From Pecten maximus (lineage: Eukaryota), in contig NC_047031.1 in assembly GCF_902652985.1 (NCBI RefSeq), positions 26,288,001 to 26,352,000 on the forward strand: a DNA stretch of 64,000 bases. Reading direction: 5' to 3'. A program made the translations under genes and the position numbers. Positions 1 through 64,000 of the stretch are shown here, piece by piece; within the stretch, counting starts at the first letter, position 1, and every line of letters begins with the position of its first letter. The notes beneath the pieces are model-generated. The model searched no databases and was not told the DNA's origin. It was given only the letters and a program-made list of their open reading frames with translations.

Positions 1-204
1 ACATGCCCTTAAAAGTACTGTAAATATTATTTTATACATTTGTACAATTTTCTCTTGATTTTTCATACATCTTCTGTATATATGGAAACTAAAGTTAATG
101 CTCATAAAAAAAAGTTATTGTAAAACATTTTCTTCAGTTGACTAGAAATCAAACCAGACTAGCTTCAATAATACTTTTCTGAGTCGTAACAATTCAACAA
201 CCGC

Positions 205-872
205 TCACAGATTTGCCAAGTATTACTAAATCAAACCTAGAGCCAATCACAGATCTGCCAAGTACAGTATTTCTAAACCTACAGCCAATCACAGATCTGT
301 CAAGAATTACTAGACCTACAGCCAATCACAGACCTGTCAAGTATTACTAGACCTACAGCCAATCACAGACCTGTCAAGTATTACTAGACCTACAGCCAAT
401 CACAGATCTGCAAAGTATTACTAAACATAGCTACAGCCAATCACAGATCTGCCAAGTATTACTAGACCTAGGCCTAGAGCCAATCACAGATCTGTCAAGT
501 ATTACTAGACCTACAACCAATCACAGACCTGCCAAGTATTACCAGACCTACAGCCAATCACAGACCTGCCAAGTACAGTATTACTAGACCTACAGCCAAT
601 CACAGATCTGTCAAGTATTACTAGACCTACAGCCAATCACAGATCTGCAAAGTATTACTAAACATAGCTACAGCCAATCACAGACCTGTCAAGTATTACT
701 AGACCTACAGCCAATCACAGATCTGCCAAGTATTACTAGATCTAGGCCTACAGCCATTCACAGATCTGCCAAGTACAGTATTACTATAGACCTACAGCCA
801 ATCACAGACCTGCCAAGTACAGTATTACTAGACCTACAGCCAATCACAGACCTGCCAAGTATTACTAGACCT
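205..872. repeat. Minisatellite, ~37-bp unit (GTATTACTAGACCTACAGCCAATCACAGAYCTGYCAA), ~17 copies
   Basis: Directly visible tandem repeat with small indel variants. Confidence 0.95.
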
Positions 873-1479
873 AATGATCCCACAGGGAACTCCCATATCC
901 CAGGGCATCCAGTAGACCCTTGAGAGTATGTTTTTGACTCCCAAAATTGAGATCTGACTCTTGGGTTTGAAGGGACATGTCTATTTGACACATGTTTTGA
1001 CCGTTCAGATTTCTGAGAAAAGGTGATTTGACTTCTGAAATTGCTCAAAGTGAAGGGTCAACTGGATGCCCTGTATCCGTTACACATTACTTAAACCACC
1101 AACATACATGTACTCGTCACAAGTAAGGTTGGTAAACCCACAGCCAATCACAAGTCTATTTTCATTGTAAATATTCAAAATAGATTTACATATCATACAA
1201 AGTTTGAATATTATTTTGGATATTTGAGCTCCAGAATATTGATTATGAAATTCAAATTATAATCGAATGTAATGAGATATATCATGGGAAACAAGCATAT
1301 TCCTCCATTTCAGCATGCACAGTCACAATATATTGGCTAATATCAGGTTGAAATAACAAAATTGTGTTGTAGTTGGCAACTGGTTGAATATATATGGAAA
1401 GTCTTTTATGATGGAACAGTTATGCCATTTGCATATATATATATATATCTCAATAAATCATCTTCAATATTTCCAGCCT

Positions 1480-2516
1480 TTATTTGGTGTGTGCTTTTTT
1501 TGCATGTCTTTTTGCATCAGCTTTGTTTACGAAACGTTGGCCACAATGATCACACTCGTGCGGGCGGGCCTTATCTTTTTTGTGGGTTTTCATGTGTCGG
1601 CTGAGATGGTATGAGTGAAGAAATGCTCTACTACACAGTACACATTTAAACTGAGCATCTCCGGTGTGGATCAAGGAATGTCTTCTCACTCCTCTCCTGT
1701 CGGAAAACCCTTTACCACAGACATCACACTGAAACGGATTATCCTGGGAATGTTTTATTATATGTTTCTGTAAAGTCACCAAACGATTAAAACTTTTACC
1801 ACAGGTGTCACAGTTGAACTGTTTTTCCATGTGTGTGACGGAATGTTTCTGGAGAGTCTCGATCCTACTGAACTTTTTTCCACAGACGTCACACTTGAAC
1901 GGTTTCTCACCAGTGTGAATGACCTGGTGTCTCCGTAGGCCGCTCTGATCTGTGAACGACCAATCACAGAGACTACATTTATACGGTCTTTCTCCAGAAT
2001 GAATGGTTGAGTGGGTTTGTAGATGACTTTGTCGCTTGAACGATTTTCCACAGTCTGGACACTGATATGGTTTGTCACTGGAGTGGACCTGGAGGTGCTG
2101 CCTCACTGCCACTGCCGTTTTGAATATTTTATCACAGAAATCACACGCGTGTATTTTTTTGCCACATTTACTACGTTTACTCTTCCTGTGTGAGGCGTTC
2201 TTTGTTTTTCTTTTGATTTCTGTTTTGTGAAGACAGTTTGAATTCTTTCTCCTTTGTATATCTTTATCTTTCTTTCTCCTTTGCAAATCTTTATCTTCAT
2301 GTGTTTTTATATGTAATATTAAATCTTCCTTTTGGCTGAAGGCCTTACTACAAACACCACATGTTAATGAGTTAACATTCCTACAGTGCGGTTTGTTATT
2401 GTACAATTGCTGGTGTCTCTGTAAAGTTCTATCTTTAGAAAACCACTTCCCACATATATTACACATGTGATGTTTCTGTACCGGGATGACAGGGGAGCTG
2501 TTCAAACCAAGTTTTG
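1480..2516 (-). CDS. C2H2 zinc-finger gene A, terminal exon (9 intact fingers plus 1 degenerate)
   Basis: CxxC-x12-HxxxH arrays with TGEKPF/SGERPY linkers; acceptor TTAATTGCAG before 2516 (phase 1); stop at 1480. Confidence 0.92.
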
Positions 2517-2956
2517 CTGCAATTAAAAAATGAAATTGAACTTCATTTAAAAAATTTTGTTTGTACCCAAAATGCTAACACACTCTTCTAGTTGTGAGTA
2601 GTTCCATCTAAAAAAAATCTGACAAATATTGATAACAATAATATTCTGAAGTATATTGTACTGTGTAATATCACCTTACAGCCAAATCTCACAAATAGGC
2701 ACATCTTATTTTATTCTAATTGATGAGAAAATAACAAAGATTATGAACTCGAGAACATGGAACAAGTTTAAACATGATGCACAATAATAGGTTTGTTGGG
2801 TGCCTTAACGACCAAATAAAAGACATTAGAACTAATTTTGTAACAAAGGTCAGGAAAATCCTATTTATTTCAGTTGTGAGGAACTGTACATGGGACCTCT
2901 GGCATACACGTATCATTCTTATGCTCATGATCAAGCGGTGGAGAGTTAAATAGAAG

Positions 2957-3173
2957 CTCTCTAGCCGAGCAGCTAGTATTTACCTTGGTTATAATGGATC
3001 CCTGGTAAATATACTTGTTAAAATATACCACTTAGCTACATTGAGAGATAATCTTTTTAGCTCAATTGGTAGAGCATCAGACTAATAAGTCATAGGTCCG
3101 GGGTTCGATACCTAGCAGTTCGATACCTAGCAGAGGCAGTGATTTAAATTTTATAAGTCATGCACTCGTTACA
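2957..3173 (+). mobile_element. Degenerate tRNA-containing LTR copy (~3000-3173, plus) preceded by an inverted partial copy (2957-2993)
   Basis: CCCTGGTAAAT...TAGCTCAATTGGTAGAGC...GGTTCGATACC...GAGGCAGTGATTTAAA...GTTACA matches the 42.7-43.85 kb LTRs. Confidence 0.8.
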
Positions 3174-3206
3174 ATTTTATATGTTATGATATATAGAAGA
3201 ACCTAC

Positions 3207-4330
3207 CGTTATCTGGAAGTATGAGGGTCACACATCTAGTAACAGGCCGCTTGGCTATTGAAGTTTCTCCAGGTTTAAAACCTTCTGGTTCAATTTTTAC
3301 GGAAGTCCCTGCTTCAGCACATTCCTCAAGGCATTTCTTCCTCTGGATCTATATAAGCTCCGGAATCCTGTGTATGTGTGCTGTCACTGCTGTCAATTAG
3401 ATCTGTTTCATTTTTTAAAGAATTCACAAATTCACTGGATTCATCGTAGGTTTCCTGAATTTCCTCCCTTGGTCCTGCATGAGATTCAGAATGCTGTTCA
3501 AGTAAGCTGTCGTTCATATCTGTTTCAATTTTGATAGAAGGCTCGGCTACTAGACATACACCGAGAGTTTCCTCCCTTGGTCCTATATCTACATATGTAC
3601 TTTCATCTGGCTGATTTCTAATAGAAGGATAAATATCTGCTACAATAGAATCGTTGAGAATTACCTCCCCTGGATCAAGATTTACTATAGAAATCTTTCT
3701 ATGTGTGTTTTCATATGGTTCATTTTTAACAGGTTTGGCTACAATAGATTCATGGGTAGTTCCCTCCCCTTGTTCTATACCAGCTACGTAATAACTCTGC
3801 ATGTTGTCTGCTGGCTCAATCTTTACTGAAACTCCAGCTACACAAGAATCATTTCCTAGGCCTGTGTAGGGCACCAACGACACTGGTTGTATAATGTAAG
3901 CCACAGACGATTCAGGCTGTATACTGTAACCTGGTTCAGTCCCTACAGACAATTTCGGTTGTATATGATAACATTGTCCACTCCCAACATCAGACTCAGA
4001 TAGCATACTGAAGTCTAGTTCAGTTTTTAAAGAAGCCTTGGGTACAGAAAAGTGACATAATTCTCTCGTCTCTGCTGTATCATCTATTGATGTTTCTCGT
4101 GGTGTAGAATCATCTGATTCAATCTTTGAATCTTGTTGTATTCTATCTTGTTCGATCTTCAGAGATAACTCAGAAAGGTCAGTTATGTTGTCTTTGATAA
4201 GTTCTCCATCTTTAGGTTCTAATTCACAGACACGACAAGCATCCCTACCATCACACATTTCTGTCTTAATAAAAAGCTCTGAATCAAAAAGGAGTTCCTT
4301 CTCATTGTAAATCCCTGTTAGATCAGCCAT
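3207..4330 (-). CDS. C2H2 zinc-finger gene A, first coding exon (acidic, many psi-K-x-E motifs); apparent frameshift near 3330
   Basis: Acceptor TTTCAG ends at 4346, ATG at 4330. The ORF stops at 3326, but the shifted frame continues EECAEAGTSVKIEP...RCVTLILPDN to donor G|GTAGGT at 3207, which is phase-compatible with the finger exon. The paralog has the same exon-end motif. Confidence 0.8.
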
Positions 4331-4559
4331 CTTGTGTTTCTCTTTCTGAAATTACAAACGTACATTCAATCGCCAACTAGTTAAATTATCGGCTTAAATC
4401 ATACAGTGCAATTCATGTATTTGCATGATGTTAACTTATATCATATAACAGACTTATACATTAGAAATGTTAATCTGTATGCAAATGCTATTATGTACTA
4501 CCCATGCAATGTTTATATGGATATCATTTAGTTTTTGGGATATCCGGGCTAGGTGTAAC

Positions 4560-4656
4560 CACAGGTGCCCCGACTCGTTTTATAAAATAATAACATATAG
4601 AGTACATATATGTACTCAATATGTTATTATTTTATAAAACGAGTCGGGCACCTGTG
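4560..4656. mobile_element. ~97-bp foldback micro-MITE with 7-bp TSD GTGTAAC
   Basis: Near-perfect palindrome CACAGGTGCCC...GGGCACCTGTG; GTGTAAC at 4553-4559 and 4657-4663 (the boundary could also be read as a 5-bp TSD). Confidence 0.8.
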
Positions 4657-4657
4657 G

Positions 4658-4815
4658 TGTAACAGGAAGGAGTAATGAAAAATACCCTGTCCGTGAAGGG
4701 CTTCAAACTAGCGACCTTTCACTCTCCAGACAAGCGTCATACTACTAGGCTAAAGGGAAACCCCAAAAGGCCTTGTGCGGGATATCAAGGTGATATTTCC
4801 AGAGTGACTTTGACA
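4658..4815 (-). mobile_element. Putative second family of tRNA-containing ~158-bp LTR-like element
   Basis: Minus strand starts TGTCAAAG and ends CTGTTACA; internal CCTTTAGCCTAGTAG (A-box-like) and GGTCGCTAGTTTGAAGCCC (B-box-like); same length and layout as the 42.7 kb LTR. Confidence 0.5.
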
Positions 4816-5240
4816 TTCTACAGATCTGTCATCTAGAGATCATGAGATGTCTCGGGCTGCAAACATGTCAAACTACTGGAGTTTAAACTAGAGGAAACCC
4901 GAACTGTTTGAACTGATGGACGGTGTTATAAGATTGACACATGGTGTCAAAGAACAAACCTTTACAGAAATTAGAAAAATGTCATAATTAGGCACTCTCA
5001 AAATCCTCAGGGTTCATACCGGAACAAGTTGTTTGCTTATAATTTACGGATCCGAACCGTTTACGTATCCGGACATAACGTTTTGCCTGTAAAATAAAAT
5101 TGCAGTAATCGTTTACAAAATAATCTCTCTTATATCTTATATCTTAAATATAATTAAAACGTCCGTCTCCTATGTACACAGGACGATATATTCTGTATTG
5201 TAGTTTTATATTACAAATACTGTACTGTACAGTAGGATAT

Positions 5241-5508
5241 TATGGCGCGGGAAGGATGTCATAATTAAATATTTTTGCCTAGGCAAAATTATTTTTGCCT
5301 AGGCAGAAATCGAATTTTGCCTAGGCAAAAATAGAATATTGCCTAGCCAAAAATAGTATTGCATAGGCAAAAATATTTCTGCCTAAGCAAAAATAATTTT
5401 GCCTAAGCATAAATCGAATATTGCCTAGGCTGAAATATTTTTGCCTAAGCAATATTCTATTTTTGCCTAGGCAAAAATATTTAATTATGACATCCTTCCC
5501 GCGCCATA
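5241..5508. mobile_element. MITE with long TIRs TATGGCGCGGGAAGGATGTCATAATTAAATA, 6-bp TSD GGATAT and internal TTTTGCCTAGGCAAAA repeats (IS3EU-like termini)
   Basis: TIRs and GGATAT at 5235-5240 and 5509-5514 seen directly; superfamily assignment is from recalled TAY..RTA termini with a 6-bp TSD. Confidence 0.85.
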
Positions 5509-5639
5509 GGATATGTTGTAAAACATGGTCTCCCCTCTTGTGTTCCTATCCAAGTTTCGTATCGTTTTCTTTCTACATCTTCTATATTTTAGTACGTTGT
5601 AGTACCCGTTTACGGTTTTAATACAACGTCAGAGAGATA

Positions 5640-5812
5640 TGGAAGGGACTATTGGTGTGTCAATGCGTTCCTGAAAGCCTCTAATGATGGGGCACACACT
5701 ATTTCATAATCTAGGTGGTTCCAGTCTACCAATGTGCGTACAAAGAATGAGTTCTTGTATTGCTCACAGTTGTGTGTTGGTATTGTAAGTGATTTGGAAT
5801 TATTTGTGATGC
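5640..5812 (-). mobile_element. 3' end of a CR1/L2-group LINE (continues at 7053-7600)
   Basis: Minus frame reads ITNNSKSLTIPTHNCEQYKNSFFVRTLVDWNHL..., resembling the SFFPRTIRDWN C-terminal motif of CR1-group ORF2. Confidence 0.75.
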
Positions 5813-7052
5813 TTTTTTTTCGGAATACCCGGATATGACGCGACAGGTGGCGTTACTGGTCAAGATGAAGAATGTGACAATCGCAACATCTCGGTGAAAT
5901 TTCCGGCAACACTCAGAAATCTAGATTTTCCGAGTGTTGCCGGAAATTTCCCCGAGATGTTGCGATTGAAGTATGTGATTGGTCAATGTAGCGGTAAATG
6001 CAAAATGCATATTTAGAATTAACAAGAAATACCTTTAAACAAGAAATATCTTAAAAAAGATAAACGGCATTGTTTTAATGCTGGTGGTTATAATGTAAAA
6101 CTACTGGTGAAATAAATTAACGAACTACGATGTAATTAATAAATGCGCAGTTTCAGCTCGGATAACAAGTCTGTTGTGCGCATGCGTTTATCGTATATGT
6201 CACAAAATTTGCATATTCAGAGTGATAACATTTTAATAATTGATAATTGATGTTTTTATGTACATACATCATCAAATTCGAATGGTCATAGTTCAGAAGG
6301 TTATTTTTTTTTAAAGATATACCCAATAATATGATAAAAAATACAAAATAAATATTTGTTTACCGTGAGGTTCCTTAACTTTGTTTCGTTTTTAACTGTA
6401 TATCTGCATTTTGCATTGACCGCTACATTGACCAATCACATATTTCATCTTGACCAGTAACGCCACCTGTCGCGTCATATCCAAGGCCAAAACAAAATTA
6501 GACGGCTATGCCGAAAAAATGCAAAATAAATATTGGTTTACCGTGAGGTCCCTTTAACTTTGTTTCGTTTTTAACTGTATATCTGCATTTTGCATTGACC
6601 GCTACATTGACCATCTTGACCAGAACGCCACCTGTCGCGTCATATCCGGGGCCAAAACAAAATTAGACGGCTATGCCGAAAAAGATAAACGGCATAGTTT
6701 TAATGCTGGTGGTTCTAATGTAAAACTGCTGGTGAAAGAAATTAACGAACTAATTAATAAATGCGCAGTTTCAGCACGGATAACAAAATGATATCAGTTT
6801 GAATGATTGAATGCAAGCTGAATTCTTAAGTGGATGTATCTATTCAAATGACACATTGATAAAATTATATTCCTGATTCAAATGCAGTCTTATTATCTCC
6901 AAAAATGATTCAAACTGATATAATTGTATTATCCGTGCTGAAACACATTAGTTCATCGATTTATTTCACCAGCAGTTTTACATTATAGCCACCAGCATTA
7001 AAACTGTGCCGTTTATCTTAAGTTTAAAGACATTTCTTGTTTAAAGATATTT
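5813..7052. mobile_element. Composite of rearranged, inverted copies of a non-autonomous Helentron/HINE-like repeat inserted in the CR1 fragment
   Basis: Blocks AACAAGAAATATCTTTAAAAAAGATAAACGGCATAG... and ...GCCACCTGTCGCGTCATATCCGGGGCC...CGGCTATGCCGAAAA recur in both orientations; same family as 8825 and 34552. Confidence 0.7.
5878..5968. mobile_element. 91-bp foldback micro-element with 10-bp TSD (AAGAATGTGA / AAGTATGTGA)
   Basis: Palindrome CAATCGCAACATCTCGG...CCGAGATGTTGCGATTG; uninterrupted copies of the host repeat carry this 10-mer only once. Confidence 0.85.
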
Positions 7053-7600
7053 CGTGTTTTCTATTATATTCGATGTGATGTAGTTTTCGAAATACTTAGC
7101 TTTGATGCTTCTCTTTAGCCGTTGCCTTGTTAAGTATTCGTCTGGGGGTATGGGTGGCAACATTCCCTCATTTATTTTGTACATGAATGTCACTCTTTGT
7201 TCCACACGCCTTGTCTGAAGAGCTGGGAGTTCCAAGTCCTCTACCATCCTTGTGACACATCCCTCCTCCCTGATCCTATAGTTGTTTGTTATAAATCTGG
7301 CCGCCAGCCGCTGAACTCTTTCCAGTTTGTCAATTTCTTTTTTGGTGTATGGGTCCCAAATTATGGCGCCGTACATTATGTACTAGAGGATGGAACATAC
7401 CAGGGATATATACCGGTCCTATGCTGTTTTGCACAAGAATGGGCAATGTTTAAGAAGCCAAGAGTTGAACTAGCTTTCTTTTAGTAATGTTCAAAATGTG
7501 AGTGTTCCATTTCAGTTCGTCCGAGATAGTAAGTCCGAGGGAGGGGTTTGTTTTCACTTGTTCTAATATGTGTCCGTTTAAAGTATATAATTTACTCAGT
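7053..7600 (-). mobile_element. CR1/L2-group LINE ORF2 C-terminal fragment (5'-truncated, degenerate)
   Basis: YGAIIWDPYTKKEIDKLERVQRLAARFITN...LELPALQTRR is typical of the CR1-group post-RT region. Confidence 0.85.
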
Positions 7601-8350
7601 TTTTACTCAACAAAGTAAATAAATAACATAAAATGTAACGATAATGTGATGATAAGTGGGACATATTTGATGTTAGGTCGGACATAATGATTTTGAGTCG
7701 GACACAGCTTCTATAGTCGGACATATCAATTATCATCAGCTTGTTCATAACGTCTTTGGGCCCACTTCGTTATTATGTGATTTTGATCTACTATTAGATG
7801 TAACCAAGTCTATAAAGTTACAATACTGCTACTAACTTGTATATGTCTACTGCCGACATTGTGTAAACAGTTTTCATTAAGTCACATCGTCATATGACAT
7901 CACATGCCCGCTATATATAGAGACTACATGAAGCTGGCGAGGGTAAAGAAAGACAAAGTGGCGAGCCTTGGCTGTATTTATTCCGTAAAATGCGCGAAAC
8001 TTTAAAACTGTTCTTATACATAAAATATTGTCATTTAATATGAATAAAAAACAGCCAAAAACGCATTATAGCTTTTTTCTTTTGTTGTCATGGAGGGGTT
8101 TAGATGTCTGTCAAAAGCAGAACGTGCAGTATATCGATAATGTGTTGTGAGTTTTTGGCCTTACAATGGCACATGAAGGGATTCCAGAGCGTTCTCCATT
8201 CGATGTCCGATGGTGCGAGGATTCGGTGTCCGACACAAGAGAACGTATACCGTACGTAAGTTCCTTTCATTGACTGCTGGCATTTTCATTGATGTTATAA
8301 GACTCAACCAAATACTATTGTATTCGCGGGGTCAATATTTCATATTTTAT

Positions 8351-8713
8351 AATAATTTAATTTTGCTTGTAACAAGCATTTTCATTGGCTCAAAAAATTA
8401 TGTTATCATCTCATAACCGTTAAAAAAAACTGTGACGTCAGCGGAGTAATCGTTGTTCACGGGATTTTGTATTTATCGATGCGTTTTTAAATATCTGGAG
8501 CAAAATAAACATGTTAAACTTAATGAAAATGTTTCTTATCGTTGTTAATTAAATTATAAGGGTTAACTGTAATATTTTTTTTACGTTATTGAGCAATAAC
8601 ACAAAAAACTGGGGTGTACTCTTTTCATAAACCGCTTCGCGTTTTATTCAGAGTACACCCCAGTTTTTTGTGTTATTGCTCAATAACGTAAAAAAAATAT
8701 TACAGTTAACCCT
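8351..8713 (+). mobile_element. Non-autonomous foldback DNA element, family H1 (terminal ~155-bp hairpin)
   Basis: Arms AGGGTTAACTGTAATATT...GGGGTGTACTC / GAGTACACCCC...AATATTACAGTTAACCCT; further copies at 33479 and 36275, degenerate copy at ~61750. Confidence 0.85.
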
Positions 8714-8824
8714 AATATCAACAAAAAAGAAATCCCTGAGCAGGTCATGGTACGTATTATTTATCTATTATCGGAGTATATTTCACATCCCTTCTTGCAT
8801 TTTTAAAGTAGGTCTCATGTATAA

Positions 8825-9208
8825 AACAAGAAATATCTTTAAAAAAGATAAACGGCATAGTTTTAATGCTGGTAGTTATAATGTAAAACTGCTGGTGAAA
8901 TAAATTAACGAACTAATTAATAAATGCATTTCAGCACGGATGAAAAAGTTATATCAGTTTGAATCATTTTTGGTGATAATAAGACTGCATTTGAATCAGG
9001 AATATGATTTTATTAATGTGTTATTTGAATAGATACGTCCACTTATTCAGCTTGCATTTAATCTTAATGTTGTTTCGTTTTTAACTGCATATCTGCATTT
9101 TGCATTTACCGCTACATTGACCAATCACATACTTCATCTTGACCAGTAACGCCACCTTTCGCGTCATATCCGGGGCCACAAGAATAACAAACGGCTATGC
9201 CGAAAAAG
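8825..9208 (+). mobile_element. Helentron/HINE-like non-autonomous repeat
   Basis: Starts AACAAGA, has subterminal IR CGGCATAG/CTATGCCG, ends in an A-run; multicopy in this window. Confidence 0.7.
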
Positions 9209-9551
9209 TCAAAATATCTTCCTATTTCCTGCCATTCAATATTCAATCACGACTTTGCTTTACCCCTTTATGTCAGCACAGCAGCTATGAGTGGCCTTAG
9301 GGGCGTGTCTGTAAGATGTGGCGCACTAGCCACGTGCACGAATACATGTATGTAGCGAGCATATACGGGGCTTAACGTTGGGCGTATACTAACAGACCGT
9401 TACACCCGAACTTCGTGTCACCACGTTAGTCGGTATGCTATAATATATATATCTGTGATTTGATTGATATTGTTATAACGCGGACAATTAATAGTTATAC
9501 GCAACTACATATTATGTCGGTTCTTTCAAAATAAACAGATAGAAGGAAGCA

Positions 9552-9641
9552 CATCTTCGCTAGCCAAGGCTTCTGATTACGTTACACTCCACGAACGTTC
9601 GTGGAGTGTAACGTAATCAGAAGCCTTGGCTAGCAAAGATG
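9552..9641. mobile_element. 90-bp foldback micro-MITE with 9-bp TSD AAGGAAGCA
   Basis: Palindrome with one mismatch; AAGGAAGCA at 9543-9551 and 9642-9650. Confidence 0.9.
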
Positions 9642-9704
9642 AAGGAAGCAATGAGCTATTGTTTCTTTCCCTCTGCCTCTTCTGATAAATAATGTATTGT
9701 ATTC

Positions 9705-10085
9705 GGTTTGGTTTGATTTGGTTTATTTTGTTTAACGTCCTATTAACATCTAAGGTCATTTAAGGACGGCCTCCCATGCGTGCGACATGTATGCGTGTGG
9801 TGAGTGCGTATGTGTGTTTTGGGAGGCTGCAGTATGTTCGTGTTAAGTCTCCTTGTGATAGGCCGGAACTTTTGCCGATTTAAAGTGCGATCTCACTGAA
9901 GCATACTGCCGAAGACACCCAGCAGCACACCCCACCCGGTCACATTATACTGACAACGGGCGAACCAGTCGTTCCACTCCAAAAATGCCGAGCGCTAAGC
10001 AGGAGTAGCAACTACCATTTTTAAAGACTCTGGTATGTCCCGGCTAGGGGACAGAACCCAAAACCTTCCTCACAGCGGCGAACGC
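9705..10085 (-). mobile_element. tRNA-derived SINE with Meta-type core
   Basis: Minus strand contains GGTAGTTGCTACTCCTGCTTAGCGCTCGGC...GACTGGTTCGCCCGTTGTCAGTATAATGTGACCGGGTGGG (MetaSINE-like core) and a CAAAC-type A-rich tail. Confidence 0.7.
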
Positions 10086-10109
10086 CCAACTAAAGGCCAA
10101 AAGTGAGGC

Positions 10110-10245
10110 ATTGTCAAGGGAGACATTAGGAAGAAGAAAGTTGAAAGGAAAAAAGAGAAAAGATAAGATCCCAAGTTTAGTCGCCTCTTACGATCATGCA
10201 ATGGGGGCAGCAGGTACAATTCTTACGCCCTACCTGCAGGGCAAG
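10110..10245 (-). mobile_element. Probable RTE-type LINE/SINE 3' tail fragment
   Basis: TTTAGTCGCCTCTTACGA resembles RTE 3' ends; recalled similarity only. Confidence 0.4.
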
Positions 10246-10485
10246 TGTTGTATTCGAGGAACATGCATCTTGTTAACAAATATTGATGTCTCCCCAAAGC
10301 GAGGAGTGTAATGCATTTTTGTAAGATATTACACGAGTGACTGCACAGATAACATGATCAAATAATACTAGAGTATGATACACATAGATTAAAACAGCGA
10401 TAAACACCTTACACTACGATCTATGTACAATACAAAGTTCAAGGGGCAATAACTGGGAATTTCTGGTTTCATTTTGTCTTTTAAA

Positions 10486-25071: not shown

Positions 25072-25907
25072 TGTGACGTTTACAAATGGGTTCGTCACTA
25101 CCTCTAATAGATCCTGGTTAGTGACTAGTCTACAGATGCAAATATATACAAATATTACTACTATTTGGTAGCCTTTAACATTTAACGAGAACATATAACA
25201 CATAAAATATAAGTTTTATATATACAGTGGTCTGTCTGACCGCTGACACTTAATCTTAATACTATAACTCGTCCCGTACCACTCACAACGGCTAGTTATA
25301 ATTACTGGTCGCCGGTCTGTGTGTGACCGCTGACTATACGGCTACGGGGATTCAGTGACTAGCAATATGTGTAATCGAACATGATTATACGCTCTGACTG
25401 TTCCCATGTATTTTCATCGGCCACCTAACCCCTGGTGTTTGCTGCTGACCACCAACACTACTTATAGTATGGTCGCTGACATGCCCGCCGACTACCTTGT
25501 AGTTGCTGACTTGACCGTCGACTACCTGCTTGTAGTCGCCAACTAAATTGTAGTCGCTAACCTATCAGCCTCTGCCAAACACTCTGTGTTAAAACGATTA
25601 GTTGATGGATCAAGGAGAAGACCGTGGTCACATCTATCTTTCCATAACTAGCTACCTTTCTTAGGGTCTCTCCGCTTCTGTCTGTACAGTTTGGATGCCG
25701 AAATCAGAGTGTTTGTGTTCTGTCAGAGCCGGCTTTTATACCCTCCGATATAGACCATCTGAGTCATTCAAGTGTTTTACATGCAAGGGTAGGATTACAT
25801 AATCAAGCGTGCGGAAGAATGCACGAGAATAGTTCAGGACCCGGATGAACACATGTAAACAATACACAACGATGCCTGATCGGTATGTGTTATCTATTTT
25901 CATTACA
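25072..25907 (-). repeat. Gypsy 3' LTR
   Basis: Direct repeat of 32289-33124; preceded on the minus strand by purine-rich AAGGCGTGGGTAG. Confidence 0.97.
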
Positions 25908-26094
25908 CTACCCACGCCTTCGAGGTTGAAGCTTCCATGCTTCTTAATTATGTTAGAACGAAATCATAAGAACCAAAGGAAAACAATTATTTACAAAACA
26001 AATAAACTTTCTTTATTAATCCAGCAGTGTTGAAACACTAGTGTATGGACACTTCGTTTAAGTGAGGTCCGTCCAAATGTTGTGGGCATCTAGC

Positions 26095-26937
26095 CTATTC
26101 TCTATTTCCAGTGAAGGTATCCAAATAAAAATAGGTTTCATCTACCGTGGTTTGTTTCACTTGCTTGCCTGCATCATGATATCGATAAGTGGTCGTGACT
26201 GTCCGCTTAGTTTTGTTCATGGCGGGCTCCGTCTGGACTCCAACACTAACAAAACGTCGACTAACCGTACTCGTATGTCGCTTCGTGGGATGATCCAGAG
26301 TTACTGGTTTCGGGATGACATGTCGCAGATCTGTGGCACGTAGCCTTTTGCCTGGTTCACCACTTTGTTCTGCTATTCTCTTCTTATGAAATGGCAGTGT
26401 AGGTTTTGTTGATTTCCTGATCACCCGACCCATCAAAGAATCATCCGGGGGTACAGGATTTGTGGCCACTGCTGTAGCTGAGGTTGAAGGTCTGTTGTCA
26501 GATGGGACAACTGGCTCAGTAGTTTCTTTCTCCGACTCCTCGGACAGTAAGCTCCCAGGGTCCTGCTTTTGCCAATCTTCTGTTTCCTTAGGCGAAGGAT
26601 AGGAATCATCATCCGACCCATCGTCACTATCACTACTGGAGCTGCTTGAGCTGTCACTGGATCCTGCGGTCTGCTTATCCTCTGGTAGATTAGACACATG
26701 GACGGTCTCAGGTTGGCTGTTTTTGTCCATACCCTTCTCTTCGATATGTCTTTTCTCATGACGAGTAAGGTATACTTGCTTTGTAGTCGTGAAGTTACAA
26801 TGCGTACAGGCAAATGCTTTCTTTTCAGAGTGTTTCAGACCACACATCACAAGATGCTCCCTGAGCTCTTCTGTTCCAGCGGTTCTGAACTTGCACATAG
26901 GACATGCCTTCATTGGGGTCGTCTTTGTGTTTACCAT
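26095..26937 (-). CDS. Accessory Gypsy ORF (280 aa): C2HC and C2H2 zinc fingers, Ser/Asp-rich acidic region, basic C-terminus
   Basis: CPMC...HLVMC and FACTHC...RHEKRH; lies between the pol stop and the PPT; acceptor-like TTTTGGTACTTTCAG 3 nt before the ATG. Confidence 0.85.
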   Translation of the reverse strand: MVNTKTTPMKACPMCKFRTAGTEELREHLVMCGLKHSEKKAFACTHCNFTTTKQVYLTRHEKRHIEEKGMDKNSQPETVHVSNLPEDKQTAGSSDSSSSSSSDSDDGSDDDSYPSPKETEDWQKQDPGSLLSEESEKETTEPVVPSDNRPSTSATAVATNPVPPDDSLMGRVIRKSTKPTLPFHKKRIAEQSGEPGKRLRATDLRHVIPKPVTLDHPTKRHTSTVSRRFVSVGVQTEPAMNKTKRTVTTTYRYHDAGKQVKQTTVDETYFYLDTFTGNRE

Positions 26938-27024
26938 TCTCTGAAAGTACCAAAAGCTTTGATTAGTGGTATATCTTCTTCATGTGATACAGGTATTTTA
27001 TGATAAAACATCTCAAGACATAGA

Positions 27025-30000
27025 CTAGTACAAAATATAGTCAGAGTGTTTGGCAGGTGCTTTCCTATGTCTGCGACCCTGTTTTGGGTTAGTTTCTATA
27101 TTCTTAGAACTAATATTCTTAAGGTCTCTCCCAGACTCGTTTTCACTCTCTTTGAAAGTAGCACTCTCCTCACACCAATCACTTCTACTGTCATCAACTT
27201 GCTTGCTCTCGAAACAACTCTCGTCAACCTGAGTCTGTTGCTCTTTAACTTTTGCAAAATCCTCTGCATTCTCATTCCTGAGCATCTGAACCTTTTTTGG
27301 CTTCATGCGGTCTACATGAATTACTTGTAGCTTCCCTTTTCGCCCACAGCGTACGCGATATGTGACGTCAGTGAGTTTTGATATCACTCGGAATGGACCC
27401 TTCCAGCGACAGGCTAGCTTTGAACTTTGTCCTGTCTTGACGTTGGGAAAGAAAACGAATACATCATCACCAGCTTTGAATGGTTGCCAGGAGAGTTTCT
27501 GATCATGAAGCTTCTTCTGTCTAAGCATTCGTCCCTTTACACTTTCTCTGACTAACTGATGTGCGTCTTCCATCTTTTCCTGTAGCTCCCACGCCCATGT
27601 ATTCTGTGGTAATGCTTTCAGATTTCGTGGCATTGAGTATTGTAGATCTAGTGGAGTAGAAGTTTCTCTTCCAAGCATCATGAAGTTTGGGGAATTGGAA
27701 GTGGTCTCATGTTCGGTTGACCGATATGCCATCATGACATATGGCAAGTGTCTGTCCCAGTCAGTGTGTCGCTCATTCACAAATGCCCTCAACATGGTAA
27801 CCAGTGTCTTATTGAACCGCTCAACCATACCATCTGACTGCGGGTGGTAGGGAGTGGTACGGGTCTTTTGAATTTGCAGTATACGACACATTTCCCGAAA
27901 CAATGCACTCTCAAACTGAGAGCCCTGATCTGAATGGATAATACTGGGGACTCCGAATCGACAGACGACTTCTTCTACCAGTATGCGTGCTACGGTCTCT
28001 GCGTTCATGTTTTGCATTGGAAAACTTTCTGTCCACTTTGTGTAGTAGTCGGAGATAACCAAGATGTGCCTGTTGCCATCATCGGTCTCCGGCAATTCGC
28101 ACAGAATGTCCATAGCTATGCGCTCCATTGGGTATCCCGATTCAGTTATCTGCATAGGTGCTCTCTTGGTTTTTGTCATGTTCTTGCTCTTAGCACACAT
28201 CGTGCAACCAGTGACATATCGTTTGATATCATCTTGTATCCCAGGCCAGTAATACTGTTGGCGGATCTTGGCAAGAGTCTTTCTTGTTCCCAGATGAGCA
28301 GCTGTCTTGTTATCATGGGCATGACCAAGGATTGTGCGACGTTCGTTTCTAGGAACTATGATATGAACTACTCCTTTTTGTGTTTTTCTCACCAATAGAT
28401 CATCTTGAATGGACAGTATTTCAAACTGTGACCATAGGGATTTCACTGTTTTGTTTCTGCCACCTATGGACTTATACCCAGGTCTTTCCCCTTTCTTGAC
28501 CCAGTCAATAACCAGACCTAAGTCATCATCTTCCTCTTGTTTTTCGCTCAGGGTTTTCTCACGTTTTTCTTTTTCATCAGATTTACAAGTGTCTATGCTC
28601 CTCACTATCTGAGCTGTAGATTCAGTTGCTCGATTGTCTGCCTTCAGTTCCCAGTCTGGGTCAAAGTTGCATTGACGACAAGGGATCCTGCTCAGTCCAT
28701 CGGCATTCTGATGTTGCTTCCCTGGTCGATGAATGATGTGCATGTCATATGAGCTTAACACCTGAAGCCATCTTGCCATCTGGCCCTCTGGGTCTTTGAA
28801 ATTTAGCAACCATCTGAGCGAACTGTGGTCTGTTCTGACAGTAAACTTTCTGCCATACAGATAATGCCGGAAGTATTTTGTGAAATTGACGACAGCCAGT
28901 AACTCTTTACGCGTTACGCAATACTTCCTCTCTGCCTTGGTCAATGTTCGTCCTGCAAATGCTATGGGTCTCTCTATGCCATCAATTTCCTGTGATAGTG
29001 CAGCCCCAATAGCTTCATGACTCGCATCGGTGTCGAGTATGAACTCTTTACTAAAATCAGGGTGGGCCAGAGTTTTTGCACTTGTCAATTCTCTTTTCAG
29101 AATCTCATACGCTTCCTGACACTGAGGTGTCCAATCAAATTTCCGTCCCTTTTCTGTCAGCTTGTGTAGGCATTTCGCAATCACAGAAAAGTTTCTGACA
29201 AACTTTCTGTAATAACTACAGAACCCCAGGAATGACCGCAGTTGTTTGATGTTGACTGGGACTGGCCACTCCGCAACTTTCTTCACCTTATCTGGGTCGG
29301 TGGAGATACCTTCCTCCGAGATCTTGTGGCCAAGGTAAATGACTTCTTTGGCAAACAGACAACATTTTCTCGCCTTTAGCTTTAATCCAGCTTCTTGTAA
29401 GCGTTTGAACACTTGTTGCAGATTCTCAATCATGTCTTCAAATGTCTTCCCGGTCACGATTATATCGTCTAGGTAAATTAAACAGGTCTGCCACTGTAAA
29501 CCTGCTAGTACCGTTTCCATCAGTCTCTCGAATGTCGCAGGAGCTGACGCTAGACCAAAAGGCATGACCGTGAACTCATAAAGACCTGTTCTTGTCGCAA
29601 ATGCAGTCTTCTGGCGATCTTCAGGAGCCAAATCAACCTGCCAATAACCGGAGTTTAGGTCGAGTGTTGAGAACCACGAGCAACCTGACATTTGATCAAG
29701 AGCCTCGTCAATACGTGGAAGTGGATACGCATCCGGAATGCTAACAGCATTCAGCTGTCGATAATCCACGCAAAATCGTAAGCTCCCGTCCTTCTTTTTC
29801 ACGAGGACGATCCCAGAACTCCATGGACTGGAGGATTTCTGTATGATCCCTCTGTCAAGCATATCCTTTACTTGTCTATCAATCTCGGGACCAAGATTGC
29901 CTGGCACTCTTCTTACTGGCTGTTTTATGGGTTTGGCACCCCCAGTGTTGATCTTATGTTGAATCAAATCTGTTCTACCCAGATCGTCGTCAGTAACGGC

Positions 30001-32142
30001 AAACAGGTTCTGATGTTTTAGCAGCAATTCATACCCAGCGTTGTATTGATCTGTTGTAAGATTATTTTTGGAGTCATTCAACAATGTTTGGATATCTGCC
30101 CTAAGTCCAGCTACTTTGTTAGGTGTCGGTTCGTCGACGGTTCCCATTACACCTTCAATAGTGCTGACCTGAGCAATCGTTGTCCCTGGGTAAAATTGTT
30201 GACTCTCGTTGCCCAGATTCATTAATCTTACAGGCACCGTAGTATCATACTGCACAAGTGCCCTAGCGACTAATGCTCTCTCTGTCTTCAGAAAAGTCGC
30301 TGGTTTCTCAACTAGAAGTAGTTTGCTGGCTGTTTCACCTTCTGGTAAACATACCTTCCCTTGGACCACGACCTCACTGTTGGCAGGAATGGTTACCTTC
30401 TCTGTAAGTGAAAGTCGGTAGCAACCCATAGCACCCTCGTAGAATGTCGGTACCGTTACATCATCAAGTGTGAGAACACCTTTCTTGAAATCAAGAGACC
30501 CATTTCTCTCCTGCATTATGTCTAGACCCAGAATACCATCGGTATTAATCTTAGCAATAATTGCTTCCACATAAATGTCTTTTGTCTTATTAAGCCGGAT
30601 GACAAAACTCCCTTTGCCCTTGACCTCAAGTTTCTCACCACTAGCTGTTAAAACATCTTGGTGAACTCTACTCAGGCGAGGTTTAGCTGATTCTGTAATT
30701 TTATCAAACACTCGCTCTGATATGATGGTGACTGTTGCCCCTGTGTCAACCAATAGGTTTACTTTAGTTCCATGAACTTCGGCAGTTATATACATGCCTG
30801 CTTCCTGCACGGCTGTAGACAACCCAATGCCAGCTCTTGGTTTCTTTTGTCTCTGTCGACGATGGGTGTTCACCTGCTGGGCCCCTGGTTGTTTCTGACT
30901 TTTATTAGGGTCATTCTTTTTGTCAGGCTTGGGACAATTTCTACGAAAATGTCCCTCCTCACCACAGTTAAAGCAGTTCTTGTTCCTGACCACATTAGAC
31001 CTACTTCTAGACTTCATCTTTCCAACGTCCTTTTCCAGAGACTCTAGCTTTTTCTGCATGTCCTGGAGCAGTTTTAACATCTCTGACCCCTCAGATGTTT
31101 CAGTATTAGTATTTCTAAGATATGATTGGCCTTCCTTTGATTTCTTCTCACAGCGGTTGTATGCCTCTAATTCAACCGATAGTTGTATGGCCTCAGTCAA
31201 ATTCTTAGGCCTCGACTGTTTGATTCTTATGCGCATCTCGGAGTCTGCAAGTGCTTCAATGAACTGTTGCATAGCCAATGTCTCCCTAACATCATTTGGC
31301 ACTGTGCGATATGCCAAGTTCACAAGCCGTCTAATCGCTTGTCCCAGTTCTGGTAAACTTTCCGATGCTTTTTGACGCCTCTCCATTAACTGAACCCTAT
31401 AAAGCTCAGTCTGGTTTGGGGGAGCAAACCTCTCCTCCAAGGCTTTGACTAGCGACTCATAATCCTGCTGCTTAGGAATGTCAAGGTCACCCAGTATCCC
31501 TTGAGCTTGGCCCCGCAATGCTACTGCTAAGTGGAGACCTTTCTCATTATCAGTCCATCGGTTTATTCGAGAACAAGCATCAAAATGTGATTTGAAGTCA
31601 ACCCATGGAGATGTGCCGTCATATGTTGCCGCTTTCACGGTAACCATTTTACTTTTATATTTTGTCGACATGTCCCTGACTTCATCATCTGTTTCTTCAG
31701 CATCCCTCCTGCTGGCAACTCTACTCATTCTTTTTTTTCTGGTGGTTACATTGTCATATTTGTGACCATCTAGTCTGTGATCATTATCCACACCCAGCGG
31801 ACATGGTACAGATGTCATTGGTTTAGTGCGAGACAATAGATTGTGACTGCTAGCCTGCATCTGTTTCATTTGTTCTCCGAGCTCTTTAATCTCTTGTTCA
31901 AACTTTTGTATACTTTCGTCCCTTAATCCAAGACTATAGTCTGGAGAGAACCTCTCCGGTTTTAGACGAGTATCTTTTTCTTTGGTTCCAAACCCAGAGT
32001 CGACAACTGCGTGCTTCCGCATCGGTATATTGGGTTGTGTGATAGGGGTTGAGAAATCAAAATGAATATGACTTGTGTTGTTAAAGTCAAGACCATTATC
32101 TGATTCCCTGTCAGACTGGTCACTGGTATAGCCTTCTGCCAT
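27025..32142 (-). CDS. Gypsy Gag-Pol polyprotein (1705 aa; Gag-CCHC, PR, RT, RNase H, IN)
   Basis: CFNCGEEGHFRRNC; LLVDTGAT; YLDDII; LDTDAS; HHCC motif and HSDQG...GMVERFNKTL integrase core; Gypsy domain order; single open frame. Confidence 0.98.
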   Translation of the reverse strand: MAEGYTSDQSDRESDNGLDFNNTSHIHFDFSTPITQPNIPMRKHAVVDSGFGTKEKDTRLKPERFSPDYSLGLRDESIQKFEQEIKELGEQMKQMQASSHNLLSRTKPMTSVPCPLGVDNDHRLDGHKYDNVTTRKKRMSRVASRRDAEETDDEVRDMSTKYKSKMVTVKAATYDGTSPWVDFKSHFDACSRINRWTDNEKGLHLAVALRGQAQGILGDLDIPKQQDYESLVKALEERFAPPNQTELYRVQLMERRQKASESLPELGQAIRRLVNLAYRTVPNDVRETLAMQQFIEALADSEMRIRIKQSRPKNLTEAIQLSVELEAYNRCEKKSKEGQSYLRNTNTETSEGSEMLKLLQDMQKKLESLEKDVGKMKSRSRSNVVRNKNCFNCGEEGHFRRNCPKPDKKNDPNKSQKQPGAQQVNTHRRQRQKKPRAGIGLSTAVQEAGMYITAEVHGTKVNLLVDTGATVTIISERVFDKITESAKPRLSRVHQDVLTASGEKLEVKGKGSFVIRLNKTKDIYVEAIIAKINTDGILGLDIMQERNGSLDFKKGVLTLDDVTVPTFYEGAMGCYRLSLTEKVTIPANSEVVVQGKVCLPEGETASKLLLVEKPATFLKTERALVARALVQYDTTVPVRLMNLGNESQQFYPGTTIAQVSTIEGVMGTVDEPTPNKVAGLRADIQTLLNDSKNNLTTDQYNAGYELLLKHQNLFAVTDDDLGRTDLIQHKINTGGAKPIKQPVRRVPGNLGPEIDRQVKDMLDRGIIQKSSSPWSSGIVLVKKKDGSLRFCVDYRQLNAVSIPDAYPLPRIDEALDQMSGCSWFSTLDLNSGYWQVDLAPEDRQKTAFATRTGLYEFTVMPFGLASAPATFERLMETVLAGLQWQTCLIYLDDIIVTGKTFEDMIENLQQVFKRLQEAGLKLKARKCCLFAKEVIYLGHKISEEGISTDPDKVKKVAEWPVPVNIKQLRSFLGFCSYYRKFVRNFSVIAKCLHKLTEKGRKFDWTPQCQEAYEILKRELTSAKTLAHPDFSKEFILDTDASHEAIGAALSQEIDGIERPIAFAGRTLTKAERKYCVTRKELLAVVNFTKYFRHYLYGRKFTVRTDHSSLRWLLNFKDPEGQMARWLQVLSSYDMHIIHRPGKQHQNADGLSRIPCRQCNFDPDWELKADNRATESTAQIVRSIDTCKSDEKEKREKTLSEKQEEDDDLGLVIDWVKKGERPGYKSIGGRNKTVKSLWSQFEILSIQDDLLVRKTQKGVVHIIVPRNERRTILGHAHDNKTAAHLGTRKTLAKIRQQYYWPGIQDDIKRYVTGCTMCAKSKNMTKTKRAPMQITESGYPMERIAMDILCELPETDDGNRHILVISDYYTKWTESFPMQNMNAETVARILVEEVVCRFGVPSIIHSDQGSQFESALFREMCRILQIQKTRTTPYHPQSDGMVERFNKTLVTMLRAFVNERHTDWDRHLPYVMMAYRSTEHETTSNSPNFMMLGRETSTPLDLQYSMPRNLKALPQNTWAWELQEKMEDAHQLVRESVKGRMLRQKKLHDQKLSWQPFKAGDDVFVFFPNVKTGQSSKLACRWKGPFRVISKLTDVTYRVRCGRKGKLQVIHVDRMKPKKVQMLRNENAEDFAKVKEQQTQVDESCFESKQVDDSRSDWCEESATFKESENESGRDLKNISSKNIETNPKQGRRHRKAPAKHSDYILY

Positions 32143-32265
32143 ATTATATCACAGAGAGAATATAAGTAACAAACAATTTTTTTTTTTATTATTATTATTA
32201 CATCAACAACAGTTTATAAACTGTAGACTACTAAAATGTCACAAACAAGTTGTCAAATAACCAGG

Positions 32266-32283
32266 ATCCCACCGCTGCCACCA
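32266..32283 (-). promoter_or_regulatory. Primer-binding site TGGTGGCAGCGGTGGGAT (tRNA-Leu type)
   Basis: 18-mer 5 nt downstream of the 5' LTR, matching the recalled complement of the tRNA-Leu(AAG/TAG) 3' end. Confidence 0.85.
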
Positions 32284-32288
32284 AAATT

Positions 32289-33124
32289 TGTGACGTTTAC
32301 AAATGGGTTCGTCACTACCTCTAATAGATCCTGGTTAGTGACTAGTCTACAGATGCAAATATATACAAATATTACTACTATTTGGTAGCCTTTAACATTT
32401 AACGAGAACATATAACACATAAAATATAAGTTTTATATATACAGTGGTCTGTCTGACCGCTGACACTTAATCTTAATACTATAACTCGTCCCGTACCACT
32501 CACAACGGCTAGTTATAATTACTGGTCGCCGGTCTGTGTGTGACCGCTGACTATACGGCTACGGGGATTCAGTGACTAGCAATATGTGTAATCGAACATG
32601 ATTATACGCTCTGACTGTTCCCATGTATTTTCATCGGCCACCTAACCCCTGGTGTTTGCTGCTGACCACCAACACTACTTATAGTATGGTCGCTGACATG
32701 CCCGCCGACTACCTTGTAGTTGCTGACTTGACCGTCGACTACCTGCTTGTAGTCGCCAACTAAATTGTAGTCGCTAACCTATCAGCCTCTGCCAAACACT
32801 CTGTGTTAAAACGATTAGTTGATGGATCAAGGAGAAGACCGTGGTCACATCTATCTTTCCATAACTAGCTACCTTTCTTAGGGTCTCTCCGCTTCTGTCT
32901 GTACAGTTTGGATGCCGAAATCAGAGTGTTTGTGTTCTGTCAGAGCCGGCTTTTATACCCTCCGATATAGACCATCTGAGTCATTCAAGTGTTTTACATG
33001 CAAGGGTAGGATTACATAATCAAGCGTGCGGAAGAATGCACGAGAATAGTTCAGGACCCGGATGAACACATGTAAACAATACACAACGATGCCTGATCGG
33101 TATGTGTTATCTATTTTCATTACA
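32289..33124 (-). repeat. Gypsy 5' LTR
   Basis: Direct repeat of 25072-25907; TATAAAA about 170 nt from its 5' end. Confidence 0.97.
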
Positions 33125-33478
33125 CCATTACGCAAAAACAAAACAAAACGGAGCGTACTCTCATAAACCCTATCGCCGTTTATTTAAAGGACACTCCCTT
33201 TTTTGTTATATCTCAATATCTATATTCAAGATATTTTCCAGAAATCAAAATCATTGACTTTTTTATTGTAAAATATATACACAGGCAAAATGTCTTGAGG
33301 TCAATTTGACCTAAATTTACATGAAGACATTCTTCCTGTGTAATGCTTGTGGAATTTACTTACTATAGTATTTACATAGAGACGTTGAAGCAGTGTACAC
33401 AAAATATAAGGGCAGGTGTAAACAAATCAACGTATAGATCAACAGTCATATGTATCATAAAACGTAATAATACTTAAT

Positions 33479-33862
33479 TATAATTTAATTTTGCTTGTAA
33501 CAAGCATTTTCATTGGCTCAAAAAATTATATTATCATCTCATAACATAAAAAAAATAAAAGGAACTACTTTCAGTTATACCGGAAGTAGCGGAGTAATCG
33601 TTGTTCACGGGATTTTGTATCTATCGATGTGTTTTTAAATATCTGGAACAAAATGAACATGTTAAACTTAATGAAAATGTTTCTTATCATTGTTAATTAA
33701 ATTATAAGGGTTAACTGTAATATTTTTTTACGTTATTGAGCAATAACACAAAAAACTGGGGTGTACTCTTTTCATAAACCGTTTCGCGGTTTATGCAGAG
33801 TACACCCCAGTTTTTTGAGTTATTGCTCATAACGTAAAAAAAATATTACAGTTAACCCTTAA
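33479..33862 (+). mobile_element. Foldback element, family H1 copy
   Basis: Closely similar to 8351-8713. Confidence 0.85.
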
Positions 33863-34177
33863 ATATTATCAACAGGTGTAGTTGTGTGTAAACGCAATAA
33901 TATTGATTTTATCAACAGGAGTATATATATGAAAACGTAATATAAAGTACCCATGCAGGTAAACAATGAGAAATATCAGGAAAAGTTACAGCGTTCGGAA
34001 GGCATATCGACAGTTATATTATAGTGCTGATTACATGGAGTTAAAATTTCGACGATATTTAAACTTTGAGGATAGGTAAAATTATGAAAATTTCTGAGAG
34101 GATCTTTTTGTTTGTTTACAACTTTCAATAAATCTTTTAAAGAATTAACCATTGAAAATAAACGTTCATGGTTAAAC

Positions 34178-34210
34178 CAGAGACATATATACTCTGTATA
34201 TATGTCTCTG
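34178..34210. mobile_element. 33-bp foldback micro-insertion with 7-bp TSD GTTAAAC
   Basis: CAGAGACATATATAC-TCT-GTATATATGTCTCTG flanked by GTTAAAC at 34171-34177 and 34211-34217. Confidence 0.7.
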
Positions 34211-34551
34211 GTTAAACAACAGATTTTATTAAAAGAGATTTAAAAGTTTAACCTTTGAGGCGAGTTTCATAGAAAATAAAAACCGAATTCAGATACTGAG
34301 AAAACTTACACTTTGAAAGGTTTTAAATTCAAGATGCTGAGGACAAAAAAATTGTGCAATTTTCAATTCATTGTGTAACATCATTATAAATATGACATTA
34401 AAATCAATTTCTGACTGTCGAAAAAAGGGGTAGATTACACTAAAGACATATGCAAAAATATTACATGAGCTAATTCACTTGATATCAGGCCAGTAATATC
34501 ATAGAAACAGCAATTAATCGGTACACATACTGAAAAACAATAGATATAGGA

Positions 34552-34958
34552 AACAAGAAATATCTTTAAAAAAGATAAACGGCATAGTTTTAATGCTGGT
34601 GGTTACAAGAGCTCCGTTAGAATGTAAAACTGTTGGTGAAATAACCGAACTAATGCGTTTCAGAACGGATAACAAAATTATATCAGTTTGAATCATTGTT
34701 AGTGATAATAAGACTGCATTTGGATCAGGAATATGATTTTATTAATTTGTCATTAGAAAAGATACATCCACTTATTCAGCTTGCATTCAATCTTAACTTT
34801 GCTTCGTTTTTAACTTCATTGTTTCGTATTTAACTGCATATCTGCATTTTGCATTTACCGCTACATTGACCAATCACATACTACATCTTGACAGGTAACG
34901 CCACCTGTCGCGTCATATCCGGGGCCAAAAGAAAATTATACGGCTATGCCGAAAAAAA
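34552..34958 (+). mobile_element. Helentron/HINE-like repeat copy
   Basis: Same family as 8825-9208. Confidence 0.7.
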
Positions 34959-35343
34959 CTATCAGGAATATCTTTATAGGCTTGTGAATCCGGATGATCG
35001 TTCAAATTTGTTTACCTCCTGTTTGAAATTTACCGCTTTTCTTAGCTTCTGATGATCGACAAAACCGGATGATTTGAATCGGGGCAGGAGAGATAACTCT
35101 ACTTAACAAGTTTAAGAACTTGTAACGCACTGTAATACAAAATAGAATAGGTCCAAATACACCTATATCATAACATGTTCTCAAGTCCCTTTGTCAACTC
35201 TAATAGCATAATAAAAAAAACAAAATAACAAATTTTTTTTTTTATTTTCCAGAACTTTCAAAATAGGGATCACTTCTCTTAGACAATCAACATATAATTT
35301 ATCTATCATGTAATGAAACAATGGCAAATTACAAGCACAAAAT

Positions 35344-35460
35344 AATATCACGAGTCCATCTGTGTAACTACCGGTAATATCACGAGTCCATCTGTGTAAC
35401 TAATATCACGAGTCCATGTGTATTACCAATATCACGAGTCAATGTGTGTAACTAATATCA
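35344..35460. repeat. Short tandem repeat AATATCACGAGTCCATCTGTGTAACT, ~4.5 copies
   Basis: Directly visible; solo unit near 35755. Confidence 0.85.
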
Positions 35461-36274
35461 ATATTTTATTTAAACCTTAAGGCATCGAGGGCCATCATTA
35501 TATGGATTATATTCATAATGTATACATTTTTGTACTTGAAAACTTCTTGTTAATTCCATTGTTAATTTAGTTCATGTCTCAAAGCACAATATTGTACCTC
35601 CAAGACCTCCTCTTAATAAAATACTTTCATATATTCATCTGCTCATTCTACTGAATGTATTGGATTTTTTAACATCACGAATACAAATTAACTGATTAAA
35701 ATTATCAACAAACATATTTTATCATGTAATAAAAAGAATGGCCTTTTATACTCCAATATCACGAGTCTATGTGTATAAGGTACATATATGGACTTCAGAC
35801 GTATACCTGGTAATCTTTGAACAACAATGACTGCATTCAGAAGATTAATTTTTATCTTCCATAACTCAAAAATAACACAAAAGTTTAATCCAATAAATAC
35901 ATGTAACAACATTCAATAATAATTTGTTCATATCATAATCTGTACAAAGCTATGCATGGTGAACAAAGAGCAATAACTCTGTATAATACATAGCTAGTTG
36001 ATGATTAAATTGATAATGGTTTATACAGTATTAATGTATTATACCCAACATTTTTTTAGCAGAACACGCATCCATCAACTTCATGTCTAAATTTAGGGTA
36101 AAAATTCTGGAGTCTCCCATCTAAACTAGGAAATCTGGCATTTGAGATAAAAAACTTCCTTACTGAACTAGAAAACAAAAATATATTACATAATGGACTT
36201 AGACTTATCTTTCTCTATGGCTACATTCAGAAGATTTCAACAACTTCAAAATGATGCAAAGTTTTTAATCTGAT

Positions 36275-36646
36275 TAAGGGTTAACTGTAATATTTTTTTT
36301 ACGTTATTGAGCAATAACACAAAAAAACTGGGGTGTACTCTTTTCATAAACCGCGAAAAGGTTTATGAAAAGAGTACACCCCAGTTTTTTTGTGTTATTG
36401 CTCAATAACGTAAAAAAAATATTACAGTTAACCCTTATAATTTAATTAACAACGATAAGAAACATTTTCATTAAGTTTAACATGTTTATTTTGCTCCAGA
36501 TATTTAAAAACACATCGATAAATACAAAATCCCGTGAACAACGATTACTCCGCTGACGTCACAGTTTATTTTTTTTATGTTATGAGATGATAACATAATT
36601 TTTTGAGCCAATGAAAATGCTTGTTACAAGCAAAATTAAATTATTG
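36275..36646 (-). mobile_element. Foldback element, family H1 copy (inverted)
   Basis: Reverse complement of 8351-8713 with a near-perfect hairpin. Confidence 0.85.
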
Positions 36647-37753
36647 AACAATAACGTCTAATAATAATAAATAAAATTGATATAATAAACTTAGATTACA
36701 TTCACCAGAGAGAAAACATGAAAGGTTAACATTTCTACTGAAATATTATTGTGGTTAATTAAATTAAATTAACAAAGCTTTTTACAATATCAATATAAAC
36801 ACCCACTTATTTCATGTACACACTCCATTAAGTTCAGATGGTTCCAATGGATACAAATCTCTTCAAATTCTAGTCTACATCAGCAGTCTGCTTCACACGT
36901 TTAACGGCCAATGTTGATTTTACTTTTTGACATGTACTTATTAATATAAAGTGCAATTATTAACCTAGACTATCTTGCACTTTAGACTAAACTTCTTTAT
37001 TAAAAAAAAAGGGCCATAACTCTGGATAAAGAAGGGGTTAAATATAATAAAAAAACAACTTTTACAACCCTTTAAATGTAAAAATCAAATAAAGAAAACA
37101 AAAATTCGTTAAAAAGAACCCAGATCCACAGTACCGTTTAAGAAATATGTACCAGATTAAGTTCTGGTCTTCGAGCAAACATCAATACCTGTAATACATT
37201 TAGGTCAAGATGTCTTTTTTGTATGTATTGATTACACTGCAATTCAAAGAGGGTCTAACAGGTCAAATTAGGAATATTCAGGTCATAAAGCATTTTTGCC
37301 AGATATTCTCCATACAAGGCCATGCACAGCAAACAAAGAGCAATAACTCTGTATAATACACTGGAGTACATTTATAATACCTTTTTAAAATTATCACAAC
37401 ATTCATTCCAATAGGTAATCACATGTGATTTGATTTGAAGGTATTGAAGTACATATATTCTATCAGGACATGCATATAAATCATATATAACATAAATTAT
37501 AAAGGATATAACAGTTTATGATTTTTGTCCAGTCTCAAACACCAATTTAGCACCAAAATAATCAGACAGAAACCTGTGACTACCAGGTGAGACTAAACAC
37601 CTATTATGATATTGAAGTAGAGAACAAGTAAAATTCTAGACACAATAATGAGATACTCGCAGGATAATATGGTTATTTGTTTTTAATGTAAAAATATGAC
37701 TAGATACATACGAAAAAGTAAATGATAATATATTCTATAATATTTTGACATTA

Positions 37754-38151
37754 CAGGGGTTGACACTAACTTAATCGCCTCGACAGACCGCCGGGCTTCC
37801 AGGTTTTGACATGAGGTACCCGGGCTGCCAAAGGTGAAGCCTCTCCTGGGGGATTTGGAGGCATGTCCTTTTAGCCTCTAACCAACACGGAGGAAAACAT
37901 TGAATTATAGATGCAGTATCCTGCGTTCTAGTTCATTCTGAGCATAAAAAAATATAAGAACTTACGCCAAAGGGTTTTATAAAATAAGTTTTGAAAATAA
38001 AATCATTTAAGGAAATGAAGAAAACTTTAGCTGGACATTATACATTTGGCTGAAAATGTTGTGGGCTGCTGGTCTGGACATAAATTCTGACAGCCCAACC
38101 AGATTCCAGGTAGCCCTGGGCTGCTGGACTACTGTTAAGTGTCGATCCCTG
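37754..38151. mobile_element. MITE with CAGGG termini (hAT-like)
   Basis: CAGGGGTTGACACTAAC ... GTTAAGTGTCGATCCCTG; only a 5-bp CATTA flank match, not the canonical 8 bp. Confidence 0.55.
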
Positions 38152-38765
38152 CATTACACGTGTACAATAGTGTACAGATATAGATTACAAGGCCTTCAGT
38201 CTTACATAATAAAACAGAGTTTCTATTTGAAATGAGGTTTGAAACCTAAAAGGTACATGTTCTAGATCTTGTATGTGAAATCAGGTTTGAAAACTAGAAA
38301 TTGTTGTAACATATAAATGTCCTCATTCCTCACCTTGTTTCGATCCCCACAAACGACCTCAAAAACTTGCCAAAATGTTTTAATGTAATATCACAAGCTT
38401 ATGGAATGAATCCATAAATATTGGATTTTATCCTGTATGGACAAAAAAAAAATTAAATGTGGAAGCACCATTAAAATAAAATTTATATAAGTAATGAATG
38501 TTGAAGCAAATGGTGTTAAGGCCAAATAAGATCAGTTATTACAATAAAACTAACATATCTTGTATATAAGCTTCATTATGTTTGTCAGCAACAGCTATAG
38601 GTCATAAGTTTTGATCTAGTCATGTAATCTCCAGATATTGTTTGGATAGACCAATCTTTATTCTATGAACCATAACAACATCTTATATTCAACAAGTAGG
38701 GGTTAATCACAACAGGCAAAGGAGACCTTTTTTGGCCATGACTGGGGTTCTTCAGAACATACAAC

Positions 38766-39160
38766 TTAAGCCAAAATAAAAATATAGTTGGTTTGGCGTA
38801 ATCCGCCCGACCCAGAAAAAATGCGCCTTCTCAGAAAATTTTATTGTGAAAAATATATATATATTTTTTAATGACTTGACTGTTCCGGATATTTATGCCC
38901 AGAAGTTGCTTTGAAAGTTTGAAAATATGTCTCGCAATGCCAAATTAGCTTTGTGTGTGCTTCTTTTGTTTAAAATCACAAAACAAATAAGGATTTCCAA
39001 ACAGTTTACATTATGGTTTGTTTGTATTGAAGGTTGAAAATCTGTTTTCAGAACTGAATAAAAAAAAATTTCAGCACCACGCGTACGTGCACCTATACAT
39101 AGGTACGTAAAACCTTGATTGGGTTACAGCAAACCCAGATATTTTTAAAGATGGCCTTAC
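38766..39160. mobile_element. Degenerate TIR element with TTAA-like flanks (Kolobok-like MITE?)
   Basis: TTAAGCCAAAATAAAAATATAGTTGGTTTGGCGTAATCC versus the inverted GGGTTACAGCAAACCCAGATATTTTTAAAGATGGCCTTAC. Confidence 0.4.
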
Positions 39161-39477
39161 AGATTTCTTGGCTCCATAAGGATAATATTGATTTTTCACT
39201 GTGACATGATCATTATATAATGCAAAATTGTTAATGACATCCTCTATAAAGAATATTACTCTTTACCCCTCCTAAATCTGATACACTACTCTTGATGAAA
39301 TATGTGTAGTATTATGAATGGATTAATTATCATAAAGATTATCCTTGACAATTGTTTGAATCAAATCCATCTAAAAATATAGCGGAAGTTGATTTTAATT
39401 TGTAATCTAATAACATAGCTAGCTCTATTACTAGTTGAATATTTTATTTTTTGGTGTATTTGGTTTATTAGAATAAT

Positions 39478-39680
39478 TTAGTTTAACGTCCTATTAACAG
39501 TCAGGGTCATTTAAGGACATGCCTGGTTTTGGAGGTAGAGGAAAGCCGGAGTACCCGGAGAAAAACCATTGACTTATGGTCAGTACCAGGCAACTGCCCC
39601 ACATGGGGCAACTCAGAGGTGGAGGGCTAGTGATAAAAGGGCTGGGGCACCTAATTAACCACTAACCAACACGGCCCCTA
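39478..39680 (-). mobile_element. tRNA-derived SINE with V-type core
   Basis: GGAAAGCCGGAGTACCCGGAGAAAAACC (V-SINE-like core); 3' tail shared with the Meta-SINE at 9705. Confidence 0.7.
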
Positions 39681-40056
39681 TTTATTTTTTGTCCGAAACC
39701 TAATCATAATGTATATTTATTAATAGTTGATATACATTTCATATTGATGATCTACAAATTGATGTATCCTATGAAAATGCAACATTTTCATAAAGCATAT
39801 ATATTACAGTACTTTTAACACAATTTCCTAAAACCGACATTCCTTTACTGAATAATTTATACTACAACTACTGCAAACATACGAAATTTGACACACTCAA
39901 GTCTTAACACAAAACTCAATCAAAACAGATAAGCAGAATGATGAATTGCTGCCATAGAAACTAATGTAGATAAACTACAACAAGCACATTATTTAGCGAA
40001 AAACTCTGAAATAAGATAACCACTAAAATATCTGCATTTACAGTATGTTTTGTTTA

Positions 40057-41383
40057 TCATTTGTGTAACTTTTTATGTTTGGTTAGTAACAGTTTACTAG
40101 TGTATAGCTGACCACACTGGTCACACGTGTGTGTGTCTTTATTGTGAGTCTTCATGTGTCGACTGAGATGTGTAGAGTGAATGAATGCTTTACTACACTT
40201 ACTACACTTAAACGGAGCGTCTCCCGTATGGATCATGAAATGTCTTGCCAGGCCACTTTTATCGGAGAATCCTTTGCCACAGACATCACACTTGTGAGGT
40301 TTCTCCCCCGAGTGTATTACCAGGTGTCTCTGCAGTGTACCCATTCTACCGTAACGCTTACCACAGATGTCACACTTGAACGGTTTTTCACCAGTGTGGA
40401 CGACCTGGTGTCTCAGAAGACCACTCAGGTCACTAAACATACCATCACAGGCATCACAGCGGTGAGTCTTTTGTCCGGTATGGATGGCAGAGTGTGTGTT
40501 AAGATGACTTTGCCGCTTGAATGATTTACCACAATCTAAACACTGAAATGGTTTGTCATCAGAGTGGACCTGGAGATGTTGCTTCAGTCCAACCTGCATT
40601 CTAAATGTTTTATCACAGAAATCACATGTGTAGGTATTTAGTTTTGAGTGTTGGTGGTTTTGAAGGTAAAATATGTCAGGAAAGCTTTAAAGCATATGTC
40701 GCATGTTAAGTCCTTCTTTTTGTTATGTGAAGATTGCTTTTCGGTATGGGACGATTTTTCTTCGCTATGTGAAGATTTTTCTCCGCTATGTGAAGATTTT
40801 TCTTCGCTATGTGAAGATATTCTGCTATCTGAAGAATTCTTTCTACTATGTGAGGAATTCTTTCTGTTATGTGAAATTTTCTTTTCGCTATGTGAAGATT
40901 TCTTTTTCTTATGTGACAATATCTTTTCGCTATGGGAAGATTTCTTTTTTTTATGTGACAATATCTTTTCGCTATGGGAAGATTTCTTTTCTCTGTGAGA
41001 AGATTTCTTTTTGCTATGTGAAGATTTCTTCGATTTCCTCCTGATTTCTTGTGTATTGTTACCAGAATTTGGATACAATTCTGTAAGATTCTGTACCTTG
41101 TCATGTCCATGTATACTACTGTGTTTATCTAAATCTGTCTTTTCACCGAATGTCTCGCCACAGAAGTCACATTCTGAATCAGCATGTATCTCTCTGTGCT
41201 CCTGAAATAGATCGTCCCTATCAAAGCATTTACCACATACACCACATGTGTGTGTCCCTGTACTAGGGAGGTCATTGTGGTATTCTTCTCTGTGTTGCAG
41301 TAGTTGAATGTCTCCAGATATGTCACATCTGTTGGGCTTCTCTGCTGGGACGGCAGGATCAACAGACACCAAACTGAGATTTG
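40057..41383 (-). CDS. C2H2 zinc-finger gene B, terminal exon (~10 fingers, K/S/H-rich repeat); apparent 1-nt deletion near 40665
   Basis: Acceptor TTATTCAG before 41383 (same phase and offset as gene A). Restoring one C (ACC CTT) joins ORFs 40638-41372 and 40057-40599 via FLTYFTLQNHQHSKLNTYTCDFCDKTFRMQVGLKQHLQVH. Confidence 0.87.
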
Positions 41384-41834
41384 CTGAATAATAATAAAAA
41401 AGAAAATAAATATAATGCCTTATGCTTATATGTTGAGATTACAGTTATTATCAACTAGCACTTTGTACAAAGTAATACAGTATTTTAGAACTAACTAAGG
41501 TTAACAATACACTGAAAATTGAATGTTAAGTAATAGGGTTCCATTGACCATGCAACAACAAGGATCTGACTAACTGAGATCACCAAATATGACTTCCTCC
41601 TGTAAACTACTTACGACAGGTGCAAGAAAAAAAATTCTTATGGTACATTTGATATCATGGTAAGATATATAGGGGTATTCCATATGAGGGGTCACAAAAA
41701 AACGAAGTTGTAAATTGAACCTCAGATCATTTTTGTGACCCCTTGGATGGAATTCACATAATGATATCCTTGTCTTTTGTACAGAAATGGGCGATCCTGT
41801 TATATCTAAATACAAAGATAAATGAAATGCCTAC

Positions 41835-42480
41835 CATTCTCTGGAAGTATAAGAGTTACACACCGAACGGGTGGCTTGACAACCGAAGTCTTCCAATGAG
41901 TCTGGTCATCAGGCTCAAGTTTTACAAAAAATCCAGCTACAACTGATTCACCAAGAGTTCCCTCCCCTAGTTCTATATCCGCTGCAGAAGTCTGTTGTTT
42001 TATAGAAGTCGACTCTGCTAAATACATTTCACCAAGAGTTCCCTCCCCTAGTTCTATATCCGCTGCAGAAGTCTGTTGATATGCGTCATCATCAGGCTCA
42101 AGTTTTATACAAGTCGACTCTGCTAAATGAATTTCACCAAGAGTTTCCTCCCCTTGTCCTTTATCAGCTATAGATATCTCTCTGTATAAGCTCTCATCCA
42201 ACTGCATCTTTACTGAAGACCCAGCTGTTAAACATGTAGATTCACAGAGAGTTCCCTCCCCTGGTTCTATATCAGCTACGGGCAGGTTCTCATCCAGATG
42301 CATCATTAAGGAAGACTCAGCTAAAATAGATTTACTGAGAGTTCCCTCCCCTGGTTCAATATCAGCTGCAGACATCTGCCTATAGGTGCTGTCATCTGGC
42401 TCAATCTTCAAGGAAGCCTCAACATTTTCAACCTGGTTATAATCTGTTTCAATATCTGTCCTCTTCAGTGTTCCCTTCAT
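41835..42480 (-). CDS. C2H2 zinc-finger gene B, upstream acidic exon
   Basis: Repeats of (L/I/V)K(I/L)EPDD...ADIEPGEGTL; ends RCVTLILPEN G|GTAGGC as in gene A; true 5' end uncertain. Confidence 0.75.
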
Positions 42481-42700
42481 CTCAACAGGTTATACTCTGT
42501 TTCAATATCTGTCCTCTTCAGTGTTCCCTTCATCTCAACAGGTTACACTCTGTTTTATATTAAAAAAGAAATTTAAAAAGTTGAGAAGTTATCGGTAGAC
42601 TATTTGGATCTATGAAATTATAAGTCATTATTTAATTTCTTTTTACAGTCATGACAAAAAATGAAGTCTCCCCAATTATAACAGTGCCGGGCTATATCTG

Positions 42701-42859
42701 TGTAACCCTGGTAAATACTAGCCGCAATATACCGCTCGGCTAGAGAGATCTTCTCTTTAGCTCGATCGGTGGAGCGTAAGACTAGTAAGCCAGAGGTCCC
42801 GGGTTCGATCCCTAGCGGAGGCAGTGATTTAAATTTAATTTTTCATGCGCTCTGTTACA
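42701..42859 (+). mobile_element. tRNA-containing LTR copy 1 (159 bp)
   Basis: TGTAAC...GTTACA; tRNA-like 42751-42823 with A box TAGCTCGATCGG and B box GGTTCGATCCC; TCTG on both flanks. Confidence 0.85.
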
Positions 42860-42973
42860 TCTGTATTTGGTGTCAGGTGGGAATTCAAAGTAATAATTTA
42901 CCAGGGCACATGCTCTCTCTCTAGGTGCACTGTAGTATTTTAACATAGTTTCTCAGGGGAATCAATATATATA

Positions 42974-43129
42974 TGTAACCCTGGTAAATACTAGCCGTAA
43001 TATACCGCTCTGCTAGAGAGATCTTCTTATCAGCTCGATCGGTTGAGCGTAAGACTAGTCCCGGGTTCGATCCCTAGCTTAGGCAGTGATTTAAACTTAA
43101 TTAATCCTAGCTAGCTGCGCTCTGTTACA
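42974..43129 (+). mobile_element. tRNA-containing LTR copy 2
   Basis: TGTAAC...GTTACA with a deletion in the anticodon/variable region. Confidence 0.85.
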
Positions 43130-43190
43130 AATAAACATAGTGAGTCTAAGTTTTCTGATGTTTTATCAGCCTTTTGAAAATATGTTTCTT

Positions 43191-43340
43191 TGTAACCCTG
43201 GCAAATACTCCCCGCAATGTAGAGAATTTCTCTTTAGCTCTATCTGTTGAGTGCAAGACTAGTAATCCATGGTCCTAAGTTGGATCCCAAGCAGAGGCAG
43301 TGAAATAACTTAATATAAATTCATCATGCTCTCTGTTAAA
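43191..43340 (+). mobile_element. tRNA-containing LTR copy 3 (older, diverged)
   Basis: TGTAACCCTGG...CTCTGTTAAA; flanks TCTT and TCTA. Confidence 0.75.
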
Positions 43341-43532
43341 TCTAAAAGGCTGATAAAACATCTGAAACCTTCAGTATCTGTAATGATAATGTGAAATAAA
43401 TTAAGGCCATAGAGTATACACTGTATCTATATATCCTCTACAACAGTGTCTTCAGTCATAGGGTAGACGCAGACCTACGTCACAAAATAATAATTGTCTG
43501 ATAAAAAAATAAAACAAAAATATAAAATAAAA

Positions 43533-43847
43533 TGTTGCGGCTATATATATATAGTATTTACCAGGGTTACATACTCCCCCTCTAGGAAAGAACTTGTTCT
43601 CAAGTTTTCCAGTGGTATTTAAACAGAGATGCCTTCGCAAACAGCGATGAGTATCATTCGCAAGTCCCTACATTGGCGCCAATGTAACAGGGCACAGGAT
43701 TGATTAAACTTAAATCACTGCCTGCGCTAGGGATCAAACCCGGGACCTCTAGCTTATAATTACTAGTCTTACGCCCAACCGATCAAGCTAAAGAGAAAAT
43801 CTCTCTAGCCGAGCGGTATATTGCGGCTAGTATTTATCAGGGTTACA
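43533..43847 (-). mobile_element. TRIM: 5' LTR 43847-43683, PBS 43681-43664, 111-bp internal region, PPT 43583-43574, truncated 3' LTR 43571-43533
   Basis: Minus strand: ...GTTACA T TGGCGCCAATGTAGGGAC ... CTTGAGAACAAGTTCTTTCCT AGAGGGGGAG TA TGTAACCCTGGTAAATACT. Confidence 0.85.
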
Positions 43848-44169
43848 TACACAAGTTGGTGGTTTTCCCCAACCTGTTTATATGATTTTTCATGACTAAA
43901 TAATGCGACCTGGCTTAAAAAAAATCAAAACTTCAGCTTAATATGTTTTTGGCTATTTTAAAGTAACAAAACCATACCTCAATTGGTGTATTATAGACAA
44001 GTTTACGTATCATTCACAAGTTGGTGGTTTTCCCCAACCTGTCTAGGTCTACTGAGTACTGTAAGCCATATTGATACTACATGTAGTTTTGTGTGAACAC
44101 CCTTCTTCTTTGAAGTTTTGTAAGCGTACACTACATATAAATACAAGCCAACAGCAAAAACAAACACTT

Positions 44170-44600
44170 ACATTAAAATATTCGTGTTGCCTGGTATATG
44201 TTCAACTTGTAAGTCCCCATCCATCCAAGTGGATGCCACGTAAACATCACTCAAAACTCCTCTGCCTCTAAGTCGCAAACATTCCAGTTATGCTGCAGGA
44301 ACCGGAATAAAAGTTATAATTTTCGTGAGGGATTCTTTGGAGAGAGACAATTTCCGGACGAATAGCAACAGATTTATTCAAGAATAATTTTGATAAAAAT
44401 ATGTTGATTTTATTGTTACTTTATCAAGTAACCTTTGATAATAAATGTTTATTTCAAGACTTTATACATTTTATTGATTTAGTCAAGTTTCAAGACAAAC
44501 GTGAGATTATTTTCCCGCTCGCAGTTCCCTGTTAGCGCCATGTGTCCTGGCGTTGTTTAGTGTGACAGAAGAACGCCAAAATGGCGAGAAGATGGTACAC
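44170..44600. promoter_or_regulatory. Putative divergent promoter region between ZNF gene B and the BTB gene
   Basis: Head-to-head genes; locally CpG-richer; minus-strand donor-like AAT|GTAAGT at 44171; YY1-like CAAAATGGCG at ~44577. Confidence 0.4.
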
Positions 44601-45669
44601 AAATAGGCCTATAGAAAATTCATGTAGGCTGATGTGGTAGGTGTATTCGCCTAACAAGTGAACATAATCACAAATTTTATTGGCCACCTGGTGTAGGCCT
44701 AAACACTACTGTAGTAGCCTACAAATAATTTATGCTAAAATCATGAAATGTTACAGCAGCGTTACAGTAGGCCTACTGTACCGCTACCGGGTATCCAGAA
44801 TATCGTTGATTGATGCAAACGCTTGTAATCATTCGTAAAGGAGTGTGCCGTCAAACAATTTAAGTTATGATCGCGTGTAGATTTTGTGCGCATCGAATTA
44901 GAAAATTTAGAGTCTTGTCTAGAAGACGAAAATATCACAAATGTCAATACTGACAATAGATCTGCAGCAGGCCATGTCGGCTTCCATTTCATGCTAATGA
45001 TTAAAAGATTCAAATCCTAAATAAACAATGAGCTACCTGGCATCAACTACACTGCAGGGCCAAAAGTCTTTCTGCAATTCTAATCTTACCATTTGAACGT
45101 TTTTTTTTCAAAGAATTTTTACCGAAGTTGTAAGACCGATTTATTGGTTTTAAATTCACTAATTCCATTTATTTCCCTTGCCGTTTTACATAAAAATTCA
45201 AAAGTTATTTTTCTACACGAATTCAAGTGACATCATTTTGATGATATTTTGGTAAGTGTATGAATGATGAGGGTTTCAGAAAGACTAAAATAAATTTGAC
45301 CTGAAAGTGTAGATTTTACTAGATCTACTAATTATAATATACCAGCTAGAAAACCAATTTACTGTATGTCATTTCGGTCTGTATTTATACATTAAGTTAC
45401 ATGTGTTTTTCCATTATAGTGAAACAGGGATAAAATTTGACTATTTTCAATGCAATACATACAAGGAAGAAGAAAACCAAATATATATTTTTTCTTTCCT
45501 GTTACTTATATTTTTTAATTATCATTTAAATTAATTTTAATCTGTACAAATATTTTCACACTTGATCAAGTGGACAGCAGAAAGAGATGTTCAGTATACA
45601 GACTTGATTGAAGAGTGGCCTGTAACTAATATATTGAGATTGTTTTTTTTTTTTTCAGATCACAAAAAC

Positions 45670-48600
45670 ATGTCTACATTGCATCTTTCCCCTGAGTGGC
45701 AGTCGGACAATTCCCTGCTGATCTGCCTGAAACATCTGTTTGAAACAAAAATTGGCGCGGATGTGAGATTTTTTGTCGGAGAGAAACAGGACGTTGTGAT
45801 GGGGCATAGGAGTATCCTTGTATGTCGTAGTCCGGTTTTCTGTGACATACTGACGACACAGAAACCGGATCCTGTCCTTACCGAGTGGTCAATTAAAGTG
45901 ACCAATACTCCAAAGAATATCTTCAATATATTCCTTAGGTCAGTATTTTCTCAGTATGACGTCAATGACAAATAACCTTTTCTGAGGGCTTTGGGACCAA
46001 TGATAACGGACACATGACAATTTAATACAATTTCATATCATTAAGCAAAAGTCTACCATTTTGTGGTTTGAAAATTGAACTCCCCATTCACCAATTTTCA
46101 TCTTTATACAAGATGAAAATTCCCCATCTGAAATTGAAAGGAATAGGGCAAAACTTGCAGTAGATCTTAACTACTGTACAGAATTATCTTGGAAACACCT
46201 TTTTTCTTCCAATATTCTGGGCAGGTGTTTCCACTATCTTCATCTCCATCTGTGTGACTGGGCATTTGTTGGGTTGTGACGTCTGATGTTTTTCGCTATT
46301 GAGAAATATGTGATATTTTTATCAACTTTCCAATTCTTTGTAGTGAAAAATACATGTGACATCATAGACTCATTGTCAATGATCATTTTGTCTCGATTAG
46401 AAGTGAAATTGGACAGATTTTTTGCTTATCTTTTATGAAAGAATTAAGATGATAGAATTAAATTTGAATCATCGCTTTAATACCTTACTGCTTGTAGTTC
46501 AGTTACATTTAACATTATTAATTTTTAAAAATTTTTTTTTTATAATATATAGGCTTGCACTCCTGAAAGATCTGACAAGTTCTGGATCTGGATAATAAAA
46601 TCAGAATCTAATTAGGAATGTCTTCAACTGTTTTTATACAGGTACCTGTACACAGACAGTGTTTACCAGGAGATGACAGAACAAACTGCCAAGGCTTTGA
46701 TACGTCTGGCCCAGCAATACCGCGTCAACACGCTAGTTAGTTACTGCAGAGGAGTCTTAAACAGGAATATGTGTCAAGTACAGAAGGGCACATCAGAGTT
46801 TGAGGAAAGTACTTGTATATCTGAACAAAGTTCTGACAATACCAGCCATGTCTCGAAAGTGATAGACAGAAAACCCACAGCTATAGGCCGGGTAGTACAT
46901 TCTGTTTGTGATAACAGTATGTACTTAGTAAAAACTAGTGACAATACCAGGAATCATTCACAGACAGCCGAGGGAGTTAATTCACAGGAAGTCAGGACGA
47001 TATGTGTTTAAATAGTACAACTGAAAACCAAACACAGGACAATATCCCCGACATTGCGCCACAGATAAGCCACAGAAGTAAATTTTTCACTACAGATGCT
47101 GAAGATAATCAGACAATGCATGTTAAAGTGGAAATCCAAGATGGAGATTTTGGCAATAATGAGAATACTTCACACAGTTCTGTGTTAGAAAATTTTCAGG
47201 TCAGAAATCATGATGATGGTACTTCACAGAATGTTTTTTCAGAAAATCATGGTGTGGACAAAAGATACACTGGCAAAACTTTGCAGAATGTGAATAAAAG
47301 CCAAGCACAGTACATAAAGACAGAAATTGTGGATGAATCTTTAAGCCCTCCACAAGTCGGTGTTGTGATGGAAAACCTTGAGGATGGGAGTTACCAGTAC
47401 CCAGGAATAATCTCACATAATCTTACACAGCATATCAAGGAAGAATTCCCCGACGAGGAAACTATGGAAGTTGAAAATCACAATGAAAGAGATTATATTG
47501 TGAGTAATTCAGAGGAAATGGACATGATGAATGTACAGGATGCAGGAGGGGAGATAACTCATTCAGACAGAAATTATGCACAGAATGATGACGAAACTCT
47601 GAAGATGGAAATTCATGATGACAGAACTGATACAGACAATGATGAAACAGACATGGACAATGTTAGATGGCAGCCCGGTGATAAAGTACAAGTTGTGAGA
47701 GTCAGCAAAGATGTATTTCCGGCTGGGCAGTCTCCAAGTACAGGTAAATTATTAAAATTTAGTTTTTATCAATGTGTTAATCATTTGTTTCCTGTTGTAA
47801 TTTAATGTGTTTGCGTGCCTCACAAAGATTTACAAATCCTAGATCACAGGTTATGTACCCCTTCCCCCCACCAGGTATGTAAAATTTCCAATTTTGAATG
47901 CTAGATCCACAATATTTACAGTGTTTTTCCTGTCTATATATATATATATATTCCTAATGCATTTTAGCCGTAACTTTTAACCAAAAGATATCCAAAATTC
48001 CTAATTGTGTCCAGAAATTAATTTTTCAAAAAAAAAAAACATACTCCAATTGTGTTAGAGGATTCCCTTGATTACATGATCCTTTCTGACAACTGTAGTC
48101 TAATTGACCATGTTGGATTCATATACGTACACTGCATGCGCACCCAGTCAAATTTTTTGATTCGATCATTTTAAACTGCTAAATTATTTTTAAAAGATTT
48201 CCAGTGCTATATGTTATTACCTCTTTTTCAGGAATGCATCACTATTAATTTTATAAATCCACATAAATAGGCTGTATGTGCAATCAAAGACACAAAATCA
48301 TGATTATTTACATTTGCAGGCTTCATTCAGTAGCAATTCGGATTGAAAATGGCGGTGTGGTAAATGCAAAAATGGAATGTTAAGCAAAAACAAATGAAAA
48401 GCTCTTTCATTTAAACTTTATTTGTTTTGCATGGTACACACACATTCCTTATTTTTACCAACCATCATGTTCAAAATAGGTTACTGAAGCTGTGGAATGA
48501 TATATGGAGCAAAGTGTTTTGTTGCAAATTATTATTAACTTTGTGTGAATTAGTGACTGGACTGTTTAAATGGGATATATAATGTACCTAAACTGTTAGT

Positions 48601-51600
48601 ACACACCATTTTCATCAAGTTTATAGGGTTATAAAATTAAAATTTTGGGCGAATCGTGCAATGTCAAATAGGGTTCCGTTGCTAAAAGTCGGTTGGCGCT
48701 AGATCTAGAACAAAAAATAAAAGCCTGACACTTTCACCTAGCTGAAGTATATTGAAAAACACAGAAAAATATAAAATCCACATATTATATTTACCAAAAA
48801 ATAAAAACGATTAAAAGATTTTGATGTCTTTGTTTTGTGTATATAATATTAATGTTTTCTGCATTGAAGTGTGTTTATATTATAACCTTTTATCTTTTGA
48901 AAGTTAAAATGCTAAAAATGTTTATATAAGGCAATATATATATAACATCAGTAATATGCACGGGTAAGTGTTTCCTGGCGGTCCTACCAAAGAATTGATA
49001 TTCTGTTTGATTCAAATATCTCCTTGCTTTAATATTTTTGTTGATTTTCTATAGTGCTGTAGATATATTTTACGTGTTTTACCGTTCATTGACAGTTTGA
49101 GTCATTGTAGTGCTGTAAATGTGTACTGAGGTATATATTAACACTGTATCCAGACTTAATTTGTCCCCAGCTGGAACCTCTCCGTCCTTTCGTCCTTCTG
49201 TCCCTCTGCACTTTATCCTGCTGTATATATCTCCTATATAACTTGTCATGGCCTGGGATCTCCATACTTTGGACAGGAATTCAGTTATGTGGGGCAGTGT
49301 GTTGTGAACCACAGTTATGTGGGGCAGTGGGTTGTGAACCACAGTTATGTGGGGCATGCGCAGTGGGTTGTGTACAGTTATGTGGGGCAGTGGGTTGTGT
49401 ACAGTTATGTGGGACAGTGGGTTGTGAACCACAGTTATGTGGGGCAGTGGGTTGTGAACCACAGTTATGTGAGTCAGTGGGTTGTGAACCACAGTTATGT
49501 GGGGCAGTGGGTTGTGAACCACAGTTATGTGAGTCAGTGGGTTGTGAACCACAGTTATGTGAGTCAGTGGGTTGTGAACCACAGTTATGTGGGGCAGTGG
49601 GTTGTGAACCACAGTTATGTGGGGCAGTGGGTTGTGTACAGTTATGTGGGACAGTGGGTTGTGAACCACAGTTATGTGAGGCAGTGTGTTGTGATCCACA
49701 GTTATGTGGGGCAGTGGGTTGTGAACCACGGTTATGTGGGGCAGTGGGTTGTAAACCACGGTTATGTGGGGCAGTGTGTTGTGAACCACAGTTATGTGGG
49801 CCAGTGTGTTGTGAACCACAGTTATGTGGGGCAGTGTGAACCACAGTTATGTGGGGCAGTGGGTTGAAATTGTGAACCACAGTTATGTAGGGCAGTGGCC
49901 ATGGGTTGTGAACCACAGTTATGTAGGGCAGTGGGTTGTGAACCACGGTTATGTGGGGCAGTGGGTTGTGAACCACAGTTATGTGGGGCAGTGGGTTGTG
50001 AACCACGGTTATGTGGGGCAGTGGGTTGTGAACCACAGTTATGTGGGGCAGTGGGTTGTGAACCACAGTTATGTGGGGCAGTGGGTTGTGAACCACGGTT
50101 ATGTGGGGCAGTGGGTTGTGAACCACAGTTATGTGGGGCAGTGGGTTGTGAACCACAGTTATGTGGGGCAGTGTGAACCACAGTTATGTGGGGCAGTGGG
50201 TTGTGAACCACAGTTATGTGGGGCAGTGGGTTGTGAACCACAGTTATGTGGGGCAGTGGGTTGTGAACCACAGTTATGTGGGGCAGTGGGTTGTGAACCA
50301 CGGTTATGTGGGGCAGTGGGTTGTGAACCACAGTTATGTGGGGCAGTGGGTTGTGAACCACAGTTATGTGAGTCAGTGGGTTGTGAACCACAGTTATGTG
50401 GGGCAGTGTGTTGTGAACCACAGTTATGTGGGGCAGTGTGTTGTGAACCACAGTTATGTGGGCCAGTGTGTTGTGAACCACAGTTATGTGGGGCAGTGTG
50501 AACCACAGTTATGTGGGGCAGTGGGTTGAAATTGTGAACCACAGTTATGTAGGGCAGTGGCCATGGGTTGTGAACTACAGTTATGTAGGGCAGTGGGTTG
50601 TGAACCACGGTTATGTGGGGCAGTGGGTTGTGAACCACAGTTATGTGGGGCAGTGGGTTGTGAACCACGGTTATGTGGGGCAGTGGGTTGTGAACCACAG
50701 TTATGTGGGGCAGTGGGTTGTGAACCACAGTTATGTGGGGCAGTGGGTTGTGAACCACGGTTATGTGGGGCAGTGGGTTGTGAACCACAGTTATGTGGGG
50801 CAGTGGGTTGTGAACCACAGTTATGTGGGGCAGTGTGAACCACAGTTATGTGGGGCAGTGGGTTGTGAACCACAGTTATGTGGGGCAGTGGGTTGTGAAC
50901 CACAGTTATGTGGGGCAGTGGGTTGTGAACCACAGTTATGTGGGGCAGTGGGTTGTGAACCACAGTTATGTGGGGCAGTGGGTTGTGAACCACGGTTATG
51001 TGGGGCAGTGGGTTGTGAACCACAGTTATGTGGGGCAGTGGGTTGTGAACCACAGTTATGTGAGTCAGTGGGTTGTGAACCACAGTTATGTGGGGCAGTG
51101 TGTTGTGAACCACAGTTATGTGGGGCAGTGTGTTATGAACCACATTTATGTGGGGCAGTGTGTTGTGAACCACAGTTATAAATGTGGGGCAGTGGGTTGT
51201 GAACCATAAGTAGGTCACTTTTACTTACTTTTGACCTTTGATTTACGTATATACATCTAAGAAGAATGTATTGGATAATGTATAATGTGAATTCACTAGT
51301 ACTGCTGTTCCAAATAATGTATATATATGTGAATTCACTGCTGTTCCATTATGTATTTATACAACATGATGTTTTGAGGAGAGAGCGTCACTAAGATGGC
51401 ATTACATGCCCAATATAGTGGCCAATACTATAAACTTATGATGATATATATAGAGATCTGTTTAAACTGTAAATCATTTTGTCTTGGCTCCATTTCCAGC
51501 ACCAAATTTTCACTTGAACTTTAGGCTTGGTGTACAGTAATTATATACGACAGTACCAATATATATACCGGTAATGTAGGTCTCTCTGACCTACATTATG

Positions 51601-54600
51601 ACCTTTGACCTACAAATGTACATCCTTGACTTTTAATTTCCTATTCTGTACATACAGAGGATGTGTAAACTTGGCTGATTTGTTTCTCAAGTAAGACGAG
51701 ATGTCTGGTATTTTAGGTCATGTGACCAGAAGTGTAAAGTTATACTTGTACACATGTACATGATCATGAACTGGCCATTTGTCTGATGAAGGTGACAATG
51801 TTCGTACTGTATATATACGTATGTAAACATAAATGACTCATCAAGACAATTCGGTTGAATATCGCTAACGTTTTCAAGACGTGTATTGGCTATCTTCAGG
51901 CGATTACTTTTTAATGCTTAGTAACAACATTATGACGTAATACAATCAATAACATAATGGGGAGGTAATAATTACGTTACTGTATTTTAAGGTGTGACGA
52001 CACCAATTTTTAACCATTGAGTGCCGGTTTGCATATTTCGCTTTGTAGCATTACACTCGGGCATCTTGTGAAATGGATAAACACGGAATAATCCTTTTCT
52101 GTATATATATACGTAATGGTCATTGAAACGTCACACATAAGCATTCATTGGTTGTGTTACAAAAATCCTTACAAATTCATTCAAACAGCATGCGCAGTGA
52201 TCATGATTTGATTATGGAATATAGCCAATAATACTGAATTCATTGATTGTTCAGATGTACTCTAAATGTCTATCAATCTTCGTTTAATGAGTGCCATTTT
52301 ACATGTTCAACTTATATCATAACACAAGATTATAGAGAATAAGCCTGAAAGCAGAAAGACTTCCATGCTTGTCTTCCATCCCCCTCGAGCTCCCCACCCA
52401 ACCCCTATCACATCACATATATATGTGTTATATTTATATACCCTGCACCCAAAATAAAATATTGAGCTCTCACAAGTAAACGACATATATATATATCGTA
52501 GTAGATTAATGTTTGAGAGTGTAAGCTAGCTTTCTCTGCCATATAACATTATAAATGATATAATGGTGAAGATCAATTACATATAAATGATATAATGGTG
52601 AAGATCAATTACTTTTTTGTAGATCAGTGTGATATATCCATCCTTGGGTTGTGATTGGCCTGAATGCAATATTTATTATGAAGACACAAAACTTACAAAA
52701 TCCAGTCGGCTTTAATTTCAGAACACAACTTCCTTATCTGACAGCCTAAACAGGAATAGATTTGGAATTTTTGTTTAAGATGATCTTATCTCAATGCCTC
52801 TGTGTATAATCAAACTTTGTAGTTAGCTGGTGAAAAAAAAAAAAATCAGAAACAGCAATATTATTTCTGTGATCCCTGACAGTTTTAAATTTGATATAAT
52901 CTTGTAGCTGGAGCTACTGTCAAACATGGGAAATGCCACACCTTATTGATCTCATTCTATGACTGTCTATGTTTGAATCCGATACAACAACGTGATTTCT
53001 GTGATGACATCCATGCATGATTATGTATATGTTTATATACATTTTTGTCCTGTGTGTCAGTATGTATTCATTATCCATGCCTGGCACTTGTGGCTGTTTT
53101 GTCTGTGAATCAGTATATATATCATGGCTCCAATTTCGCTAACCAAGAGTGTTCTATACGATACTCTCCTTTTAAAAAAAGGGAAAATATCGTATTGAAC
53201 ATCCTTGGGTTGCGAAGTTGATATGGCTGATATGGCTCTGGTATCTTAGAATCTTCCTCCTGTTTGTGTGTCTAGGACCGGAACCCATGGACACGGACCA
53301 CCGACATCCTGAACACTACGGAGATGGTTCCTGGGCCGATATAAATTTAGACGAAAGTGAAGTTTTGTTTTATGTTGGTGCTATGGAAAACGACCCAAGT
53401 TACAGTCCGTCGCAGTCAGCAGAAGAAAACGATGACGATGTTCCATTTTACGTAGATGATGAGGAGGGAGACCCTAGTTATAGTCCATCTTCTTCTGAAG
53501 TTGAAAATGATGACGACAGTTCTTCTGATGGAGACGATGGTGATGACAATGATGATTATGATGATGACATGTCCTCTAATGAAGAAAATGATGATGATGC
53601 TGACGACAAGAAAATAAGGAAAAGTGAAAAGATGAAAAGTAAAAAATCCAATCATATGTCATCTGATGTGGCAAGTTTAAGTGGGGACAACTTGAAACCT
53701 GCTACAAGGAAGAAAATTTGTCCGCAAGACTGCACTTACGATGTTACCTATCCTGACATCTATACCAAAACGTATGTGTACAAAAAGAATCAAAATTCAA
53801 AGTTTGGACGGATGTATGACAAACTTCACGCATGCATTTTCTGTGAACGGTTGATAAGTAATATTCAAAGTCACTTGGGAAGAAGACACCGAACAGAAGA
53901 TGAAATTAAGGATATCCGTGATTTAAAGAGAAAAATAAAAAAGGCTGATGAGTCTAGTAAGAAAGGTCTCGAGCTCAAAAAGAAGTACCTGCAGAACCTG
54001 CTTCGTAATAGAGGAGACAATTTACATAATAAAAAAGTTTTGGCAGCAAAAGAAGGTGAAATATTGATAAAAAGGAGAAAACGTGATAATGCTTTTAATG
54101 TACAGGATTATGGTCCGTGTCCGGACTGTGAGGAATGGATCGTACTGGAGTATATCACGAAGCATCAAACATCTTGTCTTGGTATAAAGTCAAGGTTTAC
54201 GAATAAACATCAGACTATCTCTCAAAATATATCGGATCCTGTAGAAACATGTACGAGTAAAGGTCAAGGTGAAACTCCAAGTATAACAGAAACACATGAA
54301 ACAAGTACTGCGAGTATGCCAAAAGGTTCAGCAATAATTCAGTCACAAATAATGAAAGGAAAGATAGTCGGTGGATCAAGCAAGCTTAAAAAGGAAGTAT
54401 TTCCGTATATGCTGTCCGATGAAAGGACAGAAGCTGCAAAAGAAGATCGCCTGATCAAAACACTAGGTGAAGTTTGGCTTATGAAAAATATTGACGATAT
54501 CAATAAATCCCAGAGGATAAAATTGACTGGTTTCAGGATGCGTCTATCTGCAGGAATTCTACTGCGAGTTAGGAAAGAAACGGGCCTGGATGGGTCAATG

Positions 54601-57600
54601 AGTGATTTCTTGTGTCCACGCCATTTTGATAAAGTAGTGCAGTGTTCTCTTCAAGTCTGCAAAGATGAGGAACATGGAAAGCTAAAAAATCCCATCACGG
54701 CCATCAAACTGGGATATGATCTGAATCGGTTAGCAACAGCAAAGCTGGGATATGCCATCAAAGAAAGTAATGAAGATGAAAAACGAGAAGCCAGGGATGT
54801 CTTAAAACTGTTGCAGAGTGAATGGAGCTCTCAAGTTTCAAAACTAACGAGTGGCTCATCAGAAAGCAAGGATTTAAAGAAGAAAAATGAAATGCCAGAT
54901 GCAGAAGACATCAGAAAACTAGCATTGTATCTGGTTCTTCAGCTGAAGAACATTGATCTAGAAAACTTAAACCAAGACATGTTTAGGGAGGCCGTAGTTT
55001 TGACACAAGCACGGCTGATTCTTTATAACAGATGCCTTCCAGAGGAGCTGGAAAAACTCAGGTAAGTTATAGAAGAGAAACTCTGAAGTTTAGGGGAGTA
55101 TGTGGGTTAACAGTGATATTTAGGGGATTATGTGGGTTAACAGTGATATTTAGGGGATTATGTGGGTTAACTGTGATATTTAGGGGATTATATGGGTTAA
55201 CAGTGATATTTAGGGGATTATGTGGGTTAACAGTGATATTTAGGGGATTATGTGGGTTAACAGTGATATTTAGGGGATTATGTGGGTTAACAGTGATATT
55301 TAGGGGAGTATATAGGTTCAACTTAAAGGCAAATTTGCACCATAGTCATAAGGGTATACATTTTGTGTATCGGAATTAGGACGTTTTAGTTTTTGTACCA
55401 AATATTCAAATCTCACTGATCCTGCTTGATAAATCTCCACAATAAGAACAACTACACTTTTGTTTTGGACACATGGTCATTAAAGTAAAACAGTACAATA
55501 TATAGGGTCAAATTTCTGTCTTAGTTTGATGATGTTATGTACTGTGTAGATCAGCAGGAAACACAGGTGCCCTGGGTTTGGAACATATGTATACGAGTTT
55601 AGAAAAAAGAAAGTCCTGTGGCAATGAATGACTGTTTATTATAATTTCATATCAATTGTCAAAATTGTTGAAAGTATTTGGTGTTTTATGTTGACAGCTG
55701 AGAATTAAATTTTTTTTCAGTGTTGAAGACTATCATGGAAGACCTAACAGCAATGATACAAGTTTTTCTCTGCGACATTCGATGACCATGTTGGAGGAGC
55801 TGCTTCTGAATTCTCGAGGTTTAGCAGAAATAGGAGTCAATGTAAGTATTACAGTTTAATTTCTATAAATAGAGGTTACACGAGTGGTTGTTGGATATGG
55901 AATTTATTTCACACGAGTAAGTTATTTTTTAAAAGTTACAATAGACAAGAGCTTTAGCGAGTGTTTTTTGCAACTTTAAAAAAATAACTTACTCATGTGA
56001 ATAAATTCCATATCCAACAATTTCGAGTCGTGTGACCTGTTTCTACCACAATAATATCGGCTTGAATCAAAGGGAAATGTGGCCAAGTATAATTTCGTGT
56101 ATGCAAATAAAGTGTACCGGTGACGTCCGGGACCCGGTGATGTGACGTCATTAGATTATTGATGACGTCAATAACAATTGCAGCTTGGGTCAAAGTTCAC
56201 CGTGTTAGCCAATCAAAATGCGTACAGAGTTTATACCTCGTGTGGTATAAACTGATTGTTAATCAACAGCTGTAATGATTAACTGATGGTCTGAGAGTTG
56301 AATAACACAGGGTATTGTGGTAGAAAGTTTGATCACGCTCTGTATAACCTTGGTAAGATACTCACTTAATTCGTGCTGACTTGGCTAACAAGAATTTCTC
56401 TTTTATTTACAGACTGACCTCAGAGTAGCACTTGTTATCCCCGGTGAGGTGAAAGTGATTCTGGAGATGATGGCAGACAAAAAATGTAGAAAGAAAGCTG
56501 GCATCCAAGACAACAACAAATATATGTTCGCAAGCACAGGTATTTGTATTTCATATTCAAACATGTTTGTTCCCTGACTGGCCTGTGCTACAACATGCAA
56601 ATACATGTATTGTAACAGCATTGTGATGTCATCGATTAATGACGTCGTACATCTTGAGTTAATGAAAAACAACCTCGTAGTTTAAATAAGTCTTGTACCA
56701 AAATGTATGTTTTGATTATTTTCTCATAAATATGAATTTTGTGAAAAATAGAATATTACACGAGTGTAAATTGGTATTAATTAGACATCAGCAATTAAGA
56801 TGTCATTCATGTAGTGGTAAAGTTATATAGAAATGTTTGTATGCTTGTTTTCTCAATCTTAATTTCACAGTTCAGTTTCACATTGTGATCTTTAAATAGA
56901 ACTTTTTTCAAATTTTCCTAATGACCATAACTTCAAAACTGTATTTCATTCAATGCATTCTTAGTTTTGTGAGAAATAGAATATTACGCAAGTGTCATTT
57001 AGAATTTATTAAACTTAAAAGATAGTTTGACATGTCTCTCACCTAAAGGCATGTGACATATAATCCAATTATTACTAAACTGACAAATACAATACTGCTG
57101 TTGTAGTATTGTATTTATCAAAATATAATGTTTTTTTGGTCATTTATCGTAATTGGGCACTACTGGATAAATGTAGTATTGTATTTACTGAAGAATATAT
57201 TGGTAAAAGTCATCAAATGTTAACATTTCAAATGTAGTGTTATTGTCCATTAATTTCCACATACTTAGTAACTATCAGATAGTTTAAAAAGAAATATAAA
57301 ATACAAAACAAGCTGATACAGAAAAAGTTTGTTACTATCAGATAGTTAAAAAAAAAGATAAAATACAAAACTAGCTGATACAGAAAAAGTTTGTTACTAT
57401 CAGATAGTTAAAAAAGAAATATAAATAACAAAACTAGCTGATACAGAAAAAGTTTGTTACTATCAGATAGTTAAAAAAGTTAAAAAAGAAATATAAAATA
57501 CAAAACTAGCTGATACAGAAAAAGTTTGTTACTATCAGAAAGTTCAAAAAGAAATATAAAATACAAAACTAGCTGATACAGAAAAACTTTGTTACTATCA

Positions 57601-60600
57601 GATAGTTAAAAAAGAAATATTAAATACAAAACTAGCTGATACAGAAAAACTTTGTTACTATCAGATAGTTAAAAAAGAAATATAAAATACAAAACTAGCT
57701 GATACAGAAAAAGTTTGTTACTATCAGATAGTTAAAAAAGAAATATAAATACAAAACTAGCTGATACAGAAAAAGTTTGTTACTATCAGATAGTTAAATA
57801 AGAAATTAAAATACAAAACTAGCTGATACAGAAAAAGTTTGTTACTATCAGATAGTTAAATAAGAAATATAAAATACAAAACTAGTTGATACAGAAAAAC
57901 TTTGTTACACAAACTAGCTGATACAGAAAAAGTTTGGTAATATAAAGTGGAACATTTAACTTCAGGTGAAGCAGCTGTGAGTGCTAATGAATCTTTAGAG
58001 AATGTGAAACGGAGACCAGAGTTAGACTTGAAACATCCTGAATGTATCCATGGGAACAACTTCCGGAGACACACTGCTACAATTACACAGGTATTACTGT
58101 CATGATTCCTTACAACCACTTTCCTAATATGACCCTGGCTGTTGTTATTCCCTATAGACAACCGTCCTCATATGACCCTGGCTGTTGTTCCCTATAGACA
58201 ACCGTCCTCATATGACCCTGGCTGTTGTTCCCTATAGACAACCCTCCTCATATGACCCTGGCTGTTGTGTTTCCCTGAGACACCCGTCCTCATATGACCC
58301 TGGCTGTTGTGTTTCCCTGAGACACCCCTCCTCATATGACCCTGGCTGTTGTTCCCTATAGACAACCGTCCTCATATGACCCTGGCTGTTGTGTTTTCCT
58401 GAGACACCCCTCCTCATATGACCCTGGCTGTTGTTCCCTATAGACAACCCTCCTCATATGACCCTGGCTGTTGTGTTTCCCTGAGGCACCCGTCCTAATT
58501 AGTAATATGACCCTGGCTGTTGTTGTCCCCTATAGACACATGTCCTCATATGACCCTGGCTGTTATGTTTCCCTGGGACACCCCTCCTAATATGACCCTG
58601 GCTGTTGTGTTTCCCTGAGACACCCGTCCTCATATGACCCTGGCTGTTGTTGTCCCCTATACACACGTCCTCATATGACCCTGGCTGTTGTTACCCTGGG
58701 ACACCCCTCCTAATATGACCCTGGCTGTTGTGTTTCCCTGGGACACCCGTCCTCATATGACCCTGGCTGTTGTTGTTCCCTATACACACGTCCTCATATG
58801 ACCCTGGCTGTTGTTACCCTGGGACACCCCTCCTAATATGACCCTGGCTGTTGTGTTTCCCTGGGACACACGTCCTCATATGACCCTGGCTGTTATGTTT
58901 CCCTGAGACACCCGTCCTCATATGACCCTGGCTGTTGTTGTCCCCTATAGACACACGTCCTCATATGACCCTGGCTGTTGTTCCCTATAGACACCCGTCC
59001 TAATATGACCCTGGCTGTTGTTGTTCCCTATACACCCGTCCTAATATGACCCTGGCTGTTGTTCTCTATAGACACACGTCCTCATATGACCCTGGCTGTT
59101 GTTCCCTATAGACACACGTCCTAATATGACCCTGGCTGTTGTTGTTCCCTATAAACCCGTCCTAATATGACCCTGGCTGTTGTTGTTCCCTATACACCCG
59201 TCCTAATATGACCCTGGCTGTTGTTGTTCCCTATACACCCGTCCTAATATGACCCTGGCTGTTATGTTTCCCTGGGACACCCGTCCTCATATGACCCTGG
59301 CTGTTATGTTTCCCTGGGACACCCGTCCTCATATGACCCTGGCTGTTATGTTTCCCTGGGACACCCGTCCTCATATGACCCTGGCTGTTGTGTTTCCCTG
59401 GGACACCCCTCCTCATATGACCCTGGCTGTTGTTGTCCCCTATAGACACATGTCCTCATATGACCCTGGCTGTTGTGTTTCCCTGAGACACCCGTCCTAA
59501 TATGACCCTGGCTGTTATGTTTCCCTGGGACACCCCTCCTCATATGACCCTGGCTGTTGTTGTTCCCTATACACACGTCCTCATATGACCCTGGCTGTTG
59601 TTCCCTATAGACAACCCTCCTCATATGACCCTGGCTGTTGTGTTTCCCTGAGACACATGTCCTCATATGACCCTGGCTGTTATGTTTCCCTGGGACACCC
59701 GTCCTCATATGACCCTGGCTGTTGTGTTTCCCTGAGACACCCGTCCTCATATGACCCTGGCTGTTGTGTTTCCCTGAGACACCCGTCCTCATATGACCCT
59801 GGCTGTTGTTGTCCCCTATACACACGTCCTCATATGACCCTGGCTGTTGTTCCCTATAGACAACCCTCCTCATATGACCCTGGCTGTTGTGTTTCCCTGA
59901 GACACATGTCCTCATATGACCCTGGCTGTTATGTTTCCCTGGGACACCCGTCCTCATATGACCCTGGCTGTTGTGTTTCCCTGAGACACCCGTCCTCATA
60001 TGACCCTGGCTGTTGTGTTTCCCTGAGACACCCGTCCTCATATGACCCTGGCTGTTGTGTTTCCCTGAGACACCCGTCCTCATATGACCCTGGCTGTTAT
60101 GTTTCCCTGGGACACCCGTCCTCATATGACCCTGGCTGTTATGTTTCCCTGGGACACCCCTCCTCATATGACCCTGGCTGTTGCTGTCCCCTAGACACCT
60201 GTCCTCATATGACCCTGGCTGTTGTTGTCCCCTATACACCCCTCCTAATATGACCCTGGCTGTTATGTTTCCCTGGGACACCCGTCCTCATATGACCCTG
60301 GCTGTTGTGTTTCCCTGAGACACCCGTCCTCATATGACCCTGGCTGTTGTTGTCCCCTAGACACCTGTCCTCATATGACCCTGGCTGTTGTTGTCCCCTA
60401 TACACCCGTCCTCATATGACCCTGGCTGTTATGTTTCCCCGAGACACCCGTCCTCATATGACCCTGGCTGTTGTTGTCCCCTATACACCCGTCCTCATAT
60501 GACCCTGGCTGTTGTTGTCCCCTAGACACCTGTCCTCATATGACCCAGGCTATTGTTGTCCCCTAGACACCTGTCCTCATATGACCCTGGCTGTTGTTGT

Positions 60601-62390
60601 CCCCTAGACACCTGTCCTCATATGACCCAGGCTGTTGAGATTCCATGAGACACTTGTCCTCATATGACCCTGGCTGTTGTGTTTCCCTGAGACACCCGTC
60701 CTCATATGACCCTGGCTGTTGTGTTTCCCTGGGACACCCGCCCTAATATGACCCTGGCTGTTGTGTTTCCCTGGGACACCCGTCATCATATGACCCTGGC
60801 TGTTGTGTTTCCCTATAGACACACGTCCTCATATGACCCTGGCTGTTGTGTTTCCCTGGGACACCCGCCCTAATATGACCCTGGCTGTTGTGTTTCCCTG
60901 GGACACCCGTCATCATATGACCCTGGCTGTTATGTTTCCCTGGGACACCCGTCCTCATATGACCCTGGCTGTTGTTGTCCCCTGAGACACACCGTCCTCA
61001 TATGACCCTGGCTGTTGTTGTCCCCTGAGACACACCGTCCTCATATGACCTTGACAGTTTTGTTTCTCCCGAGACACCTGTCTTCACATGTCCCTGGCTG
61101 TTATGTTTCCCTGGGACACCCGTCCTCATATGACCCTGGCTGTTGTTGTCCCCTGAGACACACCGTCCTCATATGACCCTGGCTGTTGTTGTCCCCTGAG
61201 ACACACCGTCCTCATATGACCTTGACAGTTTTGTTTCTCCCGAGACACCTGTCGTCACATGTCCCTGGCTATTGTGTTTCCCTGAGACACCCGTCCTCAT
61301 ATGACCTTGACAGTTTTGTTTCTCCCGAGACACCTGTCGTCACATGTCCCTGGCTATTGTGTTTCCCTAAGACATTCTTCACCATATGACACTGACTGTT
61401 GGTGTACTTATTTTATTTTCATTTTCTAGGCCCTAAGTTTCATTTTATGGAAACTTGCTTTCAATGATCTGAGCTGCATTTGATGAACATTCAAATTCTA
61501 CGCACTGAACCTATATTTGATGATATTTCTATTCCTAGGCTCTGAGTTTGGATGACGATGAGGTGAAGTGGGTCTGTAATCACTTTGGCCAGGCAGAAAT
61601 AACACACAGGGAGGAAAACTGGTCGATTTCGGGAATTACAAAGAAGATTGATATAGCTAAACTGATGTTAATACAGAACCTTGGCAGCAAGTTCAGCAAC
61701 AGAACGGTGTCTGAAATCCAATTTGATGGTGAATATATAGATATAATCTACTTGCTTGTAACAAGCATTTTCATTAGATTAAAAATTTATGTTGTTGGCC
61801 CGTAAAGTGAAAAAATGACATCACTGTTTGTAACATCGCTTTTGATTGGCTGAAAGAGAGGCGTAATAATATCTAAGACAAATGAGTCCATCAATTATAA
61901 TGAATTTCCAAAAAGATTGTGTACAGTAAATTAAATTATAAGGATTAACTTGAATGTTTTATTTGCTTATGGAGCTATAACACAAAAAAATGGAGTTTGT
62001 TGTCACAAACTGCATAGGAATGTAATTTTACCTGTTTTAAAATCAAATATTAGAACATCAGCATGTAAGAAAGGACTTGTACAGTTGTGTAATTCCTTTA
62101 AGTGTTAATACTTTGATCTTATATCTTATATGCTACATGTAAAATTAATGTATTTTAAAATGAAAAGACATCATTCTGCGTAGCCAAATAAATGAAGTCC
62201 CCCTAAGTGGTGTATCATCCAGCTGTATACTGCCACTTCAAAGTATTGAAATTTTGATTTATTTGACCTGGAACGCTTTACATATGTACATCTTCTGTTT
62301 TGATTTGATTTTAAGAGCTGGACGAAGCTGTAGAGAATAACTTTGAAGTCCAATTGGAAAACCAGCCTAAACATCAACCAAGTCATAGTG
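45670..62390 (+). CDS. BTB/POZ-domain protein fused to a degenerate tyrosine-recombinase-like domain; exons 45659-45938, 46642-47743, 53276-55061, 55721-55841, 56413-56539, 57966-58090, 61539-61728, 62316-62390; continues beyond the window (>1260 aa); apparent frameshift near 47000
   Basis: BTB motifs ADVRFFVG, GHRSILVCRSPVF, FLR|YLYTD, LAQQYRVNTLVSYC. All seven introns are GT-AG and phase-compatible (2,1,2,0,1,0,1). C-terminal ARLILYNRCLPEEL, NKYMFAS, NFRRHTATITQ, WVCNHFGQ, IAKLML. Confidence 0.8.
49263..51207. repeat. G-rich minisatellite, 30-bp unit GAACCACAGTTATGTGGGGCAGTGGGTTGT, ~65 copies
   Basis: Directly visible; accounts for the repetitive ORFs at 49079-51218. Confidence 0.97.
51861..51904 (-). 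ncRNA. Degenerate minimal hammerhead-ribozyme-like motif, probably in a Penelope remnant (~51850-52330)
   Basis: ATCGC CTGAAGA n17 GAAA ACGTT A GCGAT: stem I ATCGC/GCGAT, palindromic AACGTT, weak stem II. Confidence 0.45.
55088..55311. repeat. 30-bp minisatellite TTAGGGGATTATGTGGGTTAACAGTGATAT, ~7.5 copies
   Basis: Directly visible just after the donor at 55061. Confidence 0.95.
55868..56326. mobile_element. Foldback non-autonomous element, family H3
   Basis: Hairpin TTGTTGGATATGGAATTTATT.../...AATAAATTCCATATCCAACAA plus a second IR TTTCTACCACAATA / TATTGTGGTAGAAA. Confidence 0.65.
57265..57938. repeat. AT-rich minisatellite, ~62-63-bp unit, ~10 copies
   Basis: TTACTATCAGATAGTTAAAAAAGAAATATAAAATACAAAACTAGCTGATACAGAAAAAGTTTG repeats. 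Confidence 0.95.
58120..61400. repeat. Minisatellite, 39-42-bp unit with constant core GTCCTCATATGACCCTGGCTGTT, ~80 copies
   Basis: Directly visible. Confidence 0.97.
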
Positions 62391-62409
62391 GTGAGTACCA
62401 TCTCTTCAG

Positions 62410-64000
62410 CCATAACCACTCTCAACACCAGTCATTAACCACTCACAGCAGATCACCAACAATCATTAACCACTCAACTGTCATTAACCACTCAACTGTC
62501 ATTAACCACTCAACTGTCATTGACCACTCAACTGTCATTGACCACTCACCAGTCATTAACCACTCACCGGTCATTAACCACTCACTAGTCATTAACCACT
62601 CAACTGTCATTGACCACTCACCAGTTATTAACCACTCAACTGTCATTAACTACTCACTAGTCATTAACCACTCACCAGTCATTAACCACTCAACTGTCAT
62701 TGACCACTCAACTGTCATTGACCACTCACCAGTCATTAACCACTCACCGGTCATTAACCACTCACTAGTCATTAACCACTCAACTGTCATTAACTACTCA
62801 CTAGTCATTAACCACTCACTAGTCATTAACCACTCAACTGTCATTGACCACTCACCAGTCATTAACCACTCAACTGTCATTGACCACTCACCAGTCATTA
62901 ACCACTCAACTGTCATTAACTACTCACTAGTCATTAACCACTCAACTGTCATTGACCACTCACCAGTCATTAACCACTCAACTGTCATTGACCACTCACC
63001 AGTCATTAACCACTCAACTGTCATTAACCACTCACCAGTCATTAACCACTCAACTGTCATTAACCACTCAACTGTCATTAACCACTCACCAGTCATTAAC
63101 CACTCAACTGTCATTGACCACTCACCAGTCATTAACTACTCAACTGTCATTGACCACTCACCAGTCATTAACTACTCAACTGTCATTAACCACTCAACTG
63201 TCATTAACCACTCAACTGTCATTAACCACTCACCAGTCATTAACCACTCACTAGTCATTAACCACTCAACTGTCATTGACCACTCACCAGTCATTAACCA
63301 CTCAACTGTCATTGACCACTCACCAGTCATTAACTACTCAACTGTCATTAACCACTCAACTGTCATTAACCACTCACCAGTCATTAACCACTCAACTGTC
63401 ATTGACCACTCACCAGTCATTAACTACTCAACTGTCATTAACCACTCAACTGTCATTAACCACTCACTAGTCATTAACCACTCAACTGTCATTGACCACT
63501 CACCAGTCATTAACTACTCAACTGTCATTGACCACTCACCAGTCATTAACCACTCAACTGTCATTGACCACTCACCAGTCATTAACTACTCAACTGTCAT
63601 TAACCACTCAACTGTCATTAACCACTCACTAGTCATTAACCACTCAACTGTCATTGACCACTCACCAGTCATTGACCACTCACCAGTCATTAACTACTCA
63701 ACTGTCATTAACCACTCAACTGTCATTAACCACTCACTAGTCATTAACCACTCAACTGTCATTGACCACTCACCAGTCATTAACTACTCAACTGTCATTA
63801 ACCACTCACCAGTCATTAACTACTCAACTGTCATTAACCACTCACCAGTCATTAACTACTCAACTGTCATTAACCACTCACCAGTCATTAACCACTCAAC
63901 TGTCATTGACCACTCACCAGTCATTAACTACTCAACTGTCATTAACCACTCAACTGTCATTAACCACTCACTAGTCATTAACCACTCAACTGTCATTGAC
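62410..64000. repeat. 18-bp minisatellite GTCATTAACCACTCA(ACT/CCA/CTA), running to the window end
   Basis: Directly visible. Confidence 0.97.

What the first reader, a model, noticed from the sequence alone, without database searches (positions are those of the whole stretch)
43533..43847. Miniature LTR retrotransposon (TRIM) whose LTRs carry a tRNA-derived Pol III promoter: a tRNA analogue of Cassandra
Seen (minus strand): a 165-bp repeat with TGTAAC...GTTACA ends is followed 1 nt later by TGGCGCCAATGTAGGGAC, then a 111-bp non-coding interior ending CTTGAGAACAAG...AGAGGGGGAG-TA, then the start of a second copy of the repeat. Each full repeat holds a ~73-nt tRNA-like segment (D-stem, A box, CTAGTAA loop, B box, GGAGGCA-type end; Thr-like) with broken acceptor and anticodon stems. 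There is no run of 4 or more T from the tRNA part through the interior. Established: the 18-mer is close to the tRNA-Lys(CTT) PBS TGGCGCCCAACGTGGGGC; LTR-PBS-short interior-PPT-LTR defines a TRIM; plant Cassandra TRIMs use a 5S-derived Pol III promoter inside the LTR. Inference: this is a ~440-bp non-autonomous, possibly Pol III-transcribed LTR element mobilised in trans by a Gypsy, whose solo LTRs would normally be annotated as SINEs or pseudo-tRNAs. I do not know of a described animal example, but could not search.
Basis: partly seen in the sequence, partly recalled or inferred. Interest (0 to 1): 0.9.

Follow-up and report, generated by a model that had tools for sequence, protein, structure and literature searches.

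The report
Known scallop tRNA-LTR mini-retrotransposon (Helenus)

Summary
On the minus strand lie a 165-bp LTR (TGTAAC...GTTACA), one T, an 18-nt primer site, a 111-bp interior ending in a purine tract, and the first ~38 bp of a second LTR.

Across the genome the canonical form is LTR 159 + interior 105 + LTR 159 = 423 bp.
- 18 of 22 independent insertions have perfect 4-bp target duplications.
- The two LTRs of one element are 94-100% identical.
- One insertion is missing, by exactly 427 bp, from contigs of other runs.
- An exact 27-mer of the LTR start occurs 732 times. The purine-tract/LTR junction occurs 244 times.

The primer site is a perfect 18/18 complement of this genome's tRNA-Lys(UUU). 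LTR positions 58-114 align to tRNA positions 8-65, best to the genome's own tRNA-Thr(AGT). No tRNA fold survives.

Kojima 2024 (PMC10886601) named this class Helenus (TRIMp3). His Table S1 lists Helenus-1_PeMa from Pecten maximus with the same 159/105/423/4 dimensions, and his sequence matches.

Pol III transcription and the Gypsy helper remain unproven. The scan's first readers noted likely copies of this and sister families on other DNA of this genome (s1-786404, s1-785281 and others; I did not check those).

Verdict: real, correctly interpreted, already known.

The parts
43683..43847 (-). 5' LTR of the window copy. It is 165 bp, against a canonical 159 bp; the extra 6 bp sit in the former anticodon arm. 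Ends are TGTAAC...GTTACA.
   Evidence: 89% identity to the LTR of the young copy in L008.
43719..43790 (-). tRNA-derived segment inside the LTR. The A-box-like TAGCTTGATCGG lies at 43790..43779 and the B-box-like GGTTTGATCCC at 43740..43730. In younger copies the B box is a perfect GGTTCGATCCC.
   Evidence: alignment to the genome's own tRNA-Thr(AGT) and tRNA-Lys(TTT), z 12-17 against shuffles; no intact tRNA fold.
43664..43681 (-). Primer binding site, 17/18 complementary to the 3' end (with CCA) of tRNA-Lys(UUU). Canonical copies match 18/18.
   Evidence: tRNA-Lys(ttt) genes end GTCCCTACATGGGCG.
43572..43682 (-). Non-coding interior, 111 bp against a canonical 105 bp. It includes the PBS, and the polypurine tract AGAGGGGGAG at 43583..43574.
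   Evidence: 84% identity to the interior of the L008 copy.
43534..43571 (-). Truncated 3' LTR. The first 20 nt are intact, followed by a (TA)n insert and GCCGCAA; the rest is missing.
42701..42859 (+). Young solo LTR of the same family (copy A), flanked by the 4-bp duplication TCTG/TCTG.
   Evidence: 96.9% identity to the L008 LTR. By eye, 156/159 to the published Helenus-1_PeMa LTR.
42974..43129 (+). Older solo LTR (copy B) with an internal deletion. Flanks are tata/aata.
   Evidence: 86% identity.
43191..43340 (+). Much older solo LTR (copy C) of this or a related subfamily. Flanks are tctt/tcta.
   Evidence: 72% identity.
2943..3173 (.). Two further old LTR pieces of this or a related family: 3000-3173 on the plus strand and 2943-2991 on the minus strand.
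   Evidence: 71-72% identity.

Best explanation
The stretch is a decayed, 3'-truncated insertion of Helenus-1_PeMa, a non-autonomous LTR retrotransposon in miniature (TRIM, subclass 'TRIMp3').

Its life cycle follows from the anatomy. An RNA that starts in the 5' LTR and runs into the 3' LTR is reverse-transcribed by enzymes borrowed from an autonomous LTR element. Host tRNA-Lys(UUU) primes the minus strand at the PBS. The purine tract primes the plus strand. A borrowed integrase inserts the TG...CA-ended DNA and makes a 4-bp target duplication. LTR-LTR recombination then leaves solo LTRs and (LTR-interior)n arrays.

The LTR core descends from a tRNA, closest to tRNA-Thr(AGT), and keeps A- and B-box-like motifs. 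These are the likely internal Pol III promoter.

Shown here: the structure, the target duplications, the primer tRNA, the tRNA descent, recent activity, and identity with the published family.

Inferred: Pol III as the transcribing enzyme (I put it at about 0.5) and a Gypsy-type helper.
For: Structure and spread:
- 1665 first-look candidates in the 918-Mb genome.
- 27 complete copies of 159+105+159 bp. Of 22 independent, evaluable insertions, 18 have perfect 4-bp duplications, three match 3/4 and one does not match.
- One 3-LTR array (L022) has its own duplication.
- 244 exact PPT/3'LTR junctions and 732 exact LTR starts, with 0 in the reversed-pattern controls.

Recent activity:
- LTR pairs are 94.3-100% identical; 7 of 25 pairs are identical.
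- contigs of three runs skip exactly 427 bp (423 + 4) at the L008 insertion. This is an empty-site allele.

Primer and tRNA descent:
- more than 20 tRNA-Lys(ttt) genes have a 3' end that, with CCA added, is an 18/18 complement of the canonical PBS.
- LTR positions 58-114 align to tRNA positions 8-65, best to the genome's own tRNA-Thr(AGT).

Published match:
- Kojima 2024 defines Helenus. Table S1 lists Helenus-1_PeMa (Pecten maximus, xPecMax1.1) as LTR 159, interior 105, total 423, TSD 4.
- The DataS1 sequence differs from the L008 copy at 2 of 159 LTR positions and 1 of 105 interior positions (by eye).
- Fig. S2C shows the same PBS under tRNA-Lys.
Against: Nothing speaks against the identification.

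Against the Pol III step:
- The tRNA part has lost its acceptor stem.
- The A box has G14-A15 where tRNAs have A14-G15.
- No tRNA model scores it at all.
- The RNA-library contigs available are short. Most run into unrelated flanking sequence, as expected of read-through or DNA carry-over, and they cannot show a start site.
- The element lacks A4 runs about as much as T4 runs in its canonical form, so missing terminators are weak evidence.

Against the Gypsy helper: the only link found is the shared 20-nt PBS region.
Confidence: 0.93

Rival explanations
1. It is the same TRIM, but transcribed by Pol II or by read-through from host genes. On this view the tRNA-like core is only the fossil of a SINE or tRNA insertion into an ancestral LTR and has no promoter role.
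For: No tRNA fold is left and the A box is imperfect. RNA-library contigs with family sequence mostly continue into unrelated flanks. Kojima 2024 states that Pol III function is not validated for Helenus.
Against: The B box is a perfect GGTTCGATCCC, and the A-to-B spacing is tRNA-like in young copies.

By eye, the A-to-B region differs at only one position between the Pecten family and its Mizuhopecten counterpart Helenus-3_MiYe, whereas the rest of the LTR differs at about nine.

Only 1 of 25 full copies has a T4 run on the sense strand. That run sits in one LTR of the oldest copy. A4-bearing variants, by contrast, were propagated.
Confidence: 0.35
2. It is a tRNA-derived SINE mobilised by a LINE. 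On this view the LTR-like pairing in the window is a chance juxtaposition of two SINE copies.
For: The LTR has a tRNA-like head with A and B boxes and is about 160 bp long. Many isolated copies exist.
Against: Copies have exact TG...CA ends, no A-rich or LINE-like tail, and a constant 4-bp duplication. The same PBS-PPT interior lies between paired copies at at least 244 places, and an empty site differs by exactly 423+4 bp.
Confidence: 0.01
3. It is a 264-bp tandem (satellite-like) repeat rather than a transposon.
For: Arrays with three LTRs, or with an interior on the outer side of an LTR, exist (L022, L005, L011, L016, L024).
Against: Most copies are dispersed two-LTR units on all large contigs, each with its own target duplication. 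Even the 3-LTR array in L022 has one. Such arrays are a known by-product of TRIMs: Cassandra (PMC7215508, title and abstract) and LTR-11_DR (Kojima 2024).
Confidence: 0.01

Closest known systems
Helenus-1_PeMa (Helenus group, 'TRIMp3'; Kojima 2024, Biology 13:119, PMC10886601)
   Same: Everything that could be measured agrees: LTR 159 bp, interior 105 bp, total 423 bp, 4-bp TSD, tRNA-Lys PBS, Thr-like tRNA-derived LTR core. The sequence agrees too. The young copy in L008 differs from the published sequence at 3 of 264 positions, and window solo LTR A at 3 of 159 (by eye).
   Different: The flagged window copy is an old member. It is about 87% identical to a young copy, carries two 6-bp insertions, has one PBS mismatch, and has lost most of its 3' LTR.
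Helenus-3_MiYe (Mizuhopecten yessoensis) and Helenus-2_ArIr (Argopecten irradians)
   Same: These are the sister families in other scallops. Their dimensions are nearly the same (159/107/425 and 160/105/425), as is the PBS type.
   Different: They come from other species. The MiYe LTR differs from the PeMa LTR at about 10 positions, and its PBS reads CA-CGTAGGGA where Pecten has CA-TGTAGGGA. This parallels the two tRNA-Lys(ttt) variants...TACGTGGGCG and ...TACATGGGCG, seen in this genome.
Cassandra (plant TRIM with a 5S rRNA-derived Pol III unit in the LTR)
   Same: It has the same architecture and the same idea: a small-RNA-gene promoter inside the LTR of a non-coding LTR element. Tandem arrays also occur.
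   Different: The inserted piece is 5S-derived rather than tRNA-derived. Cassandra is found in plants and is reported to make Pol III transcripts (stated in Kojima 2024). No sequence is shared.
biv-TRIM (Satovic et al. 2019, PMC6934838)
   Same: It is a TRIM in bivalves, with solo repeats and tandem forms.
   Different: The 2019 authors could not unambiguously identify a canonical PBS in biv-TRIM, and its interior carries a conserved TGATCCCAAAGGAC segment. The element here has a perfect tRNA-Lys PBS and lacks that segment.
tRNA-derived SINEs (SINE2)
   Same: Both have a tRNA-derived head with A and B boxes and a similar unit length. A solo LTR would look like a SINE or pseudo-tRNA to an annotator.
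   Different: This element has no tail and fixed TG...CA ends. It has a 4-bp TSD, a PBS and a PPT, and paired copies.

Membership tests
Helenus / TRIMp3 (Kojima 2024) | Two direct LTRs around a short non-coding interior (whole element 311-1263 bp) | tested here: met
   159+105+159 = 423 bp in 27 fetched copies. The window copy is 165+111+truncated LTR.
Helenus / TRIMp3 (Kojima 2024) | PBS next to the 5' LTR, complementary to a tRNA | tested here: met
   18/18 to tRNA-Lys(ttt)+CCA in canonical copies, 17/18 in the window copy.
Helenus / TRIMp3 (Kojima 2024) | Polypurine tract next to the 3' LTR | tested here: met
   GGAGGGGGAG-TA lies directly before TGTAAC. The exact 27-mer junction occurs 244 times.
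Helenus / TRIMp3 (Kojima 2024) | tRNA-derived sequence in the LTR with box A (TRGCY...YGG) and box B (GGTTC) | tested here: met
   TAGCT...CGG and GGTTCGATCCC. Alignment to the genome's own tRNAs gives z 12-17.
Helenus / TRIMp3 (Kojima 2024) | 4-bp target site duplication (animal Helenus) | tested here: met
   18 of 22 evaluable insertions are perfect and 3 more match 3/4. Solo LTR A in the window has TCTG/TCTG.
Helenus / TRIMp3 (Kojima 2024) | Sequence match to the deposited family Helenus-1_PeMa | tested here: met
   The DataS1 text was compared by eye with L008 and the window. No programmatic alignment was run, because that would have required typing the published sequence.
Helenus / TRIMp3 (Kojima 2024) | Transcription from the internal Pol III promoter (the 'p3' of the name) | not testable with these tools
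   Only assembled contigs of RNA libraries were on offer. These show no starts, ends or strand. The 2024 paper leaves this point open too.
Helenus / TRIMp3 (Kojima 2024) | Mobilised in trans by a Gypsy-superfamily element | tested here: inconclusive
   A Gypsy-type group (PNMA-type gag + zinc knuckle in L075; RVT_1 + RT_RNaseH_2 in L077) carries the identical PBS plus two further bases. No similarity to Helenus goes beyond 20 nt, its LTRs are unrelated, and both fetched copies have broken frames.
Cassandra | 5S rRNA-derived sequence in the LTR | tested here: not met
   The LTR core aligns to tRNA. No 5S hit appears in the Rfam scans.
tRNA-derived SINE (SINE2) | 3' tail (A-rich, simple-repeat or LINE-derived), variable TSD, no PBS/PPT/LTR pairing | tested here: not met
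biv-TRIM | No canonical PBS; conserved TGATCCCAAAGGAC in the interior | tested here: not met
   Features as given. The interior read has a canonical PBS and lacks that segment.

The most novel reading that the evidence does not exclude
Four independent insertions of this family, of very different ages (97%, 89%, 86% and 72% identity to a young copy), lie within 1.15 kb of the window (42701-43847). The most novel reading not excluded is that resident Helenus LTRs, if bound by Pol III factors, attract new insertions of the helper's integrase, as tRNA genes attract Ty3.

The evidence leans against this. The distances between the insertion points and the neighbouring tRNA-like starts are not fixed (about 165 and 99 bp). 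Only 2 of 29 other fetched loci show an extra copy within 1.5 kb.
Probability: 0.05. Interest if true: 0.55.

Novelty: already known. Interest (0 to 1): 0.12.

Why it matters

For annotation, solo LTRs of this family look like SINEs or pseudo-tRNAs and should be masked with the Helenus library. There are at least 732 LTR starts in this genome.

- the exact primer gene: a multi-copy tRNA-Lys(UUU), 18/18;
- the closest tRNA to the LTR core: the genome's own tRNA-Thr(AGT);
- copy-number lower bounds for this genome;
- signs of very recent activity: identical LTR pairs and one presence/absence polymorphism.

The open question stays open: whether an LTR element in an animal is really transcribed by Pol III. 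A young, polymorphic family such as this one would be a good place to test it.

Tried and rejected
- **tRNA detectors.** ARAGORN on the window and the Rfam tRNA model at E<=10 on the window and on three young copies found nothing. The tRNA descent therefore rests on primary-sequence alignment.
- **RNA evidence.** Only Logan contigs were on offer. They show family sequence in RNA libraries, with LTR parts more often than the interior, but no start, end or strand. DNA carry-over cannot be excluded. I draw no conclusion on transcription.
- **Terminator avoidance.** T4 runs occur in 1 of 25 copies and A4 runs in 8 of 25. The A4 variants are shared by descent, giving about 3 events against 0 propagated T4 events. 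That is too few to test.
- **Helper search by shared PBS.**
  - One recurrent hit (L076 type) turned out to be a rearranged Helenus: an LTR, the PBS, then an inverted LTR piece.
  - The other (L075/L077) is a Gypsy-type group that shares only the PBS region.
- **Second TRIM formed by copies A and B.** Rejected. The spacer is unique in the genome and A has its own TSD.
- **A first pattern of over 35 places was refused.** I shortened it to fit the stated limit.
- **No consensus.** The consensus line that DNA alignment prints by itself was not used. The published consensus was read but never typed into a tool.

Full report
**Observation**

Read on the minus strand, the window holds:
- a 165-bp repeat at 43847..43683 with TGTAAC...GTTACA ends;
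- one T, then TGGCGCCAATGTAGGGAC;
- a 111-bp interior (43682..43572) ending AGAGGGGGAG-TA;
- the start of a second repeat at 43571, intact for 20 nt, then carrying a (TA)n insert and lost by about 43534.

Three more copies of the repeat lie on the plus strand just upstream: 42701-42859, 42974-43129 and 43191-43340. Two older pieces lie at 2943-3173.

**Genome-wide behaviour**

The window's own genome has 918,306,378 bp in 3983 contigs. A search gave 1665 first-look candidates, and the 40 that were scored showed a uniform architecture.

In the 29 fetched loci, the element is LTR 159 bp + interior 105 bp + LTR 159 bp = 423 bp. I extracted 27 complete copies with their flanks. Four are parts of longer arrays and two are one segmental duplication. 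That leaves 22 independent insertions to judge:
- 18 have a perfect 4-bp target duplication;
- 3 match at 3 of 4 positions;
- 1 does not match.

A 3-LTR/2-interior array (L022, 687 bp) has its own duplication. The ends are always TG...CA and there is no tail.

Exact-word counts give lower bounds: 732 LTR starts and 244 purine-tract/3'-LTR junctions. The reversed-pattern controls gave 0.

This is LTR-retrotransposon behaviour, not SINE behaviour.

**Age and activity**

The two LTRs of one element are 94.3-100% identical, and 7 of 25 pairs are identical.

I laid contigs of four RNA-library runs on one young copy (L008). Contigs of three runs join position 1496 to 1924, skipping exactly 427 bp, which is 423 bp of element plus 4 bp of duplication. 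The fourth run has a contig that crosses the flank/LTR junction. This insertion is therefore present in some samples and cleanly absent in others. The family was active recently.

The flagged window copy is old by contrast. Against L008 it shows 87.1% identity and 39 mismatches, of which 25 are transitions and 8 are CpG decay. It also carries two 6-bp insertions and has lost most of its 3' LTR.

**Primer**

A pattern for a tRNA T-loop followed by an acceptor 3' strand ending TGGGCG found 66 sites. More than 20 of them end GTCCCTACATGGGCG. ARAGORN calls these tRNA-Lys(ttt) (sequence). With CCA added, this is an 18/18 complement of the canonical PBS TGGCGCCCATGTAGGGAC. The window copy has one mismatch.

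**The tRNA-derived core**

LTR positions 58-114 align with tRNA positions 8-65, that is, from the D arm to the T arm.
- The best match is the genome's own tRNA-Thr(AGT): local score 47 against a shuffle mean of 14, z 14-17. It shares the anticodon loop CTAGTAA.
- tRNA-Lys(TTT) is second, with a score of 42.

The A-box-like TAGCTCGATCGG and a perfect B box GGTTCGATCCC keep a tRNA-like spacing. The acceptor stem is gone and the anticodon stem is broken. Neither ARAGORN nor the Rfam tRNA model scores any copy, young or old. The segment is a tRNA relic that keeps promoter-like motifs. It is not a tRNA gene.

**What is known**

A full-text search led to Kojima 2024 (PMC10886601). That paper:
- defines Helenus as TRIMs with a tRNA-derived sequence in the LTRs;
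- reports them in six animal phyla, including pteriomorph bivalves;
- notes 4-bp TSDs in animals, tRNA-Thr-like predictions in seven bivalve families, and tRNA-Lys among the bivalve primers;
- notes PBS similarity only to Gypsy elements;
- proposes the name TRIMp3 for Cassandra, Helenus and Ajax.

Its Table S1 lists, for Pecten maximus assembly xPecMax1.1, Helenus-1_PeMa with LTR 159, interior 105, total 423 and TSD 4.

The deposited sequence was compared by eye:
- it differs from the L008 copy at 2 of 159 LTR positions and 1 of 105 interior positions;
- it differs from window solo LTR A at 3 of 159 positions.

Fig. S2C of the paper shows the same PBS. The finding is therefore a member of an already described family.

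The match also indicates that the genome is Pecten maximus or something very close to it. The assembly size and contig count fit my memory of xPecMax1.1, but I did not test that.

A later search found no paper that validates Pol III transcription of Helenus. biv-TRIM (PMC6934838) is a different element; its authors could not identify a canonical PBS.

**Mechanism, and what is shown versus inferred**

Shown:
- the LTR-PBS-interior-PPT-LTR anatomy;
- the primer tRNA;
- the 4-bp duplications;
- solo LTRs and arrays;
- recent transposition.

Inferred:
1. *Pol III transcription from the A/B boxes.*
   - For: the boxes are kept. By eye, the A-to-B stretch differs at one position between the Pecten family and its Mizuhopecten counterpart, against about nine in the rest of the LTR. 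Only 1 of 25 full copies has a sense-strand T4 run.
   - Against: the A box is imperfect; the canonical element lacks A4 runs about as much as T4 runs; the RNA contigs cannot show a start.
   - If Pol III is used, the element has no internal terminator. The transcript would have to end in flanking DNA, and the stretch from the start site to the LTR end would serve as the repeat for strand transfer. This is my inference.
2. *A Gypsy helper.*
   - A search for the same PBS followed by a non-Helenus sequence found a recurrent Gypsy-type group.
   - L075 has a PNMA-type gag with a zinc knuckle.
   - L077 has RVT_1 and RT_RNaseH_2 between LTRs of about 480 bp that are 96% identical; the element is about 5.2 kb.
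   - It shares only 20 nt with Helenus, its LTRs are unrelated, and both fetched copies have broken frames. This is a lead, not a result.

**Limits**

I worked with natural copies only.
- After, the genome search no longer cut out loci. Three more stretches were fetched with the fetch from genomes.
- The copy numbers are lower bounds from exact words.

**Verdict**

It is already known as Helenus-1_PeMa, so interest is low.

The scan's first readers also noted tRNA-LTR mini-elements on other pieces of this genome: s1-786404, s1-785281, s1-786410, s1-786426, s1-786427 and s1-785307. By their lengths these fit Helenus-1, -2 and -3_PeMa and relatives. I did not check them.

Noticed in passing
window 42701-43847: Four independent insertions of the same family lie within 1.15 kb. 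Their ages differ widely: 97%, 86%, 72% and 89% identity to a young copy. Three are on the plus strand and one on the minus strand. Only 2 of 29 other fetched loci show an extra copy within 1.5 kb, so this is a local cluster rather than a general rule.
   Followed up: partly
window 42860-42973: The spacer between solo LTRs A and B occurs only once in the genome, and A has its own TCTG/TCTG duplication. The neighbouring first-stage note of a 'second TRIM with a Leu-type primer site' (s1-785413) is therefore not supported: these are two separate solo LTRs.
   Followed up: partly
window 43148-43175 and 43344-43371: A 28-nt inverted repeat (93% complementary) brackets solo LTR C. It looks as if the LTR landed in the loop of a hairpin-forming or MITE-like sequence (pair I8).
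   Followed up: no
window 43846-43880 and 44011-44045: A 35-nt direct repeat (94%) with 165-bp spacing abuts the 5' end of the flagged element. Next to it, 44007-44021 resembles 15 nt of the Helenus interior (43651-43665). Unexplained; it may be a remnant of an older related element (families D5 and D8).
   Followed up: no
L076:511-760 (G000:C16:36055910-36056159): A rearranged Helenus form: LTR positions 29-152, 12 odd bases, a 20-nt match to the interior start (a T plus the PBS and one further base), then an inverted copy of LTR positions 1-100. The same PBS-to-inverted-LTR junction occurs at least 7 times in the genome.
   Followed up: partly
L008:1496-1924 (G000:C4:34454393-34454821): Presence/absence polymorphism of a complete Helenus-1 copy. 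Contigs of runs X11, X13 and X14 carry the empty site (a 427-bp skip). Run X1 carries the flank/LTR junction.
   Followed up: yes
L075 and L077 (G000:C2:37107300-37114300; G000:C5:44559700-44567700): Two related Gypsy-type elements, 73% identical over 3.8 kb, have the same tRNA-Lys(UUU) PBS as Helenus-1 and an identical 35 nt after the LTR. L075 keeps a 401-aa gag-like ORF (PNMA + zf-CCHC). L077 keeps RT and RNase H pieces in separate frames.
   Followed up: partly
G000:C9:9904630-9922708, C400, C401, C615: The primer tRNA-Lys(ttt) genes sit in tandem clusters with spacing of about 1.2-2.9 kb. A second variant ending ...TACGTGGGCG is dispersed as single genes.
   Followed up: no

Follow-up and report, generated by a model that had tools for sequence, protein, structure and literature searches.

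Among tyrosine recombinases (YRs) that lost activity but persist as host genes, most known examples are the DUF3504 genes of vertebrates. The DUF3504 genes derived from Cryptons include KCTD1 isoform b, ZMYM2/3/4, QRICH1, KIAA1958 and WOC (Kojima and Jurka 2011, PMC3212892). The gene analyzed here, LOC117315012 of Pecten maximus (protein P0003, 1061 aa), resembles them in that a eukaryotic YR domain was retained as a host gene minus catalytic residues, and KCTD1b, in which a BTB domain accompanies the dead one, may be a still closer parallel; however, the BTB domain encoded upstream, if fused to P0003, would be N-terminal rather than C-terminal. Unlike the DUF3504 proteins, neither P0003 nor its relatives matched DUF3504 (PF12012), and alignment of the P0003 family to Pecten Cryptons with hhalign gave a probability of 2% on a thin, two-sequence template, with the motifs aligned in register. 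The DUF3504 genes are conserved across vertebrates, whereas no ortholog with more than 50% identity to P0003 was found in annotated scallops.

Two further systems bear comparison. The Xer/Cre/integron YRs (XerH 5jjv/5jk0, IntI 2a3v, Cre) share the two-domain fold over ~285-305 residues (Z 11.7-14.2), and the relatives of P0003 hold R..K..R..H..Y in register with them; in contrast, identity is ~10-13%, and P0003 is eukaryotic and multi-exon, has zinc knuckles and a Myb-like tail in addition, and retains only one of the five catalytic residues checked. The SroF repressor of phage phi3T, going by the entries PDB 9rgl and 9rd5, uses a YR-like fold as a DNA-binding repressor and was among our structural matches (Z 9.7 for the relative P0122, Z 7.8 for P0003), but it is a bacteriophage protein unrelated to P0003 in sequence.

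We propose, at a probability of about 0.75, that LOC117315012 is a transcribed, spliced, single-copy member of a YR family without a Pfam model, whose active site was dismantled and which was exapted to bind DNA or chromatin without catalysis. P0003 would be a dead-YR case from outside DUF3504, and the intact active sites of its close paralogs and of oyster relatives allow a direct comparison; the contrast offers a clean system for the role of a recombinase scaffold after DNA cutting stops.

Gene model of LOC117315012

The window (the whole 64,000-nucleotide stretch of P. maximus DNA that was analyzed) contains LOC117315012 from 53276 to 62390, and the gene continues past the window edge. The first-pass annotation had proposed an eight-exon gene that joins a BTB domain to a recombinase and ends at 62390. 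The six exons between 53276 and 62390 reproduced P0003 residue for residue (100% identical, exact over exons 4-9), and this part of the model stood; the upstream part was not confirmed as drawn, since 46642-47008 and 46981-47743 are read in different frames. The gene end was misplaced, as five further coding exons lie outside the window (L015:689-4044), extending the gene by ~4 kb and giving a reading frame that is open across at least 11 coding exons (Table 1). The NCBI start codon of P0003 is the ATG at 53287, 11 nt into the big exon. In our searches and folding, the sequence from exon 4 on was represented by the database protein P0003.

The Cys/His motifs and all of the degenerate motifs that had been noted (RCLPEE, IGVN, NKYMFA, FRRHTAT and FGQAEITHREENW) were found in the sequence. 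The big exon encodes an acidic tract, a C2H2-like motif (CIFC..HLGRRH), a CCHC knuckle (CPDC..H..C) and a core-binding-like helical domain, followed by a degenerate box I in which RCLPEE replaces RRRPGE.

Table 1. Features of the BTB-linker region and of LOC117315012, in window coordinates
Feature	Position	Strand	Remarks
BTB/POZ exon 1	45670..45938	+	ATG 45670, strong acceptor before it; donor GT 45939; Pfam PF00651
BTB second half (YLYTDSVYQEM...LVSYCRGVL), then open frame	46642..47008	+	stop 47009-47011; three-frame translation
Acidic psi-K-x-E-rich linker ORF	46981..47743	+	frame differs from 46642..47008; good donor CAG|GTAAAT after 47743, phase 1
Putative 5.5-kb intron between BTB-linker exons and big exon	47744..53275	+	candidate splice, read from sequence
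30-bp x 64 minisatellite in putative intron	49282-51206
Big exon	53276..55061	+	acceptor 53276; identical to P0003 residues 1-592
Exon with degenerate beta-hairpin, catalytic Lys lost	55721..55841	+	EIGVNTDLRVALVIP instead of EIRGKTGRGVPVLIP
Exon with NKYMFA motif, conserved	56413..56539	+
Exon with FRRHTAT	57966..58090	+	box II Arg, the sole catalytic residue retained
Exon with HFGQAEITHREENWS	61539..61728	+	His to Gln, nucleophilic Tyr to Asn, next Arg to Trp
Linker exon	62316..62390	+	gene goes on past the window
Exons past the window	window-equivalent ~64689-68047		encode two Myb/SANT-like repeats

Fold, family and active site

As the first-pass annotation had expected, the C-terminal region modelled as a Cre/Xer-type YR. 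The AF2 model of P0122 (pLDDT 81) matched only YRs and topo IB in Foldseek (XerH, E 1.3e-4) and aligned with XerH over 304 residues at Z 14.2 (VIA), and P0003's own AF2 model aligned over 284 residues at Z 11.7; the AF2 models rest on an alignment of active relatives, so that the fold would appear regardless. All 50 top structural matches were YR or topo IB entries. Membership of the recombinase part in a large metazoan family was also borne out, and the family, for which the first-pass annotation had assumed mobility, is absent from Pfam: the 33 members searched gave no match to Pfam YR families, including Phage_integrase (PF00589), at E up to 10, and a sequence search of the PDB returned no match. 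The genome holds at least 150 DUF3504 matches, with none at the loci of the P0003 family. A homolog search with the whole big exon gave only two matches, as acidic low-complexity words swamped the search.

The family, which is spread over molluscs, echinoderms and insects, is built of a variable N-terminus, a C2H2-like motif, a CCHC knuckle, a Xer/Cre-like core-binding domain, a YR catalytic domain and a Myb/SANT-like tail. PWWP or SET N-termini, conserved introns and intact catalytic residues occur in the family, and the family could consist of chromatin-targeted recombinases, not ordinary transposons. In the clade closest to P0003 introns are conserved and the N-termini carry PWWP, so that its inheritance looks vertical, and in relatives the N-terminal PWWP exons are spliced onto the big exon; no PWWP remnant was found within the window. 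The intron phase of the oyster big exon is 2 as against 1 in the window, and the two N-termini are unalignable. The intronless relatives (on C890, C1033 and C971, and on C8 and C3006) are 99.6-100% identical along all of the sequence retrieved, and we read these copies as assembly redundancy or haplotigs, not as transposition.

The catalytic columns set P0003 apart from this family. At the Arg-I, Lys, Arg-II, His and Tyr columns P0003 reads L, N, R, Q and N, whereas R, K, R, H and Y are each present in 45-48 of the 48 relatives whose sequences extend across the catalytic region. P0003 is the only protein without Arg-I and Lys (among 33 aligned members and the 48 catalytic-region relatives), and it additionally lacks the His and the nucleophilic Tyr. 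The four losses that had been read from the DNA are thus genuine relative to the family, 45-47 of the 48 relatives keeping each residue. The changes are concentrated: of the 56 columns with at least 90% conservation, P0003 differs at 15, 12 of the 15 changes fall within catalytic motifs, and other members carry 0-3 substitutions at these columns, higher counts in truncated models of relatives being alignment gaps. The zinc-knuckle and core-binding columns are retained, and the Myb-like tail is duplicated. It is well supported that the active site was specifically lost while the gene was retained, that is, that P0003 is a catalytically dead, retained recombinase-derived gene.

We weighed whether P0003 might still be an active recombinase or topoisomerase through substitute residues, given that the box II Arg and a second His (H739) are kept. 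This is scarcely credible, as Tyr, Arg-I, Lys and His were all replaced by chemically incapable residues and the Tyr-bearing segment (residues 735-750) was modelled at pLDDT below 50. In the reading we prefer, dismantling in P0003 alone (Arg-I to Leu, beta-hairpin Lys to Asn, His to Gln, Tyr to Asn) would leave the protein unable to form the phosphotyrosine link, with the zinc-knuckle, core-binding and scaffold residues still in place. As the gene is still expressed and intact despite these losses, P0003 probably now only binds DNA, and it would act as an exapted (neofunctionalised) DNA- or chromatin-binding protein. A role as repressor of recombinase elements, raised in the first-pass annotation, is speculation.

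Copy number, expression and selection

The recombinase locus is single-copy as DNA. Two of its junctions, 55061>55721 (X3) and 55841>56413 (X1, X2), were present in RNA-run contigs from three studies, and the recombinase part was found single-copy, spliced, expressed and open. The contigs cover introns too, and we therefore infer low expression, or pre-mRNA or genomic DNA in the libraries. SNPs in the big exon numbered 9 synonymous and 8 nonsynonymous, giving a pN/pS of ~0.23 (binomial P 0.003-0.08) from 17 SNPs in one exon. In the phylogeny, the sister group of P0003 (98/93) is an oyster clade that keeps the catalytic residues intact, the P0003 branch being ~2.7 times longer, and the P0003 locus is ~45-50% diverged from the nearest relatives.

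The missing catalytic residues, the long terminal branch and the search that turned up no ortholog are what one would expect if the recombinase part were a functionless, neutrally decaying relic of a mobile element. Such decay is nevertheless very improbable: 1061 codons remain open with intact splice sites despite this divergence, the losses cluster in the active site and are not protein-wide, pN/pS is ~0.23, and the locus is single-copy with spliced RNA contigs.

The upstream BTB and linker exons

The BTB/POZ domain called upstream of the recombinase is real: the exon from ATG 45670 matched PF00651 at E 7.2e-5, and the second half of the domain lies in the exon from 46642. Exon 1 is single-copy as DNA, and its end at residue 89 is common to BTB paralogs on the same chromosome, the closest of which (L026, L028) consist of BTB, linker and C2H2 arrays. 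The acidic linker is likewise present, as a 247-codon ORF that runs to the donor at 47743/47744 and bears four psi-K-x-E motifs (VKVE, IKTE, IKEE, LKME); this ORF is unique in the genome, and coding-like composition ends exactly at the donor. The BTB and psi-K-x-E exons (45670-47743) derive from the BTB-zinc-finger gene family. They share with BTB-ZF (POK-type) factors the N-terminal BTB, the exon break of the paralogs and the psi-K-x-E-rich linker, but no C2H2 array follows the BTB on the + strand, whether up to the window edge or over the next 34 kb. The only candidates for downstream DNA binding are the knuckles, dead recombinase and Myb repeats of LOC117315012.

We considered whether the BTB-linker exons are spliced in frame onto the big exon, which, from the letters of the DNA, is a tentative proposal. 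Read directly from the sequence, donor 47743 matches acceptor 53276 in phase, and the putative splice 47743>53276 would join ...CCAAGTACAG to GACCGGAACC. RNA-run contigs in X1 and X2 begin at 53274 and one unspliced contig ends at 53303; in a de Bruijn assembly such ends are the mark of a second path upstream, one that ends ..VAG, as exon 3 does (..ACAG). Acceptor 53276 is probably used, and the RNA contigs, which cover 51300-57270, cannot name its upstream partner.

If the splice occurs, one gene would encode a BTB domain, a SUMO-motif linker, knuckles, a dead recombinase and Myb repeats, and its product would be a chromatin factor able to oligomerise, with BTB-ZF 5' exons in the place of the ancestral PWWP module. 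We regard this as possible, at somewhat under even odds. Donor and acceptor lie on the same strand with no other + strand coding exon found between them, coding-like composition halts at the donor, and the BTB-ZF family always has a DNA-binding C-terminus. In the recombinase family, moreover, splicing of a reader domain to the big exon is ancestral, and the NCBI model of the paralog P0004 misses its N-terminal PWWP exons. Against a single gene, the NCBI model of P0003 begins within the big exon, a BTB domain occurs in none of the 44 relatives listed and was not found within 10 kb upstream of the oyster relative, and the frame break in the BTB part calls for a further intron: BTB-linker continuity needs a putative short intron (e.g. 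46917-46987, 71 nt, GTATGT..CAG) or an indel.

The same frame break resembles early pseudogenisation, and the region could contain two genes: a truncated or decaying BTB-ZF remnant, and LOC117315012 beginning with a non-coding first exon of its own. The phase match would then be due to chance (1 in 3). We give this arrangement an even chance. The start of P0003 at 53287 and the lack of BTB among the listed relatives are in keeping with it, and an acceptor followed by ~10 nt and an ATG is the usual layout of a first coding exon, which BTB exon 1 shows as well. However, N-termini are known to be cut short in NCBI models of this family, as P0004 demonstrates, no candidate 5' exon was found at 52300-53273 in X2, and a 267-codon ORF that stays open after a frameshift is unlikely in a decaying part.

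Should the exons be fused, BTB would have been paired with a dead recombinase a second time, independently, and the N-terminal module would have been swapped from PWWP to BTB. The fuller history, in which BTB-ZF 5' exons (BTB plus SUMO-motif linker) replaced the PWWP of a vertically inherited zinc-knuckle/YR/Myb gene in the scallop lineage and the active site was then dismantled, yielding a new BTB-dependent oligomerising DNA-binding factor, is less likely than not; if true, invertebrates would have arrived independently at a counterpart of vertebrate KCTD1b, drawn from an undescribed YR family that is neither Crypton nor DUF3504.

A zinc-finger array is present on the - strand at 40060-41438. 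We considered an inversion that split an ancestral minus-strand BTB-ZF gene and rejected it, because exon 3 has no similarity to the linkers of the two zinc-finger genes and a second BTB-less zinc-finger gene of like build lies at 1483-4351.

Gene model of LOC117315012

The window maps to a Pecten maximus chromosome (assembly G000, contig C17: G000:C17:26288001-26352000). In a full HMMER scan, the big exon (53276-55061) without its acidic portion matched at 100% identity a 1061-aa protein, NCBI "uncharacterized protein LOC117315012 [Pecten maximus]" (hereafter P0003), whose start codon is ATG 53287, 11 nt inside the acceptor at 53276. P0003 stood in for exons 4 onward in our searches and folding. 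The first-pass annotation was largely right as observation, and its downstream exons match P0003 residue for residue; the gene itself runs past 62390. Five more coding exons lie outside the window (window-equivalent ~64689-68047) and encode two Myb/SANT-like repeats.

Exons of LOC117315012 that agree with P0003, and minisatellites in its introns
Feature	Window position	Strand	Detail
Exon	53276-55061	+	agrees with P0003
Exon	55721-55841	+	agrees with P0003
Exon	56413-56539	+	agrees with P0003
Exon	57966-58090	+	agrees with P0003
Exon	61539-61728	+	agrees with P0003
Exon	62316-62390	+	agrees with P0003
Intron minisatellite	49282-51206		30 bp x 64
Intron minisatellite	55089-55318		30 bp x 8
Intron minisatellite	57271-57908		63 bp x 10
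Intron minisatellite	58122-61401		42 bp x 78
Intron minisatellite	62463-63997		36 bp x 43

Minisatellites fill most of the introns, several with strong GC skew, and give rise to long spurious ORFs on both strands. Intron 5 holds a near-perfect palindrome of ~135 bp (55888-56020; arms 55888-55947 and 55962-56020), over which contigs from public RNA runs reached a summed depth of ~47,000, compared to 10-17 on exons, and which is therefore a very abundant repeat.

Recombinase fold and active site

Pfam has no model for the recombinase family of P0003 and, with the threshold relaxed to E 10, assigned neither P0003 nor any of 33 relatives to a recombinase family; a PDB sequence search likewise gave no matches. 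For the compact relative P0122, AlphaFold2 produced from a 33-sequence alignment a model with a mean pLDDT of 81; every Foldseek hit to it in the PDB was a tyrosine recombinase, a topoisomerase IB or a protelomerase, with XerH at the top (E 1.3e-4). VIA-align placed XerH first (Z 14.2 over 304 residues, covering both the core-binding and catalytic domains), followed by integron integrase, Cre, lambda Int and Tn1549 Int. Modelling P0003 directly (mean pLDDT 66; core-binding domain 85-95; expected nucleophile segment, residues 735-750, below 50) yielded the same structural match list, with XerH at Z 11.7 over 284 residues. These model-based matches bear out the tyrosine-recombinase fold proposed for the C-terminal region.

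The family consensus (LYNRRRPGELE, IRGKTGRGVPV, NxYxFAN, TNLRKHxAT, HLGHTxxVHxxxYR) shows the usual order and spacing of Arg-I, Lys, Arg-II, His and Tyr. P0003 reads LYNRCLPEELE, IGVNTDLRVAL, NKYMFAS, NNFRRHTAT and HFGQAEITHREENW at the same motifs, keeping only Arg-II among these catalytic residues. The nucleophilic Tyr is indeed replaced, as had been proposed, but by Asn; the Trp named in the first-pass annotation occupies the following Arg position. P0003 is the only one of 48 proteins spanning the catalytic region in which Arg-I and Lys are missing; Tyr is also lost in two others, P0047 and P0027. These two losses are independent of that in P0003: in P0047 Tyr is replaced by Phe, and in P0027, which is 3026 aa long and matched in 10 stretches, His is replaced by Gln and Tyr by Pro.

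P0003 is altered at 15 of the 56 columns with a conservation of 90% or more in other members, and 12 of the 15 fall within catalytic motifs. Other members carry 0-3 substitutions at these columns, higher counts in truncated models being alignment gaps. P0003 retains every Cys/His column of the zinc knuckle as well as the conserved columns of the core-binding domain. Its damage is thus aimed at the active site and does not amount to general decay. The reading of LOC117315012 as a catalytically dead recombinase is well supported.

Family origin and retention of the gene

The family gave 2251 matches at E ≤1e-3, in molluscs, echinoderms and insects, with at least 25 diverged loci in the Pecten genome. 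At least 150 DUF3504 matches were found in the same genome, none at loci of this family, and a profile comparison of the family with Crypton/DUF3504 gave 2% probability, although the motifs align in register. On these sequence comparisons the family appears distinct from Crypton/DUF3504 elements. Near-identical intronless copies showed no difference along the entire stretch compared, which suggests assembly duplicates and not transposition. In the clade around P0003 the introns are conserved, oyster orthologs follow the species tree, and PWWP N-termini are common to gastropod and bivalve members. The family may comprise vertically inherited, catalytically intact, chromatin-targeted recombinases, in which case P0003 would be an inactive paralog of a host gene, as opposed to a recently domesticated transposon. 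Among intact-site members, PWWP-like N-termini were seen in P0157 and P0109 and are indicated for P0163 by its source name only; P0182 has an N-terminal SET domain, and the members share intron positions.

We considered whether LOC117315012 might be a neutrally decaying relic. The 918-Mb assembly contains a single copy each of the big exon and of the BTB exons described below, and the acidic linker is also single-copy. The nearest Pecten paralog, P0004 (contig C13), is 42-48% identical and has intron positions in common with P0003. In a maximum-likelihood tree P0003 is sister to an oyster clade (support 98/93) whose catalytic residues are all intact and whose branching mirrors the oyster species order; its branch length is 0.8, versus ~0.3 for the oysters. 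The big exon is present in contigs of public runs from three studies, and the spliced joints 55061>55721 and 55841>56413 in such contigs show that LOC117315012 is both transcribed and spliced. Introns are also covered, pointing to pre-mRNA or some DNA in the libraries; none of the contigs had a human appearance, and the analysis met no gaps in the assembly. Of the 17 SNPs that the same contigs carry in the big exon, 9 are synonymous and 8 nonsynonymous (over 359 and 1414 sites), giving a pN/pS of ~0.23 (binomial P 0.003, or 0.04-0.08 allowing for transition bias). The 1061 codons, spread over at least 11 coding exons, form an uninterrupted frame in a gene that is ~50% diverged from any relative. 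Taken as a whole, these observations argue against neutral decay. The remaining weakness of the case for a retained gene is that no ortholog above 50% identity was found among annotated proteins, a collection that includes other scallop genomes.

Of known cases, the Crypton-derived DUF3504 genes come nearest; in these the catalytic Tyr and other residues are lost, and KCTD1 isoform b combines a dead recombinase domain with a BTB domain (PMC3212892). Like them, LOC117315012 is a retained gene with a dead recombinase scaffold; unlike them, it comes from another recombinase family and gave no ortholog above 50% identity among annotated proteins, and its possible BTB would be N-terminal, in contrast to KCTD1 isoform b. 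The structural matches include the phage phi3T repressor SroF, which, going by its entry titles, is a precedent for a recombinase fold whose sole task is to bind DNA.

A candidate BTB fusion

The BTB domain of the first-pass annotation was recovered: the exon from ATG 45670 matches Pfam BTB over its first 71 positions (E 7.2e-5), and the exon from 46642 encodes the rest of the domain. Next comes an acidic ORF of 247 codons that contains four psi-K-x-E motifs and extends to a good donor after 47743. Its frame differs from that of the BTB exon (the open frames overlap at 46981-47008), so a continuous BTB-linker protein would require a putative short intron or an indel; the best-looking candidate intron is 46917-46987 (GTATGT..CAG).

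We regard in-frame splicing of the BTB onto the recombinase part as a tentative proposal, at slightly less than even odds. By direct reading, the one base left over at donor 47743 completes the codon at acceptor 53276, so that the joint reads ...SPSTG|PEPMD without a stop, a phase match with a chance of 1 in 3, and coding-like composition stops exactly at the donor. In RNA-run samples X1 and X2 an exon contig begins at 53274, while an unspliced X1 contig ends at 53303; in a k=31 graph this 30-nt overlap implies a second upstream path having only "AG" in common with the intron, and exon 3, the linker exon (..ACAG), would fit such a path into the big exon. Relatives also have a reader domain spliced onto the big exon, with PWWP-like exons upstream of it in oyster P0157 and in Pecten P0004 (LOC117340499; L016:6281-6379 and L016:6002-6073, minus strand of a fetched stretch at G000:C13 ~16.80 Mb). 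Those of P0004 are conserved with the P0157 N-terminus (E 7e-10). At the window locus, by contrast, the 53 kb preceding the big exon contain no PWWP remnant, which also favours the fusion.

Against the fusion, the frame is broken within the BTB part, none of 44 listed relatives, the oyster clade included, has a BTB, and the NCBI model omits it. The NCBI protein of P0004 also lacks its PWWP-like exons, so annotated N-termini in this family are unreliable and the NCBI start inside the big exon is weak evidence against a fusion.

BTB exon 1 has ~20 paralogs, most on the same chromosome and many with a common exon end; the two closest examined encode BTB, linker and a C2H2 zinc-finger array. No C2H2 array was found downstream of the BTB on the plus strand in the remaining window or 34 kb beyond. 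A gene of the same BTB family with zinc fingers (L028, G000:C17:26408766-26417765) lies ~57 kb beyond the end of the window, has an open frame of 1173 aa rich in repeats and belongs to a chromosome-17 cluster of BTB-zinc-finger genes. Two minus-strand genes in the window (40060-42489 and 1483-4351) have C2H2 arrays and psi-K-x-E-rich linkers, and a BTB was found for neither. The former is head-to-head with the BTB exon, 3 kb apart, and a 1707-aa minus-strand open frame (27028-32148) adjoins a zinc-finger ORF at 26098-26979.
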